Shown in pieces: positions 1-64,000 of a stretch of 64,000 bases of DNA. The DNA is taken from the NCBI GenBank assembly GCA_033977065.1, contig JAXCHI010000001.1, forward strand, positions 23,403 through 87,402, written 5' to 3'. The notes below the pieces were generated by a model. That model was not told where the DNA came from and made no database searches. It saw only the letters and a program-made list of their open reading frames with translations. Position numbers and translations under genes: made by a program. Each line of letters opens with the position of its first letter. Positions within the stretch are counted from its first letter, which is position 1. The DNA comes from Candidatus Algichlamydia australiensis. Lineage in GTDB: Bacteria; Chlamydiota; Chlamydiia; Chlamydiales; JAJFMI01.

Positions 1-609
1 TTAGCAGAGCTACTTGTATATGACGATGTCTCTTTTAAAGATGTCATACAACCAACTTGCATAAGGGGAGTAGATATCATTCCCTGTGACACAACGCTTT
101 CATTAGCAGAAATGCAACTCCATCAAAAAAAAGAAAAAGAATACCAACTTCGTACAAAGCTTTCTGGCCTTGAAGGTTATGATTATGTGATTGTAGACAC
201 CACCCCAACTTACACTCTCTTGACAACCAATGTTTTAGTGTATTGCAAAGAGCTTCTTATTCCAACAAAGTTAGAAGGCTTCGGTATCGAGGGTTTAAAT
301 AGTTTTCTAGACATTATTGAAGAAACAAATAAAAATGTAGGATCCAAAGTGAACCACAAGATTGAACTACTGGGGCTAGTCATTAATCTTTTCGATCTAC
401 ACACTAAAGCTTCACGAACTGTCTACAAACAAATTAAATATGCGTTTGAAGATAAAGTCTTCAAAACTAAAATTCCAAGAAATGTGAAAATTGATGAAGC
501 TCAGATTGCAGGAAGACTTATCACAGATTATTGTCCAGACTGCGCTGGCGCCAAGGCTTACAAAAATCTTGCTAAAGAAGTGATCAAACGAGAGGTCGTA
601 ATTGTATGA
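1..609 (+). CDS. parA: ParA/Soj family partition ATPase (pGP5-like), 5'-truncated by window edge
   Basis: Frame is open from base 1. Contains YDYVIVDTTP (Walker B), IPRNVKIDEAQ and the AKAYKNLAKEV C-terminus typical of ParA. Confidence 0.9.
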   Translation, partial: LAELLVYDDVSFKDVIQPTCIRGVDIIPCDTTLSLAEMQLHQKKEKEYQLRTKLSGLEGYDYVIVDTTPTYTLLTTNVLVYCKELLIPTKLEGFGIEGLNSFLDIIEETNKNVGSKVNHKIELLGLVINLFDLHTKASRTVYKQIKYAFEDKVFKTKIPRNVKIDEAQIAGRLITDYCPDCAGAKAYKNLAKEVIKREVVIV

Positions 610-941
610 AAGAGAAAGGGTTTGATGATATAGGGAAAGAATTAAAAAAGAAGAGAGAAAAGATATCTTTTTCAAACTATAATAACTCAGATTCAAAAGA
701 AAAAGGGAAGGATATCAAACCTAAGATTAGGAAAAATCCTAAGGAAGAAGGGGAGGGGGGTGATAAATCTTCCTCAAAAAAAGAACTCTTACGAGTTGGT
801 GTAGTGTTACCACCAGAAGAACACAAAATGTTAATGGAGATGTATACAACTGGTATCATGAATGGTGAGAAAATAGACAGGACATCTCTAATCCGTAAAG
901 CAATTCGAATTTTGTATGAGCAAGAAAAGAGCTATAATTAA
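606..941 (+). CDS. Small ParA partner with probable C-terminal ribbon-helix-helix domain (type Ib centromere-binding protein-like)
   Basis: Overlaps the parA stop (ATGA). Disordered K/E-rich N-terminus followed by RVGVVLPPEEHKML...DRTSLIRKAIRILY, a beta-alpha-alpha pattern. Confidence 0.55.
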   Translation: MKEKGFDDIGKELKKKREKISFSNYNNSDSKEKGKDIKPKIRKNPKEEGEGGDKSSSKKELLRVGVVLPPEEHKMLMEMYTTGIMNGEKIDRTSLIRKAIRILYEQEKSYN

Positions 942-985
942 ATTTCTTCTGTCTTAAAATACAAATTTTTACACGATTATAAAAT

Positions 986-2341
986 ATGGGTAAGCAACTA
1001 GTTTTTGCATCTGAAGAATCCGAACGAATCATCTTGGGTCGCATGCTAAATGATGAACGAGATCGAGATTTTTCTTTCGAACACCTGAGTGTCGAAAAAT
1101 TTTTTTATACACAACATAAGCAGCTTTTTGAGCTTATCTCACAGTTAAAAAAGAAAAATATAAGTGTTACAACCGTTACGCTTATTGAGGAATTAAAAGA
1201 CCCTGAATTGGCTAAAAAGGTCGGTCACATGTCTTTCATTACTGGTTTAATGAATCTTGCCCCATCTCCAGTGCTATTGGAAGACTATATTCAAATTGTA
1301 AAGGATAACTGGGCGAAGCGTGAAGTCGCTAGCACGATTAATCACCTCAATACTTCATTAAAAAACGATGCTTCATTCAATATCGAGAGCGTATTGAGCT
1401 CCCTTCCCAAGAAGCTAGAATCTATTTCCAGATCTTTGGTGAGTAGGCACTCTGTCAGTTTTACTGAAATCAGCAGGGGAGGGGAGAAGTCCTTTATTGA
1501 CGAGTATGCGTTTAGGAGGAAGTACTTTCAAGAGAATAACAAGCCTTTTGTGGATGGAGTTTCTACTGGATACCTCGATGTTGACAGCATGCTTGGGGGG
1601 TTTCTCAACTCGAATCTCATCATTTTAGCTTCAAGACCAGGTATGGGAAAAACAGCATTAGCTCTCAATTTCTCAAAGAAGGTCGCCGAAAAGCATCCTG
1701 TTGGTTTTATCTCGTTAGAAATGACGGCTAACCAGTTATATGAAAGAATTCTCTCTATGGAAACTGGCATTTCTGGCTCTAGAATTAGAGAAGGAAAAAC
1801 GTCAGATTTGGAGTGGGGGAAACTAAAGGAGGCTGAAAAAGAGGTATCTAAGCTTCCGATTTTTGTTGCTGAAGGATGTCATGAACTCAAAGAAATTTGC
1901 TCGAAGGCGCGTTTTCTAAAAAAAGAGATGGGCATTCAGTTCTTGATCATCGATTATGTACAACTCATGTCAGCTAAAGGGGAGAATCGATTAGCAGAAG
2001 TATCGGCTATTACAAGAAGTCTTAAAAATCTCTCTATTGAGCTTCATATTCCTATCTTAGGGTTGGCTCAGCTATCTAGAAAAGTCGAAGAGAGGGCGGA
2101 TCATCGTCCATTCTTAAGTGACTTAAGAGAAAGTGCTAGCTTAGAGCACGATGCCGATTCGGTGCTCTTCCTATTAAGACAGGATTACTATGACAAGGAT
2201 GCTGGTCCCGGAAAAGCTGAGCTGATTATCGCGAAAAATAGACATGGTCAAACAGGCGATGTTGCGCTATCCTTTATTCATGAATCAGGAAACTTCTTAG
2301 ACTATACAGGAGAAGATACGTTTTATGACCAAGGTTTCTAA
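986..2341 (+). CDS. dnaB: Replicative DNA helicase DnaB (plasmid pGP1-like)
   Basis: LASRPGMGKT Walker A, SLEM, IIDYVQL, LAQLSRKVEER, SDLRESASLEHDAD, IIAKNRHG. Confidence 0.95.
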   Translation: MGKQLVFASEESERIILGRMLNDERDRDFSFEHLSVEKFFYTQHKQLFELISQLKKKNISVTTVTLIEELKDPELAKKVGHMSFITGLMNLAPSPVLLEDYIQIVKDNWAKREVASTINHLNTSLKNDASFNIESVLSSLPKKLESISRSLVSRHSVSFTEISRGGEKSFIDEYAFRRKYFQENNKPFVDGVSTGYLDVDSMLGGFLNSNLIILASRPGMGKTALALNFSKKVAEKHPVGFISLEMTANQLYERILSMETGISGSRIREGKTSDLEWGKLKEAEKEVSKLPIFVAEGCHELKEICSKARFLKKEMGIQFLIIDYVQLMSAKGENRLAEVSAITRSLKNLSIELHIPILGLAQLSRKVEERADHRPFLSDLRESASLEHDADSVLFLLRQDYYDKDAGPGKAELIIAKNRHGQTGDVALSFIHESGNFLDYTGEDTFYDQGF

Positions 2342-3606
2342 GAAAAAAGAGGGGTCAAAAACTCACGAGGAGTTTTTCAATCTTTTCCCGGAGGGGAAGG
2401 GAAAAAATAAAAGCTTCCCCCTCCTTCTTGAAAGACTGCAGAAGCTGGCTAAAGAAAAGAATCTTTCCCCTGAGCAGGTAAGTGCCCTTTTGAAGTCTCA
2501 TCCAGATATTGAAAGTGACGATGAAATCAAGACGTTCGTCGGTATTCTGGAAAAAAATTGGTCAGACTTTAGAAAAATGTTTGAGCCTGCGAAAAAGCAA
2601 AAGTTTCGCCAATCAGGTCATTTCGTAGATCAGAAATTGAAGCACTCTTATCCAGCAAGCAACCAGCCCTCTCTTTTTGACTTAATTCAGTCTCCCAAAG
2701 TCAAGGACCGTATCGCAACTGGGCAAATTGAGGTACAAGCAGTAGGTGTTAGACTTTCGTCCCCTGAGGATCGCCTGTTGAATGCACTCCAGGGGCTTCT
2801 CCATAGATATAGTTCTAATACAGACCCAGAGACACAAGAGTATTATAAGGGAAATGAGAGGAACGAACTTGTTATTTTTGGAAAAGATAAAAAAGAGAGC
2901 CCTACTCTAAGAATAAAGCCTGCTGATCTTTACAAAGCATATCTCGAAAGAGATGATTACTCAGGTGCGGAGATCAAGTACATCAAAAATTTGCTTATTA
3001 ACTTGGCTAACAAGAAATTCTTGATGATTTTTGATAGAAAAAGAAAGGCGAAAGTGAAGGGAAAAAATTGAGACCCTTACAGATAGAATTGAAGAGTACC
3101 AAGGCCTCATCAGGGTTATTAGCTATACCGAAGGCTTAAGTGAAAAAGAGATTAAAAATCTGAAAAAGGGAGATAACTCTGCTTTTGAAAAAAAGGGGGA
3201 GTTGATCATTGGCTTTAATCCGATTTTGGTAGATCAAATCAGCTCTAAGTATGTTGAATACCCTTCTGATATTAATAAGAGAATGGTAATTGCTGCTGGA
3301 GGGGGAAGGCTAGTAACTGAAGCCATGAATCTTTTGCGCGACTATCTATTGCGCTCTCTTTCTTGTAAAAGTTACAAACCTGAAATCAATGAAGACAAGC
3401 TTCCCTACATCCTGAAGTTAGATTCGTGTGTGAAGTTTCACCGAAAAAAGAGACTAAAAGAGCGCATTGAAGGCGCAATCCAAACGTGCAAAAACCTAGG
3501 CCTCATCCTTAACGTCGACATAGTCACAGGCTCTTTAGGGCAAAACAAATACGTTTTTGAGTTAAATCCCAATTTTATCACAGATACCCCTTCAACTGAC
3601 TCTTAA
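2325..3606 (+). pseudogene. pGP2-D-like chlamydial plasmid replication protein, split by a 1-bp frameshift near 3062-3067
   Basis: ORF 2325-3071 stops just after GGGAAAAAATTGA. The +1 frame is open from 3067 (IETLTDRIEEYQGLIRVISY...GELIIGFNPILVDQISSKYVEYPSDINKR) to the stop at 3606. Its position directly after dnaB matches pGP1-pGP2 order. Confidence 0.7.
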
Positions 3607-3613
3607 TCCAAAT

Positions 3614-4774
3614 TACCGTCATACTTGGCAGAAATGAACCCTTGATACGACAGTTTTTTTCCATTCATCTCTTAATTTTGCGCCTTATCTAACCGTCATA
3701 CTTGGCAGAAAAAATCTTTTAGATTGATTATCAGTGACTTAGTTTTATGAGTTTAATTCTTGATTTCATTAATACCGTCATACTTGGCAATTTTCTGACT
3801 TGCTAATACCGTCATACTTGGCAGGCGCCTCAGTAATTAAATATTGTCTTTACAAGGGTTTATATAAGATCAGCAGCTTCACTTCAGTACCGTCATACTT
3901 GGCAGAAACAGTTTCTTCTTCTTTACTTTTAGTGGCTTGTCTAACATTTTTCACCTTTGTTTGCGAATTCAATTACCGTCATACTTGGCAGCTGACATAT
4001 TTGAAGTACCGTCATACTTGGCAAAACAGGTGATCACAACGTCCTGTTGTTTATGTTCTTAAGGAACTTTTTTTTCTCCCCCTCACTACCGTCATACTTG
4101 GCAGAAGCCTTCAAAAAGAAGGCCGTCATACTTGGCAATTTTACTCTTAATCGCTTATATAAAAGGGGTTAAGTGTTTGTGTATAATTCTGAATACCTAT
4201 TTTTACCGTCATACTTGGCAGAAGGCCTTAAAAAGAATACCGTCATACTTGGCAGAAATCTTTGTAGTAAAGCCTTGTTCTTTATTGTATTGGGTCTTTT
4301 CACCAGTTTTGCTTAATTACCGTCATACTTGGCAGAAGACCTGAAAAGAATACCGTCATACTTGGCAATTTCTTTTTATCTTCTTGTATTTCAGGTGATT
4401 AAGCTCTTGCATGCACACTGTTAGTTTAGAGTTCTCAGGTGGTTTTTGATCATTTACCGTCATACTTGGCAGAAATATACTAGCGACCTGTGGAGCTGTA
4501 TTTTATTCCCGATTTACCGTCATACTTGGCAGTGTCCACCAAGTTTTAATTTGCTCACTAATCACAGACTATTTCTTGCCTCTTGTGGATTTACACGAAT
4601 TGGTTGTCCTGAAAGGTTTAGAACAATACTCTCTTTAGGAACTATTGTAGGGCTATTGTTTTCGTCATACTTGGCAGAGAACACCGTCATACTTGGCAGA
4701 AAATAGTGCTTTTTGCCGTCATACTTGGTTGACTTTGCCGTCATACTTGGTTGATTTTACCGTCATACTTGGCA
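3614..4774 (+). repeat. Array of 20 direct repeats of (TAC)CGTCATACTTGG(CA); iteron/origin or centromere-like array
   Basis: Counted copies start at about 3614, 3691, 3773, 3807, 3888, 3974, 4007, 4087, 4121, 4204, 4238, 4318, 4351, 4455, 4515, 4660, 4682, 4714, 4736 and 4758, all in the same orientation. Confidence 0.95.
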
Positions 4775-4891
4775 GTTTTTCTATAGATAAAAAGTGAGTG
4801 GTAGATCTTTTAAGATATACTTTAGAATATAGGTAGATCTTAAAAGAGGCTACCACGCTGTAATAGCCCCTCTTTGAGAGGGCTATACAGC
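4660..4891. promoter_or_regulatory. Putative core replication origin: 22-bp-periodic iterons, AT-rich segment and hairpin
   Basis: The last five copies are spaced 22,32,22,22 bp. They are followed by AT-rich DNA with GGTAGATCTT twice and the stem GCTGTAATAGCCC...GGGCTATACAGC (4857-4891). Confidence 0.55.
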
Positions 4892-5222
4892 TGTAGCTAA
4901 ATGCTTGAAATTCTTTGGTCTCATGGTACTGTGTTCTTTAGGCCTAGCTTATCAATTCTTATAGCATAGAATACACTCATTCACAATCTGTTGCACCTAT
5001 TCACATTTTGTTGCATTCCTCATAGGAGAAAGTCAGTCTCTAGAGTCTTTAAAGCTAAATTAAGAATATTAAAAAAAGCTCGCTTTTTCGTTGGTTTATT
5101 TTTTGTGAATAGCTTCTCTTTAGACCCAAATACCAAAATTCTCTGAAGCTTTCTACCATTGAGAATTTTTTCTGAAGGCAAATCAGTATGAGGCAAATTT
5201 TTTTAGAGATCAAAGGGTTAGG

Positions 5223-5729
5223 CTAGTTAGATTTAAACTTTTTAACCTTGCAGCCGAGCAACATAAAAATCATCGATGAAGCTGCTAAAAAACTGAAAAT
5301 TTGCGCTGGAACGCCAAAAACATCCAAAGAGCTAGTTGAACATCCTTGATTCGCATTGAGAGCTTTTAAAAAATCGCTATGAGTTTCTATTGATAGACTT
5401 GCTCTAAAACAAGGATCTGGGATTAAAGAGTATCGGACGAATATGTGGTAAGCAGCTACCAGGCATAAGACAGCAGAAGATCCTAAAAGCGCAAATAAAA
5501 CTCTTTTTTTCGAAAAGGAAAAGAGTCCAACTGCAGAAATCACCAAAATATTAAAAAACAAGATTTGCTGAACGATGCAAAGCAAGCAAGGAATATGTCC
5601 GGCACACATAGCAATTAGCGAACCTGTTAGGCAAGCAAGGGCGATTGAGCCACAAAAAAGAAAGGGTCGGTTTTCTAGAGAGATTAAAAAGTTACCCATT
5701 AACGACTTCAATTTTGACATCAAAGCCAT
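5223..5729 (-). CDS. dsbB: Disulfide bond formation protein DsbB family
   Basis: Four hydrophobic segments, PCLLCIVQQ (CxxC) motif and a second periplasmic Cys pair (DPC...GCS). Confidence 0.75.
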   Translation of the reverse strand: MALMSKLKSLMGNFLISLENRPFLFCGSIALACLTGSLIAMCAGHIPCLLCIVQQILFFNILVISAVGLFSFSKKRVLFALLGSSAVLCLVAAYHIFVRYSLIPDPCFRASLSIETHSDFLKALNANQGCSTSSLDVFGVPAQIFSFLAASSMIFMLLGCKVKKFKSN

Positions 5730-6144
5730 TTAAACGCTCTGTAACGGCTTTTTTATCCGCAACTCCATACCATTCATCCCTGAACGTATTTAACTTAAAC
5801 CCTAAGCTTTTTAAAGCTTCTTTTAGTTCTAATGGGGGAGGTGAGGGGAAAGACAGAATGATTCTTGAAGAGGAAGCGCTTTTATTTTGAGAGTTGATAG
5901 CCAACTGATTCCAATTAGAGACCTTGCTATTATCCTTCATGTCTAGAGCGATTTGGAGAAAAGCACCGAGCAATGTCTTTTCTGAAAAGTCTGAAATACC
6001 AGCAGTTCGCGCAAGCTCCCCAATCTTGATTAACTTTCTAGTTTTCTGTTTTCTTTCTCGTTCCCTTAGGCGTCGTTCCTTCTCCTCTAATTTAGCTTTT
6101 TGCAGCGCTATCTTTTCTTTTTGTCTCTCAATTACTGCCGTCAT
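5692..6144 (-). CDS. traD: Ti-type conjugal transfer protein TraD (relaxosome accessory, MobS-like)
   Basis: Coiled coil ERKQKTRKLIKIGELARTAG...TLLGAFL; divergent from traA. ATG at 6144 preferred over TTG at 6156. Confidence 0.75.
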   Translation of the reverse strand: MTAVIERQKEKIALQKAKLEEKERRLRERERKQKTRKLIKIGELARTAGISDFSEKTLLGAFLQIALDMKDNSKVSNWNQLAINSQNKSASSSRIILSFPSPPPLELKEALKSLGFKLNTFRDEWYGVADKKAVTERLNGFDVKIEVVNG

Positions 6145-6289
6145 TTTCAATTCCAAATTCGTTAACTAACGACTCCCATCTTACATGATTACAATCCCTA
6201 AATCAAGTACTCCAATGGTTCTAAATAGAACCTAAAAATTAATGAACTCTAGAAAAATCACATAAAATACGAAGCCTCTCTGAAATGCT

Positions 6290-6333
6290 GCAGTAAATTA
6301 TACGCAATATGCAAACTACGTTTGCGCTTGCGT
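6290..6333. promoter_or_regulatory. Putative MOBQ-type oriT
   Basis: AATTATACG followed by the nested inverted repeat CGCAA-TAT-GCAAAC-TAC-GTTTGC-GC-TTGCG, located between divergent traD and traA as in Ti-type oriT regions. Confidence 0.5.
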
Positions 6334-6382
6334 CTTTTTGCTCATTAAGATAAAAAAGAAAAAGCGATTTTGGAGAGAATTT

Positions 6383-9300
6383 GTGGCAATAGGTTTCGCA
6401 AGGTTAGAGTTTGTAAAAAGATCTGAAATGAAAAATGCATGTTACAAAGCTGCGTACGTATCGAGATCAAGAGTTGTATTTGAAGGGAATACAGTAATGC
6501 CAGGAAAAGTCTACGATTTTTCAAGGCAAGAACCACCAGTTTATCACGAAGTGCTATTGCCAGAAGGGGCGAGTGAAAGCTTTAAGAGTGTAGAAAAACT
6601 CTGGAACCTGGCGGAGAGGACAGAATCAAGAAAAAATTCTCAAACAGCTCTTGAGATAGTCCTAGCGCTTCCAGATGATGCAGTCGTAACACTTGAAGAT
6701 CGCAAAGAATTAGTGAAAACCCTAATCCAAAAAGAGCTAGTGGATAAAGGATTAGCAGCACAAATAGACATCCACCAACCTAAAAGAGAAATCGAATTTA
6801 CAAAAAGCTGGAAGGACCAAGGGATAACAGCAGGAGAGCGAGGAGAAATCATCCACGAGCTCAATGGCAAATACACAATAAAGCTTAATACAGGGAAAAG
6901 CAAAGGGCGACAACTGCTTTTAAACCCAAAAGAGTTTAGCGGCTTCATAGAAAAAGAGCACAACTGGCACGCTCACGTCCTCGTAACAACAAGAAGATTT
7001 GATCCCACAGGGAAGCAACTAGGAAACAAAGCAAGAGATCTCATGCCAGGAGTTAGAAAAGGGAGAGTGATCTCAGGATCTGATTGGGGCAAGCTGTGGA
7101 GCAATCATCAGAATGAATACTTCAAACAAAAAGGATACGCACTCCAAGTGGACCACAATGGAATCGTACCACAAGAGCACCTTGGACCAGTACGGATGAG
7201 AGGTCGAGCCTTTTCCCTGATGGAAGAGCACGATCGAATCGCATTAATGAACCAAAAAAAATCAAAAGAGCCAGACTCTGTATTAAAAGCACTTACCAAA
7301 CACAAAAGCTTCTTCACTAAAGAAGACCTTGACCGTTACCTCGACAAACATACAAGCGTAAACGAACTGAAAGGATTTAAAGAGAAATTTTGGTCTCAAG
7401 ACAACCTCATCCATTTGGTTGATCGCGTTAAAGGAGAAGAGACCGATAAATGGACATCAAAGGAAGTGTTTGCTGAAGAGAGAAAAATTCTTAGAATTGC
7501 AGAAAAAATGTCTGAAAAGAGAATTTTGTCCACAAGCTGGGAAAAAGAGATTACGAGCAATAGCCAAAGCTTGAATGAAGAACAAAGCAAAGCATTTAAG
7601 GGGATCTTAGGAGAGAAAAACTTGAGTTGTATACAAGGCTATGCAGGAACAGGAAAGAGCTATCTTTTGAATGCTTTGAAAAATGCATACACCTCAAAAA
7701 AAATTAAAGTAAGAGGATTTGGCCCAGACTCAGCTACAGCAAACGTACTAATTGAAAAAGGTTTGGAAAACTCTGAAAATATCCACCGATTTCTATTTGG
7801 ACTAAAGCATGGAAAGAGAGAGATTACTAAAGGCAAAGAGGTGTGGATTGTAGACGAAGCGGGAAAGCTAGGAAACCAACTGCTCTCAGAGCTTTTAATT
7901 GCGGCTGAAAAGAAGCGAGTTAAAGTGATTTTATCAGGAGATGCCGCTCAGCTTCCTTCTGTAGATAGGGGAGGGATGTTTGCAATCTTTTGTCAGAAAT
8001 TTGGATCCCATGAGCTTGAAAATATCCAAAGGCAAAAAGAGACCTACCAGAGAGAAATTTCTAAGAAACTTGCAAAAGGAAAAATGGGGGCAGCTCTCGA
8101 TCAGCTCTCATGCAGAGAGGGACTGAAGTGGACAGAAACAAAAAAAGAATCAATAGAAGCTCTTGTATCACAGTGGGCAAAAGATAAGGATAATTACCCT
8201 GGAGAAGAGCTCCTCATGGTGGCTCATAAAAATAGTGAAGTACGAGTACTTAACGAGCTAGCTAGACTTGTAAGAAAATCGAGAGGAGAGATTCAAGATA
8301 AGGAGTACTTTTGTGAAACAGCAAAAGGAGATTTTTACGCGAGCGTAAATGACAAAATTGAATTTCGCGCTAATAATAAAGAGCTTGGAGTTACTAACGG
8401 GCAGACAGGAGTACTTATTTATGCAAGTGAACGGAAATTCACAGTAGCGATTAATCAGCGTGGAAAAGCCTCAAAGAGAGTCTCCTTTAATCCAAAGAGA
8501 TTTACCTCTTACCAGCTTGGTTACGCAAGCACTTATTACCGTTGTCAGGGAAGAACAGTAGATAGAGCATATGTGCTTCATAGCTCCTCAATGAATAAAG
8601 AGATGTTTTATGTAGGTCTTACACGGCATGAAAAAGATACAGCACTTTACCTCTCAAAAGATGAAACTTTTTCACTCGCAGATTTAAAAAGACAAGCATA
8701 TAGAAAGGGAGAAAAATCCACGACCCTGCAGTTTACTTCTCAAGATGAGATTGTTGACGAAGAAAAAAGAGAGAGCAAAAGGGAGAGAGTGCAGGAACTA
8801 AAAGGATCGGAACATATACGAGACAGAGTAAAAGGACATACCCTGTCCTTATGGGGTGAATTCGTAGGTCGAGGAGCCAACGCGCTTCTTAATCATCGAG
8901 ATAGGAAATTAGACAAAGAATTTTATGGTGCACCTAAAATCCCTGCCATAAGAGGTAAAGCCACTGCAGTTTCTAAAGAGTTACAATTAAAAGACTTTAC
9001 CAAACTCACCTCAAATATAAGCTATAAACTACAAAACATTCCTGAGAAAACCCCTTTGGAAGAGAAATGGGATGTCTATCAAAGTGCAAGTGCTGCGATG
9101 AAAGAGACAAGAAAAAGTAGCCCTCATAAGGATCTGATAGAAAAATACGTAAAAGCATCTAAAGAAGCCCAACAAATGAAAGAGGTGTCTGAACTAGAAG
9201 CAGCTTCAAGGAATATTCCGCTAGCGGGAGTTTCTCGATACAGAACATGGCAAAAGACATGCGGATTGAGAAATGCTTTGGCAGATGAAGTTTTGCAAAA

Positions 9301-10993
9301 ATGTGAGAAAAAAGATCTAGAAACACTTTTTTCTCCCAAAGCCGTAGGAATTTTAACAGACCAAAGCAGTAAACACAGATCTTTGCAAGAGAGATTAAAT
9401 AGAGGGAGAAGTCCCAATTACAACATTGCCCTAAAGGAAAACCTAGATAAGCTTCTCTATAGACTTTATCCTGATGGTCCAACTCAAAAAAGCCAGACTA
9501 ACTATCGATTTGGCGCAAAGGGAGCCTTATCGGTCGTGCATAGTGGTGAAAAAGCAGGGCAGTTCTATGATTTTGAAACTCAAGAAGGAGGGGGACCTCT
9601 ATCTCTTATTCAGCACGCTCTATTCATCGACAAGGATGAAGCTAAAGAGTGGGCCAGAGCTTTTTTGGGAGTTGCTGAAACAATCCAAACTCCTGTGAAT
9701 TTTCAAAGAGCGACTCAAAAAGAGAGGGAGAAAAATAAAAATTGGGTGAGCCTTGTACCAGAGGAGGGAGTAGCGGCTCCAAAATTAAACGAGATACAAA
9801 ACTCAAAACTCCACTACTACTACGAAGAAACTGCAAGATACCCTTATAAAGATGAGAATGGTCGCCTCCTCTATTATGTTCTTCGCTTACAAGACAAAGA
9901 GGATCGGTCAAAAAAAATCACACCACCATTAAGCTTTGGTTATGAAAAAGAGTTTTCTGGAAAGGGGCGGTGGGCCTTAAAGGGATACCAACCAGAAGGG
10001 AAGTTAAGAACGCTCTATCACCTAGAAAAGCTAAACGAATTCCCAAAAGCCACCATACTAATTGTTGAAGGAGAAAAGACAGCTGATCGAGCGCATGCTA
10101 AATTTCCTAACCATAATTTCTTAACCGTTACCTGGTCTGGAGGAGCGGGAAGTGTAGAAAAAACAGATTGGTCTCCCTTGTCGGGCCGGAAAGTTTTGAT
10201 CTGGCCCGACAACGATGAGGCTGGATTTAAAGCTTCTGCGCAAATATGTTCAGAACTAAAAAATGTCGGTGTACAATCTCTTCATGTCATAGATAGAAAG
10301 CTTCTTCAAGAAAAATTCCCGAAAAAGTGGGACCTTGCAGACGAGTTACCGGAAGGAATGGAGCAAAAAGATTTACAGAGAATTTTAATTTCAAAAAAGC
10401 AGAAAGCTTTGAATCCAGAACAACTTCTAAATGAACTAAAGCTCTCAGGGATACAGATAGAAGCAAATTCGCAACTAGAAAGAAGAAGAATTAATGAGAT
10501 TTTGGCAAAAACAGATGAACGTCTCAGGGATAAACTTGAAAAAGACTTTAATGGGGATGAAAGAAGAGTCAATGAAGCAATATTAGCAGAAGCAAAACAA
10601 ATTATAGGATCGAAAGATGTCATTAAAGGAGAGTTACTAGCACAGCAGGGGAGGGGCGAATCCTTTGTCTCGAGATTATTGCATCAATGCTTAGTATTTC
10701 AAGCTGAGTCTGGACGAAAACCTTCTCAATATGAGCTAACATTAATGAAAAGGGTAATACGCCAACAAAAATCAATGGAAAACACCTTCTCTGAATATAA
10801 ATACTCCGCTGAAGAAAAAGGCCTTTATAAAGATCACATTGTGCAACAAAATGTGAATAAAGAGCTAAGTATTTCAAGTGGAGAACAAAGTTTAGACGCA
10901 GGTCTCAAAAATGAAAAAATAAGGAGAGTACATCATGAAAAAGAAGTTACACAAAAGGGAGTTGAGCAAACAACTCCTCAACCAGAGTTGTGA
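6383..10993 (+). CDS. traA: Ti-type TraA: MobA/MobL (MOBQ) relaxase + RecD-like SF1B helicase + C-terminal TOPRIM/primase-like domain
   Basis: GTG start after GGAGA. AAYVSR, LWNLAE, LALP, HNWHAH (relaxase); GYAGTGKS, VDEAG, SGDAAQL, GYASTYYRCQG (helicase); VEGEKTAD...WPDND (TOPRIM). Confidence 0.92.
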   Translation: MAIGFARLEFVKRSEMKNACYKAAYVSRSRVVFEGNTVMPGKVYDFSRQEPPVYHEVLLPEGASESFKSVEKLWNLAERTESRKNSQTALEIVLALPDDAVVTLEDRKELVKTLIQKELVDKGLAAQIDIHQPKREIEFTKSWKDQGITAGERGEIIHELNGKYTIKLNTGKSKGRQLLLNPKEFSGFIEKEHNWHAHVLVTTRRFDPTGKQLGNKARDLMPGVRKGRVISGSDWGKLWSNHQNEYFKQKGYALQVDHNGIVPQEHLGPVRMRGRAFSLMEEHDRIALMNQKKSKEPDSVLKALTKHKSFFTKEDLDRYLDKHTSVNELKGFKEKFWSQDNLIHLVDRVKGEETDKWTSKEVFAEERKILRIAEKMSEKRILSTSWEKEITSNSQSLNEEQSKAFKGILGEKNLSCIQGYAGTGKSYLLNALKNAYTSKKIKVRGFGPDSATANVLIEKGLENSENIHRFLFGLKHGKREITKGKEVWIVDEAGKLGNQLLSELLIAAEKKRVKVILSGDAAQLPSVDRGGMFAIFCQKFGSHELENIQRQKETYQREISKKLAKGKMGAALDQLSCREGLKWTETKKESIEALVSQWAKDKDNYPGEELLMVAHKNSEVRVLNELARLVRKSRGEIQDKEYFCETAKGDFYASVNDKIEFRANNKELGVTNGQTGVLIYASERKFTVAINQRGKASKRVSFNPKRFTSYQLGYASTYYRCQGRTVDRAYVLHSSSMNKEMFYVGLTRHEKDTALYLSKDETFSLADLKRQAYRKGEKSTTLQFTSQDEIVDEEKRESKRERVQELKGSEHIRDRVKGHTLSLWGEFVGRGANALLNHRDRKLDKEFYGAPKIPAIRGKATAVSKELQLKDFTKLTSNISYKLQNIPEKTPLEEKWDVYQSASAAMKETRKSSPHKDLIEKYVKASKEAQQMKEVSELEAASRNIPLAGVSRYRTWQKTCGLRNALADEVLQKCEKKDLETLFSPKAVGILTDQSSKHRSLQERLNRGRSPNYNIALKENLDKLLYRLYPDGPTQKSQTNYRFGAKGALSVVHSGEKAGQFYDFETQEGGGPLSLIQHALFIDKDEAKEWARAFLGVAETIQTPVNFQRATQKEREKNKNWVSLVPEEGVAAPKLNEIQNSKLHYYYEETARYPYKDENGRLLYYVLRLQDKEDRSKKITPPLSFGYEKEFSGKGRWALKGYQPEGKLRTLYHLEKLNEFPKATILIVEGEKTADRAHAKFPNHNFLTVTWSGGAGSVEKTDWSPLSGRKVLIWPDNDEAGFKASAQICSELKNVGVQSLHVIDRKLLQEKFPKKWDLADELPEGMEQKDLQRILISKKQKALNPEQLLNELKLSGIQIEANSQLERRRINEILAKTDERLRDKLEKDFNGDERRVNEAILAEAKQIIGSKDVIKGELLAQQGRGESFVSRLLHQCLVFQAESGRKPSQYELTLMKRVIRQQKSMENTFSEYKYSAEEKGLYKDHIVQQNVNKELSISSGEQSLDAGLKNEKIRRVHHEKEVTQKGVEQTTPQPEL

Positions 10994-11204
10994 TTATCAT
11001 TATGAAATAACAAGTGAGGACATACTCTTAACAGAACTCGTCCTGTATTCATGTCACAACGGGGAAAGAGTGCTATTAGAGTTGTCAGAAGGAACTGCCG
11101 CTGTAATTGTACCTATAGAAGACGTGAATCTTCTCAATGCTGTCGAAGGATAGTAGTTCCTATGCGTTAAGAGCTCATTCTTAGTAGGTTCCTGTATGAG
11201 CGTA

Positions 11205-11233
11205 TTGACTTTTTGTTTTAGGAATTATATATT
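11205..11233 (+). promoter_or_regulatory. Sigma70/sigma66-like promoter
   Basis: TTGACT-N17-TATATT about 100 bp upstream of the 11330 ORF. Confidence 0.5.
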
Positions 11234-11329
11234 TCAAATCCAAATACAAGAAACATCATAAACTGCTATTTTTCTAATCTAAGAATTAAAAAACTTAGAA
11301 TTGTAAAAATAATATAAAGAAGAGGAACA

Positions 11330-11806
11330 ATGAATAATCTTGCTACTATGGAAAGCCCAAATTTAGAGGAAGTAATACAAAAGTCTATGCGAAAAGTAGG
11401 AGTATCAAAAGAGTTTGATCTTTGCTCTTATTTACCCGAAGGAGGGAGAAGAACGCATCATTTTACCTACGAAAAACTTAAGATAAAGAACCCCAAAGAT
11501 CTCATTTGCTTACTAGAAAAGCATATTTTAGAAAATAGTGCACCTCAGCAATACCCATCCAAACCAAGATCTAAAAAAGGAAGCTCAGGATCCCTACAAC
11601 TCAACCTCAAAAAAAATCAAGCTCAAGAGCTTCTACAGCTTGCAAAAGAATCTGGAAATGCAGAGCTTATTGAGTTATTAAAGCCAGCTTATCCCCTGAA
11701 GGAAATTCAAAAAGAGCTGATTCTTTCTATTAAGGAGAAGAGAGCAGACCGATCCCTTTGGAAGGCTTATGAAGAAGCAATTAAAGAGCTTGAAAACGAA
11801 AAATAA
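11330..11806 (+). CDS. Chlamydiota-conserved basic protein (DdbA-like putative dsDNA-binding protein)
   Basis: LEEVIQKSMRKVG..E.DLCSYLP..G...HHFT..KLK.K.P...LW.AY pattern resembles a conserved chlamydial chromosomal protein, recognised from memory. RBS GAGG. Confidence 0.55.
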   Translation: MNNLATMESPNLEEVIQKSMRKVGVSKEFDLCSYLPEGGRRTHHFTYEKLKIKNPKDLICLLEKHILENSAPQQYPSKPRSKKGSSGSLQLNLKKNQAQELLQLAKESGNAELIELLKPAYPLKEIQKELILSIKEKRADRSLWKAYEEAIKELENEK

Positions 11807-11825
11807 AGTTCAATTTATTAGTGAT

Positions 11826-11865
11826 AGGGCGCTTTCAGCCAAGGATTTAGAGCGCCCTCTCTTTT
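11826..11865 (+). terminator. Probable intrinsic terminator
   Basis: AGGGCGCT...AGCGCCCT stem followed by CTTTT, just after the 11806 stop. Confidence 0.5.
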
Positions 11866-11924
11866 GTGCAGTAATTTTTTAAGAGAAGTTTATCGTTGAA
11901 TAACCATCATATAGCAGAATAAAC

Positions 11925-12194
11925 ATGCTTGATTCTGGCAACATCCATTACTGTCTGTGGTCTAGCAATAAAAAACCGATTGAATGGACAGAAAAAAATG
12001 CATTTACTATTTCTAACTTTCCAATTCCTGCTTTCGCTTCTTACTTTGAGAATGATCCTGTTGTTAGAAAATATGAAAAAGAACGTAAGCAAATTCAAAG
12101 ACTTTATCGAGGCAAGGATTTTGTAGATATGACCTTAGAGTTTCTCACAAAAAAAGATGAAGCTGTTTATGAAATCGTTAAGGTTGATCAATAA
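11925..12194 (+). pseudogene. C-terminal fragment of the paralog family represented by 35509-36387 and 41532-42446
   Basis: FPIPAFASY...KYEKERKQIQRLYRGKDFVDMTLEFL aligns by eye with LPMFMAD...MYQEDREKILAYYDGKKFLETTLAFF and IPSFVSY...YYKKRKSIQQYLEGKNLTKETLHIL. Confidence 0.65.
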
Positions 12195-12273
12195 AACTGT
12201 TAATAGTGCTGGTAGTAGGTTAAAAAAGAGGGGAGCTTAGCAACTTTAGATTTAATAGGTAGGAACACTTCAT

Positions 12274-12735
12274 CTACATATTATATTTCATCTCGATTAG
12301 TGATAGACAAAATAGAAAATATGAGATGGAAACCATGCTTACAAAAAGTAATAATACACACGGCATGATAAGACTTCTAACTTTGTTGTGGATACTGAGA
12401 AATTTTTTGCCATTTCCTTTTTCAAAAAACATAGAGATACTGATGATAAGGAAAGGAAAATGTAACATTAAGCATGCGCTTCCTATTAGAGCGGTTACAA
12501 ATCCCAAAATCTTAAGCAAAAGAAAAAAAAAGTACCCGGGGATACTGAGGAGCGATAAAAGCAAAAGTTCTATACGCCCAAAATCTCTCAAATTACCTTT
12601 CAACCTACTCATTAGGTACGATACAACAGCGAGCGTAGCAATCAAGCCCAAGTAATAAAAGTCCAAGATAGAGGGACCTTGAACTAGGGGGGTAAATGCG
12701 GTTAGAAGACCCGGGGTTGTAATCGAAAAAGTCAT
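12274..12735 (-). CDS. Hypothetical membrane protein (about 4 TM)
   Basis: 153-aa ORF with several hydrophobic stretches. Confidence 0.55.
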   Translation of the reverse strand: MTFSITTPGLLTAFTPLVQGPSILDFYYLGLIATLAVVSYLMSRLKGNLRDFGRIELLLLSLLSIPGYFFFLLLKILGFVTALIGSACLMLHFPFLIISISMFFEKGNGKKFLSIHNKVRSLIMPCVLLLFVSMVSISYFLFCLSLIEMKYNM

Positions 12736-12908
12736 TTTAATACGTTCATTAATCTATTGTCTTCCATATACCAAATTATGTTTTTTATAAAAAAGAAGAT
12801 GAAGAAGCTTATGAAATCGTAATGGATGACCAATAAAAACCGAAAACACTTGTCAAAAAACACACTCTTTAGCATCTTTCGTAAAGAAATTACAGAGAGG
12901 ATGTAAAG

Positions 12909-14411
12909 ATGGTTTTTTCAGAGTTTTTTAGAAAGGTTTGCCTCTTTTTGCTTATTCCTTCGGTTTTTCTTCATGCAGTTCCTCAATCTGCTAGTCCAGG
13001 AAGCTGTATCTCTTCATTAGAAGACCCGATTAGGAAAAGTTATTCTTTTACTACCCTTGATAAGTTGTTAGTTGACGATGTTTTAAATTTTATTGATGCC
13101 ATCGAGAAGGGAGCAATTGTTCCGAGTAATTTGCGAGAACTCGAATTGCTGCAAAACATGGTAGTAAACTTTGCAAGGAACGGAGTTCTTTCAAGTGACT
13201 TTTCTACTGCAGGTTGGGTTGAGCAGGACATTTATGAGTTGTTTAATGAATCGTCAGATAACGATTGGTATTTTGATTATTCGGAATACGGTTTTGAAAA
13301 TTACGGGTCTTTTAGTGGGAATTTTGAGCAAGATCGTGAATTTTTGCTTTGTAGTAGTGGAATTAGTAAAAAATGGAAAAAAGCAAAAAGTTTTGTTCGT
13401 AAGCACAAAGCTGCAATTATCGCTGGGGCCGTTATAGTCGTTGCTATTGTGGTAGTCGTTGTAGTCACAGGAGAATCAAGCAGTGTTGGAACTGTGGCAA
13501 CAGGGGTGGGGTCTGTATTGGCAGCAAGTCAATCGGATGATGTTGATCCAGAAACAAGTCAACATGAATCAAGTTATGAGAAATATGATGTTGAACTAGC
13601 TGAATCTTCCCATCTTGAAGAAAGCGACGAATTCATTAAAAAGCTTGCAGAAGAAAAAATCGAACTTTTTAAGGAAGAGGTTAGGAATGAGATCGAATCT
13701 AAAAATGATCAAGAAATTAGAGAAAATCCTGAGAGGTCTTTTAAGGAGAGCTTAAAGAATTTAGGTTCTGTGCTATCTCATGAAATTCTTGACGGTGCTG
13801 CTAAAGTTGCTTCTACTGGACCTGAACTTGCTGAAGAAATTGATGATATTGGCAGAAGACTTTTTCACGATGAAGAAGAGGTAGATATTCCTCTGCTATT
13901 TAATTCTCCTAAAGAAAAATTTAAAGATTGGTTGGCTGCAGCACATGAAAAAATTGATGAAGTCTTTTCAACTGAAGCAGCAAGCAGCTATACTGAAGAG
14001 GCTAAAAGAGCTAGAGCTGACAGTGGGTTAGTTATTAGTGAGTTACCTCCTCCGGGGTCTTGTAAGGTAGGTCGCATTGCACCAACCCAGGCCTCCTCAA
14101 TAAGAGGATGGAAGGTCGGAGATCCAATTAATAATTTGACAAGGGCAGGAAAGGTTCCAAAATGGAGCACAGTTAGAAAGAGATATTGGAAAAATGAAGC
14201 TTTTGCAAAAGGTGCGGAATATGAGCTTGAAAATGTTAAAAGAATGAAAAAAGGACTAGCCCCTAGAAGATTTAATGACGACTTGGGAAAGGCTGAAAGT
14301 ATGGAATTGCATCACATACCCCCACAAAAAGAAGGAGGATTATTTGACGTTATTCCATTGTGGCCTGAAGAACATGCTAAAGTTGACCCTAATAGATACA
14401 CAGGAAAGTAA
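12909..14411 (+). CDS. Secreted polymorphic toxin with C-terminal HNH/EndoVII (LHH-like) nuclease
   Basis: Signal peptide, Val-rich TM segment, acidic middle region. C-terminus ENVKRMKKGLAP...MELHH..PQ...WPEEH matches LHH-type toxin nucleases. Confidence 0.75.
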   Translation: MVFSEFFRKVCLFLLIPSVFLHAVPQSASPGSCISSLEDPIRKSYSFTTLDKLLVDDVLNFIDAIEKGAIVPSNLRELELLQNMVVNFARNGVLSSDFSTAGWVEQDIYELFNESSDNDWYFDYSEYGFENYGSFSGNFEQDREFLLCSSGISKKWKKAKSFVRKHKAAIIAGAVIVVAIVVVVVVTGESSSVGTVATGVGSVLAASQSDDVDPETSQHESSYEKYDVELAESSHLEESDEFIKKLAEEKIELFKEEVRNEIESKNDQEIRENPERSFKESLKNLGSVLSHEILDGAAKVASTGPELAEEIDDIGRRLFHDEEEVDIPLLFNSPKEKFKDWLAAAHEKIDEVFSTEAASSYTEEAKRARADSGLVISELPPPGSCKVGRIAPTQASSIRGWKVGDPINNLTRAGKVPKWSTVRKRYWKNEAFAKGAEYELENVKRMKKGLAPRRFNDDLGKAESMELHHIPPQKEGGLFDVIPLWPEEHAKVDPNRYTGK

Positions 14412-14413
14412 TT

Positions 14414-14896
14414 ATGCCAAATTTTAATAAATTATTTGAGAACTCTAAGGGAAAGCCTATAAATTACAATGGCAAGATTCTTACGAGGTTCGATAATTTT
14501 GCTATTGAAAATGGAGAATCTTTGGTTATTTGCATAGAATCTACAAATAGTAAAAATACACAGGGTGTTGCGGTTGATATTACGGGGAGTTGTATGTTCA
14601 ACGGAAGAGAATGGAATCAAGGGAAAGGTGTTTTTATGGTTTTCTGGGAAAAATCTGAAGTTTATGATCCTAAAAACATTGAATTAAAAATATGTTCTAC
14701 GAAAGGGAGTGTGAAGATTAGAAATATTTGGGAAAGCACAGACCATCGAGGAAGCAGTTTTGTCGATTATGGAAGGTACGGTTCTGCAATGATTTTAGAA
14801 GAGATACCAGGTGGAAAGAAATATTCATGCAATGACTGGACCCCAGATGAAAATTTTGATGATATTATTTTTACTGTGAAAAAGATGGGTGTATAG
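14414..14896 (+). CDS. Putative cognate immunity protein
   Basis: Starts 2 bp after the toxin stop; 160 aa, soluble. Confidence 0.6.
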   Translation: MPNFNKLFENSKGKPINYNGKILTRFDNFAIENGESLVICIESTNSKNTQGVAVDITGSCMFNGREWNQGKGVFMVFWEKSEVYDPKNIELKICSTKGSVKIRNIWESTDHRGSSFVDYGRYGSAMILEEIPGGKKYSCNDWTPDENFDDIIFTVKKMGV

Positions 14897-14947
14897 AAAG
14901 AAGTAAGAAGCTTTTGTAGTTTCGTTCAGGAAATTACAAAAAATGAT

Positions 14948-15208
14948 TCATTTTTTTATCACCGAAAAACTCGGAATGAATTCTTCGATTTCGCATTCCA
15001 AAACGTTTGCTATTGTTGCAAGCATCTCGATTGTTACGTTAGATTCACCCCTTTCTATAATACCGATGTAAGTTCTATGGATATCTGTTTCCATGCCGAG
15101 AGCTTCTTGGGAGTACCCCATTTTTTTTCTCTTTTCGCGAATTAGACTTCCAATAGTCTTGCAAAGCGTTTCTTTTTGCTTTTCAGTAAGTTTTTTGCTC
15201 TTCTTCAT
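14948..15208 (-). CDS. XRE/HipB/C-protein-like HTH regulator
   Basis: IREKRKKMGYSQEALG...HRTYIGIIERGESNVTIEML is a classic XRE HTH. Confidence 0.9.
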   Translation of the reverse strand: MKKSKKLTEKQKETLCKTIGSLIREKRKKMGYSQEALGMETDIHRTYIGIIERGESNVTIEMLATIANVLECEIEEFIPSFSVIKK

Positions 15209-15282
15209 ATGATATAAGATATGAAGATGATGAACATACCTCTACAGAATATACCTAGCATTTTTGTTTTCGCCTGTTTATT

Positions 15283-15302
15283 ATGATGAGTATATTCATC
15301 AT
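15283..15302. promoter_or_regulatory. Palindromic putative operator
   Basis: ATGATGAGTATATTCATCAT, a near-perfect 20-bp palindrome between the XRE gene and a divergent small ORF. Confidence 0.5.
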
Positions 15303-15323
15303 TTATGAGCAAGAGGTGTGGTT

Positions 15324-15407
15324 ATGAATGGAATTTTTAACTTGGGATTAATTTTGGGATTTTCAATCGTTTTGTACATTTATCAAGAAATAAAGATCCG
15401 GAGATAA
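15324..15407 (+). CDS. 27-aa single-TM peptide (MNGIFNLGLILGFSIVLYIYQEIKIRR)
   Basis: Translated by hand. RBS AAGAGGTG upstream; hydrophobic core with a basic tail. Confidence 0.45.
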   Translation: MNGIFNLGLILGFSIVLYIYQEIKIRR

Positions 15408-15630
15408 ACAAGAGCTATAAAAGAGAGAGAGAACGAGGATCCCTAGCACTAATAGGAAAATGCACACTCAATTTTGGCATTTCTTGTAAACCAAATTGAG
15501 TGGACTGTAACCGTTTAGGTTTTTGGTTGATTCCGTTTCAAATCATTAAAAAATATTCATCCTTAGGTAGTAATTGAAATTTTTCAGGGGAAATCATACC
15601 TTAATGAGATGAACCTTTAAAAAGGGATTT

Positions 15631-16335
15631 ATGGAATCAAGTAGACCATCTTTTGGGATTATGAGTGGGGTAGCCACTTTTTTAGGGCTTTCTCCGCATC
15701 TTCTGGTATTATCAGCGCTTTTGGTTTTTAGACCCCCATCTGCGACAACAGGATCAATTGTGATGTTTACAGTTGGGGCAAAGCTTCTTGTTGAATGCGT
15801 CTTTTATCAATTTTTCTCTAATCAAATGAAGAGTCAAAAAATAATGAAAGGTTGGGAGGAAGTCGTTTCAGTACCTTTACTATCTCACCCAAATGTCTCA
15901 CTCTCTATCTTTTTTTATTTTATCGATCATGTATGCGACATACTAATCCTATACAAAGCATTACAAACGCCATTTTATCCTCCACTTATTTTCTTTGTAT
16001 TCCTTGGTTGCCAAGCAGCAGCTTCATATGTTCAGGGTCGGATCTCCGATCTAGTTAGTTTAAAAAAATCACTTTTATTTGCTCTTAGCGCAGCGTTTCT
16101 TGCTCTACTGGGGATAGAATTTGTCGGGATGATTTCGCCGAACTCAAATTCTTTTAGTATATCGACATTACCAAGCAATTTTGCTGGCCTAAATCTATTA
16201 GAACCATCTACTCAAATTTTGATTCTGATGGTAGGGAAAGGTCTTTTTGGAAATATCTCAACATTGTCTAGATCAGCAATTGCTTCAGTAGTTTTTGCAG
16301 AAGCCATGAGAAAATTCAGTAAAAAAGGCGTTTAA
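15631..16335 (+). CDS. MFS-like half transporter
   Basis: Multiple TMs; VQGRISD...LKKSLL resembles MFS motif A; GLFGNISTLSRSAIA. Confidence 0.55.
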   Translation: MESSRPSFGIMSGVATFLGLSPHLLVLSALLVFRPPSATTGSIVMFTVGAKLLVECVFYQFFSNQMKSQKIMKGWEEVVSVPLLSHPNVSLSIFFYFIDHVCDILILYKALQTPFYPPLIFFVFLGCQAAASYVQGRISDLVSLKKSLLFALSAAFLALLGIEFVGMISPNSNSFSISTLPSNFAGLNLLEPSTQILILMVGKGLFGNISTLSRSAIASVVFAEAMRKFSKKGV

Positions 16336-16341
16336 GAATTT

Positions 16342-16896
16342 ATGAGCTTAAAAAAAGTAATCATTCACATCTACGCTATTTTCTCTCAGTGGCTGAGTAG
16401 GGGAATATTAGGCTTCATCTGTTTCCAAGATGACTCAACAAGGGTTTTAGCATTGTTATTCGCTCTTACTTGGGGGATCGGAAGCATAGTTCAAGGAAAG
16501 CTTTCAGATGAGAAAAGTTCTAGGAAGAAGATTATTTTGATCACGCAATGTTCTCTTGTAGCTTCATGCATCCTTGCGTATTTTGGAATAGTGAGGGGAA
16601 GCAATGAGATTCCAATAGTAATCTTAGCTACGAGCCTTGTTCTAAACGGGGCTTTTGGAAACAGCTCTCCAGCTCTAACAGCTCATATAATGGATTGTGG
16701 AGTTGATCAGAAAAAAGCAATTTCTTGGTTACTGGTCACCAGGCAGTTTGGGTTAGTTGTTGGGATTTTGGTTGGACTACTATCTGCAAAATTAGCATTA
16801 GGTATGACTGTTTTAGCGAACTGTTCATCTCTATTCCTTATGCATAAGTTGTTTGCTACAGAAGCGCTTACTTCAAACCAAAATATAGAGAGCTAA
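16342..16896 (+). CDS. MFS-like half transporter (paralog of the upstream gene)
   Basis: VQGKLSDEKSSRKKII (motif A-like), GAFGNSSPALTAHIMD; about 6 TM. Confidence 0.55.
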   Translation: MSLKKVIIHIYAIFSQWLSRGILGFICFQDDSTRVLALLFALTWGIGSIVQGKLSDEKSSRKKIILITQCSLVASCILAYFGIVRGSNEIPIVILATSLVLNGAFGNSSPALTAHIMDCGVDQKKAISWLLVTRQFGLVVGILVGLLSAKLALGMTVLANCSSLFLMHKLFATEALTSNQNIES

Positions 16897-16934
16897 AAAT
16901 AGGGAAATCGGGATTATCTCCGAGCATGTCTACT

Positions 16935-17540
16935 TCAATTTTTTTTATGGATAGATTCTTTGAAACTCCTATATCTAATCGCACCTAAAACTGATAGGAA
17001 AAATGTGAGAAAGGCAGCAAGGGCAATTGCAGAGCCATGCCCAAGAGAAACTACACAAAAATAGCTACCAAGAACAAAAGAAATAGAGCTTGCAATGTAG
17101 GTCATGAATAGAGCTATAAGGAAAGGCTTAATATAAACGTTCAAGGGCACAATTCTTTCATTTTCTTGAAAAAAAGGCTCTAACTCAGAAAAAGCTTTTT
17201 CAAGGAAAATTCCTCTTTGAGAGATAATATTCGCTTTGTTTAAGAGAATTTTTCCTGTTCGATATTGGTATCCGGTAGCAGCGAAAAATACAAATGAGAT
17301 AAATACACTAAACTTGGGTACAGAAACTATATATTTTTCTCCGGTAAGAATAGCGATCGTCATAACCGCAAGAAATACAAGAAAAGTTTTTACCGTAAAC
17401 AGTTGATTTTGAGAGAATTGTTTTTGGAAGTAAAAGAAGCAATCTGCATTATAAGCTTGTTCAAAGTGCGCGCTTACTAGATCTGGGGGAAGCTTGTTTT
17501 CGTAGAGCTCTTCTATGCTAATGATTTTCTTGTCAGTCAT
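16935..17540 (-). CDS. Hypothetical 4-TM membrane protein
   Basis: Two hydrophobic hairpins separated by ..SQRGIFLEK; layout resembles 29060-29623. Confidence 0.6.
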   Translation of the reverse strand: MTDKKIISIEELYENKLPPDLVSAHFEQAYNADCFFYFQKQFSQNQLFTVKTFLVFLAVMTIAILTGEKYIVSVPKFSVFISFVFFAATGYQYRTGKILLNKANIISQRGIFLEKAFSELEPFFQENERIVPLNVYIKPFLIALFMTYIASSISFVLGSYFCVVSLGHGSAIALAAFLTFFLSVLGAIRYRSFKESIHKKN

Positions 17541-17997
17541 TACTATCTATCCTGCCCCTAGATTTAACATGAATTTTAAGGGTGATTCAATGCTATTTTT
17601 TGGGCAAGTTTCTTATTTTACAAAAAACGGCCTCTGTTTGGTAATAGCCACCTTGGGTAAGACGGAGAAAAAATGAGACGGGGGAGCATTGGGCACAATG
17701 CCTCAAGTAATACTTCTTGCTGAAGCGATCAACCGTGTAAACTCTGAGAAGAGTTTGTCACAATATGGATTCCTTATCAAAAAAGCTTGTAAGTGCCAGA
17801 AAAGAACACGTTCCTGAGGACCTAAAGTTTTTTAGTAGAAAGAAATGATTGTAAAAAAAACACCTAAAAGAAAAAATGGGTACTCTGCTATAGAGAAAAG
17901 ATTGTAGATAAGAGCTGAAAGCCTTTGCTAATCGGAGAAGGTAAAGCTCTTGGATATCGTAAGTTGATTTATATTTTAACAAATAGAGAACCACGTA

Positions 17998-20019
17998 TTG
18001 AAATACTTTGGAAAAATCAAAATAGGGAACTTGATTGAATACCTGAAAATTCATCGAATTTCTGTAAGCTCAAGTTTAAGAGTAGAAGGAATAAAAGATA
18101 CTCTGTTTGCGTGGTTTCTCAATGCTGTTTCTATAGTATATTTTCAAAGCTCAAGTGAGTCAATTCCATACTCTGTAAATTTTGCAACACAATTTTTTTT
18201 CGCAACTGTGGTTATTTTGCTTATTTCTTTTTTCAGAAGCATATTCAAGTTCGGAAATCTGAGTGAAGTTTTGAAATTTTTGAAAATCAATCAAAAAAGC
18301 GAATTTATCAATGAAAAAGGGCACTTGCCACCTGAATCAAGAAAAAAATTAATAGTAACAAGAGCATTATTTGCCACTGTTGGCTACATTGCATACAGTC
18401 TTGCTAGAGTTCTCATTGGAGAAGTTGATAATTCCTCAATATACAGCGCCGATGCATTAGTTTATGCTGTCATGGCTACATGGATATTGAAAGAAAAATA
18501 CTCGAAGCAAGAATGGCTTGGAATAGTAGTTGCCTCTATGGGTGTGCTGTCAGTAATATTCTATGATTTTATTTTTAACAATTGGAGTTTGGCTCTTTCC
18601 GGTTCTGTATTTGGGGTTTTCTCCTCATTATCTTTCGTTATTATATTTTTCTTGACCTCTATTATTATTCAGCATGATCCGCCATTGAGGATTTCATTTT
18701 ATCAGTGTCTTATAGGTTTTTTTGTTTCGTTGCCTCTATTGCTCTACTCTTTAGTATTTGGGGATTTTTCAGGAATATCGAATTTGTGGGCAACTGGCCT
18801 TTTTCAGGCTGTTATCAATGGTGCCCTATATGGTATTTCATTGATTTTCTTTTTTCGTGCATTTCTCTTCACGGAGCCGATCATAATTGCTGTTCTAGGA
18901 CTATCCCTTTTTCCTTTTGTAAGTTTTCTTAGCTGGTTCTCTCAGAATCAAATTCCATCTAGTTTAGATTTTTTAAGCGCAGGATTAATCACTATTGGAG
19001 GAGTGATTTTAATTAGAGGAGAGTATAAAAGAGATAAGCAGTCACAGAATCTATATTCTGCTCCATCTTATCGGGGAAATATAAAAGATCACTTCAAACA
19101 ATTAAAAATAGAATATAACGAAGGGAAGATTGACAAATGGGATTACATGTCAGAAAGACACGAGTTTAATAAGTTATTATTTGAATTTTCTGAAGAGTTA
19201 ATTAAAACAGACATCAATGAAATTACAATAGATAGAAAAGGCGTTTTCTTTAGGTTTGATCCATTGAATATTGTACTCCAAAGTGATGGAGGATGTGGTA
19301 CTCCTCCTTTGACGGTCTTAAATTTTGGGGAGTACGAAAGAGAAGAATCGTACTGGATATATGAGTTAGTAACAGATGGAGATGTTATATTAGATTTAGG
19401 TGCCAACGTGGGGTGGTATAGTATTAACCTTTCTAAAAGATTTCCTAATTCAAAAATACTAGCTTTTGAGCCAATAGATGAAACATATGATTATTTATTA
19501 AAGAATATTTCACTCAATAAAATTGCTAACGTAAAGACTTTTAATTTTGGCCTATCAGATCAGGAAAAAATAGAATCGTTCTTTTATTTTAGGGGTGGTT
19601 CAGCAATTTCTTCGATAAAGAATTTAATAGATCATGCTGGATCAAGAAAGAAGAATTGTATAGTAAAAAAACTTGATGATGTCATTCAAAATGAAGAGCT
19701 AGATGAGGTTTCGTTCGTTAAGATGGATATAGAAGGAGCTGAACTATTGGCCTTAAAAGGTTCATTGTCAACTATAAATAAATATTATCCAATTATTTTC
19801 GCTGAATTGTATCAAGTGTGGTGTAGAAAATTTTTATATGACGCTAATGATGTGCTTAAAATTTTAAAAAGTTATGGCTATCAATGCTTCAATATAGTAG
19901 AAAAGAAGCTAGTTAAGACAAACAAAATTCCGTTTGAAAATGAGAATTATTATAATTATATTTTTCTACATGAAAAGAACCACTTAGATAAAATTAAAAA
20001 ATATATTGGAGAATCATAG
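17998..20019 (+). CDS. EamA/DMT transporter fused to FkbM-family SAM methyltransferase
   Basis: About 10 TM N-terminal half with ILKEKYSKQEWLGIVVASMGV (DMT signature). C-terminal half has ILDLGANVGWYS, LAFEP, FVKMDIEGAE (FkbM). No stop between the halves. Start codon uncertain. Confidence 0.85.
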   Translation: MKYFGKIKIGNLIEYLKIHRISVSSSLRVEGIKDTLFAWFLNAVSIVYFQSSSESIPYSVNFATQFFFATVVILLISFFRSIFKFGNLSEVLKFLKINQKSEFINEKGHLPPESRKKLIVTRALFATVGYIAYSLARVLIGEVDNSSIYSADALVYAVMATWILKEKYSKQEWLGIVVASMGVLSVIFYDFIFNNWSLALSGSVFGVFSSLSFVIIFFLTSIIIQHDPPLRISFYQCLIGFFVSLPLLLYSLVFGDFSGISNLWATGLFQAVINGALYGISLIFFFRAFLFTEPIIIAVLGLSLFPFVSFLSWFSQNQIPSSLDFLSAGLITIGGVILIRGEYKRDKQSQNLYSAPSYRGNIKDHFKQLKIEYNEGKIDKWDYMSERHEFNKLLFEFSEELIKTDINEITIDRKGVFFRFDPLNIVLQSDGGCGTPPLTVLNFGEYEREESYWIYELVTDGDVILDLGANVGWYSINLSKRFPNSKILAFEPIDETYDYLLKNISLNKIANVKTFNFGLSDQEKIESFFYFRGGSAISSIKNLIDHAGSRKKNCIVKKLDDVIQNEELDEVSFVKMDIEGAELLALKGSLSTINKYYPIIFAELYQVWCRKFLYDANDVLKILKSYGYQCFNIVEKKLVKTNKIPFENENYYNYIFLHEKNHLDKIKKYIGES

Positions 20020-20624
20020 TGGACGATATCGAAAGAATATATGAGTTTATAAAAACTTCAGAAAAACTCAAAAGCGAAATGCGACATAGTTGGGTCTCAT
20101 GTGGTAGAAATGAGAGTGTTGCTGAACATAGTTGGCGTACAAGCCTCATGGTAATGTTAATCTCTCCTTTTTTAAAAAACAAAATAAATACTGAAAGAGC
20201 TCTAAGATTGGCAATTATTCATGATATTGTTGAAATGATAACAGGTGATACGCCATATCACCAATTCGATTCATCAAATTATGGTAGACAACAAATAAAA
20301 CAATCAGAATTGGAAGGTGCTAAAAAAATAAAAAGTGTATTGCCAAATTTGGTTGGCAAAGAAATATTTGACCTTTGGTTTGAATTCGAAAATTTATCTA
20401 GTGAAGAAGCAAAATTTGTTAATGCTTTAGATAAACTTGAAGTCTGCATACAGCATGCACAGTCGGACTGCAGCACCTGGCTTGAGTCTGAAAGAGAAAG
20501 CATTTCACCTTTTATAAATTATTTGAAGGGTAATTGTGATTCTGAATTGATCCTGAAAACATTAGAAAAATTAGTAATCAGTGATTTGAAAACAAAGCAC
20601 GCTTCGGAAATAAAATTTAAATAG
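20019..20624 (+). CDS. HD-domain phosphohydrolase (HDDC2/YfbR-like nucleotidase)
   Basis: RHSW...ESVAEHSWR...IHDIVEMITGD...EAKFVNALDKLE; start overlaps the upstream stop. Confidence 0.88.
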   Translation: MDDIERIYEFIKTSEKLKSEMRHSWVSCGRNESVAEHSWRTSLMVMLISPFLKNKINTERALRLAIIHDIVEMITGDTPYHQFDSSNYGRQQIKQSELEGAKKIKSVLPNLVGKEIFDLWFEFENLSSEEAKFVNALDKLEVCIQHAQSDCSTWLESERESISPFINYLKGNCDSELILKTLEKLVISDLKTKHASEIKFK

Positions 20625-21291
20625 TTCCAAGGTTATTTTTAAGCAGATACAATCTGTTATCAAATTCTGACTCGTTATTTATTATTTTCCACAGTTTCCA
20701 ATTATAAAGGTATGAATCGAATAGATGTTCAAGTAATTCGTAATTCCCTTTATTCGAAAACGCAATAATTATCTCAGTTTCTTTATGAGAATAATACTTT
20801 GCCTGGGCAAGAAATTTACGCACACTTTTAAAAGAGGGGTCGTAAAAGGCATAGGCTAGAGGGACTTCAATTTCAACCATATCATCGTGGAATGGAATAT
20901 TAAAAACAATGACATCAAACAATTGCTTCGGAACACTGTCAAAACAATTACTGCGTAGCACTTCCCCATCAAGGCCATGAGTTTGTAAATTAGCCTCGGC
21001 ATTTTTCACTGCAATTCTATTTATATCTACGAACGTTGCTGACAGAGCCTTATTGAGCAAACTATGAATTCCAACAACTCCAATCCCACAACCCATATCA
21101 CAAACCGCCTTACCCTTTAAGGGCGGAAGAGAAGTAAGTAGAAAGTCAGTGGTTCGAAACCTTTCGCTTGGATAAACACCGGGGAACACTTGAAATTCTA
21201 ACTCTAAAATTTTTACTTTTCGTATGTTTTCGCATTTTAAAATATCATCTACTATCCCGTGTGGATCCAACTTGAAATACGGAATTGCCAT
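20617..21291 (-). CDS. Class I SAM-dependent methyltransferase (HemK/MTS-like)
   Basis: VFPGVYP, CDMGCGIG, VDIN, FDVIVFNIPF (NPPF-like). Confidence 0.85.
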   Translation of the reverse strand: MAIPYFKLDPHGIVDDILKCENIRKVKILELEFQVFPGVYPSERFRTTDFLLTSLPPLKGKAVCDMGCGIGVVGIHSLLNKALSATFVDINRIAVKNAEANLQTHGLDGEVLRSNCFDSVPKQLFDVIVFNIPFHDDMVEIEVPLAYAFYDPSFKSVRKFLAQAKYYSHKETEIIIAFSNKGNYELLEHLFDSYLYNWKLWKIINNESEFDNRLYLLKNNLGTI

Positions 21292-21526
21292 TTTTCACCC
21301 CCAAAATTATGCCTTACTGCATTAAATTACCACGATTTTACCAGCATCTAACATTAAAGAAAACATTAAAAATGACATGAAAAATTAGCATTTTAATAGT
21401 ATTTTAAAAAATACTCATACGAATATTTAATCTTCTTATTTCTATTTTGTTACAACCGTTATTGTTTTATTTTGAAATATGTTCTTTTCTAAATAAATAG
21501 TTTATGATATCATGGACCCATAAAAT

Positions 21527-23023
21527 ATGGGAAGCGAACAAATGAGTGGTGAAAATAGGTCTTTATTAACAACTGCAGAGACAGATTCAAATATTTTAAA
21601 CTATTTCGTAAATAGTACGATAAATAACTCTAATCCAATTGAATCAAGACAAAAAAAAATTACAAGAGTTGCAGCTCAAATTGGGGCTTCAACATTTTTG
21701 GCTCTTTCTAGCATACCGTTTATTAGGCCATCCTTAGAATTTGCAGGAGACGCAACACCGCTAAATATAGCTTTAGGGTGGTACTTAGTGGGTTGTAATC
21801 TGACTTCTTTTGGAATTTTAGATGCGTATAGCATATCCAATATGATTGGTGAATATATCCGTCCTTTATCTTCTGATGAAGTAGAAATGTTTTCTGTATC
21901 AACAAACAGACGCGTTGATCTTCTATTGAGAATAGGCTCTGTTAGTACAGCATGCATTCTTAGCATACCCAGAGCATATGTTGGTTATGAATATAATAAT
22001 GATAGCGCTCTTTTTGCTATTTTAGCAGCATCAGGTTCTATACCAATCCCTTCATATTCTACTTACCTCACTCTAAACCATATTAAAAGCAATGCTTTTT
22101 TAACTGGTGTTGAATCTAGATTACAGGAATCTAAAGCTGAAGTTATTAATCAGATAAACTCGTTTTGTGCTTCTTTGCCTTTGCAAACGGAAGAGGAATT
22201 AAAAGAAGTACTTAGTGAGTTCAATGCTTTGCAACAGGTGGAAAGTACTAGTCAAAAAGTATCAAGGCTTTTTCAAATATTACAAAACAATACTCAATCT
22301 TCTAAAGATTATTCAAATGAAAAATTAATAAAACTAGGTAAATATAGTGTTAAGGTAGTGTCATGTGGATTATCTCTTTCAGTAATTGGTTATTTAGGGG
22401 TTGTTAGTTACAATTTTGTTGAATCAATATCAGATAGTACAATTTGTGGTGTTGCCAGTGGAACCATAGTTTCTGCTTGCAGTAGTTATTTAACAACTAA
22501 GTTATTATTGAACGCATCTACATCTTATTATTCTTCAGCCGTAAATTTGTTTCGTTGTAGTACAAAAAAAACATGGGGTCTAAGGAACAATAAAAAAATT
22601 ACTATTGCTAGTAAACTGATTGCGAGTATTATAAATGCTTTTGCTTTTGCTCCAACTCTTCAAGTAATTAGTGATAATTTTTCGGGTTTTTCTCGAACTT
22701 ACATGTACTCTACAGTACCTTTATCTTTTTATATAATTTGTTCGCACCTAAGTTTGATGTTAGTTGATGAAGCTATGGAGCAATACTCATACCACATGAA
22801 TACAGATGCTATAAGTGAAATTATAAATTTTAAGAAAAGACTTGTCAAATTTGCTAATGTGGTAGACAAATCTCCTCTTATTGAATATGCTAAATTTATC
22901 AAAATTTTATCAGAAAATGAGATGTCTGAACTAGGTAATAGAATATTATTAACTCAAGGTGCTTTGGATTACTACTTGTCTAAAAAAACTGAGACCTTTG
23001 CTTTAGCAGATAGCGATGTCTGA
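21527..23023 (+). CDS. Hypothetical multi-pass membrane protein (possible effector)
   Basis: 498 aa; two clusters of hydrophobic helices around a soluble helical linker. Confidence 0.6.
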   Translation: MGSEQMSGENRSLLTTAETDSNILNYFVNSTINNSNPIESRQKKITRVAAQIGASTFLALSSIPFIRPSLEFAGDATPLNIALGWYLVGCNLTSFGILDAYSISNMIGEYIRPLSSDEVEMFSVSTNRRVDLLLRIGSVSTACILSIPRAYVGYEYNNDSALFAILAASGSIPIPSYSTYLTLNHIKSNAFLTGVESRLQESKAEVINQINSFCASLPLQTEEELKEVLSEFNALQQVESTSQKVSRLFQILQNNTQSSKDYSNEKLIKLGKYSVKVVSCGLSLSVIGYLGVVSYNFVESISDSTICGVASGTIVSACSSYLTTKLLLNASTSYYSSAVNLFRCSTKKTWGLRNNKKITIASKLIASIINAFAFAPTLQVISDNFSGFSRTYMYSTVPLSFYIICSHLSLMLVDEAMEQYSYHMNTDAISEIINFKKRLVKFANVVDKSPLIEYAKFIKILSENEMSELGNRILLTQGALDYYLSKKTETFALADSDV

Positions 23024-23149
23024 ATTTTTGAAAAATATATAGATCAATTAAAGTCATAAAATTTTCCTTAGTAATATTTTTTCAACCAATCTGATCAGTT
23101 TTTTAGTTTCTGATGAATCCATATTTTACCATATCTTTTCTAACTCCTT

Positions 23150-23452
23150 TTAACTGTACCGGCTAGAAAATGCATCAAGTACAGACTCAACCTGAAGACC
23201 AAACTCATTTGGTTCGTCATGTGCATCAATGCCTTTGCTAGTAAATAAATTCATCAATTCGTCAATAATTAGGTCAGCTTGTTGCTCCGTAAGGGTTACA
23301 TTGTAAATAGATTTGCTTCCATTATAAACATGATTAGAAAATAAGTTGTTGATTTTTTTTCTAACCGCTTCGTTTTCAACATTCTCTATGAGAAAAATTA
23401 GCTCTGTTCTAGTTAGCTTATATTTTTTTTCGTCCATAGCAAGCACCTTCAC
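23150..23452 (-). CDS. Putative immunity protein for the Rhs toxin
   Basis: Small acidic ORF overlapping the Rhs stop; ...GIDAHDEPNEFGLQVESVLDAF. Confidence 0.65.
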   Translation of the reverse strand: MKVLAMDEKKYKLTRTELIFLIENVENEAVRKKINNLFSNHVYNGSKSIYNVTLTEQQADLIIDELMNLFTSKGIDAHDEPNEFGLQVESVLDAFSSRYS

Positions 23453-26400
23453 TTGTTTATAAGAGTTTCTCTAGTTTGAACAACTCCACTTCGATTCCAA
23501 ACCTGTACACCTCTGGCTTTTCCAAAAGCTGTAATAATTTTTCCTTCAGAGTTGAGTACTACAGTAGCTTCTTTTCCGACGTATCTTACTGCTTTATCAC
23601 TTTGGAATACAATTTTTTTTGGAAATTGTACAGCATCTAAAATTGCTTTTGCATTAACTCCTCTTCCCCCATCTCTACCTATAGCTTGATTTAATCCATG
23701 TTTTTTATAACCTGTAATTTTGTTAGAAATACAACTCTTTTCATGAATATAGATCGAAGGTGTTTGTCCAATAGGTGATCTTGCGTATGTTGCGGCCATG
23801 ACCGGAACTGATCGAGATCCAGCTAGGAGAACTTGAGTCCCTCCTGCAGTAAAGGCTACTGTAGTCAGGTCGTCTATGAATGCTGCTGCGTTGGGGTCAA
23901 TTCCTGACATCTCCATGAGCTGACAACTTCCAGTTCTCATTCTCTGATTATATGCTATTGTCGAGATGCCAGAAAATGCTTGATCTAGTCCATGCATTAA
24001 TATGGGCCATCCTACAACTGATCCAGCACCCAAAGTTTTTAGGATAATTGATCCACCTATCCAAGCTTCGAAACAACCACTTGCAAATTTCATGCTCCCT
24101 TGAACAAAAGGGCTTCCTATAGCGTTACCTACTTTCTGAGCAAAAGTGAGGTTGGAATTTGCATGAAACCAGTCTTCTTTTTTTCCAATTGGAGGCAAGG
24201 GGGAGAAGTAATTGAAATGTGGAGAATAGGTGTTGAGATATACGAGTGCTTCTGAAGTTTGTGCAGTGCTGCGAATTTTGTCTTCGAGGCCATAGAAGTC
24301 AAAGTGAGTCAAAGGATTATTGTTAAGGTAGGCGTAGAGATTGGGGCCTTCGGTGTAGCTTTTGGGATCGGGTGTAAGAAAGCGACCGAGGGTGGGTGAG
24401 TAGTAACGACGGCCAAAGTAGACGAGGTTGTGGTCGGTGCGTTTCGATTGGTAGCGCCAGGGGTTGTGGGTCGTTGTGGTTTGTTCTTCACCAAAGGCAG
24501 TGAAATAATAGCTTTCTAAAGGTTGCTTAGTGTGGATGTCAATAAGGGTTGTAATGTCACCTGTGAGGCTGTGGAGGGGGAGGTAGGTTTGGTGATTAAG
24601 TTCGATGAGGATGGAGGCGCCGATTTCGGCGCCGTGACCTAGGCCTAGGATGCGGAGCTGGGTTATGGTGCCGTTTTCTACAAGGCCAATTTCATTATCT
24701 CCATCGTAGATGTAGTATTGTGGGGGGTGTTCTATCCATTCGTTGTTTTGTTTGTGGGAGGTTTGTTGGGAGGTGCGACGGTGCCACGGGTCGTAGGTAT
24801 AGGTTGTTTTTGTTATTGGGGTTTTGATTTGGATGAGACGATCTAAGGCATCGTATTTATACTTAATATTAGTTGAATTGGTTTCTGCACTTGTGGGGTT
24901 TCCGTTTGGATCGTATTCAAAGTTAAAGTCATCGGTAGTTGAGATTTGGTTTAAAGATGTAATTTCATACGAGTCGTCATTTTTTGAGAGGCGGTTGTGG
25001 AGGGAGTCATAGGTGTATTGGTCTTTGTTTTCTTGTGTGAGTTGATTGAGGTCGTTGTAGGTGTAGGTAGTGGTTTGGTTGTCTAGGATGCGGCTAGTGA
25101 GGTTACCGGCTTTATCAAAGCTTTTATGGGCTTCTTTTTGGTAGGGGCTTTTGCGCTTTATTTCACAATTTAAGAGGTCATAGGTATGGGTTTGGGTTCC
25201 AAGGTTTGCAATGAGGGTTTCGGTTTGGGGTGTGTGGTGTTCATTGTATTGGGTGTAGGTGTGGGTGTAGCTATTGAAGGTGATGGAGGTGAGGTGGTAG
25301 GGATCATAGGTGTAGGTAGCAGTCCGGTTATCAGGGAAAGTTAAGGTTTTACGGCGATTATCAGCCGAATAAGATGAGGTTAAGGTAAGCCCGTTATTAA
25401 GTGTTTCTGTCAGGAGGTTGTCATAGGAGTCGTAGGTACGGGTTGTTGTTGTGTTGTGGGTGTGGTCGTTAGCTTTGATGCAACGATCAAGGTTGTCATA
25501 GGTAAAGGTATAGTGAAGGTTTGGAGCAGTAGTATCTATGTGGCGACCTTTTTCATCGTAGGTTTTTTCGATGAGGGTACCGTCAGGTTTTGTTATGGTT
25601 TGTTCTTGTCCATCGGGTGTGTAGGTGTAAATGGTTGTTTTTTCTCCAGACTCTGTTTGGGATGTGAGTCTGTTCATTTTGTCATAGGTATAAGCGAGGG
25701 TAGTTGTGCGGGCGGGACCGTTGGGATCGAAGATGGTGATGGTGTGTGTGAGGAGGTTGCCTGAGGAATCTCTTTCGTAGTGTTCTTTGTGGAGGGGGGT
25801 GCCTGTTTTGGAAAGGTGTGTTGTTGCAAGGAGCTGGCCGTGGCTGTTGTAGGTCTGTTCTAGTTGGCGGTTTTCTGGGTCTAGGGTGGTTTTAGTGAGT
25901 TGGTTGTAGGTGATGGTTGTGGTGTGGCCAAGAGGATTAGTGTGTGAGGTTAGGCGGTTTAAAGGGTCGTATTCGTAGATGTCTGTAGAGTCGCCTTTTG
26001 TGATGGTGTTGGCGTTGCCATGAGCATCGTAGGTGTAGGTAGTTTCGCTGTAAATGGTGGGGTTTTCAGCTAAATCTATCTCGCTCTCTGCAAGGATTTG
26101 GTTTTGGGAGTCGTAGGTGTAGAGGGTGCGCTGTTCGTTTTGGGTTTTTGTTTCGATTCGAGAGAGGGTGTCATAGGTGTAGGTGGTGGTTTGATCAAGA
26201 AAGGTCTCTTGGGTGAGGCGGCCGGCTGGGTCGTAGGTGTAGGTAGTGAGGCGGTTTCCTTGGTCGAGGTGGCTGAGTTTATGAAAGCTGTTGTAAGTGG
26301 TGCTCTCTTCTGAAAGGAGTTTATTTGTGGACGAAAGGAGTTTTTTGGTTAGGGGGCGGTTTGCGTAATCGTAGGTGGTGTAGATTTGACGTGAACATTT

Positions 26401-28656
26401 ATCTACCTGTTTGATCAAGTTTCCGGCGGGATCGTAGGTAAAGGTTTCAGTTGTTTGATCGGGATAGGTTGTTTGGATGATTTGGTTGCGAACGTTGTAG
26501 TGATGGGTTGTGCGGTTTCCTCTTGGATCGATGATTTCAATTGGGTTATTTAAGCTATCGTAGGTGGTTTTTGTGGTGGCGATTTCGTTGCTTTCTAGTG
26601 TGAGGTTGCTGCGTGTGTCGTATTGGTATTGAGTCGTGAGGCCGTAGGGGTCTGTTGTTGTGATTCGTTGGCCTAATGGATTGTAGGTATGCTGGGTTGT
26701 ATGGGAGATGTTTGGGGCCCCGGTTTGTGTTTCAGTGAGAAGGTTGCTTTCTTGATCGTAGGTGTATTGGGTGGTGAGGTTTTTGGCGGGCTCGCTTTTG
26801 GTTATGCACTGATCAAGGGTGCTGTAGGTGTAGCTGGTCATTTCGCCAAGTGGATTGGTTTCTTGGATGAGGTTGCCGTGGAGGTCGTAGGTATAGGTTA
26901 GGGTATAGCAGAGGGTGTTATTCGCGTCGAATATCTCTTTGGTTTCAACTTTGCATTGCTGGTTATAGGTGAGTTGGGTTGTTTTTAGGGTCTTCTCTTT
27001 AGAGGATTTGGGGTCCCAGTAGCTCTCTCGGATTTTGATGGGCAGGTGTGTGGCGGGGCCTTCTTGGGCGAGTTCGTAGCGTGTGATGGTGCGTTCTGTA
27101 ACGCTTTCTAAGTCCGTGGGATCTTCGCTGTTGCCATCATCGAGAATTTTTTCATTTAGGTTGTTGTATTCATCGTATGAAAAGAATTCACGAGTAACGA
27201 TTTGTCCTTCGTTTGAGGTAAGTTTTGATGTGGGAAGGTTTGTCTTTTTATAATAAGTAATTTTTGTGGTTTTTCCAGAGGGTTCTTGGATGAGGATGGG
27301 GAAATTTTCGTAGTTGTATTCGTAGGTTGTGGTAGTAGAGGGACCGCTAATTGGGAGTTCGTTTTTATCTAATTCGATAGGCGATGGGTCGTTTCCAGAT
27401 AGGTTGCCCCAGAGGGTTTCTGTGGAGATGTTGTGGTGGTGGTCGTAGGTGTATGTGATGGCTTTGATACAGTTGCCATTAGGATCGAATGTGAGGATAG
27501 CAAGGAGGTTACCGAGTACTGTGTTGCGCGTTCCGTAAATGTAGCGCGTTTCGCTAGCATCGGGATGGACAATTTTGTAGGGGCGGTTATTACCTCTTGG
27601 CTGGTAGGAGGTTGTGTTACCCAAACAGTCAGTTACAAGGGTTTGCTTGGGATTTTTCCCTGCTTTTTGCTTGTATTTGAATGTGTAGATGGGGGCGCTT
27701 GATGCTGATGTGTAGAGCTCTTGCACTTTGTCAAATGCAAGTTTTGCGTGTGTAAGCGGTCCCTGATTGGTCAGCTGTCTTGTAATGCTGTGTGGGGTTG
27801 TGATGGCGATCTCTTCAGGAGTGTGTTCTGAGACAGCTCTGGTGAGTGTTCCGTTATTAAAGTAGTAGGTAATGCTCTGCCCATTGCTCGTTTCTATGGT
27901 TTTGATACCTGGTCTGTTACTGATCGTAATCCAGCCATATTCGATTTTTTTATTTTCTTTATCGTTAGTGCCTGTAATTAAAATTTTTCGTAAATGACTC
28001 TTGCTATCATATTCGTAGAAGATTTTATTCCCATTAGGAAGTATTTCTTCCTTTAACAAAAAGAGTTTACCAGCAGCGATGCGTTTATTTGGCAGGTCTA
28101 CTCTTGAAGATCTCTTTTTGCTGATTTTAGTGCAGTTGTAGATTCTCTTTGTCCCATCTCCAAAGGAAATTTCATAAGATTTTTTCTTTTTGTTGTATTG
28201 ACCTTTGATGTTTCTAGTATTTGTTTGGCCGCTAATCACTCCTCTGTGGGTGTTGACTAGGTGGGCGGTGTGGGTTTTGTAGTCGAGCATATAGGATGAC
28301 CTATCACTCTCTATGGGTCTGAGTTTGATCGGAAGTCCTAGCTCATCTTTAAAGTGCAGCTTTTTTTGTCTCACTTTTTTCTTTTGCCTGCCGTCTTTGT
28401 TGATGACTCCCACTTTTTGTATCTCTTCAAGTCTTACATGGGGGAAAAACTTCCAATCTGTTTGGGATGTGTAGATTCGTGTGATGGGATAAGGTTGAGC
28501 GCAATTGAGAATCAGATCAGTTTCAACAGCAAAGTATTCGCCTGTGATCGCGTTAACGCAGCCAGCTACGGTGAAATTGGGATCGTTGTCGAGAGGAGTG
28601 TCGACTGTTGAGAAAAGGGTCGTTAGAATTAGGGCAAAAATAGAGAGTATTTTCAT
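23449..28656 (-). CDS. Rhs/YD-repeat polymorphic toxin with signal peptide; C-terminal colicin E5/BECR-like RNase candidate
   Basis: VNAITGEY, many YTYD repeats, Rhs core (YFGRRYYSPTLGRFLTPDP...NLYAYLNNNPLTHFDFYGL). C-terminus KHGLNQAIGR...ATVVLNSEGKIITAF. Confidence 0.92.
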   Translation of the reverse strand: MKILSIFALILTTLFSTVDTPLDNDPNFTVAGCVNAITGEYFAVETDLILNCAQPYPITRIYTSQTDWKFFPHVRLEEIQKVGVINKDGRQKKKVRQKKLHFKDELGLPIKLRPIESDRSSYMLDYKTHTAHLVNTHRGVISGQTNTRNIKGQYNKKKKSYEISFGDGTKRIYNCTKISKKRSSRVDLPNKRIAAGKLFLLKEEILPNGNKIFYEYDSKSHLRKILITGTNDKENKKIEYGWITISNRPGIKTIETSNGQSITYYFNNGTLTRAVSEHTPEEIAITTPHSITRQLTNQGPLTHAKLAFDKVQELYTSASSAPIYTFKYKQKAGKNPKQTLVTDCLGNTTSYQPRGNNRPYKIVHPDASETRYIYGTRNTVLGNLLAILTFDPNGNCIKAITYTYDHHHNISTETLWGNLSGNDPSPIELDKNELPISGPSTTTTYEYNYENFPILIQEPSGKTTKITYYKKTNLPTSKLTSNEGQIVTREFFSYDEYNNLNEKILDDGNSEDPTDLESVTERTITRYELAQEGPATHLPIKIRESYWDPKSSKEKTLKTTQLTYNQQCKVETKEIFDANNTLCYTLTYTYDLHGNLIQETNPLGEMTSYTYSTLDQCITKSEPAKNLTTQYTYDQESNLLTETQTGAPNISHTTQHTYNPLGQRITTTDPYGLTTQYQYDTRSNLTLESNEIATTKTTYDSLNNPIEIIDPRGNRTTHHYNVRNQIIQTTYPDQTTETFTYDPAGNLIKQVDKCSRQIYTTYDYANRPLTKKLLSSTNKLLSEESTTYNSFHKLSHLDQGNRLTTYTYDPAGRLTQETFLDQTTTYTYDTLSRIETKTQNEQRTLYTYDSQNQILAESEIDLAENPTIYSETTYTYDAHGNANTITKGDSTDIYEYDPLNRLTSHTNPLGHTTTITYNQLTKTTLDPENRQLEQTYNSHGQLLATTHLSKTGTPLHKEHYERDSSGNLLTHTITIFDPNGPARTTTLAYTYDKMNRLTSQTESGEKTTIYTYTPDGQEQTITKPDGTLIEKTYDEKGRHIDTTAPNLHYTFTYDNLDRCIKANDHTHNTTTTRTYDSYDNLLTETLNNGLTLTSSYSADNRRKTLTFPDNRTATYTYDPYHLTSITFNSYTHTYTQYNEHHTPQTETLIANLGTQTHTYDLLNCEIKRKSPYQKEAHKSFDKAGNLTSRILDNQTTTYTYNDLNQLTQENKDQYTYDSLHNRLSKNDDSYEITSLNQISTTDDFNFEYDPNGNPTSAETNSTNIKYKYDALDRLIQIKTPITKTTYTYDPWHRRTSQQTSHKQNNEWIEHPPQYYIYDGDNEIGLVENGTITQLRILGLGHGAEIGASILIELNHQTYLPLHSLTGDITTLIDIHTKQPLESYYFTAFGEEQTTTTHNPWRYQSKRTDHNLVYFGRRYYSPTLGRFLTPDPKSYTEGPNLYAYLNNNPLTHFDFYGLEDKIRSTAQTSEALVYLNTYSPHFNYFSPLPPIGKKEDWFHANSNLTFAQKVGNAIGSPFVQGSMKFASGCFEAWIGGSIILKTLGAGSVVGWPILMHGLDQAFSGISTIAYNQRMRTGSCQLMEMSGIDPNAAAFIDDLTTVAFTAGGTQVLLAGSRSVPVMAATYARSPIGQTPSIYIHEKSCISNKITGYKKHGLNQAIGRDGGRGVNAKAILDAVQFPKKIVFQSDKAVRYVGKEATVVLNSEGKIITAFGKARGVQVWNRSGVVQTRETLINK

Positions 28657-29059
28657 ACTTCCTCAGGAGTTTTGAGGAAGTGTATCAACCTTGGAAAATT
28701 TGGTCCAGCTGATAGTTATTTCATTGGGAATGATTCTGAGTGAACACTCTCTCAGCTTAGGCAAAAGAGGCTTTAACCCGAGGAGGATTTCTGCTTTGGA
28801 GAAGGGAGTATTCACTTAATAGCTAATGGGCTTAAATACTCATCGTAGAAATTCTTATTTTTTGAGAAATTCAAGGAGTGGAGTGCTTTTAAGTGGGTGT
28901 TTTTCTAGATAGTAATCAATGAAATTTATGTGGTGTTCCTCGCTTTTTTCAAAGGGAGATATTCCAATTTTTTAGGCTGTCTAAAAATGAAGGGTCTTTT
29001 CAAGAAAAAATCTAATATATTATGATGACGCTCCAGGGGGAAATGATAGGCCACTCAAA

Positions 29060-29623
29060 ATGATGATCGAACTTTATGACCACAAATCATCTTATGAAAC
29101 ACACCTACAGAATCTTATCAGTGTACAGGGTGAGATGATTCTGACTACGCTAGCGGTATTGATCCTCTCTTTTGTTGTCTCGAGGGCTCTCTTCCACGTT
29201 TTTGGAAGCTTAACTTTTTTCCACTACTCAGCTTTATTGATCTTAATCACAGGTCTGCTTCTTCTTGGGTATCAGCTCAAAAAAGCTAGAAAACTAGAGC
29301 AAGAAACTGTAAACGCCCTTGTTCAAGGGATGAAATTAGAGAAAGAGAGTGAGCAAAAGAAGTATTTCAGAGACGCAACAAAATCGTATCGTAAGGAGCG
29401 TAAATTTATCGTAAGAATAGCCTGTTTTTTGGGTTTAAGTTGGTTAATACTTTCTTGGGTTAAGACTATATTAGCTGCCTCTGGGGCTTCTGAAGAGCAA
29501 TGTTTTTTGTATGTAGTTGTCTCAAGTGCTCTCTTAGGATTTTTTGCTTCGCTTTTAATTTCATATGTAACCACTCCTTTTAGAACTCTAACTCGTGAGC
29601 TCAAGAATATGCCTTCACTTTAG
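29060..29623 (+). CDS. Hypothetical 4-TM membrane protein
   Basis: Two hydrophobic hairpins with a linker containing VQGMKLEK. Confidence 0.6.
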   Translation: MMIELYDHKSSYETHLQNLISVQGEMILTTLAVLILSFVVSRALFHVFGSLTFFHYSALLILITGLLLLGYQLKKARKLEQETVNALVQGMKLEKESEQKKYFRDATKSYRKERKFIVRIACFLGLSWLILSWVKTILAASGASEEQCFLYVVVSSALLGFFASLLISYVTTPFRTLTRELKNMPSL

Positions 29624-29830
29624 TGTTAGAATTAAAGTCTGTGACAGGTGAAAAACAGTTCCGGAACGAATGCGTGATTAACATACATGGCACGCCTTTT
29701 CATTTTAGTCAACTTAATGGCATTGCAACAGCAAACCTCATTAATTGCATGCGTAACAATGAGAACTACAAAAATTTATATTCCATATCAAAATTTTTCA
29801 GTCTAGTTTGTTTAATTTATATTTTTCTGA

Positions 29831-31333
29831 CTATTGAGCGCTCATTGACTCCTTGCCGCTTGCTTTTTTGAATTCTTTTCCAAGGTTCTTGACAGCCCAA
29901 ATCCACCCGCATACTACAATTGCTACCATTGGGGTAAGGAGCATAGTCGCGTTTAAGATATTGCCACCTGCAAAAGTATCAAGCAAGCCTGTTTGGAGCC
30001 AAGATGAACCAGATTTTCCAAGGCGAGACCCAACCACATCAATAGCTGCTTTTCCTTTGACTTTGGATTCGGAGTCTAGTGGAATAAAGGCCATCTCCTT
30101 AGTAGGGTCAAATAGGGAATACTTCATTGTTTTGCTTGCAATACTTTGGAGTGCTCCGACAGTAACAATAAGGCCTAGGGGGGAAATACCGAGCAAAACA
30201 GGTGTCCAACCGAGGTGATCCTTTGCGGTTGCAAGAAGGAGGAACAGAACTCCTGTTCCTCCAACCACCAGAGGTGTAACCATTGCAGTGATTGTCCAAC
30301 CAAACTTACGAAGAATGTTTCCACCAGCAAAGACAGCCATAATTAGCGGAAAAAATCCGCAGAAGAAGCTGATCTTTCCCATAAATTGCTGGTATTGATT
30401 TGAGTCGGGATAGAGCATTTTAGAGCTTGCTTTCCAGGCAATTTCTGCTAAGCTGATCGCTAAACCATAGCTGATTACCATAATGGCTAAGCACATTAAG
30501 TATTTAGAGGATAAGATGAATTTAAAACTCTCTTTGATAGAGAGGCTAGGCTTTTCCTTTTTTAACTTTTGGCGGCTCTCACTTGAGAGGCATTTTTCGT
30601 CTGTTAGGACGTACCGATTCATCCACCAGTAAATTCCGGCTATTGCTAATCCTACCAAGATAGCTAGGAAGCAAACTTGTTGGACGGTGTTTACGTAGTC
30701 TCCTCCTATGTTTTTTGTGGCAATTTTTGCAACAAACAAACCACCTAACATGGGTCCAAAGTCTCCCGCTGCTGTAAATAGAGTGTAAAACCTTTTGGCT
30801 TGATTCAACGGGGTGATGTAGTTCGCATAGGTCCAAAAAAGGAGCATGATTACCACCTGGCCCCATAGCTCGGCAACCACAAAAAAGATAGAATTCATCC
30901 AGCTATAAATAGGGGCTACCCAGTGAGAATGGCCTTCACCTAATAGCGCAAAAAGTTTTGCGCATAGCTCGTGAGGAGTGAAAAATTCTTGATTTGGGTA
31001 GAGGACGTAGCCAAATAGAAAAAAGAATATTAAAAATGGTGCAAGGGATGTATATACTAGTTTTTGCAAAGAGAGCTTGTTGCTTAATTTCGTATAAATC
31101 AGCAGAACAAGTAGAGCCGATGGAAGGACAACCCACCCTTTTAAGATGGCAACAACTTCCGCTCCAGAGTGTTTTCCTGTAATGATCAGAGTGTCTTTCG
31201 TTGTTGCTAGGATAACAAAATTTATAGAGACCAAGAATTTTAAAAGAAATAAGGGAAGGAATTTCTTGAGTTCAGAGCGATGGATAGGCCAAAGGCGAGA
31301 TCTCCATTTACTAAAAATGAGTTCCTTTTCCAT
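29831..31333 (-). CDS. NTT/Npt/Tlc nucleotide (ATP/ADP-type) translocase
   Basis: WPIHRSELKKFLP, KDTLI, AELWG, AKRFY, KYSLFDPTKEMAFIPLD, KGKAAIDVVGSRLGKSG; 500 aa, about 12 TM. Confidence 0.95.
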   Translation of the reverse strand: MEKELIFSKWRSRLWPIHRSELKKFLPLFLLKFLVSINFVILATTKDTLIITGKHSGAEVVAILKGWVVLPSALLVLLIYTKLSNKLSLQKLVYTSLAPFLIFFFLFGYVLYPNQEFFTPHELCAKLFALLGEGHSHWVAPIYSWMNSIFFVVAELWGQVVIMLLFWTYANYITPLNQAKRFYTLFTAAGDFGPMLGGLFVAKIATKNIGGDYVNTVQQVCFLAILVGLAIAGIYWWMNRYVLTDEKCLSSESRQKLKKEKPSLSIKESFKFILSSKYLMCLAIMVISYGLAISLAEIAWKASSKMLYPDSNQYQQFMGKISFFCGFFPLIMAVFAGGNILRKFGWTITAMVTPLVVGGTGVLFLLLATAKDHLGWTPVLLGISPLGLIVTVGALQSIASKTMKYSLFDPTKEMAFIPLDSESKVKGKAAIDVVGSRLGKSGSSWLQTGLLDTFAGGNILNATMLLTPMVAIVVCGWIWAVKNLGKEFKKASGKESMSAQ

Positions 31334-31455
31334 TAGAATTTATTAAAGTCTTCTGTTCATCCTAGCATCTTATGCTTAAAAACTACAAGAAAAACAAAAA
31401 TATATAAAATATTAAGAGTAATAAAATTCTCTAAAACCAAACTATTAATTCGCAT

Positions 31456-32592
31456 TTATCTTGATAAATGCAAGAGGTAGGACTTAGCTGCATTTTCTAA
31501 AAATTCTCTTTTTGTTACCTGCCGAACTCTCTTGTCATCGATGCAAAAACACTTATCTCCCAAATTCAGGTAATAGATATAGTGTCCATAATCAACAGTA
31601 TGACCCAGATGCTGTACATAGCCCAGTATAGAAAATTTGTTGCCACTTATATCAATAGAGTTTTCTTTTCCAATGTCCAAATATCCAATTTTCTTAGCTG
31701 AACTTTCACCTTCTGCCCAGTCCAGTCGAAAATAGAGGTCTTTTGCACTTTCAAGTAAAATCCTTTTCTGAGACATCGCTTGATTTTCATGGTCATCTGA
31801 ATCAGAAAAGTAGCGATCAATAGCGCTTTTTAAAGAGCCATCTTCTGCATCAAAACCCAAAGTGTGCAGCCACTCTTGATCCTCTACAGAGTAAGAAAAA
31901 CTATCATCGTGTTTGGAAAAATGCTTTATTTCTGTTGTAGGTTCTATAGAAAAGGAGTCAGCAAGCTTTCGGAGAAAATCAGCACTGTCATTTTGAACGT
32001 CCTTATCATATTTAAACAATTCACGAATTCTTTCTGAATCTAGAGCAACTTCTCCTTCTCTATAATTTTCAAAAAAATCGTTAAATTCAGCAACCCTTAT
32101 ACAGTTGTTTTTAGGTCTCTCTTCTGTAAAAATTTTACCTAAAGGGGAATGAATAACAAACTGTAGTGCTGCATTAAGAAAGCAGTTGCTCCCGACGTTT
32201 CGAATTCCTTGTGGTGGGATTATGCTTTTTCTTCTCGTTTCAATATCTGCAATAGCAATATCTTTATTGATGAGTAATACCTGCGAAAGCTTGGAATCTA
32301 CTACAGAAGTCGTCCTTGCTCCTGTCTCTTGAGGCGTCCAGTCTGCAATTTTTTTGTAGGGAGTGGGCTTTCCGCTAGCACATGAGTTGTTTTCAGTGTA
32401 GAATCCCTTTCCTATAGCACAAAAGAGAGTCTCATTATTAATAATTTTTTCTTTAAATAAGGAGTAAGTTTTAGAATTTCTTTCTAAGTAAGCTTTCAGG
32501 ACTTCTCCCTGCTCTTTTGCAGCAGCAGGCGATTCGAGTGAACCAAGAGAGTAATTTTCCCCTTGAATTTGTATCGATATTTTATAAATCAT
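31456..32592 (-). CDS. Eukaryote-like ubiquitin-specific protease (USP, peptidase C19)
   Basis: Cys box GIRNVGSNCFLNAALQ, QNDSADFL, His box HLGHTVDYGHY followed by IDDKRV. Confidence 0.85.
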   Translation of the reverse strand: MIYKISIQIQGENYSLGSLESPAAAKEQGEVLKAYLERNSKTYSLFKEKIINNETLFCAIGKGFYTENNSCASGKPTPYKKIADWTPQETGARTTSVVDSKLSQVLLINKDIAIADIETRRKSIIPPQGIRNVGSNCFLNAALQFVIHSPLGKIFTEERPKNNCIRVAEFNDFFENYREGEVALDSERIRELFKYDKDVQNDSADFLRKLADSFSIEPTTEIKHFSKHDDSFSYSVEDQEWLHTLGFDAEDGSLKSAIDRYFSDSDDHENQAMSQKRILLESAKDLYFRLDWAEGESSAKKIGYLDIGKENSIDISGNKFSILGYVQHLGHTVDYGHYIYYLNLGDKCFCIDDKRVRQVTKREFLENAAKSYLLHLSR

Positions 32593-33012
32593 TATATTGC
32601 CATTTTTTACTAATTGTTTAATTATAACACTAATTTAAATAACGATAAATATATAAAAATTAATAGATAAATACAATTTTTTAAAATAAATAGAAAAATA
32701 TGAGATGATTATGGAAGTGATCAATCTCTATCCTAAAACGATGGCAAATGCATTAGAGCATATCACTAATCGTGCATAGGTGAAGATTTTTCTCCTCAGG
32801 ATAGTTTTACTTACCCCAAACGCAATATCGCTATCTATCTGATCTTCTGAAGGGACACAAAAATTAAACTATGTGTTTTGAGGAAATCAAGTAAGTCGTC
32901 TCGTTTGTGATAAAAATATTTTGCGAAGTCCTTCTGGTTTATCAACTAATATTTTTTGTATAGAAAACTGATGGGAGGTAAGTTATAATAGGGGCACAGA
33001 TAAGGCTGGAAG

Positions 33013-34617
33013 ATGATAAAAAAACTACCTATAGGGATTCAAAGTATTCGAGAAATCTTAGAAGAGGGTTGCATTTACGTTGATAAAACAGGGTTTGCAA
33101 AAGACTTAATAGATAATGGTAAACATTACTTTATGTCCCGTCCAAGAAGGTTTGGAAAATCTCTGTTTCTTAATACAATTGAAGAGATTTTCAAAGGAAA
33201 TAAAGAACTCTTTAAAGGGCTTAAAATTTACGAAAGTAAATACAATTGGCAGAAGCATCCAGTTCTATATTTTGACTTTGCGCAGATTCTAAACACGCAT
33301 CCAGAGCAACTAGAGCTTGGATTAAAAGCTGAATTGCAAAGAATGGGGAAATCACATGGCATTGCCGTAGAAGGACCATCCGTGCAATTTCAGCTGAAGG
33401 TACTGATAGAAGATTTATCTCAAAAAAGCCGAGTGGTTGTTTTAGTGGATGAGTATGACAGTGCAATTATAAATAACCTGAAGCAGCCTGAAATTGCTGA
33501 GAAGAATCGAAATATTATGAAAGGTTTTTTTGCGACTCTGAAAGGCTTGGATCGTTACCTTAAATTTACCTTTGTTACTGGAGTAAGCAAATTTTCACAA
33601 GTATCACTTTTCTCAGGTCCGAATAATTTAACAGATATAACAATGGATTCAAGATATGCTGCCATGATGGGATATACAGAAGACGAGCTGAAAAGAAACT
33701 TTACTGGTTATATCCAAAAAATTGCTAAAGAAAGAGGCGAACACGAGAATATTGCAAAAGAAGAACTGATTGTAAAAGAAGTTCGTGATTGGTACAACGG
33801 ATATCGGTTCTCAGAAGAAGATCTCTCTGTTTACAACCCATACTCAACCCTTCTATTTTTTAATACAGCAAAGCCTAAGAGTTATTGGTACAGGAGTGGA
33901 ACACCCTCATTCCTAATTGATCAAATTAATAACCGCCCGCAATCAATTATCCCGCTTAGAGGAATGTCTGCAATAGAGAGCACACTTTCAGATATAAGCA
34001 GAGTGGATAGAATCAATCTCGCTGCACTGATGTTTCAGACTGGGTATCTAACCATTAAGGGGTATAAACCTGAAGAGAGATCATACCAGTTAGACTTCCC
34101 AAATAGGGAAGTGAAAGATGCTTTTTTTAGCTCTCTTTTGCAAGAGTTTACAGAAATTGATCCAGTCGAAATTAGCCGCAGTGCTTTAGGGATAAAGCAG
34201 AGTTTAGAAGCTTTGGATATCCCTAAATTTGTAGATATCATCAATACGCATTTTGCTAAGATGCCTTACCATGTTTTTGGGCACGCAAAAGAAAGCTTTT
34301 ACCAAGCGGTCTTTTTTACATTTCTGGAAACTGCAGGGATCAGAACGAGCTCTGAAATTGCAACGAATATTGGTCGTATAGACCTTATGACTGAAACTCC
34401 AGAAGTAGTCTGTATTTTCGAGCTTAAGCTTGATAAAACAGCAGATATTGCCCTAACTCAGGCAGAGACAAAAAAATACAGAGAGCGATTTGCTTATAGC
34501 ACTAAAAACACAGCAGTATTTGGAATCAATTTTTCTTCCAAGACGCGCAATATTAGTGATTGGAAAGGAAAAATTTACTCTAATAATGGTAATTTTGTAA
34601 AAGATTTGTCTACTTGA
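33013..34617 (+). CDS. AAA-ATPase-like domain + PD-(D/E)XK nuclease protein
   Basis: LPIGIQS, YVDKT, SRPRRFGKSL, LVDEYD, WYNGY, GRIDL...IFELK. Confidence 0.9.
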   Translation: MIKKLPIGIQSIREILEEGCIYVDKTGFAKDLIDNGKHYFMSRPRRFGKSLFLNTIEEIFKGNKELFKGLKIYESKYNWQKHPVLYFDFAQILNTHPEQLELGLKAELQRMGKSHGIAVEGPSVQFQLKVLIEDLSQKSRVVVLVDEYDSAIINNLKQPEIAEKNRNIMKGFFATLKGLDRYLKFTFVTGVSKFSQVSLFSGPNNLTDITMDSRYAAMMGYTEDELKRNFTGYIQKIAKERGEHENIAKEELIVKEVRDWYNGYRFSEEDLSVYNPYSTLLFFNTAKPKSYWYRSGTPSFLIDQINNRPQSIIPLRGMSAIESTLSDISRVDRINLAALMFQTGYLTIKGYKPEERSYQLDFPNREVKDAFFSSLLQEFTEIDPVEISRSALGIKQSLEALDIPKFVDIINTHFAKMPYHVFGHAKESFYQAVFFTFLETAGIRTSSEIATNIGRIDLMTETPEVVCIFELKLDKTADIALTQAETKKYRERFAYSTKNTAVFGINFSSKTRNISDWKGKIYSNNGNFVKDLST

Positions 34618-34813
34618 GCATTGTCATATGCTTATGCCTGTTCAGAAGAACCTGCGGATAGTTTAATGGTCTTGGCTTTTGAGAAGGCCTTGGCATTGCT
34701 ATCGTCTAAGGTTCTGTAGATCTTTTATTGAGATATCAGGAGTGGCTAACTGTATAATTAGACTTGGGTTATGAAGCTATAATGTTTCTAAAGGGGATGG
34801 CTATAGCATGGGC

Positions 34814-35326
34814 CTAAAATCCAATGCCATAGCGAAAAACTACGCATGGAAATACTGCGACATCTCCTTTTGGTGTAATAATTACAGGTGAGCCTTGGAC
34901 TTCTATAAAACGTCTCTTCCCTGAGCTACTGATGCGCTGATGACCAAATACAAATTCTGGTGAGAATGCCTGTGCCTTTATTCGCCCTTTTGAAGGAATT
35001 TCTGCTTGCCCCTCTTCTAATCCTATGCCCGCTCCAATATAAACCTGGCCTTGTAGCTTTGGCTTGGGATAGTAGAGATAGGTGAGGTTAGATTTTAAAA
35101 AGAAGCTGCGTGGTAAACCCATTCCTTGAACTCCTACATCGAGTCCGTTATGCCCAAACTGGAGGCGGCATCCTAGACCTACAACTGGAAGAGTGAATGG
35201 TCGCGTAAAGCACCCTATAACAAAATAGGCGTAACTGTCTTTTGGCTTTTCAAACATGAGGTCCTCGTCAGCCTGTAAAACATAGGTTGAGAAGATAGTC
35301 AAAAAGAAAATAAGTAATTTTTTCAT
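34814..35326 (-). CDS. Hypothetical exported, beta-strand-rich protein (possible small outer-membrane barrel)
   Basis: Signal peptide, alternating-residue strands, ends in FRYGIGF (terminal Phe). Confidence 0.5.
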   Translation of the reverse strand: MKKLLIFFLTIFSTYVLQADEDLMFEKPKDSYAYFVIGCFTRPFTLPVVGLGCRLQFGHNGLDVGVQGMGLPRSFFLKSNLTYLYYPKPKLQGQVYIGAGIGLEEGQAEIPSKGRIKAQAFSPEFVFGHQRISSSGKRRFIEVQGSPVIITPKGDVAVFPCVVFRYGIGF

Positions 35327-35508
35327 TAAAACGAACCTTAACGCTTTGTTAATACAATGATAATAAATCGACTTATTTAATAATGAAAGTAAAATAAAAT
35401 ATCTGTTTTATAAATATTTAAATTACAAATTAGAATAGAGTTGTTTTTAATGATGTGTATAAAAATTTAAAGAAGCGCTTTAGTGAGTTGGTTGAGGGGA
35501 TTGAAAGC

Positions 35509-36387
35509 TTATAGGAAGAAGGCTAGAGTTGTCTCCAGGAATTTCTTCCCATCGTAGTAGGCGAGTATTTTTTCCCGGTCTTCCTGGTACATTTCTCTAA
35601 GATGTTGGGATTCATCTGTGTTTTTATCTGCCATAAACATGGGAAGAGTAAGTAGATTGGAATAGGATTTTGGATTGGGACTTTTAAGGGCTAGTCTACT
35701 TTTACATAGGTTGGCTTTGCTCTCTTCAGGACTCCAAATTGGAGAGAGGCTCGTTTTTTTTCCTTGGTCTTGTTCATAGAAAAGCCACGAGTTTCTCTCA
35801 CCATATCCTAAAACAATCCCTAACAACCCCTCATGTCTTTGGAGCTCTTCTGAAAGCAAATTTCCTTTTGATCCGGTAGTAAACAGATCTTTTGAAGAGA
35901 GATGTTCCTTAGATAAGGTATTTCGAAAAAGATCGAGATGTTGGTCTAGGGTCTTAATGAAATTCCTTTTATTGGCTACTAGGATTAAAACTGCACCCTC
36001 AAACCAGGGGTTTGGTTCTGACCAGATCATAAAATTTGTATTTTGAAAACAGGATTCATATTTTTTCCAGGTTTTCCAAGCAAAGTATATTCTGAGATTG
36101 CGCGGTGTGAGTGATTGAAAAAAGGGCTTAGAGAAAGGGGTAAGGTAGACGCCAAGAGAAAGGGGTTTGTTCCCTAAAAGGGTGTATCCTCCAGAATCTA
36201 CAAGAATCAATTTGCGGAAGAGGTATTCTAGCCTCTGTTTATCTCTTTTTGTGACTTCCAATGAGAGGGGAGGGTCTTTTGGACGAGCAATTTCGAGATG
36301 CACTTTTCTGCTGCCATCAAAATAGACTCCGCAGAGTAGAGAAACTATAATAAGAGTAAGTAGTTTTACTTTTCCTTTGAAAAGCAT
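35509..36387 (-). CDS. Hypothetical membrane-anchored protein, GYTLxGxKP/LGxxLGYGxxN paralog family
   Basis: Shares motifs with 41532-42446 and 11925-12194. Confidence 0.7.
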   Translation of the reverse strand: MLFKGKVKLLTLIIVSLLCGVYFDGSRKVHLEIARPKDPPLSLEVTKRDKQRLEYLFRKLILVDSGGYTLLGNKPLSLGVYLTPFSKPFFQSLTPRNLRIYFAWKTWKKYESCFQNTNFMIWSEPNPWFEGAVLILVANKRNFIKTLDQHLDLFRNTLSKEHLSSKDLFTTGSKGNLLSEELQRHEGLLGIVLGYGERNSWLFYEQDQGKKTSLSPIWSPEESKANLCKSRLALKSPNPKSYSNLLTLPMFMADKNTDESQHLREMYQEDREKILAYYDGKKFLETTLAFFL

Positions 36388-36414
36388 TTTTTCTAAAACC
36401 TTAGAATGAGAGTG

Positions 36415-36720
36415 TTATTGAGTTAACCCACACCGCCCGCATACTGAGCTATAAAGGGGGATAGGATATTTACAGTACCAGCATTCATAGGTGAAGATTT
36501 TGGAGCCTTTTTTAGATTTTAAAATGAAAAATCCTTTGTCATCAGAAAACAGCGAATGAGTTGGTGTCCACTCGTTGTTGGCATATACCATTATCTTGTT
36601 GCTTTCGAAAGATATATCTTGTGTGTCAATGTACAATTTTGATAATCCTAGGTCCTCTTTCTCATGAGAGATTAAACCAACAAACGGCAACAAGAATAAA
36701 CCGAACTGTAGAATTCTCAT
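36415..36720 (-). CDS. Small exported protein with C-terminal zinc ribbon
   Basis: ATG at 36720 after GGAGG; signal peptide; CWYC...CGRC. Confidence 0.6.
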   Translation of the reverse strand: MRILQFGLFLLPFVGLISHEKEDLGLSKLYIDTQDISFESNKIMVYANNEWTPTHSLFSDDKGFFILKSKKGSKIFTYECWYCKYPIPLYSSVCGRCGLTQ

Positions 36721-36932
36721 ATTAACCTCCAAAGTGTGTTCGTACAAAAATGTACGGACCCATAGTCTTAAGAAATTAGTTTTTTTTCAAGTGTATATTT
36801 ATAAATAAGTTTCGAAGATTCTAACAAGAAAAAGCCTTTTCCTAATCGAGAAACATTAGCCACTATTTTGATATCAACGCCAGTTATTTCCATTTGTGAG
36901 CAGATTCGTAAATTTTCGGTTTCTTGCAAAGA

Positions 36933-37412
36933 TTAGAGGTCGGTCTGACAACAGTCTTTGTCTGTAGTATATAAACAATCCCATGAGAATTCTACACGAG
37001 GTGGTCGCTCTCCTTTAAGAAGCCGCCTACCGTCGATTCGGAAGACATAATCGTGAGTGTAGTTCATGCGCGGCTTCATTTGATCAATGTTAATTAGTAT
37101 GGGACTCTTTCTATTTGGAATCTCTAATCGCAGTGTTCCGTAAGCTGTGCGGTAGCCTCTGTTTCTACACCTTACTAATAGGTAAAGTTGTTCTTTATCA
37201 AGGTCTATGATTGGCTGCTGGGCAAAACTATTGCCTCTCGTACTAAACACTTCGCTTAATCTCTTTTTGTTCACAAAGTAGCATGAGACGCGTATGCAGT
37301 TGTAAGAAGGATTTAAGATCATACTGGAGGATTTTCCTTTGTAGTTTTTTGCTTCTCCAATACTGGGTAGAGTGAAGATCAAAGCGTGCACAAAAATTAG
37401 AAACCGTCTCAT
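36933..37412 (-). CDS. Hypothetical exported protein
   Basis: Signal-peptide-like N-terminus, RBS GAGGGAG, 159 aa. Confidence 0.55.
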   Translation of the reverse strand: MRRFLIFVHALIFTLPSIGEAKNYKGKSSSMILNPSYNCIRVSCYFVNKKRLSEVFSTRGNSFAQQPIIDLDKEQLYLLVRCRNRGYRTAYGTLRLEIPNRKSPILINIDQMKPRMNYTHDYVFRIDGRRLLKGERPPRVEFSWDCLYTTDKDCCQTDL

Positions 37413-37611
37413 TCTTTCTCCCTCAATCTAAACAATATTCAATTTAAACCCTGGTGCTATTTAAGGTCATGTTTTTTTTGCAAATTTTTTATTTAAAACC
37501 ATCAATTTATTCGGATTAAAATATATTATATGTTTATTGTATATAATATTATTTATTTAATCTAATTTATTATTCTGTTATAATTTTTAAAAGTAAAAAG
37601 CTTTATTAATT

Positions 37612-39579
37612 ATGGCAGAGGCAATTAGTAATAATTACTATCACAGGCAGTACTCTAATGACTTCCCCGATAAAGAGAGGAATTATTATTTTAAACAAGC
37701 TGCTCGCTGCACACAGATAGCTTTACCCTTTATTAGTCTTTATTCTCCTGCGGGGAAAGCAATTTCTCTATTTTCAGGGTCAACTCGGTTGGGTACCCAC
37801 CTCTATGAGGTCAAGAAAGCTAAAGACAAAAAAGCGTGTGCATACGAGTTGTTTCAAGTCGCTGTTTCGGTTTCAGCTCTTTTAAATTCTGTCACAAACT
37901 TCACCATCGGACTTTATATTACTACAGGTCTTGACCTTGCTACAAACGCTTGCCATATTGGGCAAGATCTTTGGGAACAAGACTATGAAAAAGCCAGGGA
38001 CGAGATGTTTCAAATGGTGGGTAGTGCCATTTATGCTGCGATGCTTGTCACAAACTCGACTAACGTTATTCTGGCTTTTTTCGTTTATCACGCGCTTCTA
38101 AACTTATGGGAAGCGAGAAAAGAGTATGAGAAAGGTCATTGTCCGGAAGCTATAGCCAAATTGGCAATGGCTATGATTCGAGCAAGCCAGGCAAACACCC
38201 TTTATAGAGAGACTTATGTAACCCACCCTTTAGAAAATCTGATCGAAAAAGTCGATCAGCAGAGATGTATTCTAATAGACCATGAGGGAAAAGAACATGA
38301 CTTTGGAAGTAATTTTCATGGTTTTGGTAAGGGTATTGTCAAAGGAATGAATTTACGGTTTAAGAAGAGAGAAGATTATTTAGAGTTAGATTTTAAAGTA
38401 AATCACGTATTTCGTAAAAAACTAGATAAAAAAATGAATTCATTAGCTCTTCTCTCAAAAAATAAGCAGAGAAAATACTTAGCTAGGCATAAATTTTCTA
38501 ATGAAAGCTTTGCCATATATGGTGCAAAAAAACCTGTATTTATGTTGGATCTGGATGGGGTTGGATCGATTCAGGTTGGGTTACCGAAGGGTCACAGAAA
38601 GTATATTACAGATAATATTGTGAAGGTCCGACTAGAAAAGGGGAAAAAATTTCAAGATCTAAAGCAACTCCTTTCCTTGCTTGATATCCAAGATGTGCTT
38701 GCGAAGTCCTCATATGAAGACATTAAGAGAATGAAAATTGGAAAAATTTTTCGGCATTACTGTCCTAAAAAAGCAACTCTTTTAGAGAGGAAAAAAAGGT
38801 TTTTCTCTTTACCATTGCCAAAACTCCAAGAAGAGATTAAGAAGATTGCCCCCAATATGGAAGGAAAGCTAACAGATAAGGAGCTTGCTAAGCTAACTCC
38901 TAGAGAGATTCTTCCAGGAAGGATCCAATATGGATTTAACGATCTAGGAGATTTTTGTCAGACGCAAGGTATACTCAATCTCTCTTCAATTCAAACCAAA
39001 GCAAATAACCCAGAAGAAGCTTTTAGTGGGGTTGCATCAGTGCTTAAAATGGGCTTGTTTTCTTCAGAGATGCGCTCTTACGGCGAAATAGCAAAAAAAG
39101 GGCTGGAAGCCAATCATGACTCTGTATTTTTTCAAGCGAACCGACGCGGTGGTAAGAACCTTACCTTAGATGGGGGCTATTCAAGTTTTGGAAATATTAA
39201 CATTCTTGTTTCACACAAGGCGTTGGATATGGCTGCATACCAATTCTACGAAGATGAATTCGGGACTAGGTATGTTGCGCCAAGATCAAATTCAGGAATT
39301 TATCTTGACAGACCTTCAATTTATAGCTGGGTATATTCACTTGTAAGCCGTCCTCTCGGATATGAAGAGCACGAAGTAATGATAAAAGATAGAGTGGGAC
39401 CAGAGTTTATTATTGGTATTGAGACAAAGACTAAAAAAATAAAAGATGGCTTAGTTGACTACTTACGCAATTGCGAAATGATCCAAAGAGATGAGTTGGG
39501 AAGAGAGACTATTCACGGAAAGTTTGTGGATGAGTTTATTAAAATAGCAAAAAATAATTTTAAACAGTCTTTTAATTAA
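37612..39579 (+). CDS. Hypothetical effector-like protein with possible C-terminal ADP-ribosyltransferase-like domain
   Basis: Long ORF with hydrophobic helical N-terminus. SVLKMGLFSSEMR and HEVMIKDRVGPEFIIGI resemble DarT-like ART motifs. Confidence 0.55.
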   Translation: MAEAISNNYYHRQYSNDFPDKERNYYFKQAARCTQIALPFISLYSPAGKAISLFSGSTRLGTHLYEVKKAKDKKACAYELFQVAVSVSALLNSVTNFTIGLYITTGLDLATNACHIGQDLWEQDYEKARDEMFQMVGSAIYAAMLVTNSTNVILAFFVYHALLNLWEARKEYEKGHCPEAIAKLAMAMIRASQANTLYRETYVTHPLENLIEKVDQQRCILIDHEGKEHDFGSNFHGFGKGIVKGMNLRFKKREDYLELDFKVNHVFRKKLDKKMNSLALLSKNKQRKYLARHKFSNESFAIYGAKKPVFMLDLDGVGSIQVGLPKGHRKYITDNIVKVRLEKGKKFQDLKQLLSLLDIQDVLAKSSYEDIKRMKIGKIFRHYCPKKATLLERKKRFFSLPLPKLQEEIKKIAPNMEGKLTDKELAKLTPREILPGRIQYGFNDLGDFCQTQGILNLSSIQTKANNPEEAFSGVASVLKMGLFSSEMRSYGEIAKKGLEANHDSVFFQANRRGGKNLTLDGGYSSFGNINILVSHKALDMAAYQFYEDEFGTRYVAPRSNSGIYLDRPSIYSWVYSLVSRPLGYEEHEVMIKDRVGPEFIIGIETKTKKIKDGLVDYLRNCEMIQRDELGRETIHGKFVDEFIKIAKNNFKQSFN

Positions 39580-39701
39580 ACACACGTTTTGTTAAAACCC
39601 TAGTATTTAATGATTTAAATAAATATTATTGTTTTTTGTTTAATGTTAATATTTTTTTTGTTACAATAACTATAGCAAAAAAATCATAAACAGGAAAAGT
39701 T

Positions 39702-40679
39702 ATGGAGTCTGTTAGCTCAACTAATTCATATTCAAATTTTTATTTTGGTCCTAATAAAGTTCTCGTAAAACAGGAGCCTGAAGGAAAAATCGTTAACTAT
39801 AGAAACTTTATTCCTTCGTTATATCTCAGTGCTAAGTATGATTCGAGAAATGACACAGAAATTTTTTGGGGTTATGATTTATTTGGTGGTTCGAATAAGC
39901 TTATTGGTGTAGCGTTTGTCTTAAAAGATTTGAAAACTTTTGAAAACGAGAGATATACCGTAATACATCTTAACCCAGGTTCAATTGGTAGAGCAAAGAC
40001 AACTGAAATAGCTCGGTGTGTTGTTGCGCAAGTATCGCTACGAGTTTACGAACCATTTTTATACTGGTCTAACAAACCAACTGCAATGATCTGCTTGGCC
40101 GCTGCGCATCTGTGGAATGCTGTTTGGAACGGATCGACGGGAAGTGATGAAGAAGCCGTTGAAAGAATTGATGAAGATGCTGAAAGCGTTAGAGCAACAA
40201 ATGAGAATGCTGGTCATTCAGTAGAAAACTTAGAAGCGACAAATGAAAAACTAAGTCAATTAATAGGCTCTTTAAAAGAACGATTAGACGTGTTGACGAC
40301 CAAACTAGGTATACATAGTGATGCACTAGAGAATAACGGCGATCAGACACTAGCAGAGCAACTAGAAATGTGTCGGTCTGCTGCAGAACGCATTTTATCG
40401 AGTACTTCTGATACTTTAGAGCAGCAGTCTAGATTGCAGCAAGAGACAAGAGATGCTCGTGATCAAATTAGGGTGGCACAGGAAATAGCTAAAGAATCGC
40501 ATGAATTAGGTAATATAGCGAATAATTTCGCAGCTTATTTAAATGATCTGGATGAAACATGCCCCGGTATAGGGGAAAAGGAATATGATCACTTGTTAGG
40601 TGAGTGGGAAAAATTAGACGAATCTATTTTTTCTATTACAGATAAAGTTAAACTAATAGCAAAAAGAGGAAAAAGTTAG
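39702..40679 (+). CDS. Hypothetical coiled-coil protein
   Basis: S/T/N-rich N-terminus and a long E/Q/L heptad-rich C-terminal half. Confidence 0.6.
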   Translation: MESVSSTNSYSNFYFGPNKVLVKQEPEGKIVNYRNFIPSLYLSAKYDSRNDTEIFWGYDLFGGSNKLIGVAFVLKDLKTFENERYTVIHLNPGSIGRAKTTEIARCVVAQVSLRVYEPFLYWSNKPTAMICLAAAHLWNAVWNGSTGSDEEAVERIDEDAESVRATNENAGHSVENLEATNEKLSQLIGSLKERLDVLTTKLGIHSDALENNGDQTLAEQLEMCRSAAERILSSTSDTLEQQSRLQQETRDARDQIRVAQEIAKESHELGNIANNFAAYLNDLDETCPGIGEKEYDHLLGEWEKLDESIFSITDKVKLIAKRGKS

Positions 40680-40684
40680 TATTT

Positions 40685-41377
40685 ATGTACGCAGTAAATG
40701 GAATAAATCAAGCTTGTAAAGTTTATGAAACATTCACAAGTGAAGACTTTTTAATTAAAAGCGCATCTTTAATTTCTCGAGCAACAGCTATCATGGGAGG
40801 AATCATTGTAATAAATAGTGTCCTTTTTTCTGGAACTAGTCTTGGTTTGGGTCTATACTTTCTTCTTAACGCCGCGAGTCTCCACCTCTGTATTAGGGCG
40901 CTAGGAAGATATGCAAATGATGAAAAAATGCGGGAAGCAATCGGTGAGAGCGAGGAAAAACGCAGAGAGGCTATTGAAGAGCTTTCAAAAACTGCTTCAG
41001 AAATAGGCAGAAATGTAGAAGAAATGGGGGAGTTATCCTCTTCGGTCATGCAAAAGGTGGAGGATATAGAAAGTCTAGCTGAGCAAGTAGCTGATAGATC
41101 GGAAGTAGTAGAAGATACTCGTGAAGCGTTAGAGGGAATAGATGCTACTTTACAATCTTTCAACGCCAGAAGTGAAAGGCTCCTTCGAGAGCATGAAAAG
41201 AACTTCCAAATTTCACAAGAAGATAGCGGCTCAAAAAGCGAAGATAAGTCTATTATCAGCGATACAAAAGATGTTACAAAAAAGCTTTCTGAGGAAACGA
41301 GCAGAAAAGCAAAAAAAGAGCTAAGAAAGAAAAGGATCGAACTTAGAAATAAATTATATGGACCTCCTACTTCTTAG
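40685..41377 (+). CDS. IncA-like protein (bilobed hydrophobic domain + coiled coil)
   Basis: Hydrophobic hairpin of about 45 aa (residues about 25-70) followed by a long acidic coiled coil. Confidence 0.55.
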   Translation: MYAVNGINQACKVYETFTSEDFLIKSASLISRATAIMGGIIVINSVLFSGTSLGLGLYFLLNAASLHLCIRALGRYANDEKMREAIGESEEKRREAIEELSKTASEIGRNVEEMGELSSSVMQKVEDIESLAEQVADRSEVVEDTREALEGIDATLQSFNARSERLLREHEKNFQISQEDSGSKSEDKSIISDTKDVTKKLSEETSRKAKKELRKKRIELRNKLYGPPTS

Positions 41378-41531
41378 GCAGCATTTTTAAGTGGATGTTT
41401 CTTATTGATTTGATGCGTTTTCCTGAAATCAAAACTTTCTTCTGTGCCAGACGCTCCTTGGATTAGGAGAGGATGTAATGGCAGAATTTGTCCATGCATC
41501 TAAGCCTTTGCTTTTGGGAGATCTTCCTTTA

Positions 41532-42446
41532 CTATTCGATTTCGGCAGTGTGGCCAAACTCCAAAATATGAAGGGTTTCTTTTGTAAGGTTTTTGCCTTC
41601 CAAGTATTGTTGAATGGACTTTCTTTTTTTATAGTAACTTTCGACAATTTTATCTTCTCCCTGTTTTGAATACGAAACAAAGGAAGGAATTCGGAGATCC
41701 TGGAGGTTTAACGTGTTTTCAAAGGATTTCCTAGCTTCTGCTATTGGAGTATGAGATCTTCTTCGTTTGGCTACTTCTTTGTCTCCTTCCGATTCTAACT
41801 GGAAAGCTTTTGAGTTCTCTTCTCCAAACCCAAAAAGTAGACCCATTAGGTAGTGGTCTTTGTCCTTAAAAATTTTATCCCAAAAGCGGAACTCGCCATT
41901 TTTTAGCTCCTGAACTTTCTCAATAGTATCAAATTTTTCTCCTAGTCTTTGTTCGAAAAGAGGGTAGTGATGATTCAATAATTCGATAAGGGAGGGCTCA
42001 TGAACAAATAAGAGAGCGTTGTAAATTTGATACTTATCATTAAAGCAGTACTCAACGAAAAAATGCTCTTTTAAGGAGAAAGTATCTATCTTTTTTTTGA
42101 AAGCTTCCCATTGTTCTCTTCTAGATGTTTCCCAAGGTTTGTAATCAGAGTCCTTATGGTGAATTTTCCAGGAAGGCACTTCTATATCTTTTCTGCTTTT
42201 GTCTTTTTCTATCTCGCTTATAAGCTCATACTCAATGCAAAACTCTGTCACTGGTTTTACACCAAATAAAGTGTATAAACCAGTATAGCAAGACATTGTG
42301 CAGGTAACAAAATGGTCGACAAGTACTAGGTCCTGATTCTGATCGTTTTTAGAAAGGTGGATTTTTTCTTCTGAGTAAATGGTTCCCTGAGGAACTAGAA
42401 GTAGCACTGACAGTAAAACAATTTTAAAAAATTTATTTTTGACCAT
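41532..42446 (-). CDS. Hypothetical exported protein, GYTLxGxKP paralog family
   Basis: GLYTLFGVKP, HYLMGLLFGFGEENS, IPSF; paralog of 35509-36387. Confidence 0.7.
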   Translation of the reverse strand: MVKNKFFKIVLLSVLLLVPQGTIYSEEKIHLSKNDQNQDLVLVDHFVTCTMSCYTGLYTLFGVKPVTEFCIEYELISEIEKDKSRKDIEVPSWKIHHKDSDYKPWETSRREQWEAFKKKIDTFSLKEHFFVEYCFNDKYQIYNALLFVHEPSLIELLNHHYPLFEQRLGEKFDTIEKVQELKNGEFRFWDKIFKDKDHYLMGLLFGFGEENSKAFQLESEGDKEVAKRRRSHTPIAEARKSFENTLNLQDLRIPSFVSYSKQGEDKIVESYYKKRKSIQQYLEGKNLTKETLHILEFGHTAEIE

Positions 42447-42518
42447 AGATTGAGTTGTTGTGTTTTTGACTCGATTGTATCAATTATGCTGCCTATAAAA
42501 TAAGTCGTAATTTGAGTT

Positions 42519-44570
42519 TTAAGGCTTGTAATTAGGGCGCTTCCTTCTTTTACTTGCAACAATAAGAGCTATTGCTCCCCAAAAGAACAAGCTTATAAAT
42601 GGCTCTAAATCACTGCTCTCTTTTACTAGTTCTGTTGGCTTAAGGTTTAGCTTCCAAATTTGATGGCGCATTAGCTTGTTTGAGGCGTCCCAGTATGCTT
42701 TGATAGTATTGGGAGTCACATGGTCTTTTAGGTATTTAAGCTCATATTCAAAAAAGACTTTTTTCCCATCTGCTTCTCTACAGTGGTTAAAGAGGAATGA
42801 ATCATGGTCAAAGTGATCTGTTACTTTTGGCAAGTTATTGTCATAGGGGGTTACTACTTCAATATTCTCTTTAACCCAGAAGGGATACACTGCCAAAGGA
42901 GATTTTCTTGAAGGGTTTATGCCGTACAGGAAGTAGTTATTACTGGTAAAAGTGAACACTTTTAAGGAGTGCTTTTCATCTGTTTTTTTAACCGGGATCA
43001 AAAATTCAAGGTTTGCGCGGAAACAATTTGATAAGCGGTCGTCTTCAAACGAAGGGGAAGTACCGAGTTCAGCACTTCCATATACTTTTTGTAAATCCTC
43101 AAGGTAGTCTTTCGCATAATCCTCAGGACTAGACCATTGGGCATATCTTCTCATTCCATCTGCTCTTTTCTCAAAGAACTCTTTTTTCACTGTAAATTTT
43201 GCAGTCTCGTCATTTACTAAGCTTATTTTACTTGAGATTGTAGTAGGCTTTTTGGCTTGATACGTGGGAAGCTTGATTAATCCTGGCGAATTTTTTTGTA
43301 AGGGGAGCCCCCAGCCATAATCGGGAAAGTAGTTATCATCTAGTGATCCTCCTTGAAGGTTAATCGTAGGATCAACAAATAGACTTTTTTCCTCTGTAAG
43401 GATTTGTAAAATGACATGATCGAACGAATTTGAAAGGGGAAGTGAATCGTTTAGTCTTGTGCCTTTCTCAGAATGGACAAGTACAGGATACGATGGCACA
43501 TTCGCTATTTTCAAAAGGCTGCGTAACAATAATGTCTTATCTTTGCAGTCTCCATATCTTCTTTTTAAGGTCTCCCAGGGAGGTGATGGTTTATGAGCAT
43601 GGATCCCATCTTCAAATCCCATATATCTAATTTCATCTTGAACAAATCTAACGGCAAGTGTGATTAAATCTTTTGTTGAATGCGTTCTTACTTGCCATTT
43701 TTGTACAAGCTGCTGCATTTGAAGACTATTTTCTTGCCAGTTGTTGGGGAGCTGAAATAGTGGAGTAAAGATGTTTGCTACTTCTCTCCAGCTATTAAAT
43801 TCACTCACTTCAAGAACGCCGTACGGGTCATACCAATCAGGTTGGTAATTTTCTAGTACTGGGACTAAAGTCTTTTGTTTTTCCCATGTCCACTCTTGTA
43901 ACTGGTTAGGTAGCTTTTTAGTTTTACAAGGAGGGATCTCTATCATATGACACTTAGCAGAAAAATCATGACCTTCATATGATAAGATGCGATAAGTTTG
44001 CTTTTCTACGGATACGCCGTATTGAAAACGTATCGTTTTGGAAAGCTTGTTAGCAAATAGGGGATTTTGACCCTCTATTGTAAATGAGTATTCCAGGATG
44101 TCGCCTTTTCTAATATCTTCAAGAAAATAGGCGACTTGAGATCTCCCTTGAAAGATTCCTTGATTTAGGGCTTCTTCAGGCTGATAAATCTCTTTTCTTG
44201 AAGATCTAAGTCGGTCCTCCCATTTTCCTTCTCTAAAGATTTGAATTTTGTGAAAAACTACTTTTTGGTGGTTAGGATCGATTCCTATCTCAATTTTTGC
44301 TAAATCTCGAGCACCATGTTGAGAGGTTGCTTTTGCAATGATTTTTTTATAGAAGGCTTTTTCTACCCAGTTCTCTTGATTTTCTACTAACAGATAGTGT
44401 ACGGTTTCATGGTTTTCTGTGCGGCTGTTAGCATCAAGATCAAAAGGGGTGTTTTCTACCCAGCTGGGTGTAGGGCCGCGTAGAAAAATCCCGTCTGGAG
44501 CAATAGAGTTTGAAAGAAGCTTAACGGAAAAAATTGTAAAAAGTAAAAAATAGCGCATTTTTATATTCAA
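42519..44570 (-). CDS. DUF3857 + transglutaminase-like domain protein
   Basis: GPTPSWV N-terminus, FVQDEIRYMG, TLKRRYGDCKDK (catalytic Cys), FDHVI, FVDPT; C-terminal TM. Confidence 0.85.
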   Translation of the reverse strand: MNIKMRYFLLFTIFSVKLLSNSIAPDGIFLRGPTPSWVENTPFDLDANSRTENHETVHYLLVENQENWVEKAFYKKIIAKATSQHGARDLAKIEIGIDPNHQKVVFHKIQIFREGKWEDRLRSSRKEIYQPEEALNQGIFQGRSQVAYFLEDIRKGDILEYSFTIEGQNPLFANKLSKTIRFQYGVSVEKQTYRILSYEGHDFSAKCHMIEIPPCKTKKLPNQLQEWTWEKQKTLVPVLENYQPDWYDPYGVLEVSEFNSWREVANIFTPLFQLPNNWQENSLQMQQLVQKWQVRTHSTKDLITLAVRFVQDEIRYMGFEDGIHAHKPSPPWETLKRRYGDCKDKTLLLRSLLKIANVPSYPVLVHSEKGTRLNDSLPLSNSFDHVILQILTEEKSLFVDPTINLQGGSLDDNYFPDYGWGLPLQKNSPGLIKLPTYQAKKPTTISSKISLVNDETAKFTVKKEFFEKRADGMRRYAQWSSPEDYAKDYLEDLQKVYGSAELGTSPSFEDDRLSNCFRANLEFLIPVKKTDEKHSLKVFTFTSNNYFLYGINPSRKSPLAVYPFWVKENIEVVTPYDNNLPKVTDHFDHDSFLFNHCREADGKKVFFEYELKYLKDHVTPNTIKAYWDASNKLMRHQIWKLNLKPTELVKESSDLEPFISLFFWGAIALIVASKRRKRPNYKP

Positions 44571-44844
44571 TGTTTACATAATCATACTTCATTTATTAAG
44601 AAATTGTAAATGCATTGGGTGCCTGTATTTTTCCAAAGGTGTTGTTGCGTAAATTGTGATTAAATTGGCTGTCTAAATTTTCCGGGAAGTCATTTTTAAA
44701 CTCATTGTTTTTTAAAGTTTAATTAGACAAATTCTTTTCTAAAAAAAGCTTCTGATGAAGGAAAAGTGGTCTTAGTTTCTTCAATCAAGGCCCTCAAAGT
44801 TGATTTTGATCAAGTAGAAGCCTCTGTTAACAGTTGGACGAAAT

Positions 44845-45099
44845 TTAACTTTTTGTTGGTTTAGCTTTTTCGGGGAAAATCCAGCGATAGTAAAGCTGGT
44901 GAGCTATGTAAGCACCCAACAGAACTCCTGCTATACTAAAATACTTCAATTCAGTATCCATTTCTTCACCTAAGCAACTTTTCCCGATAAAAGTGAAAGT
45001 TCTAAATACAACGTACATGGCAATGATGCTAAATGATCTTGCAAAGAAATTATTCTCTTTCAAGAATTCTTTTAGGCTATTCATGTTTGTTCCTTGCAT
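44845..45099 (-). CDS. Small hypothetical membrane protein
   Basis: Two TM segments; overlaps the upstream ORF. Confidence 0.45.
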   Translation of the reverse strand: MQGTNMNSLKEFLKENNFFARSFSIIAMYVVFRTFTFIGKSCLGEEMDTELKYFSIAGVLLGAYIAHQLYYRWIFPEKAKPTKS

Positions 45100-45478
45100 G
45101 CAGTTGAGTAAAGTATTTAAAAGTGCTTTTCAATTCTTTAAAAATGAAAGCTTTTCCCATACCATAAGCGAAATACAATAATTGGGAGAGAAAGAGCCAC
45201 TGTGCCCAATCCTTGGTGGAGAAATAAGCGTAAGCTGTAGTAGTTAGAACACTTAGCAAAATACAAAATTCTAGTAGTTGCCTTTTTGGATAGTGAAGTA
45301 AGGTAAAATACGAAAATGCGATGAAGGTACAGGACGCGGACATATAAAGCCCTTGCTCAGGAAAAAGGAAAAAGCAAGCAACCCCTAATAAAGCAATTAA
45401 AAGCATGATACTTGCCCTACTTAATCTTAGGAGAGTCTCTTGTTTTTCATACATATGCTTGGTAAGAGGAGTGATCAA
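45077..45478 (-). CDS. Hypothetical 4-TM membrane protein
   Basis: Four hydrophobic segments. Confidence 0.5.
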   Translation of the reverse strand: MITPLTKHMYEKQETLLRLSRASIMLLIALLGVACFFLFPEQGLYMSASCTFIAFSYFTLLHYPKRQLLEFCILLSVLTTTAYAYFSTKDWAQWLFLSQLLYFAYGMGKAFIFKELKSTFKYFTQLHARNKHE

Positions 45479-45848
45479 ATTTTAACTCATGCTATCAGAA
45501 ATATGTTTTATTGCCTACTTGAGGGCAATCACATGCTAAAAACCATTTTCTTGTTTCCCATTGTTATCTTAATTATTCTAGATGAGAGCCTTATCTAAGA
45601 GGTTACATAACAAAAAGAATTCTTTTTCTCTTCTCCGCTATTATGCGAGCAGTGACACTTTTGAGGAGATGTGGAACCACATTGTTTTTTCCAAAAGCAC
45701 AGAAATTGCAAGAGGGGAGGGGAGCATTCTTATATTCATATAGAGTCTGTGCTAGGAAATGCTCCTTTCGCCGATGTGATAGCGCCTAATAGAGTTTTAA
45801 ACGTAATAGAAGCTATTCAAAAGGCTTCATCTGGGATCTCCTCATGGG

Positions 45849-46322
45849 ATGAGTGACTATAGATTAGACTGGATGCAAGATGTTGAGTCATTTATGTTTC
45901 ATACGGGACTATTAGCTCAAGACTCGCTTCTTGATTCTTCTGACAGGATGACTCTTCTTGGAAATTTTCGAGCTAAACAGGAGATGGATTCATTAAGACT
46001 AGAGACCCTTGTTCAAAATATAATGGTATTAGACCCTGAAGATTCCGTTTATGGGAGATCAAGAAAGTTGTCGAAGCTTGGCTGCCAGATAGCACCTATT
46101 GCAATTGCAGGTTATAAAATTGGAAAAAATGCGATTAATACCTCTAGAGCAGCAAAAAGTGTAGCTAAATATAGTTATCCTAATAATGTTACTGAATTTG
46201 AAAGGCATAAGGCTTTTTTTTCGAGCATCTCTTTTGTTCCGCTCATAAAGCCTGAGGCTAAGAGGGCAAAAACTAAAAGAAAAACTGTAATAAATGGGAG
46301 TACGTTCATCTGTCTCTACTGA
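45849..46322 (+). pseudogene. Probable remnant of a polymorphic-toxin pre-toxin region
   Basis: Gly/Ala-rich AIAGYKIGKNAINTSRAAK segment resembles pre-toxin linkers. Flanking frames are broken. Confidence 0.3.
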
Positions 46323-46761
46323 TTGCAGGGTGTTTTAATTAAATCTTAACACAGGACAAAGCGTTAAGCAACAAAACAAGTTATCTTTGTAAGTCATGCT
46401 TTACCAATATACTATTTATTTTTGCCTCATAAAACTGACAAATACTAATTTCATGAGGTAAGGCAAGGTTTTCGCCTTGCTAAGCTGCTCTCTAATTCCC
46501 AATTGAAGTATTCAAAAATTATTGATCTAATATATTGCTATTTGCAATATCATATAGATATGAAGAAACAACTAAAGAAAAAGAAATTTTGGGATGAGTT
46601 AGAACTTAAAAAATGTTTTTTGGTTGGGATGCAAGCCTTTAAGACGACACCAATTTGGGTTTTCTTAGTTCCAACCATTGCCCTAATAATTTTTGTGATT
46701 TTTCTATTTATAATAGCTAATGGACAATAATTATATGTCTTGTTTATTGCAAAACTTCATA

Positions 46762-48129
46762 TTATTTAGCTTTTACAATGTCAGATTCATGGATATGCAG
46801 TGTCAGGCCTCCTTTTTTAGGAAAGACAACTTCGTAAATAATATCCCCATATTCGGACTCTTCTGAAACCATCGTGAATTTAGAGCCTAAGATCTCACCA
46901 ACTCCAAACCGGCGATTCAATATATGCTCAACTTTTTCTCCAACTTCAAGCGGTTCAATCTGCTCGGCTATAGGAGCAGGAACAGGTTTGTAGATAAGAT
47001 GTTCTAAATATTGAAAGTATATTGTTTTCTGGTTAGTATGTGCATTGGGCTGACTACATTTTAAAATACAATACTCAATTGGCATCTTACCAGTATCGTC
47101 CCTCTGCTTTTTTGCTTTTTCATTCATATATCTCAATAGGACACTAATAAGCCTATGGTGTTGAGTTTGTAGGATATAGTGAAGGTAGTTCTGTCTTTTT
47201 TCGTAGACTTTATTGAGATCTTTTTCTAGCATTTTTTGGCAAATGCGATCTGCAATTTCATCAACATTGTGAGAACCATTTATTGCGTGATGAAGGGGGG
47301 TTTGGTTGTTTTTGTCAGTAGCTCCGAGTATTTCAGGTGTTGCTTTTTCAAGGAACTGCAGAAAAGTTTTTAGATCATGTACAAACTGACAAACATAGTG
47401 CATGTAGTTTTTGCCGTGTACATCTCTAACAAGAAGATAATCTAAAGAGATTTCATTTAAAATAGTTAGGTAATTGCTGCTGTTTAATATGTTTTGGTTT
47501 GCTAATCCGCCTAGAAGTGGGGTTTGACCGGCATCATTTCTGATTCCAAGGTTTTCAAGGCCAGTTTTTCCAAAGATGCTTTCAATTGTCTGTTTATCTG
47601 AAAATTTGGTTGCCAAATGGAGGGGCGTATTGCCTAGACCATCTTTTTGCAAAAGTTCATTACTACTCATTAATTCTATTAGTATTTTTGCGTTCAGGTC
47701 TTTACTCCTTAATAATTTATGTAGAACTAAGTGTCTGTGCTCTAAAAAATCTTCCGTAAATACTTTTCTTTTTGATTCTTCAATACGTTTGTAAAGTTTC
47801 CAGAAGTCTATTACAATTCTATACTCTTTTTTTATAACTTTACTCTCTACCTTAAGAGCTTTTGATATTTGTTTTTTTACATATTCCTGCATTGATTCGA
47901 TTGCATCTCGTAAAGCGTAATTAGGTTTAATATCTGAACGATCTACTTCAATTTGACAATTAGGGCATGTTTTATTTCCTTTTTGAACTATCCATACAGT
48001 AATAGTTTTTTCAGAAAAAGAGTGTCCGCATGGCAACACGACTGCTTTTTTCATCTCTTCATGCGAGATAGGGTCTTGGAAAGGTTCAAAATCTATCTGG
48101 GAGTCGCGATTAACGTCTTTTACACTCAT
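46762..48129 (-). CDS. U-box/RING + ankyrin-repeat protein (putative E3 ligase effector) with C-terminal SH3/Tudor-like domain
   Basis: FQDPISHEEMKKAVVLPCGHSF...TCPNC...PNYALRDAI (U-box); GNTPLHLA, GQTPL, NQTPLHHA (ankyrin). Confidence 0.88.
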   Translation of the reverse strand: MSVKDVNRDSQIDFEPFQDPISHEEMKKAVVLPCGHSFSEKTITVWIVQKGNKTCPNCQIEVDRSDIKPNYALRDAIESMQEYVKKQISKALKVESKVIKKEYRIVIDFWKLYKRIEESKRKVFTEDFLEHRHLVLHKLLRSKDLNAKILIELMSSNELLQKDGLGNTPLHLATKFSDKQTIESIFGKTGLENLGIRNDAGQTPLLGGLANQNILNSSNYLTILNEISLDYLLVRDVHGKNYMHYVCQFVHDLKTFLQFLEKATPEILGATDKNNQTPLHHAINGSHNVDEIADRICQKMLEKDLNKVYEKRQNYLHYILQTQHHRLISVLLRYMNEKAKKQRDDTGKMPIEYCILKCSQPNAHTNQKTIYFQYLEHLIYKPVPAPIAEQIEPLEVGEKVEHILNRRFGVGEILGSKFTMVSEESEYGDIIYEVVFPKKGGLTLHIHESDIVKAK

Positions 48130-48253
48130 GGGATCCTCACTTTTGAAACGAGACTATACTAACATAAGCTTAATAAAGTCAAACTTTTATTAAACGGGCC
48201 CACTTGGTAACAAAGGTTATTTCATCATCTTGGTTTGGAAATTGCAAGCTCTT

Positions 48254-48390
48254 GTATTGGCGGCGCTCTTATTCTAGGGTTTTTAGTTCGTTTTTTAGGT
48301 TAATGCGGGCGGAAGAGATCTTCTTCCATGCCCAACGTACAAACGACAGGAAACTCTGGGCCTTTACTATTTTGAATTATCAATAGGCGA
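48254..48390 (-). pseudogene. UvrD/PcrA helicase remnant (motifs V-VI)
   Basis: The reverse strand reads LLIIQNSKGPEFPVVCTLGMEEDLF and, after a frameshift, TLE*ERR. This compares with UvrD LMTLHxxKGLEFPVVFxxGMEEGxFP...LEEERR. Confidence 0.7.
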
Positions 48391-48472
48391 AGAGCATAAC
48401 CATGCATTTTCACTTCATTATTGGTTTTTAAGGCGAGCTCTTCTAAGAAAAGGATAAGGGATCGTTATAGCA

Positions 48473-48652
48473 ACGTCGGATAATATAGATTATGTATGTT
48501 TAAATTGCTGATTATCATTTACTTACAGAAATATCATTGTAGCAATAAAGCATAGTTTTTTCACGAAAGTACTGAAAACTTTAGAAATACTGTAAGCGTC
48601 TATTTTTATTTTTTGGGCATACATATCGAATAATTTTTTTTATTCGATTCTG
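48473..48652 (+). repeat. dif-like Xer site + IHF-like palindrome + accessory sequence, copy 1
   Basis: ACGTCGGATAA-TATAGA-TTATGTATGTT (11-6-11), then TAA-ATTGC-TGA-TTA-TCA-TTTAC-TTA. About 180 bp of similarity to copy 2, ending in an ATCGAATAA...TTATTCGAT hairpin. Confidence 0.75.
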
Positions 48653-48713
48653 GTAAGAACAAAATATGATTTTTTACGTAATCGAGAAATGGACTTCTTT
48701 GGGTTTCACATTT

Positions 48714-48983
48714 TTAAAATAAGTCAGCATGCGTGCCTGTTTTTGTGAAGTAAATTCGCTCGCTATCTCTTTTGTATATCAAAAGCCAATCTGGTGTTAT
48801 ATGACACTCCCAGTACCCTGAAAAATTCCCTTTTAGCCTATGATTACGGTGTTTTTCTGGAAGTGGCTTTTCGCGTATTAACATGCTCATAACAGACTTG
48901 ATTTTGGACAAGTCATATCCTCGTTTTTGTACCCTCTTTAAATCTTTATCAAATGATCTTTCATACACGGGAATAAGCATCAA
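48714..48983 (-). CDS. yafQ: YafQ-family (RelE superfamily) toxin
   Basis: FDKDLKR, LPEKHRNHRLKG, WECHITPDWLLIY, TGTHADLF. Confidence 0.92.
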   Translation of the reverse strand: MMLIPVYERSFDKDLKRVQKRGYDLSKIKSVMSMLIREKPLPEKHRNHRLKGNFSGYWECHITPDWLLIYKRDSERIYFTKTGTHADLF

Positions 48984-49231
48984 AGACCCAATTTATCGAA
49001 AAAATCTTTTTCGTTTTCACATTCAACTAAGTTTGTTTCATTTTCAACATTTTCTATGGCTTTCATAGTTGTCGCATTTGGGGAATTTTCTGTGTATAAG
49101 TTGCCGTGAATCCATTCTGCAACCAATTCTCTCATGGTTTTTCCTAGGATGGCTGCAAGTGTTTTTAAACGCTTATGATCTTCAGCTGGCAAGTCTATAG
49201 TCATTCTAGAAAGACTACTTTTTGTACTCAT
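48980..49231 (-). CDS. RHH antitoxin cognate to YafQ
   Basis: RMTIDLPAEDHKRLK (RHH) and PNATTMKAI (RelB/DinJ-like tail); overlaps the toxin start. Confidence 0.8.
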   Translation of the reverse strand: MSTKSSLSRMTIDLPAEDHKRLKTLAAILGKTMRELVAEWIHGNLYTENSPNATTMKAIENVENETNLVECENEKDFFDKLGL

Positions 49232-49297
49232 CCTTACCTCCTTTTCTTAACTTTACCAGATTTGAGGATTTAAAGAAATAAAGAAATATTTTCTTCA

Positions 49298-49473
49298 ACT
49301 TCTGATAATATAGGTTATGTATACTTAAGTTGTTGGTTGTTAGCTACTTGCAGAAAAGCCATTGTAATAAATACGCATGATTTTTATCAAAATATTAAAA
49401 CCCTTAGAAACGCTATAATCGCCTATTTTGGTTTTTTGGACATATATGTCGAATAACTTTTTTTATTCGATTC
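49298..49473 (+). repeat. dif-like Xer site + IHF-like palindrome + accessory sequence, copy 2
   Basis: ACTTCTGATAA-TATAGG-TTATGTATACT, then TAA-GTTGT-TGG-TTG-TTA-GCTAC-TTG; colinear with copy 1 through the TCGAATAA...TTATTCGA hairpin. Confidence 0.75.
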
Positions 49474-49527
49474 TAAGATATACAAAACTCGTGCTTTATT
49501 CAGACTTTTTAAGAATACGCTTCTCTC

Positions 49528-49863
49528 TCAAGGATGTGGGACTATTGCAATAATTGTGATTTCTTTTGCGTTTGGCCCATAACACCAAAAAATCCTGTAG
49601 GCAGAGGCTGTGTTATTTTGAGCATATGCCTCGAATACTTTTCCTTGCTTATCCCAGGGATGATCTATAGAGCTATATTTGTGGGTTTTAAGACCAGGAT
49701 GGCGTGGATCCGCGCTCAGCAGATTGATAGCCTTTTTTATTTGTTTAAAAAGACCTGCTTGCTTCGAAGATTTTTTATTTTTAGTATTTGTTTTTAGGCC
49801 TGCAGCTTTCTTTAACTTTTGGAATTGGTTTTGGGCTTTTTCTGTTAAAATGATTTCAAACAT
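49528..49863 (-). CDS. RelE/ParE-superfamily toxin
   Basis: FEIILTEKAQNQF, PRHPGLKTHKY, VFEAY, AYRIFWCYGP...ITIIAIVPHP. Confidence 0.75.
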   Translation of the reverse strand: MFEIILTEKAQNQFQKLKKAAGLKTNTKNKKSSKQAGLFKQIKKAINLLSADPRHPGLKTHKYSSIDHPWDKQGKVFEAYAQNNTASAYRIFWCYGPNAKEITIIAIVPHP

Positions 49864-50102
49864 TATTCTTTATATTCGCTATGGTCAAGTTTGAATAATT
49901 TACCTTCGCGCGCGTCCTTCAAGCCTTTCTCAACCTCTTTTAAAGCTTCCGGATTTTTTAAAAGCCAAAGATCTTTTTCTGGAATAATGGCTGCCTTCCT
50001 TAAAAGAAACTCCCCATCCTTTTCTTCAATGATAAAAGTATTTAAGGCATATTTCTTTCCTAGATTAAGCCTGCCTTTTGCATCAGTTTGAACGGTGTGC
50101 AT
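49863..50102 (-). CDS. AbrB/MazE-like antitoxin
   Basis: QTDAKGRLNLG (swapped hairpin) and IPEKDLWLLKNPEALKEVEKGLKDAREG; translationally coupled to the toxin. Confidence 0.75.
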   Translation of the reverse strand: MHTVQTDAKGRLNLGKKYALNTFIIEEKDGEFLLRKAAIIPEKDLWLLKNPEALKEVEKGLKDAREGKLFKLDHSEYKE

Positions 50103-50204
50103 ATGCTACCTCCTCTTGCTACTTTGATAATAGCAAAGAGTGGGATTTTTATACAAGTGGGAATCGAGTTTTTTTGATATTTCCCACTTTTAAGTAGTTT
50201 TTAT

Positions 50205-50270
50205 AACTTTTATAATACAAATCACGTATGTTTAAATCATTAAATATCAGCTACTTGCAAAAACCATTGT
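50205..50270 (+). repeat. Degenerate dif-like + IHF-like site, copy 3 (truncated)
   Basis: AACTTTTATAA-TACAAA-TCACGTATGTT, then TAA-ATCAT-TAA-ATA-TCA-GCTAC-TTG-CAAAAACCATTGT, matching copies 1 and 2. Confidence 0.6.
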
Positions 50271-50327
50271 TTTTAAATTAAGAATACATAATTATCTCTG
50301 TCAGAATCTTTACCTGGGAGGATATTT

Positions 50328-51887
50328 ATGGTTTACCATATTGAAGGAAGTGTATCACAGGCTCGCGAGTTGCCGCTTTCACCGTGTGATCAGAAGTCTA
50401 CTTCTGTTAGCAGAGAAATTGAACAGGTTGCAAGTTGTCAAATTAAGTCTTCACATCCAAGCAAGATGCTCCAATCTGCCTGGAACTCTAAAGTGTTACA
50501 ACCTCTTGTGATTAGTTCATTTTTAGTTCCGTTTTCTCCACCAAGTGCCTTCCCTATTCTAGTCCTAGTATCTACAGTTTGGGTGGCCTATTTATTAGTA
50601 CCTGAAATATTAAGACGACAAAAAAATGAGTCTATAATTACCTCAACCTCAACCAATCTTTCTAAGACATTTCCTTCTAAATTAGATAAAAATATCTTTG
50701 TTTCTAGAAAGAGATGGGCTGTCACTTTAATTGCTGATAAAAATACCCGACATGCAAGATTAATTTTTGAAGGAGTTGATAAATCTAATGAGCAATGGAC
50801 TATTTTCGTACATTTGAAAGGAAATAGCTCAGGTTGTAAACGAATCTTGCATGAATGTGGTGGTTTGGTGGAAATGAAAGATATCACAGATAGAGATATT
50901 ATTTATAGAGATAGAAGCTCTACATGGAGCATCAGTGCATCTTCAGGAAGAAGGGTAATAAATTACGTCCAAGATTTTTGTGACGAATACTTTGATCCTG
51001 AAGATATTGCTAGTGTTAGAAATCAAAAAACTATAAATAATGATCCTAAAAAGGTTCCTTTTTTTATTGCAGGAAACCAATCAAAAATAACAAGTTTCTT
51101 CAATCGATTCGTTGCTAGAGAATTCCACAGCTGCATTACTTTTTCTCTCTTATTGCTAAGAATAACTGGTGTTAGCTTTAGAAACCCTAATGGAAAACTT
51201 TATACAGATACATTGAACTTTTTAGGAGAAGAGAATGCAGTTTACAAAAGATCAAAGCTTCAAATTATGGATTTATGTTGGTTTATAATTTATGGCGATA
51301 TTGAAAGCATTATAGAGCACTTTCCTCCAAACAGCATAAATATCGATGAAATTGTTTACTTCTGTACTGATTCACAAAAAGAAAGAACAAAGAACATTTC
51401 TCCTCTAATGCTAGCAATTTTAACTAAAAATCATAAACTAGTAAAAATTTTAATTGAAAAACACAATGCTGATGTAGAGTTTGCTAGGGATGACGGTATT
51501 ACGCCTCTTTTTATTGCACGTGTTGTTGCAAAATTAAGTAAAGAGCATCCAATTGTTAAGTGTTTGATAACTAATGGTGCCCACAAATATTTAAAAGATC
51601 CAGATGGAAAATCAAATAATTTAAATAAAAAATCTTTAATAAATGATGGTATTTTTGGAGATGATGTGTGGCCCGTTCTTAGAGAAGATGACCAAGAGAT
51701 TCAGAGTTTGGATAAAGAGATAAAAAAAGTCTACGATGATGAAAGCGTTGATGATCAAACATTATTAAATCTTTTCAAACGCAGAGAATATCTTTGGCAG
51801 AAACAGAGTCAATTAGGAAAGATATGGAGTATTGTATACACGGAAAAAACAGAAATAGATTTCTCTGGAAATGGATTTGGTTTATAA
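50328..51887 (+). CDS. Ankyrin-repeat effector-like protein with N-terminal hydrophobic hairpin
   Basis: SPLMLAI...LVKILIEKHNADV..DGITPLFIA...IVKCLITNGA. Confidence 0.75.
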   Translation: MVYHIEGSVSQARELPLSPCDQKSTSVSREIEQVASCQIKSSHPSKMLQSAWNSKVLQPLVISSFLVPFSPPSAFPILVLVSTVWVAYLLVPEILRRQKNESIITSTSTNLSKTFPSKLDKNIFVSRKRWAVTLIADKNTRHARLIFEGVDKSNEQWTIFVHLKGNSSGCKRILHECGGLVEMKDITDRDIIYRDRSSTWSISASSGRRVINYVQDFCDEYFDPEDIASVRNQKTINNDPKKVPFFIAGNQSKITSFFNRFVAREFHSCITFSLLLLRITGVSFRNPNGKLYTDTLNFLGEENAVYKRSKLQIMDLCWFIIYGDIESIIEHFPPNSINIDEIVYFCTDSQKERTKNISPLMLAILTKNHKLVKILIEKHNADVEFARDDGITPLFIARVVAKLSKEHPIVKCLITNGAHKYLKDPDGKSNNLNKKSLINDGIFGDDVWPVLREDDQEIQSLDKEIKKVYDDESVDDQTLLNLFKRREYLWQKQSQLGKIWSIVYTEKTEIDFSGNGFGL

Positions 51888-51948
51888 CAAGCCTTAAAAT
51901 TTTGAAAGAGTAATTTTTTCAAGGCAATAGCATAACGTTAGAGCTTTT

Positions 51949-53622
51949 CTATGAAATAGGCAATTTAGTTTTTGCTATAGGAAACTTTCCAGCTAACTTG
52001 ATAAAAGCTTGGTTTTTCTTAAGGGACTGTATCTTTTCAACAGGCACAGTAGCGTTTTTTCTTTTTTGAGTAGAAAGGTTAACTCCATCTCGCATCTCGT
52101 GTGCTCCATAAGAAATTCCTTCGTTTCTTTCCTCAACCTCTTTATATCCAAATATTTTTGAAATTCGGTTTGCGACTTCGGGATCCTGTTCCGAAAATGT
52201 TATTCTTGTTGAACAGTTTCCTAAAATGACACTTGTTGCGTTTCTTCCATATATTTGATCTAGTTGAGAGGGGCTTTGTATCGCTAGCAAAGCGCAGCCT
52301 CCAAACTTTCGGCTTTCAGTAAGGCAGGTCTCTAAGTCCCTAAGTCGATTTAAGCTTGCTAGCTCGTCAGCAATGAACCACAATCTCCTATTTAGACTTT
52401 GAGGCATTTGGATTAGGCTTCTCATGGCTAGAGAAAACCAAGCCGAAAGAAGAGGGTTTAACGTTGCTCTTTGTGCTACTGTGCACTGTAAAAAGAGCCT
52501 TCCCTCCCCTTCACTTTGTACCCACTTTTTTATAGAAAAAGGATTTTCAGTCTGTTTTAAAACATCTATGCAATCTAGGAATGAGGTCGCTACTGAGCGA
52601 ATGGATGCGGCTGTCTTGTCAGAGTTGCTATTTAAATGGGCTGCTGCTTTTGTGTCTTGGAGAATGGATGACAGTTCATCAAGTGGCTCATAAAGGAGAT
52701 ATTGGACCAATCTAGAAATATTTGCGTCATCTCGTGTTATTTGAAGAAGAGAGCTAAAGAGAGATCTTGCAGCATTTCTCCAATAGTCTTCTTTGTCACT
52801 ATAGCTTGTGGGAATAAAGCTTTCTGCTAAAGCGTCATAATCATATTGATTTGTGCATTCTACCCAAGGTAACCATGGTGCACTACGATCATCAAATGGG
52901 TTAAGAAGGATATCTGTCTCTGAATTGTAGTAACGCTCTACAAACTCCCCTGTTGTGTCCACGATTACGGCTCTATGGCCCTCTTTTGCGATTTGGGGCA
53001 TGATTGTATGGAAACAATTTGTTTTTCCACTCCCTGTTCCTCCTGTGACCAAAATATGTTGCGTCTCGCTGTTCTTTACCAAAGGAACTTTTCCTATTTT
53101 TATGTTGGATTTTTTCCTTTTCAGAGTAAGAAGCATGTTTAATAAAAATGGATGGACTACCCTCTTACCGCTTAAATGTTTTTTCTTTTTGGAGATAAGG
53201 CCTCTGATAAAGAAAAAAAGCAGGGATGCAAAAAGTACCAAGAGACTTCGTTGAACAGCTCTACCTAACTCATACATTGCATTTATTAATAGGCTATGGG
53301 CAATTGGAGTAGATACCCTTAATACTCTACCTGGATTTACATTGATGGTTTTTCGTTCGCCTCGGAAAGAGATATTATTAGCATAACCCCAATAATCAGA
53401 GGTTACAGATATTCTTTTATTAGAATTTCTAAGGAATTTAGATTTTACACAGTACCATATAGACTTGTACTTTTGATTGGGCTGCTTGCACATAGCTGTA
53501 ATAAATGATCCGGTGCCTGCTGTTATCGAGATCATTATTGCAAGGCGAAGTACTTGCTTGACCATTCTTATTCTGTGAGCCCATGTTTGCCCACCTTCTG
53601 TCAAAATCTTTATTAATCCCAT
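51949..53622 (-). CDS. traD: F-type conjugative coupling protein TraD (TrwB/VirD4-like)
   Basis: TEGGQTWAHRIRM N-terminus, HILVTGGTGSGKT, LNPFDDRS..W, ADELASL, ESRKFGG, QL..IYG. Confidence 0.93.
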   Translation of the reverse strand: MGLIKILTEGGQTWAHRIRMVKQVLRLAIMISITAGTGSFITAMCKQPNQKYKSIWYCVKSKFLRNSNKRISVTSDYWGYANNISFRGERKTINVNPGRVLRVSTPIAHSLLINAMYELGRAVQRSLLVLFASLLFFFIRGLISKKKKHLSGKRVVHPFLLNMLLTLKRKKSNIKIGKVPLVKNSETQHILVTGGTGSGKTNCFHTIMPQIAKEGHRAVIVDTTGEFVERYYNSETDILLNPFDDRSAPWLPWVECTNQYDYDALAESFIPTSYSDKEDYWRNAARSLFSSLLQITRDDANISRLVQYLLYEPLDELSSILQDTKAAAHLNSNSDKTAASIRSVATSFLDCIDVLKQTENPFSIKKWVQSEGEGRLFLQCTVAQRATLNPLLSAWFSLAMRSLIQMPQSLNRRLWFIADELASLNRLRDLETCLTESRKFGGCALLAIQSPSQLDQIYGRNATSVILGNCSTRITFSEQDPEVANRISKIFGYKEVEERNEGISYGAHEMRDGVNLSTQKRKNATVPVEKIQSLKKNQAFIKLAGKFPIAKTKLPIS

Positions 53623-53766
53623 GAGATCATGTATATTTCTACGATTACAATATAGTTATTCAATAGAATTTACAATAAAAATGAGCTATATGAAGAAAGT
53701 GCTTGCGAATATATTTTGACTATTACTAACATAAAATATTGAAAACATCTAAAACAATAAAAAATT

Positions 53767-54612
53767 ATGAGCGGTATTGAATTCTTAGGGAAATCCCACA
53801 TTAATTTAAAAAAGAATTGGTTGATTATTACTATATTATACATGTTTACAAATAGTGCTTTTCAGTTCATTCATCTAATTACAAATCCAACATCTAATTT
53901 TGCTTTAAAGACTCCCACTATATCCATATTCTTCACAATGTTATTAAATGGTTTGGCTTTTGCAATTTTATATTATTGTGTCTATATTAAGAACGGCTAT
54001 AAGCTACTAAAATTTAACTACATAGCTGGTCCTATTTCAGTTATTTTTTCCGTAATTGTTTTTTGTGTGCAAGAAGATTTATCAATTTTTGGAATTACTC
54101 AAGTTGCATCACATGCTATTTTTTATATTTCATGGGCTATTTTTGCTAGAAAATTAATCTCTATTAATAAAATGTACTATAAAGATCCGTCTGATGATGT
54201 GTTATTTTCTAGAAAGGCAATTTCTACTAGAAAAAGATGGCTATTATCGCTTGTTGCAGTATTGTCGTCATTTACAATATGCTCAGCAAGTTCTTTATGT
54301 TTTTTAGATTCTCAGCTTTTCCAAGATAGGTATCATTATTTTTTCTATTTTTCTTGCTATCTCATGTTTTCTACCTTCGTATATCTTATGTTGCATCATC
54401 ACTGCTATAAGCAACTAGGGAATAAGCTGTTAATTGGATTTGGATCTTTGCTATTTATTAGCTCATCTCTAATGCATTTAGCTTTTTCTTTTCATTTTAA
54501 GTCTACACCCCTATTTGTCATCTTGCCATTAATTAGCTTATGGTTTCTTTGGATGAGCGTGAAAATGTTCAGGCTAAATCGTAGGCACAGAAACAATAAA
54601 GTATTAGCTTAG
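53767..54612 (+). CDS. Hypothetical 8-TM membrane protein with internal duplication
   Basis: Two similar halves: KKNWLI...YYCVYIKNGYKLL...KLISIN and RKRWLL...HHCYKQLGNKLL...KMFRLN. Confidence 0.6.
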   Translation: MSGIEFLGKSHINLKKNWLIITILYMFTNSAFQFIHLITNPTSNFALKTPTISIFFTMLLNGLAFAILYYCVYIKNGYKLLKFNYIAGPISVIFSVIVFCVQEDLSIFGITQVASHAIFYISWAIFARKLISINKMYYKDPSDDVLFSRKAISTRKRWLLSLVAVLSSFTICSASSLCFLDSQLFQDRYHYFFYFSCYLMFSTFVYLMLHHHCYKQLGNKLLIGFGSLLFISSSLMHLAFSFHFKSTPLFVILPLISLWFLWMSVKMFRLNRRHRNNKVLA

Positions 54613-54643
54613 AGCTCCATCAAGGTTCTCTAGGAAGAAATAC

Positions 54644-55543
54644 CTATTCGGGGTGGGCTCTAGCTATTTCTATAATTTGAGGCAAATAGGAAGAAAATTC
54701 GTGATTTTTAAAAGCATTGGCTCCAAAAGCAGCAATCCCTCGGAAAATGTTTATTCCAACTGTTTGATAGAATTCAAAAATGTTAGAGGAATGCTTTTTC
54801 AAAGGCTTGTATGCTGGTGTTTGAAATTCTTCACCGTCTAAGAACGTAACATCATATTTGTCAAAATAACCCTTATATCTAGATAGTTCTTCCCAATATT
54901 TTGGATGGGCAACTATTGCCTCAGGATTTCCTTCTCTTACAATGGTATTATATTTAGGTGATCCAATTGGAATTTTATTGCAAAGACTGCGATATGCCCA
55001 TTTATTTATGGCGTCATCAAGAGACATCTTACCCAGTTCCCCGTTAACTAAATTCATCGAATATAAAACACTTGGTCTTTGCGAATTAATATTGCCCACT
55101 CTTGCGATTAAGTCATCTTTAAACACAAAATTCTTTGCTACTCCAGCCAATCTCTTTGGAATTACTGAAGCACCTCCAAAAGTATAAACACGAATCTTCC
55201 TTCTTACTGGACGACTAAGCTGTTGCAAAGCTCGGTCAGAGATTACTACTCCATGGCTGTGGGCAAACAAGACAAGATGGTCTTTATCTTCAACGAGTTG
55301 ATTGATCAAAATTGCAAGCTCACGTGATAGTCGAGCCTCCTCGTCTTCTCTTACCCTAAAATCAAGATAGCTAGGAAAGTCTGTTGGGTTATGTTTTACA
55401 ATAACCCTTTTACCACCGAAGATATTGGAAATGCTTTCTGCACTAGCATTTGCCTCATCGGGCTTATTCATGATCCCGTTGCAAAATACAATGGGATTTG
55501 CCGAAGGAACCCTTCCAACTATGTGATATCCTAAAGTTGCCAT
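54644..55543 (-). CDS. Alpha/beta-hydrolase-fold protein (DUF687-like)
   Basis: FCNGIMN, AHSHG nucleophile elbow, VYTFGGA, DDLI, late H. ATG at 55543 after GGAGG. Confidence 0.65.
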   Translation of the reverse strand: MATLGYHIVGRVPSANPIVFCNGIMNKPDEANASAESISNIFGGKRVIVKHNPTDFPSYLDFRVREDEEARLSRELAILINQLVEDKDHLVLFAHSHGVVISDRALQQLSRPVRRKIRVYTFGGASVIPKRLAGVAKNFVFKDDLIARVGNINSQRPSVLYSMNLVNGELGKMSLDDAINKWAYRSLCNKIPIGSPKYNTIVREGNPEAIVAHPKYWEELSRYKGYFDKYDVTFLDGEEFQTPAYKPLKKHSSNIFEFYQTVGINIFRGIAAFGANAFKNHEFSSYLPQIIEIARAHPE

Positions 55544-56204
55544 CTTTTTACCTCCCGCTAACAACTTAACAAGATTTTAACAAATGCTTTTTTATTTTAA
55601 AAGATTACGTTTAGCTGCTTTGCAAAATATATCTCGCATCGAAGAGAATGCACCGAGGAGAGCGAGAGGTTAGATTTGATTCATAAAAGGCTTTTTTCTA
55701 TAGGAATCCAATTCCTTGGATTTTTTTACTTGGACTAATTGCCAAAGGATTACAAAGTGATTCTACTAGTTTCCAGTATCCATCAGCACTGCCAATTCTT
55801 TTTAATAAGGGATATACGGTGGCCTATGATGGTCGTACTAAGCTCCCCTATTGGACGTATCTCTTCCAAACTAATAAATAAAAACGTTAGCAGGGAAAAA
55901 TGTTTCTTTTCTGAAGATAGTCGCATATATCCTCTTCATCAAAGCCGTTTAAGCGACTACAAAGGCTCAGGGTTTGATAGAGGACACATGGTCCCAGCAG
56001 CAGATCAAAAGCATTCTGAGCAATCTATTCAAGAAACTTTTTTCTCTCAAGTATTTGTCTTCAAGCCCCATTGCTAAATCGTAAATTTTGGGCAAAATTG
56101 GAAAAGCATATTCGGAATTTGTGTCATCCGTATGACTTTATTGATGTAATCACCGGTCCGCTTTTTTACCAAATATCGAAACTGGGGGGGGGGGGGGATA
56201 TGTA

Positions 56205-57768
56205 GTCGACCCTGAAAAATTCACATACTCTCTATGAAAAAGCCTTGAAACGGAGGTTTTTTTTGAGTTAAAATATGCAAGAAAGAAGAACCAAACCCTC
56301 AATTTTCTTGTAGATTTATGAAGCCAAAAACACTAAATTTTGAAGAAGGAAGGCTTTTTGAGCATCGACTTTCAGATCAACTCAACCCTAAAAATCCATT
56401 GTTCAAAATGAGCAAGGCAGTTCCTTGGGAAGATCTAGAAAAAGCTCTTAGCCCGTACTTTCCATCTAAAGTAGGAGCGCCCGCAAAGCCTATTCGTTTA
56501 ATCAGTGGGTTATTTATGTTACAGCACTGCTTTGATGTGTCAGATGAAGATACCCTTCAAAACTGGCTAGAAAACCCCTATTGGCAGTTTTTTTGTGGAT
56601 ATGACTATCTGCAGTGGGAGCTACCTATCAACCCATCATCGATGTCTAGGTGGAGAAAGAGAATAGGAGTAGAAGGAGCGGAAGCGATATTAAGAGCAAC
56701 GGTGAGAGCAGCAGAAATCACAGGAATAGTAAAACCTGTGAGCTTTAAACGCGTCATTGCAGACACTACAGTAATGGAAAAAAATGTAACCTACCCAAGA
56801 GATGTAAACCTCTACTTAAAAAGCTTGCAGGTGATGGTTAGGATCGCAAAAAAAAGAGGGATCCGTTTGAGGCAAACCTACACAAGAACAGGAAGAAAAC
56901 ACGCTCAACTCTACAGTCGATACGCGCATGCAAGGCAAATGAAAAGAGCGCACAGAGAACTTAAAAAACTCAGAACGATAACAGGAAGAGTCCTAAGAGA
57001 AATGCAAAAATGGACCGAAGATAAAAACGAGCCGCATCTCTGCAATCTTTTGAACCGAATAGAGAAAATTCTTTTGCAAAAACGAAAAGACAAAAATAAG
57101 ATTTATAGCCTACATGAAGAAGTAGAGTGCATAGCAAAAGGAAAAGCGCATAAAAAATACGAATTTGGCTGCAAAGTCTCGATTGTAGTCACACACAAAG
57201 AGGGAGTAGTCGTGAGTAGCCAAGCCTGCCATGGGAATCCGTACGACGGACACACCCTGAAAAAAGCCCTAGAAAATACAGAATCCATAACCGGGCATGA
57301 AGTAGAAATGGCATTTTTAGACAGAGGATACAAAGGGCATAAAGTAGAAGGAATCAAGGTGTGGATCTCTGGCATGAGAAGAGGATTAACAGCCTGGTAC
57401 AAAAAACAACTAGCTCGGCGTCAAGCAATAGAACCACGCATAGGCCACATGAAAAGCGATGGAAAACTTAAACGCAATTACCTCAAAGGAATCTTGGGAG
57501 ACGAACTAAACGCAATACTTTGCGGTGCTGGAGAGAACTGCAGAATCATCTTGAGAGGAATAACGTAAATTACCCCCCCCCAAAAAAAATATTAGGGAGA
57601 AGCAAAAAACCAACGCTACCTCCATTCCAAAAACAGACAAAAAAGAGTTGTTTGGTTAGAAAAAGCAAAAAAAATAGAATAAAAGAAAGAGGACCAGGGT
57701 AAATAAAAATTTAAACCAGATTTAGTCGGGACAAAAACCGGTAAAAATCATCTTTTTTCAGGGTCGAC
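56205..57768 (+). mobile_element. IS5-family insertion sequence, complete
   Basis: 15-bp terminal inverted repeats GTCGACCCTGAAAAA (56205-56219) and TTTTTCAGGGTCGAC (57754-57768). Direct repeat TATGTA on both sides (56199-56204, 57769-57774). Confidence 0.95.
56318..57568 (+). CDS. IS5-family DDE transposase
   Basis: SDE...WLENPYWQFFCG, ADTTVMEKNV, KIYSLHE..CIAKGKAHKKYEFG, DRGYKG, RRQAIEPRIGHMK. Confidence 0.95.
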   Translation: MKPKTLNFEEGRLFEHRLSDQLNPKNPLFKMSKAVPWEDLEKALSPYFPSKVGAPAKPIRLISGLFMLQHCFDVSDEDTLQNWLENPYWQFFCGYDYLQWELPINPSSMSRWRKRIGVEGAEAILRATVRAAEITGIVKPVSFKRVIADTTVMEKNVTYPRDVNLYLKSLQVMVRIAKKRGIRLRQTYTRTGRKHAQLYSRYAHARQMKRAHRELKKLRTITGRVLREMQKWTEDKNEPHLCNLLNRIEKILLQKRKDKNKIYSLHEEVECIAKGKAHKKYEFGCKVSIVVTHKEGVVVSSQACHGNPYDGHTLKKALENTESITGHEVEMAFLDRGYKGHKVEGIKVWISGMRRGLTAWYKKQLARRQAIEPRIGHMKSDGKLKRNYLKGILGDELNAILCGAGENCRIILRGIT

Positions 57769-57981
57769 TATGTAATGTACGAAGTTTTAGGTGAGAATTC
57801 TGTTGCTGTTCCAACTCATTTTTTCAAAGTTGCTATTGCTGATGAGCAACATTGGATTTATGTAGTTCCTAACCATGAAATTAATCAAAAAGGGTCATTT
57901 GAAGATTTTTTGATTTCTGTAGATGAATTTGAAAGTATTTCCGGATGACGCAAACCTTTACAAGAATCCAACTATATGAAT

Positions 57982-60816
57982 TTATTTTGAAAACATCTTA
58001 TTGTATATCTTCTTTCCTCCATTAATAAAAGAAGTTTTAGATTCAAAATGTTCATATAAATCCCTGTCTATCTCTTCTTCTATATAGGATTTTTTATGAG
58101 TCATTCCCTCTTGAAGTACTGATTTATGATGCGAGAGCATTTCTTGTTGTTCATCCTTAGCATTTCTTGTTGAAGAATCAATATTCGATTCAGAATCCAT
58201 ATTCCTAATCTCTGTTTTTCCTCGTTCAGATAGTAAAACGCTTTCTTTTTCAAAATGTGACTCACTTTTTGGCATCTCTCCGAGGTTTTCCTGGTGAGAG
58301 CGGTGTATTGACACTTGATCACCTTCAAAATTTCCTTCAGGACGGTATGTTTGAATAAATCCATCAATTAAAGTCCTTTTTTCAGAACTATTGCTAGGTA
58401 AATTCATAACTTCAGCAACTTTCCCCGAGTCTCTCCCATATTGATCTCTCGTATATTCTACAAATCTCTGGTTGAGATTTTGTTGGAGTGATAGGTTTTC
58501 ACTCTCTGTTATACTGCTTAATTCTGAAAGGGCTTGCTGCCTTGTATAGGCGGATCTCCACTGCTCTGATGTTGAATCTGCTTGGTTCCATGAATGAGAG
58601 AGGTCCTCATGCAGTCTTGTATCCTCAGATCCCATAAGGCTTTTCACGTCTGAGGTTGATAAATTTCTTATGGTTTGAAGGTGTTCTTGGAATTGGTCTG
58701 TGCTTGCATATCTTGCTGCTTCATTATCAGAGTATGAGAGAGAGGCTCCTCCCTGCTTTGAATATTGTGTTCCTCCATCGATACCTCCAAATATAGGCGC
58801 TTTAAGACCTACAGATACACCGGCAGATATCAATTCCCGCATTCCTTCATCACGGCTGATTCCTTTCGAGGAAGCGTATTCATTAGAAATAGAATTTAAG
58901 AAGTGAACAGCTTCTTGTTGGCTTGTCATCTCTTGCGAGTTAGAACTATGACCCGTTTGTATCTGTTTGCTCAATGCATTTACAAGGCCGACTGCTTTAT
59001 TGGAGGTATCTGTGATGGTATCAGATGTTGCTCTACTTGAATCTGTTAATGCCGTTTCCGATGAATTCAATGACTCCTGTAGAGAGGAGCTAAAGGTATC
59101 AGATTTTGTAATCCCCTCTCTAAGGTAGGAATCGTTTTGTCTGAGGTATAGATTGTCACTGCTATCTACGTGACTTAAAGTTTCTGATCCTTGGTCAATA
59201 CTTGTTTTTCCTAGGGATAGAGATCCTGAGTAATTTTGTTGCAAATGCTGAGCGTTGTTTGCATTTGTGTTGTCTAGGCTAACATTTCCGTAGCTGTAAT
59301 TACCTGTTGTCATTTCTGCGGCTGAGGTTGCTGCGGCTGTTTGTGAAGGGCCTGTAAGGGATGAAGAGAGATGGACCATCTGAGAGACTCCCCCTTTCAA
59401 AATCACCCACGAGAGAAAGGGAATAAAAGCCATAGAAATCGCTGCAATGGCCTCCATTGAGGAGTAAAGGTCTGATAACCCTTCTGATGTAGTTAAGGTT
59501 AATTCACTACATGATCCAAAGTTGCGCATTTTACCCATATTCCATAATGAGGAGAGGAGAAAATTCACAATGACGTAGAAAGGAGGCCAAATATTTACCC
59601 AAAGGCAAAATTGGACCCAATTTAATAAGGGCTTTATTCCAAAGGAAAGGAGGGAAAAGATGATAACCAGAGGAAACATCGTGTAGATAATCGCTTCGAA
59701 ATAATTCTGCGTTGCTACTATAGAGCGGGCACCAAGAGCCCCAAGAATTTTTTGTTGGTTTTGTTGTTGAAGGTCTGCTCGTTTAACAGCAAAGCTATCT
59801 ATGTCTCCGGGGAGCTCTTCTTTGAGTACGTCTATAGCGAGCTGTTGCTTCATGAGGTCTTTTAAGCCGCTTTTTCCATTTTTATTATGGTTTAGCAAGA
59901 ATCCAAGATCACTAGCAATTTCTTCTATTGCTATCTTCTTTGCTTCACTCTTTGGATGACCAAGTTGTTCACGAATGGCCTTTATTGCATCTTTGCAAGA
60001 GTAAAAACTTCCAGCTACTGATTGTTCTCCAACATCGTCTTCAGTGGCAAATTCTTTAATGAATACTGTTCTTATGTTTGAAGTATTTGATTCTAAAAAC
60101 GCTAAAATATCGGGAGTTTTAACAAGATCATCTTTGGAGTATAAGCCAACTCCAATATCTCGAAACACGCATTCACGGCAAAACTCTCTAAAACTATCTT
60201 CTAACTGAGGATTTCCTATTTTGTTTTTCTTTGCATTAAAGAACTGATCTCCTGCGTAGATATGCCCTGTCCAGTTATATTGAGAGTCATTTACCCCATG
60301 TGTAACAGCCTCGAACGCTTTTGTAAGAATATGGCTTGCTGTACTTAATAGAGTAGCAAACTTTCCCATAAAGAAAGGAATATCTTCTACTTTCTTTAGT
60401 GAAGATACGTTCGCTGATGGAGTAGATTGGACCAAATGATCGTAGATATATACGTTTGTCCTGGGAACCAATAGAAAGGTCACTATCCCTATTGCAGGGA
60501 GAAAAAAACTCTTAATTAAAGCATCTAACTTTCCTTGTGAAAGGATCATGCAAATAGAGCTAAATCCCCCAATAATTAAGGCTAATCGTATGAGTGCTTT
60601 AAAGGTTTTTCCTGTTCCGGTTTTACTATTTCCATAAACAAGCATGGAAATCCCTCGAAAAACTTTTTCTAGTAGCTCCCCTCCCCCATAGGTATGGATA
60701 GCAAGTTCACTGTTCTTTTTAGATGAGATTTTATGTTTTGATGATTTCGCCAATAAACTTGCCTGGGGAAGAAATACTAAGCTTATGAAGAGCAAGAGTT
60801 GTAGTCTTTTCATCAA
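57982..60816 (-). CDS. traG: F-type mating-pair stabilisation protein TraG
   Basis: IHTYGGGELL N-terminus, TM block with WVNIWPP, GNYSYGNVS and a long Ser-rich tail; coupled to traH. Confidence 0.88.
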   Translation of the reverse strand: MMKRLQLLLFISLVFLPQASLLAKSSKHKISSKKNSELAIHTYGGGELLEKVFRGISMLVYGNSKTGTGKTFKALIRLALIIGGFSSICMILSQGKLDALIKSFFLPAIGIVTFLLVPRTNVYIYDHLVQSTPSANVSSLKKVEDIPFFMGKFATLLSTASHILTKAFEAVTHGVNDSQYNWTGHIYAGDQFFNAKKNKIGNPQLEDSFREFCRECVFRDIGVGLYSKDDLVKTPDILAFLESNTSNIRTVFIKEFATEDDVGEQSVAGSFYSCKDAIKAIREQLGHPKSEAKKIAIEEIASDLGFLLNHNKNGKSGLKDLMKQQLAIDVLKEELPGDIDSFAVKRADLQQQNQQKILGALGARSIVATQNYFEAIIYTMFPLVIIFSLLSFGIKPLLNWVQFCLWVNIWPPFYVIVNFLLSSLWNMGKMRNFGSCSELTLTTSEGLSDLYSSMEAIAAISMAFIPFLSWVILKGGVSQMVHLSSSLTGPSQTAAATSAAEMTTGNYSYGNVSLDNTNANNAQHLQQNYSGSLSLGKTSIDQGSETLSHVDSSDNLYLRQNDSYLREGITKSDTFSSSLQESLNSSETALTDSSRATSDTITDTSNKAVGLVNALSKQIQTGHSSNSQEMTSQQEAVHFLNSISNEYASSKGISRDEGMRELISAGVSVGLKAPIFGGIDGGTQYSKQGGASLSYSDNEAARYASTDQFQEHLQTIRNLSTSDVKSLMGSEDTRLHEDLSHSWNQADSTSEQWRSAYTRQQALSELSSITESENLSLQQNLNQRFVEYTRDQYGRDSGKVAEVMNLPSNSSEKRTLIDGFIQTYRPEGNFEGDQVSIHRSHQENLGEMPKSESHFEKESVLLSERGKTEIRNMDSESNIDSSTRNAKDEQQEMLSHHKSVLQEGMTHKKSYIEEEIDRDLYEHFESKTSFINGGKKIYNKMFSK

Positions 60817-62150
60817 ACCCCTCTCTCTTTTCTTCTTAGCGTTTTGTCTATTTTCATCAGGTAGTTAATCATTTGATGTTCTGTAGAAATCTTTTGGAGA
60901 TTTTCCATATTGAGAGCATGGAGTTCTTGAATAACCTCGTTTACTTGCTTGATATATTTATCAAGGTTCATAGAATCGACCTGAATGACTCGCATTGTTT
61001 CAGCTTTATGTAGCGTTTCTTTAGCAACCTCTTCTGCAAACTTTAAGACCCGTTCAAAGGCTATTAGATCACTATAGCGGTCTACTGCTATTAGCCCTCC
61101 TTTACCATTATATTGAGCCATTAGGGACAGAAGGGTTCCTATTGGAAATCGAGTTGTGGCAATCAAATCTCTTTCCTTATCACTTAAGGAGTTTGTAACC
61201 CCTTTATTTTCTAGTAAAATCTTATCTTGAATTGATTGCAGGGTCCTTTTTATAAGGAATTTCCAAGAGGATTCGGTTTGTATAATTAAAGGCTTAATCT
61301 CTACAGAAAGATTATCCTTTCCAATTTGATACGCCTTTTTAAGTGATCCTCCATACCGCAGAATTTCCATGGCTTGTTTCCACTGTGGGGGATAAACTTT
61401 TATTTCTTGATCCTTTTTCGCAACGATTGTACCTGTGATGTTCATAAATAGATTTTTCATCTCAGGTTCAATGTTCATGTCTTTCAATGCTTTCCAGGCT
61501 ACATTGTAGTCCTCAATTAAAAAGTCCTCATTTTCTTTTTCGATTTTCTGAAATGCTTTTTGCCTCTTATCTTTGTCGTCCCTACAACCATGCTTAGCTG
61601 TAATATGATCCGTAAAGAGTGAATGAGTCGTTGCCGCATGTTCACAAATGTAACTAGAAGCTCTCTGGCTCTTTGGCCAAGCTCCTTGCACAAGAGATGT
61701 AGCAAGTTCACAAGAGTTAATATTGATGCTGTTTAATTGGTTTGCCCAAGTTTGAATGGTCTTCATGTTACTAGCAATTACTGGAGAAGTAGTCTCTATT
61801 CCGAGTAGAAAAGCGTAGCCTACCCCATTCGTAGCGATGCTCTTTAGGGCCTGCTTAACCTCTTCTTTGCTTGCAATATTAATTCCACCTAAAGCGTAGT
61901 CGATCCCCCCACACCCAGCAGAAAATTTTGGTAAACTTATGTGTACAGGGTTTACATCGTAAACATTGGTTCGCGCCTCTCCTCCTCCCCCTAAAAAATG
62001 TGTTCCTAGTTGTGAATTTACGACTTCAGGAGAGGATATGCTTTTTACCGTATTATATTTATCGAAGAACTTCTCCATTTGATCATCCAAACCTGCTGAA
62101 CATGTTGCACATAGGCTTAAAATAGAAGAGAAGATTATTTTATATTTCAT
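60813..62150 (-). CDS. traH: F-type pilus assembly protein TraH
   Basis: Signal peptide, LPKFSAGCGGID, NINSCELA. Confidence 0.92.
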   Translation of the reverse strand: MKYKIIFSSILSLCATCSAGLDDQMEKFFDKYNTVKSISSPEVVNSQLGTHFLGGGGEARTNVYDVNPVHISLPKFSAGCGGIDYALGGINIASKEEVKQALKSIATNGVGYAFLLGIETTSPVIASNMKTIQTWANQLNSININSCELATSLVQGAWPKSQRASSYICEHAATTHSLFTDHITAKHGCRDDKDKRQKAFQKIEKENEDFLIEDYNVAWKALKDMNIEPEMKNLFMNITGTIVAKKDQEIKVYPPQWKQAMEILRYGGSLKKAYQIGKDNLSVEIKPLIIQTESSWKFLIKRTLQSIQDKILLENKGVTNSLSDKERDLIATTRFPIGTLLSLMAQYNGKGGLIAVDRYSDLIAFERVLKFAEEVAKETLHKAETMRVIQVDSMNLDKYIKQVNEVIQELHALNMENLQKISTEHQMINYLMKIDKTLRRKERGV

Positions 62151-62333
62151 AGATAGACGATCTATTCTTTTATCGGCGATTTTTATTAGTAATAACTCGA
62201 CACCTTATCACTATCTTCTATGCTGATGCAACCTTAAAATTTGCTTTAAATTTCTATCTTTATTTTTTGAAGTTTCACTGTGATCAACAGTAGATTTAGT
62301 TCGCAAATTCCGAACATGCTTTTTTTTAAAGGA

Positions 62334-63842
62334 TTAAACATAGTTTCTGTCTAAAAACAAGTCTTCAAGTGTAGCTTCAACAGAAATCAGTTCCTCAGAA
62401 TAAATTGTTGGTTTCAACCCATGGGTAGTAACCATCGAAAAAAAGAGCTGTTTTTTTGTTCTTGTTTGCTTACGAAAGACATCCATTTTTCTTAAAAGAC
62501 TTTTTGCATAGAGCTTATCTATTGCATAGAGTTTATCGGAGGATTTAATTTCGCAAAGCGTTATTACACCGTCTAACCTATCGAAGAGGAGATCAATCTG
62601 AGCACCCTCACTTTTTTCTTTTACTCTAGGCGCGTATCTCCAAGTTCCAACAGTAGCTCCAGGGTCAATTAAGAAAGCTTTTCTAATATGATCGATATGC
62701 TTATAACATACAGATTCAAACGCATAACCCGACCAAGATTTCCAAGAACTTAGTTTAGATTGTGACTTCCAATAACCTGCAGTTTGTATTTTTTTATATA
62801 TTGTTTTTATATTCGGTTCAATCCAGCTTAAATAAAAAAGACTGTACTCATCGTCTATAACATAATATTTTCCCTTGTCTTTGTGACCATAAGGAACAAG
62901 TCCCATAATAAACCCTGCTTCTTCTAGCTGCATTAATCTTCTAACTGTATTTCCTCCATCCGGCAATTTTGAAACTTTTATCAGCTCATTTTGACCAATT
63001 CCGTATCTTTTTTTTGCAATAATACGAATCAAGTCAACGTACGGCTTAGGATCTTCAAAAAGAGATTCAAACAAGCGATCAAACTCTTTTATAAGCGGGC
63101 CATCATCTCTAAAGCAAAGTTCATCTATGCACTGACTTGAAGACAATCCTTTACGAACAAATGACCAATATAAAGGTATCCCACCTAAAACCATGTAAAG
63201 GTCTAGAATTTGACAATTGTTTAAATGAATCTTCTTCTCTTTTAGGTACTTTTTTGCCTCATTTAGAGAGAATGGCTTTAACTGGATCGAACGTGTAACT
63301 CTATTATGTAAACCACCCTCGTTATTGATAATATTTTCAATAATCCAAGACGTTGCGGATCCACAAATAATGAGTTTTATTCTTTTGTCAAAAACCCAGT
63401 AACGATTCCAATATAATTCTAAAGCTGTTAAAAGCCTCGACCTAGGCGTTGCCATCCAGGGTAATTCATCAAAAAATAGGATAATTGTTTTATTTTTTGG
63501 CATTTCGTCAATGGCTTCCGTGAGTTTTTCAAATGCATCTATCCATCTCTTGCTTGGGATTATCGAAGGCCCATTGTAAAACGTTTTGCCAATTTGTTTT
63601 GCGAATTCTTCTAGTTGGTCCTTAGAGGTTCCCTTTTGGATTCCCGTAACGTGAAAAAACGTTCCTGAAACCGAACTCATAAAGTTTTTAATTAAATAGG
63701 TTTTTCCAATTCTTCTACGACCGTAGATTGCTATAAATTCTGACTTTTTTGACCTTATTAAGTCGTTTAAGAGCTCTTGCTCTCTTTCACGGCCAATAAT
63801 TTTTTCTGGTATTTCTCTTACTTTAGGGCTTCTTTTTTTCAT
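62334..63842 (-). CDS. AAA+ (archaeal-type) ATPase with C-terminal PD-(D/E)XK-like domain
   Basis: IIGREREQ, YGRRRIGKT, FFDELPW, ICGSA, GGIPLY, AQIDLL...LCEIK. Confidence 0.88.
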   Translation of the reverse strand: MKKRSPKVREIPEKIIGREREQELLNDLIRSKKSEFIAIYGRRRIGKTYLIKNFMSSVSGTFFHVTGIQKGTSKDQLEEFAKQIGKTFYNGPSIIPSKRWIDAFEKLTEAIDEMPKNKTIILFFDELPWMATPRSRLLTALELYWNRYWVFDKRIKLIICGSATSWIIENIINNEGGLHNRVTRSIQLKPFSLNEAKKYLKEKKIHLNNCQILDLYMVLGGIPLYWSFVRKGLSSSQCIDELCFRDDGPLIKEFDRLFESLFEDPKPYVDLIRIIAKKRYGIGQNELIKVSKLPDGGNTVRRLMQLEEAGFIMGLVPYGHKDKGKYYVIDDEYSLFYLSWIEPNIKTIYKKIQTAGYWKSQSKLSSWKSWSGYAFESVCYKHIDHIRKAFLIDPGATVGTWRYAPRVKEKSEGAQIDLLFDRLDGVITLCEIKSSDKLYAIDKLYAKSLLRKMDVFRKQTRTKKQLFFSMVTTHGLKPTIYSEELISVEATLEDLFLDRNYV

Positions 63843-63894
63843 ACTTCAACAAGTTTATTATAAGTCACTTACTAGTTAGGTAGCGTTGATTTTG

Positions 63895-63990
63895 TTTAAC
63901 CCGCCGGATTAAAAAAATTAAACTCGGCGGATTAAACGCTTATATTAATCTAAGCCGCCGGATTAAAAAAATTAAATCCGGCGGCTTAGA
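63895..63990. repeat. Tandem pair of GC-rich inverted repeats
   Basis: Perfect 16-bp stem TCTAAGCCGCCGGATT (63949-63964) / AATCCGGCGGCTTAGA (63975-63990). An imperfect copy at 63895-63936 has the same A-rich loop. Confidence 0.85.
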
Positions 63991-64000
63991 CGGTGATTTT

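What the first reader, a model, noticed from the sequence alone, without database searches (positions are those of the whole stretch)
17998..21291. EamA transporter-FkbM methyltransferase fusion with coupled HD hydrolase and a second methyltransferase: possible SAM-scavenging and methylation module
Seen: one uninterrupted 673-aa ORF joins a DMT permease to a complete FkbM methyltransferase. An HD nucleotidase-like gene overlaps its stop, and a convergent HemK-like MTase overlaps the HD gene end. Known: Rickettsia and Chlamydia import host S-adenosylmethionine through DMT/EamA-family carriers. Inference: either the fusion channels imported SAM directly to its methyltransferase, or the three enzymes make and export a methylated, dephosphorylated nucleoside or small molecule.
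Basis: partly seen in the sequence, partly recalled or inferred. Interest (0 to 1): 0.75.

Follow-up and report, generated by a model that had tools for sequence, protein, structure and literature searches.

The report
Chlamydial plasmid transporter–methyltransferase fusion protein
A real but rare gene on a chlamydia-type conjugative plasmid joins a membrane transporter to a sugar-type methyltransferase; the proposed three-gene module with its two neighbours is not conserved, and what the protein transports is still unknown.

Summary
One 673-aa ORF (17998-20019) joins a complete 10-helix DMT/EamA permease to a complete FkbM methyltransferase. An HD hydrolase gene shares one base with its stop codon, and a convergent MTS-family methyltransferase overlaps the HD gene by 8 bp.

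The fusion is not an artefact. 18 other full-length versions exist (30-49% identity per half); the only named one is chlamydial. It is rare: 12 representative clusters among 1.84 billion.

The window is a Simkania pSn-like conjugative plasmid, and the fusion is low-GC cargo on it.

The three-gene module is not conserved:
- The HD gene's nearest named relatives are Bacillaceae.
- The MTS gene is RsmC-like and belongs to a separate 63-member family.
- Neither has a homologue on pSn or shares a contig with another fusion.

What recurs is different:
- Relatives of the methyltransferase half sit in NDP-deoxysugar operons in 50 of 58 loci.
- In chlamydiae, stand-alone copies of each half lie beside the same remote S-adenosylhomocysteine-hydrolase-like protein.

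Best reading (0.4): transport coupled to cytoplasmic methylation of a nucleoside- or nucleotide-sugar-like metabolite. SAM import is neither shown nor excluded.

The parts
17998..19047 (+). Residues 1-350 of the fusion: a 10-helix DMT/EamA permease. The N-terminus and the end of helix 10 are cytoplasmic. Family motifs are an N-terminal H..I......R..GI, VDNS, D152, DPPLR, YQC and F..AF..TE.
   Evidence: Pfam EamA, 2 stretches. AF2 model with 10 helices. Atlas structure TM 0.75-0.85 to EamA clusters. Foldseek TM by target 0.64-0.81 to LicB, Vrg4, YddG, TPT and CST. K+R counts of 5, 4 and 2 on the N-terminus and even loops, 0 on odd loops. Invariant columns.
19048..20019 (+). Residues 351-673 of the fusion: a short low-confidence linker, a helical/beta 'lid' extension (about 360-460) and an FkbM Rossmann core (466-629). 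Predicted cytoplasmic.
   Evidence: PF05050 at 58.3 bits, TIGR01444 at 91.9 bits. The domain model has pLDDT 95.9. The window's protein keeps all 15 columns that are invariant across the 55 subfamily members, which include stand-alone copies from sugar operons.
20019..20624 (+). HD_3 phosphohydrolase of the HDDC2/YGK1/YfbR 5'-nucleotidase group. Probably translationally coupled to the fusion. A local addition, not a conserved partner.
   Evidence: HD_3 at 143 bits. PDB: HDDC2 3.7e-21, YGL101W 2.5e-11, YfbR 5.6e-6. GGAG 9 nt before the GTG start. Best named relatives are Bacillaceae. No homologue on pSn.
20617..21291 (-). Single-domain MTS-family methyltransferase resembling the RsmC catalytic domain, with motif NIPFHD. 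An adjacent gene, probably unrelated to the fusion.
   Evidence: PF05175 at 76.3 bits. RsmC 2pjd at 1.2e-13, with NPPFHD aligned to NIPFHD. 63 relatives at about 50% identity; one is named Simkaniaceae, on a 1.17-Mb contig. None shares a contig length with a fusion.
21527..23023 (+). 498-aa membrane protein of no known family. The only neighbour also found next to the related stand-alone transporter on Simkania plasmid pSn.
   Evidence: BLASTP 9e-30 over residues 32-487 to pSn SNE_RS00615 (497 aa) (tblastn). No Pfam or NCBIfam hit. Atlas scores of 0.77 or less, which is within noise.

Best explanation
The 673-aa protein is a genuine two-domain inner-membrane protein: a DMT permease with a SAM-dependent FkbM-type methyltransferase hanging from its last helix into the cytoplasm. 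The two halves form an evolutionarily coupled pair, fused in most known members. I infer that the permease carries the methyl acceptor or the methylated product rather than the cofactor. That substrate is most likely a polar nucleoside-like or nucleotide-sugar-like metabolite, either methylated in the cytoplasm and exported, or imported and then methylated.

The gene is accessory cargo on a pSn-like conjugative plasmid of a chlamydia-like bacterium. The HD 5'-nucleotidase-type gene is a lineage-specific, probably co-translated addition that could supply a dephosphorylated acceptor. The RsmC-like methyltransferase is an unrelated neighbour.

Shown:
- the domain architecture and its conservation;
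- the topology;
- the plasmid context;
- the gene associations.

Inferred:
- the substrate class;
- the direction of transport;
- any role for the HD protein.
For: **Architecture and conservation**
-. Pfam finds both EamA and FkbM in 9 of the 9 further fused or near-full-length representatives P0198-P0206.

**Coupling of the two halves**
- Stand-alone copies of each half are interspersed among the fused ones, with matching partners in the two trees: P0003 with P0224-clade/P0217, and P0203/P0200 with P0235/P0209.

**Topology**
- The positive-inside pattern and 10 helices place the methyltransferase in the cytoplasm.

**Methyltransferase subfamily**
- Of 58 GTDB loci whose enzyme shares the lid extension, 50 have an NDP-sugar enzyme within 6 kb: epimerase/reductase 48, 4,6-dehydratase 34, nucleotidyltransferase 33, DegT/E1-like 32, ThDP YerE-like 29.
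- P0299 is a natural epimerase-methyltransferase fusion.
- The operon type matches acyl-branched deoxysugar clusters (PMC9306805, passages read).

**Chlamydial contexts**
- On pSn the transporter subfamily forms an operon with an AHCY-like protein and an SDR.
- In 3 of 3 chlamydial loci the stand-alone methyltransferase follows an AHCY-like gene and two 4-TM proteins.
- A distant AHCY-like homologue on a Streptomyces plasmid sits with a methyltransferase, a phosphoribosyltransferase and a HAD phosphatase.
- All the enzyme types seen across these contexts act on ribose or sugar moieties of nucleosides or nucleotide sugars. This last point rests on general knowledge of the families.
Against: - No substrate evidence is direct.
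- In the quick tree the fusion's methyltransferase halves branch outside the sugar-operon clade (SH-aLRT 95). Function transfer therefore crosses a deep split at 28-40% identity.
- No sugar-pathway gene lies in the window.
- The AHCY-like gene is absent from the 64-kb window.
- The AHCY-like proteins score far below AHCY family cut-offs (29.5 bits against 275), so adenosine binding is unproven.
- The HD gene is not conserved with the fusion.
- Structure searches do not discriminate substrates: LicB, Vrg4, YddG, TPT and CST score alike, and the methyltransferase matches only an uncharacterised FkbM at TM 0.43.
- The genomic contexts of the other 18 fusions could not be fetched.
Confidence: 0.4

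Rival explanations
1. SAM supply line. The permease half imports host SAM, or exchanges SAM for SAH as CTL843 does, and hands it to its own fused methyltransferase. The methyl acceptor is a separate cytoplasmic molecule.
For: - CTL843 and Rickettsia RP076 are two-EamA DMT carriers of SAM, and most chlamydiae lack metK and sahH (PMC3104491, passages read).
- A methyltransferase (fused) and an AHCY-like protein (pSn operon) are what the transporter subfamily is found with, and SAM/SAH is what those two enzyme types share.
- The AHCY-like gene also accompanies the stand-alone methyltransferase in 3 of 3 chlamydial loci.
- An invariant Asp (D152) in helix 4 would suit a cationic substrate. This last point is inference.
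Against: - A CTL843 homologue is reported in all Chlamydiales, whereas this family is rare (12 representative clusters) and is plasmid cargo.
- The pSn operon pairs the transporter with an SDR and has no methyltransferase in the operon.
- The AHCY-like proteins fail AHCY cut-offs. By my recalled AHCY numbering they have lost Glu156, His301 and His353.
- No NCBIfam or Pfam model ties the permease to any characterised carrier.
- Similarity to CTL843 itself could not be measured.
Confidence: 0.2
2. Membrane-anchored glycan methylation. The DMT half acts as an anchor or as a flippase for a lipid-linked sugar, and the methyltransferase O-methylates a cell-envelope glycan precursor at the membrane.
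For: - FkbM relatives are sugar O-methyltransferases in surface-glycan clusters: a weak Pfam match to V. cholerae RfbT at 8.5e-6, and FkbM genes in flagellin-glycosylation islands (PMC4875605, passages read).
- The subfamily sits in NDP-sugar operons with GT2 genes in 8 of 58 loci.
- In chlamydiae the stand-alone enzyme is also translationally coupled to membrane proteins.
Against: - No glycosyltransferase or sugar-activation gene lies in the window or next to the chlamydial stand-alone copies.
- Invariant polar residues inside the helices (D152, Q236, R231, E293) suggest a real substrate site rather than an anchor.
- 10-TM DMT lipid flippases are not established (recalled).
Confidence: 0.12
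3. A three-enzyme pathway. The fusion, the HD nucleotidase and the convergent MTS methyltransferase together make and export a doubly modified, dephosphorylated nucleoside.
For: - Tight packing: a 1-nt stop/start overlap with an RBS, and an 8-bp convergent overlap.
- The HD protein is of the 5'-nucleotidase type.
- The MTS protein carries an N-methylation-type NIPFHD motif aligned to RsmC's NPPFHD.
Against: - 0 of 9 other fusion contigs share a contig length with any listed HD hit (119 others listed of 173) or MTS hit (62 others); 5 of those 9 contigs are 13 kb or longer.
- Neither gene has a homologue on pSn.
- 0 of 80 GTDB loci carry either gene.
- The MTS family (63 members) is far more widespread than the fusion, and its one named member lies on a 1.17-Mb contig.
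- The MTS gene is on the opposite strand.
Confidence: 0.06

Closest known systems
Chlamydia trachomatis CTL843 (SAMHT) and Rickettsia prowazekii RP076 SAM carriers
   Same: Two-EamA, 10-TMS DMT/DME-type permeases of obligate intracellular bacteria (PMC3104491, passages read). The window's permease half has the same domain make-up and helix count.
   Different: Those carriers are stand-alone, and a CTL843 homologue is reported in all Chlamydiales. This protein is fused to an enzyme, rare, and plasmid-borne. Sequence relatedness to CTL843 or RP076 could not be measured here.
Stand-alone FkbM methyltransferases (about 305-320 aa) of NDP-deoxysugar / acyl-branched-sugar operons (YerE/YerF-type clusters)
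   Same: Same lid-plus-FkbM architecture. 28-40% identity over residues about 360-670. All 15 subfamily-invariant residues are kept.
   Different: They have no transporter, AHCY-like or HD partner (0 of 77 non-chlamydial loci). The fusion halves branch outside their clade. None of these enzymes has been characterised biochemically as far as I saw; PMC9306805 calls its cluster's methyltransferase putative.
Simkania negevensis plasmid pSn EamA transporter SNE_RS00600
   Same: Same DMT subfamily: 31% identity over residues 1-313 with the VDNS, DPPLRI, YQ and AF..TE motifs shared. It nests among the fused forms in the tree. It also sits on a related conjugative plasmid, next to a homologue of the 498-aa protein.
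   Different: It has no methyltransferase domain. It is operonic with an AHCY-like protein and an SDR oxidoreductase.
LicB choline importer, Vrg4/CST nucleotide-sugar transporters, YddG exporter (solved DMT structures)
   Same: The 10-helix DMT fold, TM by target 0.64-0.81.
   Different: 12-17% identity. No family-level sequence match. None carries a fused enzyme.

Membership tests
DMT superfamily, 10-TMS two-EamA (DME-type) permease | Two EamA repeats scoring above the Pfam gathering score | tested here: met
   PF00892, 2 stretches, 44.6 bits against a cut-off of 28.2.
DMT superfamily, 10-TMS two-EamA (DME-type) permease | Ten transmembrane helices in the DMT fold | tested here: met
   10 helices in the AF2 model. 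Atlas TM 0.75-0.85 to EamA clusters. Foldseek TM by target 0.64-0.81 to solved DMT structures.
FkbM methyltransferase family (PF05050 / TIGR01444) | Full-length match above curated cut-offs, with the SAM-binding and K.D.EG.E motifs kept | tested here: met
   58.3 bits against 22.7, covering profile 1-172 of 173. TIGR01444 at 91.9 against 37.7. D466, G468, G472, E491, K575, D577, E579, G580 and E582 are invariant or nearly so.
Chlamydial SAM/SAH transporter SAMHT (CTL843 orthologues) | Stand-alone gene present in all Chlamydiales | tested here: not met
   This family is fused and rare (12 full-length representative clusters of 1.84 billion proteins) and is plasmid cargo. The universality of CTL843 homologues comes from PMC3104491.
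Chlamydial SAM/SAH transporter SAMHT (CTL843 orthologues) | 34-38% identity to CTL843, as in chlamydia-like homologues; SAM transport shown | not testable with these tools
   No CTL843 or RP076 sequence was available in any open collection. Transport needs an experiment.
Nucleotide-sugar transporter / TPT families | Sequence-family match (Pfam TPT or NST models, TIGR00803/00817) | tested here: not met
   No such model at E of 0.01 or better. Only fold-level similarity to Vrg4 and CST.
NDP-deoxysugar operon FkbM clade | Placement inside the clade, with NDP-sugar genes nearby | tested here: not met
   The fusion halves branch outside the 31-row clade (quick tree). No sugar-pathway Pfam domain is found in the window's ORFs.
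YfbR-type 5'-deoxynucleotidase (HD gene) | Equivalog score | tested here: not met
   NF003009 at 36.5 bits against 122. Membership of HD_3 and YfbR-like at Pfam level is met: 143.1 and 55.1 bits.
HemK/PrmC or RsmC (third gene) | Equivalog score | tested here: not met
   TIGR03534 at 44.3 against 199.1; hemK_fam at 36.9 against 115.5; RsmC NF007023 at 64.6 against 295. Only the MTS domain PF05175 is met.
Conserved three-gene module (fusion + HD + MTS) | Co-location in other genomes | tested here: not met
   0 of 80 loci. None on pSn. 0 of 9 fusion contigs share a contig length with HD or MTS hits. This is a weak test, because the contexts themselves could not be fetched.
S-adenosylhomocysteine hydrolase (the AHCY-like neighbours of the stand-alone halves) | Equivalog score | tested here: not met
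   NF004005 at 29.5 bits against 275; TIGR00936 at 27.4 against 497.6. Remote homology only: PDB E of 1e-9 over residues 16-347.

The most novel reading that the evidence does not exclude
Chlamydiae carry a previously undescribed, mobile 'modify-and-move' toolkit for an adenosyl- or nucleoside-type metabolite. Its parts are a DMT permease, an FkbM O-methyltransferase and an AHCY-fold NAD enzyme, variously joined by an SDR, an HD nucleotidase or a pair of 4-TM proteins. In the fused form, methylation is mechanically coupled to transport. That would mean either vectorial methylation (a group-translocation-like step) or synthesis and export of a methylated nucleoside into the host cell as a small-molecule effector.
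Probability: 0.12. Interest if true: 0.8.

Novelty: new variant of a known kind. Interest (0 to 1): 0.5.

Why it matters
Obligate intracellular bacteria live by exchanging metabolites with their host, and few of their transporters have known substrates. A permease physically fused to an enzyme is an unusually direct clue that transport and chemistry are coupled. The fused partner also narrows the candidate substrates, so one heterologous expression experiment could define a new chlamydial transport activity.

That the gene travels on a conjugative plasmid alongside effectors, toxins and an ATP/ADP translocase suggests it is an adaptive, exchangeable trait. The three-way association with an AHCY-like protein is a testable lead on SAM/SAH or nucleoside handling in organisms that mostly lack metK and sahH.

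Tried and rejected
- **Assembly artefact or chance ORF:** rejected.
- **Conserved three-gene module:** rejected as far as it could be tested.
- **Anti-phage defence system:** PADLOC gave only a generic methyltransferase-domain match to mad2 (59 bits for the MTS gene, 22 bits for the fusion). The nearby HTH ORF matched only generic control-protein models.
- **Window's 201-aa upstream membrane protein related to the Rhabdochlamydia 4-TM proteins:** no similarity, E > 1.
- **4-TM pair as a cryptic DMT:** hhalign probability 24.8%, and no Pfam family. Rejected.
- **498-aa protein:** Atlas hits of 0.77 or less (XopX, SseG) are within the tool's noise.
- **Structure searches:**
  - The full-length model (pLDDT 73, pTM 0.53) gives no trustworthy domain orientation.
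  - PDB neighbours do not discriminate substrates.
  - A PDB sequence search with A1 matched only the SAM-motif region.
- **megablast of window 1-25000 against plasmids:** no match.
- **Promoter/terminator scan:** 23 sites against 17.3 ± 4.4 expected, uninformative.
- **Literature:**
  - 'FkbM' + 'EamA': 0 papers.
  - 'EamA' + 'methyltransferase' + 'Chlamydiae' + 'fusion': 2 papers. I read passages of PMC3104491, which describe CTL843 and not a fusion; PMC5615194 was seen only in the listing.
  - 'Methyltransf_21' + 'EamA': 1 paper, on a dinoflagellate, listing only.
  - 'adenosylhomocysteinase' + 'Simkania': 0 papers.
  - Searches gave nothing used.
- **Not possible:**
  - As a result, the neighbourhoods of the other 18 fusions, the organisms carrying them, and any comparison with CTL843 stayed unchecked.
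Full report
**1.

One search lists three ORFs:
- 17998-20019 (+), 673 aa, TTG start.
- 20019-20624 (+), 201 aa, GTG start.
- 20617-21291 (-), 224 aa.

The fusion's TAG stop shares its last base with the GTG start of the second gene, and a GGAG lies 9 nt upstream. The second and third genes overlap convergently by 8 bp.

Domain evidence for the long ORF:
- Pfam finds two EamA stretches (44.6 bits, cut-off 28.2) and a complete FkbM domain at residues 466-629 (profile 1-172 of 173; 58.3 bits, cut-off 22.7).
- NCBIfam TIGR01444 scores 91.9 bits against 37.7.

The second gene is an HD_3 phosphohydrolase (143 bits). Its closest solved relatives are HDDC2, yeast YGL101W and YfbR.

The third gene is an MTS-family methyltransferase. 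'HemK-like' overstates it, because every HemK/PrmC and RsmC model is far below its cut-off. The closest solved relative is the RsmC catalytic domain, where NPPFHD aligns to NIPFHD.

**2. The fusion is real, conserved and rare**

- A word-indexed search found 9 other full-length proteins: 34-42% identity, 98-99% coverage, 673-734 aa. One is named as from a Chlamydiae bacterium.
- An exhaustive profile search of 1.84 billion representatives listed 12 full-length fused clusters and 3 truncated ones. It also listed stand-alone versions of each half and other architectures.
- Pfam confirmed EamA plus FkbM in 9 of the 9 representatives P0198-P0206.
- Across 10 aligned fusions, 68 columns are invariant. 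They include the SAM-binding and K.D.EG.E motifs and polar residues inside the helices: D152, R231, Q236 and E293.
- None of the papers found by three text searches describes the architecture. Details are under Tried and rejected.

**3. Anatomy**

- The AF2 model has ten helices, a low-confidence linker at residues 347-402, and then a Rossmann domain.
- Lys+Arg counts are 5, 4 and 2 on the N-terminus and even-numbered loops and 0 on odd-numbered loops. Both ends of the permease are therefore cytoplasmic, and the methyltransferase works in the cytoplasm.
- The permease half matches EamA clusters structurally (TM 0.75-0.85). It matches LicB, Vrg4, YddG, TPT and CST about equally (TM by target 0.64-0.81), so the fold does not reveal the substrate.
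- The methyltransferase half alone models at pLDDT 95.9. Its only family-level structural neighbour is an uncharacterised FkbM, 2py6, at TM 0.43.

**4. The setting is a conjugative plasmid of a chlamydia-like organism**

The window encodes:
- plasmid backbone genes: ParA, DnaB, DsbB, TraD, a MobA/AAA_30 relaxase, a type IV coupling protein, TraG and TraH;
- a TLC ATP/ADP translocase;
- UCH, U-box/ankyrin and ankyrin proteins;
- RHS and DNase-type polymorphic toxins.

tblastn against the whole Simkania negevensis plasmid pSn matches the backbone: DnaB 52%, relaxase 43%, coupling protein 35%, TraG 28% and TraH 31%.

There is no nucleotide-level match in PLSDB, and no PLSDB record holds the fusion (0 records covering 80% or more).

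The fusion region is lower in GC than the backbone. Values are 0.342 for the permease part, 0.295 for the methyltransferase part and 0.325 for the HD gene, against about 0.39-0.40 for backbone genes. This suggests cargo.

**5. The three-gene module is not conserved**

- The HD protein's best named relatives are Bacillaceae, at about 50% identity over 76% of the protein. No chlamydial name appears among the 120 hits listed of 173.
- The MTS protein has 63 relatives at about 50% identity and full length. One is named Simkaniaceae, on a 1.17-Mb contig.
- Neither has a homologue on pSn at E of 1e-4 or better.
- Neither has a homologue in any of the 80 GTDB loci at E of 1e-5 or better.
- As an indirect test, I compared contig lengths. 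The window's three proteins all report a longest contig of 87,402. None of the 9 other fusions' contig lengths (5 of them 13 kb or more) recurs among the HD or MTS hits. This test is weak, because the contigs themselves could not be read.
- PADLOC finds no defence system.

**6. What the methyltransferase half is related to**

All match only residues about 340-670.

In 58 of them the enzyme shares the lid extension. Of these 58, 50 have an NDP-sugar enzyme within 6 kb:

| Neighbour type | Loci (of 58) |
|---|---|
| Epimerase/reductase | 48 |
| 4,6-dehydratase | 34 |
| Nucleotidyltransferase | 33 |
| DegT/E1-like | 32 |
| ThDP ALS/YerE-like | 29 |
| Aldolase + acetaldehyde dehydrogenase | 14 |
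| Split transketolase | 12 |

- This is the gene set of acyl-branched 3,6-dideoxyhexose pathways. Passages of PMC9306805 describe the YerE/YerF steps and a related cluster with a putative SAM methyltransferase.
- P0299 is a natural epimerase-methyltransferase fusion.
- The window's enzyme keeps all 15 columns invariant across 55 subfamily members.
- Against simple transfer of function, a quick IQ-TREE tree puts the sugar-operon enzymes in one clade (SH-aLRT 95). The chlamydial stand-alone copies sit beside it, and the fusion halves fall outside it. That tree's careful search did not finish.

**7. What recurs in chlamydiae**

- pSn carries a stand-alone member of the same permease subfamily, SNE_RS00600 (31% identity, family motifs shared). 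It nests among the fused forms in a FastTree tree.
- That pSn permease is the last gene of an operon that also encodes an unannotated 408-aa protein and an SDR. The operon runs divergently from a 497-aa protein that is homologous to the window's 498-aa ORF (BLASTP 9e-30).
- The 408-aa protein is a remote relative of S-adenosylhomocysteine hydrolase: PDB E of 1.7e-9, but NCBIfam 29.5 bits against a cut-off of 275.
- It is 39% identical (E 7e-91) to the 371-aa ORF next to the stand-alone methyltransferase in a Rhabdochlamydia locus. That ORF aligns to AHCY-like protein 3gvp over residues 16-347.
- The arrangement [AHCY-like, opposite strand][4-TM][4-TM][methyltransferase] is present in 3 of 3 chlamydial loci and in 0 of 77 others. 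The window itself has no AHCY-like gene.
- So each half of the fusion, when it stands alone in chlamydiae, is linked to the same rare protein family. In PLSDB only 9 of 72,556 plasmids hold a near-full-length relative of it.
- One distant relative, on a Streptomyces plasmid, lies in an operon with a class I methyltransferase, a phosphoribosyltransferase and a HAD phosphatase. The Legionella plasmid copy has no informative neighbours.
- The 4-TM pair is not a detectable DMT relative (hhalign probability 24.8%).

**8. Interpretation**

The permease and the methyltransferase are a coupled pair. They are fused in most members, and in a few the halves appear as separate proteins with matching tree positions. 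Adjacency of those split halves is unverified.

The partners seen across the contexts are a sugar-type O-methyltransferase, an AHCY-fold NAD enzyme, an SDR, a 5'-nucleotidase-type HD protein and a transporter. They fit best with the tailoring and movement of a nucleoside-like or nucleotide-sugar-like metabolite, and I put this at 0.4.

The SAM/SAH-carrier reading (0.2) gains something from the AHCY-like link and from the CTL843 precedent. It is weakened in four ways:
- A CTL843 homologue exists in all Chlamydiales (PMC3104491).
- This family is rare and mobile.
- The pSn operon has an SDR and no methyltransferase.
- The AHCY-like proteins fail AHCY cut-offs.

The substrate, the direction of transport and any role for the HD protein are inferences, not results.

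**9. Verdict**

Both domains belong to known families. The architecture and its association with an AHCY-like protein appear undescribed, so this is a new variant of a known kind. The finding is real and moderately interesting. The 'SAM-scavenging three-gene module' as written is only partly supported.

Noticed in passing
window 1-12800 and 51900-62200: The window is part of a pSn-like F-type conjugative plasmid: ParA, DnaB, DsbB, TraD, a 1551-aa MobA/AAA_30 relaxase, a coupling protein, TraG and TraH. Identity to Simkania pSn proteins is 28-68%, with no nucleotide-level match in PLSDB.
   Followed up: partly
window 29831-31333 (-): A full-length TLC ATP/ADP translocase (Pfam 541 bits) is carried on the plasmid. 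This is an energy-parasitism gene as mobile cargo.
   Followed up: no
window 12909-14896 (+) and 23150-28656 (-): Two polymorphic-toxin cassettes flank the finding. One is a 500-aa protein with a colicin/pyocin-DNase/LHH-type C-terminus followed by a 160-aa probable immunity gene; both have two homologous copies on pSn. The other is a 1735-aa RHS protein with a 100-aa downstream ORF. The RHS gene has markedly higher GC (0.445) and strong GC skew.
   Followed up: partly
window 31456-32592 (-), 46762-48129 (-), 50328-51887 (+): Eukaryote-like effector candidates: a UCH-type deubiquitinase domain, a U-box plus ankyrin protein, and an ankyrin-repeat protein.
   Followed up: no
window 15631-16335 and 16342-16896 (+): Two adjacent membrane ORFs of 234 and 184 aa. 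Only the second shows a weak, sub-threshold MFS_1 match (25.1 bits against 33.4). Possibly a split or decaying MFS transporter.
   Followed up: no
L001 5454-8957; L002 5415-8954; L003 5351-8924: A conserved chromosomal cluster in Rhabdochlamydia and Simkaniaceae: an AHCY-like gene, divergent from two paralogous 4-TM proteins of no known family and a stand-alone FkbM methyltransferase, with overlapping starts and stops. The flanking genes differ (pheT versus aroC/aroA), so the cluster behaves as a unit.
   Followed up: partly
L081 2758-3138 (pSn) and L085 2193-2573 (Legionella plasmid): A small MazG-type nucleotide pyrophosphohydrolase lies 3-5 kb from the AHCY-like gene on both plasmids. This may be coincidence among plasmid cargo.
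   Followed up: no
L081 9618-11982 (-) (pSn): Two tandem 376-aa proteins ending in a K1-capsule-lyase C-terminal domain (Pfam 96-99 bits) sit directly beside the pSn EamA gene, followed by a 326-aa unknown protein and a class I methyltransferase.
   Followed up: no
window 14948-15208 (-): An 86-aa HTH_3 protein matches PADLOC 'control protein' models of restriction-modification systems (47.9 bits). No restriction enzyme was identified nearby.
   Followed up: no
window 55739-57568: A 112-aa fragment of a DNA/RNA non-specific endonuclease lies next to a DUF772 transposase. pSn has an annotated full-length endonuclease gene (771 bp), so the window copy may be truncated by the insertion.
   Followed up: no

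Follow-up and report, generated by a model that had tools for sequence, protein, structure and literature searches.

How two unrelated toxin-antitoxin operons came to be interleaved with dif-like sequences on a contig (C1) of Candidatus Algichlamydia australiensis, and what these sequences do there, is the question raised by positions 48473-50270 of the window, the whole 64,000-nt stretch of DNA that was analysed. The window contains three direct repeats on the + strand at 48471-48560, 49296-49385 (74% identity) and 50203-50292 (60% identity), with a spacing between successive repeats of 825 bp and then 907 bp, and the three same-orientation sites at 48473, 49298 and 50205 reported in the first-pass annotation were recovered. 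Copies 1 and 2 also share a second block (48558-48664 and 49381-49487, 77% identity), so that the total stretch common to both amounts to ~195 bp of site and flank; the long additional repeat of these two copies and the hairpin at its end, both previously noted, are real. In local alignments compared with shuffled sequences, copy 1 versus copy 2 reached z=49, while copy 3 scored z=8.2 against copy 1 and z=5.8 against copy 2. The likeness of copy 3 to the other copies runs out near 50270, and the long flank is common to copies 1 and 2 only. Alignment of the copies places the left arm of the core site at the start of the repeat. The core sites are as follows:

48473..48500, + strand: s1, dif-like Xer core site (11-6-11), ACGTCGGATAATATAGATTATGTATGTT, 0 mismatches to the order-wide consensus
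49298..49325, + strand: s2, dif-like Xer core site, ACTTCTGATAATATAGGTTATGTATACT, one mismatch to the order consensus
50205..50270, + strand: s3, decayed site (50205-50232) and short conserved block, AACTTTTATAATACAAATCACGTATGTT, 12/28 to dif

The candidate chromosomal dif of the host (G000:C7:1315-1342) is intergenic, syntenic with the site of a genome of the same genus (G001), and located on a chromosomal contig carrying Kdo transferase, malic enzyme and tRNA ligase genes. Aligned to this candidate, s1 is identical at 20/28 positions (left arm 11/11, spacer 3/6, right arm 6/11) and s2 at 19/28 (left arm 9/11, right arm 7/11), compared with only 12/28 for s3, in agreement with the earlier description of the third site as degenerate. 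The cores of s1 and s2 take the form ..GATAA-N6-TTATG.., a partial dyad with 11-nt arms and a 6-nt spacer that confirms the dif geometry ascribed to the 28-nt sites, and both contain the inner right arm TTATGT. The two sites are identical to each other at 23/28 positions and at 5/6 spacer positions; the outer five positions of their right arms differ from the host dif, as do their spacers at 3/6 positions. In s3, the inner bases of the right arm are changed to TCACG and the left arm, when aligned to that of s2, lacks 1 nt; s3 is a decayed site. The left arm of s2 resembles that of s3, and s1 has a dif-type arm.

A scan of the 1.8-Mb genome with ACGTCNGATAANNNNNNTTATG, allowing <=1 mismatch, returned three matches, namely s1, s2 and the candidate chromosomal dif, whereas the reversed pattern used as a control returned 0, and the likeness of s1 and s2 to dif is therefore beyond chance. 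With the same threshold, ACGTCNGATAANNNNNNTTATG was identified in 313/401 genomes of the order, mostly once per genome, and its reversed control was rare. A pattern based on the right arm matched 47/151 genomes only, with a noticeable control, and the outer right arm is thus not conserved in the order; the full 28-nt dif (<=3 mismatches) was found in 0/40 relatives besides the genome itself. The whole genome contains two PF00589 genes, neither of which is on C1, encoding XerC (TIGR02224, 338.7 bits, above cut-off) and an XerD-like protein (TIGR02225, 324.4 bits, slightly below the cut-off of 329.6). The match of s1 and s2 to the dif consensus and the presence of both recombinase genes are consistent with the proposal that these are sites of the host Xer type. 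We consider s1 and s2 credible dif-type Xer sites of the host, and we infer that XerC and XerD bind and act catalytically at both.

C1 encodes ParA, DnaB, a MobA/MobL relaxase, a TrwB/TraD coupling protein and the transfer proteins TraG, H, F, N, U, C, B, K and E. The tra operon leaves one end of the contig and resumes at the other, and the GC content is 37.6%, versus 42-43% for the large contigs. By these features, C1 is an 87-kb F-type conjugative plasmid. It contains no PF00589 recombinase or integrase, and no PF00239 resolvase was found. The genes flanking the array encode a U-box/ankyrin protein and an ankyrin protein. To the left of s1 lies a truncated helicase relic, and non-Xer rearrangements must also have shaped the locus, because this relic adjoins the site.

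With moderate confidence, we interpret the region as one that serves multimer resolution and addiction and whose modules probably accreted through Xer recombination. Positions 48473-50270 would thus constitute a plasmid stability region in which dif-type sites are interleaved with two addiction operons, and the host XerC and XerD would act at the sites in plasmid multimer resolution. Assembly of the array by Xer is the most likely origin; it would have proceeded through insertion of site-bearing modules by site-specific recombination or, alternatively, through related plasmids that formed cointegrates at such sites and were resolved there. The gene order is site, 165-nt flank and pair 1, followed by site, 165-nt flank and pair 2, and then the decayed site. 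Each interval between sites contains one toxin-antitoxin operon as its only cargo, and the sites coincide exactly with the module boundaries. The operons consist of the following elements:

48714..48983, - strand: toxin 1, YafQ/RelE family (YafQ_toxin PF15738, 2.4e-33; TIGR02385, 6.7e-25)
48980..49231, - strand: antitoxin 1, ParD-like ribbon-helix-helix protein (ParD PF09386, 2.3e-6)
49232..49288, - strand: own promoter/operator region of pair 1, conserved upstream of the relatives L073, L074, L076 and L077
49528..49863, - strand: toxin 2, RelE/ParE-fold protein of an unnamed family (model pLDDT 87.2; Foldseek)
49863..50102, - strand: putative antitoxin 2, whose stop overlaps the start of toxin 2

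On the Pfam and NCBIfam matches, pair 1 is a RelE-superfamily toxin-antitoxin operon, as its previous assignment to the ribbon-helix-helix/YafQ type had implied, and its antitoxin gene overlaps the downstream toxin gene, as is characteristic of type II systems. In Chlamydiae MAG loci with relatives of the toxin, the antitoxins encoded upstream have a conserved N-terminus in common with antitoxin 1. Pair 1 ceases to be homologous to its relatives at 49278-49288, 10-20 nt short of s2, and its downstream flank is not common to these relatives. No convincing dif-like site was present within 2.5 kb of the pair-1 homologues (0/6 Chlamydiae loci). Toxin 2 has no Pfam or NCBIfam match and its profile matched none of the PDB sequences; 782 homologues without a Pfam domain were identified, and one relative (P0002) is 84% identical. 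The best PDB matches of its model in Foldseek are RelE, YoeB and ParE toxins (TM up to 0.79), and by this predicted structure it is a RelE/ParE-fold toxin, in accordance with the RelE-like protein expected in the second interval. Only two homologues of antitoxin 2, a candidate AbrB protein in the first-pass annotation, were found (92% identity for P0122, encoded on contigs of up to 166 kb, and 81%); its searches against PDB gave no meaningful sequence matches, and its model is poor (pLDDT 53). A weak dif-like site within 1.5 kb was identified in 1/29 loci of toxin-2 homologues. The two pairs show no BLASTP similarity to each other, so that the first-pass annotation was right to place one unrelated pair in each interval.

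The flanks shared by copies 1 and 2 end in palindromes which themselves resemble dif:

48501..48664, + strand: conserved, accessory-like flank of copy 1, ~165 nt, 74-77% identical to 49326-49487
48623..48650, no strand assigned: h1, palindrome of 28 nt and dif geometry that lies at the end of unit 1, identical to dif at 8/11 left-arm positions
49326..49487, + strand: conserved flank of copy 2, 74-77% identical to the flank of copy 1
49446..49473, no strand assigned: h2, palindrome of 28 nt and dif geometry, identical to dif at 9/11 left-arm positions

The hairpin at the end of each long unit thus has the form of a 28-nt palindrome of 11-6-11 organization, and TCNNATAA-N6-TTATNNGA has just two matches across the genome, at h1 and h2. 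No Rfam family was matched between 48000 and 50600 (E up to 1). A motif YTACTTR, located 22-24 nt past the right arm, was considered as a general accessory feature and rejected, because it gave only seven matches in 6/401 genomes (control 1), four of which were the defining sites themselves.

The flank may be kept for transcription rather than recombination. Taken further, the 195-nt unit would mainly be a transcription-unit boundary copied before successive operons, its hairpin terminating the upstream operon and its promoter directed leftwards, with the likeness to dif incidental or vestigial. Promoter-like -35/-10 pairs are indeed found on the minus strand at equivalent positions of copies 1 and 2 (48564..48536 in the flank of copy 1; TTGATA-18-TACAAT at 49390..49361, reading across s2 towards pair 1). 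The CATTGT block, which forms the -10 element, is among the few stretches kept in 3/3 copies, and the hairpin lies ~65 nt beyond the stop of toxin 1. However, promoter-like matches are not enriched over shuffled sequences (5 observed, 8.1 expected), a conserved promoter region belonging to pair 1 itself lies between its antitoxin gene and s2, and the hairpin lacks both a T tract and a G+C-rich stem. Furthermore, the match of s1 and s2 to the order-wide dif consensus, with three matches in the genome, is too specific for a boundary element that resembles dif by accident, and we regard this explanation as highly improbable.

The direct orientation of the sites and the presence of one module per site had suggested an integron-like array; as an active system, it would take up and give off small circles of a site and a toxin-antitoxin pair at high frequency, and IHF would serve as architectural factor. 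The spacers of s1 and s2, differing at 1/6 positions only, are compatible with such exchange, and toxin-antitoxin cassettes that would stabilise an array are known from vibrio superintegrons, which likewise have one gene unit per site in direct orientation. In contrast to integrons, neither the surroundings of the array nor any other part of the plasmid encodes an integrase, including IntI, the sites are of the double-strand dif type rather than folded attC, and the cassettes have promoters, both operons carrying or adjoining their own promoter regions. Neither cassette was recovered from another site-bounded context. The accessory elements did not hold up either: the 25-nt TAA-N5-TGA-N3-TCA-N5-TTA palindrome thought to abut each site follows copy 1 only, and the IHF-like motif WATCAR-N4-TTR, thought to lie within it at every copy, is absent in copy 2, occurs in copy 1 on the opposite strand at a different position and is found 18 times across the 87-kb plasmid, so that neither is conserved among the copies. 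Beyond its geometry the integron-like array is not supported, and we consider an active system of this kind improbable.

Present-day movement was also addressed in contigs from two sequencing runs of one study that contain the stretch, one of them possibly its source; in such contigs, rare excision would be invisible. The circular junctions expected of mobile cassettes were not seen there, nor were other excision or recombinant joints, variants or indels in the stretch, and the s1 and s2 junctions in contigs of the second sample were identical, without differences; these contigs thus hold no evidence for cassettes moving as circles. At least one of s1 and s2 may be inactive, because two active direct sites should delete the intervening DNA. 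The near identity of their spacers would permit module 1 to be deleted, a loss that the toxin-antitoxin cargo would disfavour.

Searches beyond the genome bear on a further possibility, in which one of s1 and s2 is the multimer-resolution site of the plasmid and the remainder of the array consists of relics of ordinary rearrangement, through homologous or illegitimate recombination or through tandem duplication followed by cargo replacement, with Xer playing no part and the cassettes immobile. The 195-nt unit, which had been expected to recur with different cargo, was found nowhere else: across 400 other genomes of the order, meaningful matches were confined to the 28-nt core (G001, G167 and G327), the rest being short AT-rich chance matches, and blastn against PLSDB plasmids gave no match. 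A metagenome scan with the strict pattern yielded four matches, three at 51-64% GC, which are probably dif sites of other bacteria, and a fourth on a 1-kb contig of 41% GC; the stretches around these four contained no second site. Unit and array are therefore unique to this plasmid in all searches, which is what relics would lead one to expect, as are the relatives of the cargo without dif-like sites, the decay of s3, the helicase relic abutting s1 as a product of non-site-specific rearrangement, and the lack of joints in the contigs. Against this, the cargoes are unrelated, and plain duplication would need an extra replacement step; the edges of repeat and cargo fall within 10-20 nt of the core sites; the mosaic of arm types is in keeping with site-specific exchange; and similar site-bounded modules are independently present in other genomes. 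We judge the array to be somewhat unlikely to have arisen without Xer. For the preferred reading of Xer-mediated accretion, serial insertion into one backbone site predicts the observed combination of arm likeness between s2 and s3, a dif-type arm in s1 and a flank in copies 1 and 2.

Several other genomes of the order contain site-bounded modules. In G086:C1, a Phd/PIN pair lies between two direct sites with a spacing of 909 bp, and further direct dif-like pairs are present in G135, G171 and G306. G173:C10 contains four sites within 2.4 kb in the orientations -,-,+,+, hence including an inverted dif-like pair of the kind known from Acinetobacter; these sites enclose HicAB, a PD-(D/E)XK gene and a small ORF. 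In G001, the left arm and left flank of the chromosomal dif are as in the G000 dif, its right arm is 10/11 identical to the right arm of s1, and its right flank has no counterpart in G000; in sequence, this site bears the signature of a hybrid.

The closest parallels are found in systems which rely on host XerC and XerD. In plasmids of Acinetobacter, where the use of Xer by modules is well documented, modules sit between sites of alternating orientation. Like those dif modules, the units described here are plasmid-borne, small, free of a recombinase and bounded by 28-nt XerC/XerD-type sites, and toxin-antitoxin genes are common cargo in both. In contrast, all three sites of the present array are direct, with no inverted module; it resides on an 87-kb F-type conjugative plasmid instead of a small Rep_3 plasmid, in an intracellular chlamydia-like bacterium; its long units add ~165 nt of conserved flank; and a module in a second context was not found (0/6 pair-1 loci and, with a weak site, 1/29 toxin-2 loci). 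C and D modules are described for Acinetobacter in PMC13141974, where the dif-module system is called unique to that genus. No description of such sites in chlamydiae was found in the literature searched, in line with the apparent absence noted at first pass.

Integrative mobile elements exploiting Xer (IMEX), such as the gonococcal genetic island and filamentous phages of vibrios, integrate at the chromosomal dif; one flanking site is often degenerate, and serial insertion yields arrays. Such insertions and the Acinetobacter dif modules are both thought to arise by Xer recombination of this type. The present array likewise has no recombinase of its own and consists of inserted DNA flanked by direct dif-like repeats. 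It differs from IMEX in its location on plasmid contig C1 and not at the chromosomal dif (candidate on C7), and in its units of <1 kb with only a toxin-antitoxin operon as cargo; the pairs on G086:C1 and G135:C1 are nearer to classical IMEX. With cer and psi it shares a plasmid-borne Xer core, a conserved flank of 150-180 nt, here a candidate accessory region, and a plasmid without its own resolvase. However, cer and psi are single-copy sites, and known enterobacterial proteins bind their flank on the XerC side; the present array has two good sites and a decayed one within 1.8 kb, in place of one site per monomer. The plasmid size of 87 kb also differs from that of XerCD users in Enterobacteriaceae, which are mainly small plasmids and replicons >250 kb (bioRxiv 10.1101/2024.04.05.588136). 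We place the region with the dif-module/IMEX kind as a variant whose activity is putative.

As a tentative extension, chlamydia-like bacteria might possess their own Xer-dependent module exchange between conjugative plasmids and the chromosomal dif, with h1 and h2 as second Xer-binding control elements. Its cargo would comprise toxin-antitoxin pairs, nucleases and ankyrin-type effector genes between sites that are mostly direct, and the system would be convergent with, or related to, that of Acinetobacter. Frequent plasmid-chromosome transfer has been documented in a paper on plasmids in which the term 'Xer' does not occur (PMC7846284). If true, module exchange would supply a concrete, site-specific route by which genes pass between plasmid and chromosome in bacteria with few other means of exchange, and the dif consensus, usable for the order, opens this idea to surveys and resolution assays. 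IMEX elements are known at the chromosomal dif in a few proteobacteria; if a comparable system operates in obligate intracellular chlamydia-like bacteria, the host Xer machinery would have been recruited for gene shuffling far more widely than assumed.

The array lies on contig C1 (87,402 bp; GC content 37.6%, compared with 42-43% in the large contigs), which encodes ParA, a DnaB helicase, a MobA/MobL relaxase, a TrwB/TraD coupling protein and F-type transfer genes. The window spans positions 23403-87402 of C1. At its end are TraG and TraH, and the contig start holds TraF, N, U, C, B, K and E, so that the transfer operon exits one contig end and resumes at the other. A terminal overlap of the two ends was searched for and not found; from the split operon, we infer that C1 is a circular conjugative plasmid. 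Other products of C1 include a TLC nucleotide transporter, ankyrin proteins and U-box proteins, which, together with the titles of the nearest relatives of toxin-antitoxin (TA) pair 1 (Chlamydiae MAGs) and the dinoflagellate metagenome labels of the sequencing runs containing the stretch, fit a chlamydia-like host. Eukaryote-like effector candidates around the array comprise a U-box and ankyrin protein, an ankyrin protein and a UCH-type deubiquitinase, and the plasmid further encodes a 1735-aa RHS-repeat protein, in a strongly skewed high-GC segment, and a TLC ATP/ADP transporter (effector-candidate, RHS and TLC entries: window 46762-48129 (-), 50328-51887 (+), 31456-32592 (-) and 23449-28656 (-)).

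A repeat search identified a family of three direct copies, spaced 825 and 907 bp apart, two of which share an additional stretch.

Features of the array (window positions)
48259-48450, minus strand: relic of a UvrD/PcrA-like helicase gene
48471-48560: repeat copy 1, with core site s1 at 48473, ACGTCGGATAATATAGATTATGTATGTT
49296-49385: repeat copy 2 (74%), with core site s2 at 49298, ACTTCTGATAATATAGGTTATGTATACT
50203-50292: repeat copy 3 (60%), with core site s3 at 50205, AACTTTTATAATACAAATCACGTATGTT
48558-48664 and 49381-49487: additional stretch (77%)
48623-48650 and 49446-49473: palindromic hairpins
48714-49231: TA pair 1, between s1 and s2
49528-50102: TA pair 2, between s2 and s3

In local alignments, similarity was far above that of shuffled sequences (copy 1/copy 2, z=49; copy 3/copy 1, z=8.2; copy 3/copy 2, z=5.8), bearing out the three direct copies reported in the first-pass annotation. 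The palindrome and IHF-like motif it had placed at every copy did not hold up: the palindrome follows s1 only, and the motif, common on the plasmid (18 matches), is absent from copy 2 and out of register in copy 1.

A scan of the source genome with the loose pattern ATAA-N6-TTATG yielded one site on the chromosomal contig C7 (1315-1342, minus strand), whose left arm is identical to that of s1. The pattern ACGTCNGATAANNNNNNTTATG, allowing at most one mismatch, had matches in 313 of the order's 401 genomes, usually a single one, with reversed-pattern controls rarely matching, and is the dif consensus of the order; within the source genome it matches the C7 site, s1 and s2 only. Dif has been predicted in 14 of 14 Chlamydiae genomes (PMC3025954). 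Agreement with the C7 dif is highest for s1 (left arm 11/11, spacer 3/6, right arm 6/11) and s2 (9/11, 3/6 and 7/11, respectively) and lowest for s3 (6/11, 2/6 and 4/11). The genome encodes exactly two tyrosine recombinases, scored as XerC and XerD-like, neither of them on C1, and no serine resolvase was found when searched for; the plasmid must therefore depend on its host for dimer resolution. The identity of s1 and s2 as Xer sites is solid on sequence grounds, and both would be obvious substrates of this host function.

Pair 1 consists of a YafQ/RelE toxin (PF15738, 2.4e-33) and a ParD-like antitoxin. The toxin of pair 2, whose partner is a putative antitoxin, is a member of a large family (782 homologues) that has neither a name nor a Pfam domain, and its structure model (pLDDT 87) resembles RelE, YoeB and ParE toxins. 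No similarity between the two pairs was detectable, in agreement with the earlier view that the intervals hold unrelated cargo. In the alignment, similarity among the copies sets in sharply with the left arm of every core. Relatives of pair 1 from other Chlamydiae MAGs conserve its upstream promoter/operator region (49232-49288), with homology ending 10-20 nt before s2, and the similarity to these relatives does not extend into the sequence downstream of toxin 1. Together, these limits delineate each interval as a core, a 165-nt flank and one self-contained TA operon. Cores s2 and s3 have similar left arms, that of s1 is of the dif type, and the long flank is present in copies 1 and 2 only, a pattern that would result if two modules, each bearing a site, had been inserted one after the other into a single backbone site.

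Each long unit closes with a hairpin, a 28-nt palindrome that has the 11-6-11 geometry of dif and whose left arm (half-sites) matches the conserved dif left arm at 8-9 of 11 positions. These two hairpins, the sole such elements in the 1.8-Mb genome, may represent a second Xer-binding element. The 192-nt helicase relic ends about 22 nt before s1 and shares 74% identity with an intact gene of the same-genus genome G001 (C140) and 70.6% with the source genome's own copy (C3:430060-430252), indicating that non-site-specific events shaped the region too, a point against active cassettes.

The chromosomal dif of G001 (C76, locus L033, 8703-8730) is orthologous to the C7 site, with a common left arm and left flank and synteny with a CHMI gene; spacer, right arm and right flank differ. 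Its right arm matches that of s1, the plasmid type, at 10/11 positions, and nothing in the source genome is related to its right flank. These features are an apparent signature of integration at dif, on a contig that ends 463 bp further on.

Several observations speak against active cassettes. The first-pass annotation had suggested looking for the unit with other cargo; the 195-nt unit had no match beyond this plasmid in 400 genomes of the order, PLSDB and a metagenome scan. Toxin-2 homologues occur in 62 of the 400 genomes, and a dif-like site, a weak one, lay within 1.5 kb at only one of 29 loci examined; none of six Chlamydiae loci with pair-1 relatives had a convincing site nearby. In contigs of two sequencing runs (contigs only), no recombination joints were seen, and contigs of the second sample confirmed the junctions at s1 and s2. 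Conservation of the flank could have a cause other than recombination, namely the promoter-like elements within it, though these are no more frequent than in shuffled sequence.

When 15 multi-hit genomes were re-scanned at up to two mismatches, at least two plausible sites lay no more than 5 kb apart on a single contig in five of them.

Dif-like sites in close proximity elsewhere in the order
G086:C1 (1.25-Mb contig): Phd/PIN pair between two direct sites at a distance of 909 bp
G173:C10 (L027, 31000-40000): four sites in 2.4 kb, at 3378 (-), 4171 (-), 5238 (+) and 5774 (+)
G135:C1: ATPase and IS21 element between direct sites at a distance of 4.8 kb
G171:C72: two direct sites at a distance of 2.8 kb
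G306: direct pairs, one around an HTH gene and an ankyrin gene, one around a peptidase gene

Of the arrangements seen, the four-site array, which belongs to a different family within the order, comes closest to Acinetobacter-style dif modules. Its cargo comprises HicAB, a PD-(D/E)XK nuclease gene flanked by an inverted pair, and a small ORF with a coiled coil; the two outer sites have one spacer in common and the two inner sites another, forming a nested array. Two large convergent genes border it with their 3' ends, and the gene ends beside the outer sites are alike. Elsewhere, G350:C22 (L032, 2001-2175) contains three partial tandem copies of the dif left arm on the same strand within 175 nt, without proper right arms. 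A 25.6-kb contig from another family, G327:C41 (L036), carries a single dif-like site (5833-5860) with the s1 spacer TATAGA, adjoining reverse-transcriptase-like ORFs and a 1516-aa ORF for which no NCBIfam match was found.

The array differs from an integron, as first proposed, in having no integrase, from classical IMEX in its plasmid location, and from a plain cer/psi site in its several copies. From Acinetobacter-type dif modules, it is set apart by direct orientation and by the lack of any module recurring in a second context. PMC13141974 describes that system as one found in Acinetobacter alone, in which TA modules are often carried and the reacting sites have near-identical spacers. In Enterobacteriaceae, XerCD sites typically occur on small plasmids and on replicons >250 kb (bioRxiv 10.1101/2024.04.05.588136). 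As the first-pass annotation had supposed, literature searches on Xer/dif and chlamydiae, IMEX and TA, and chlamydial conjugative plasmids and TA turned up no account of chlamydial sites of this kind, nor did a term search of PMC7846284. By analogy, the array would work most like a hybrid of integron, IMEX, dif module and cer/psi. Its present-day mobility is unproven, but Xer probably assembled it; the array has the appearance of a Xer resolution site of a plasmid to which addiction modules have been accreted by Xer recombination.
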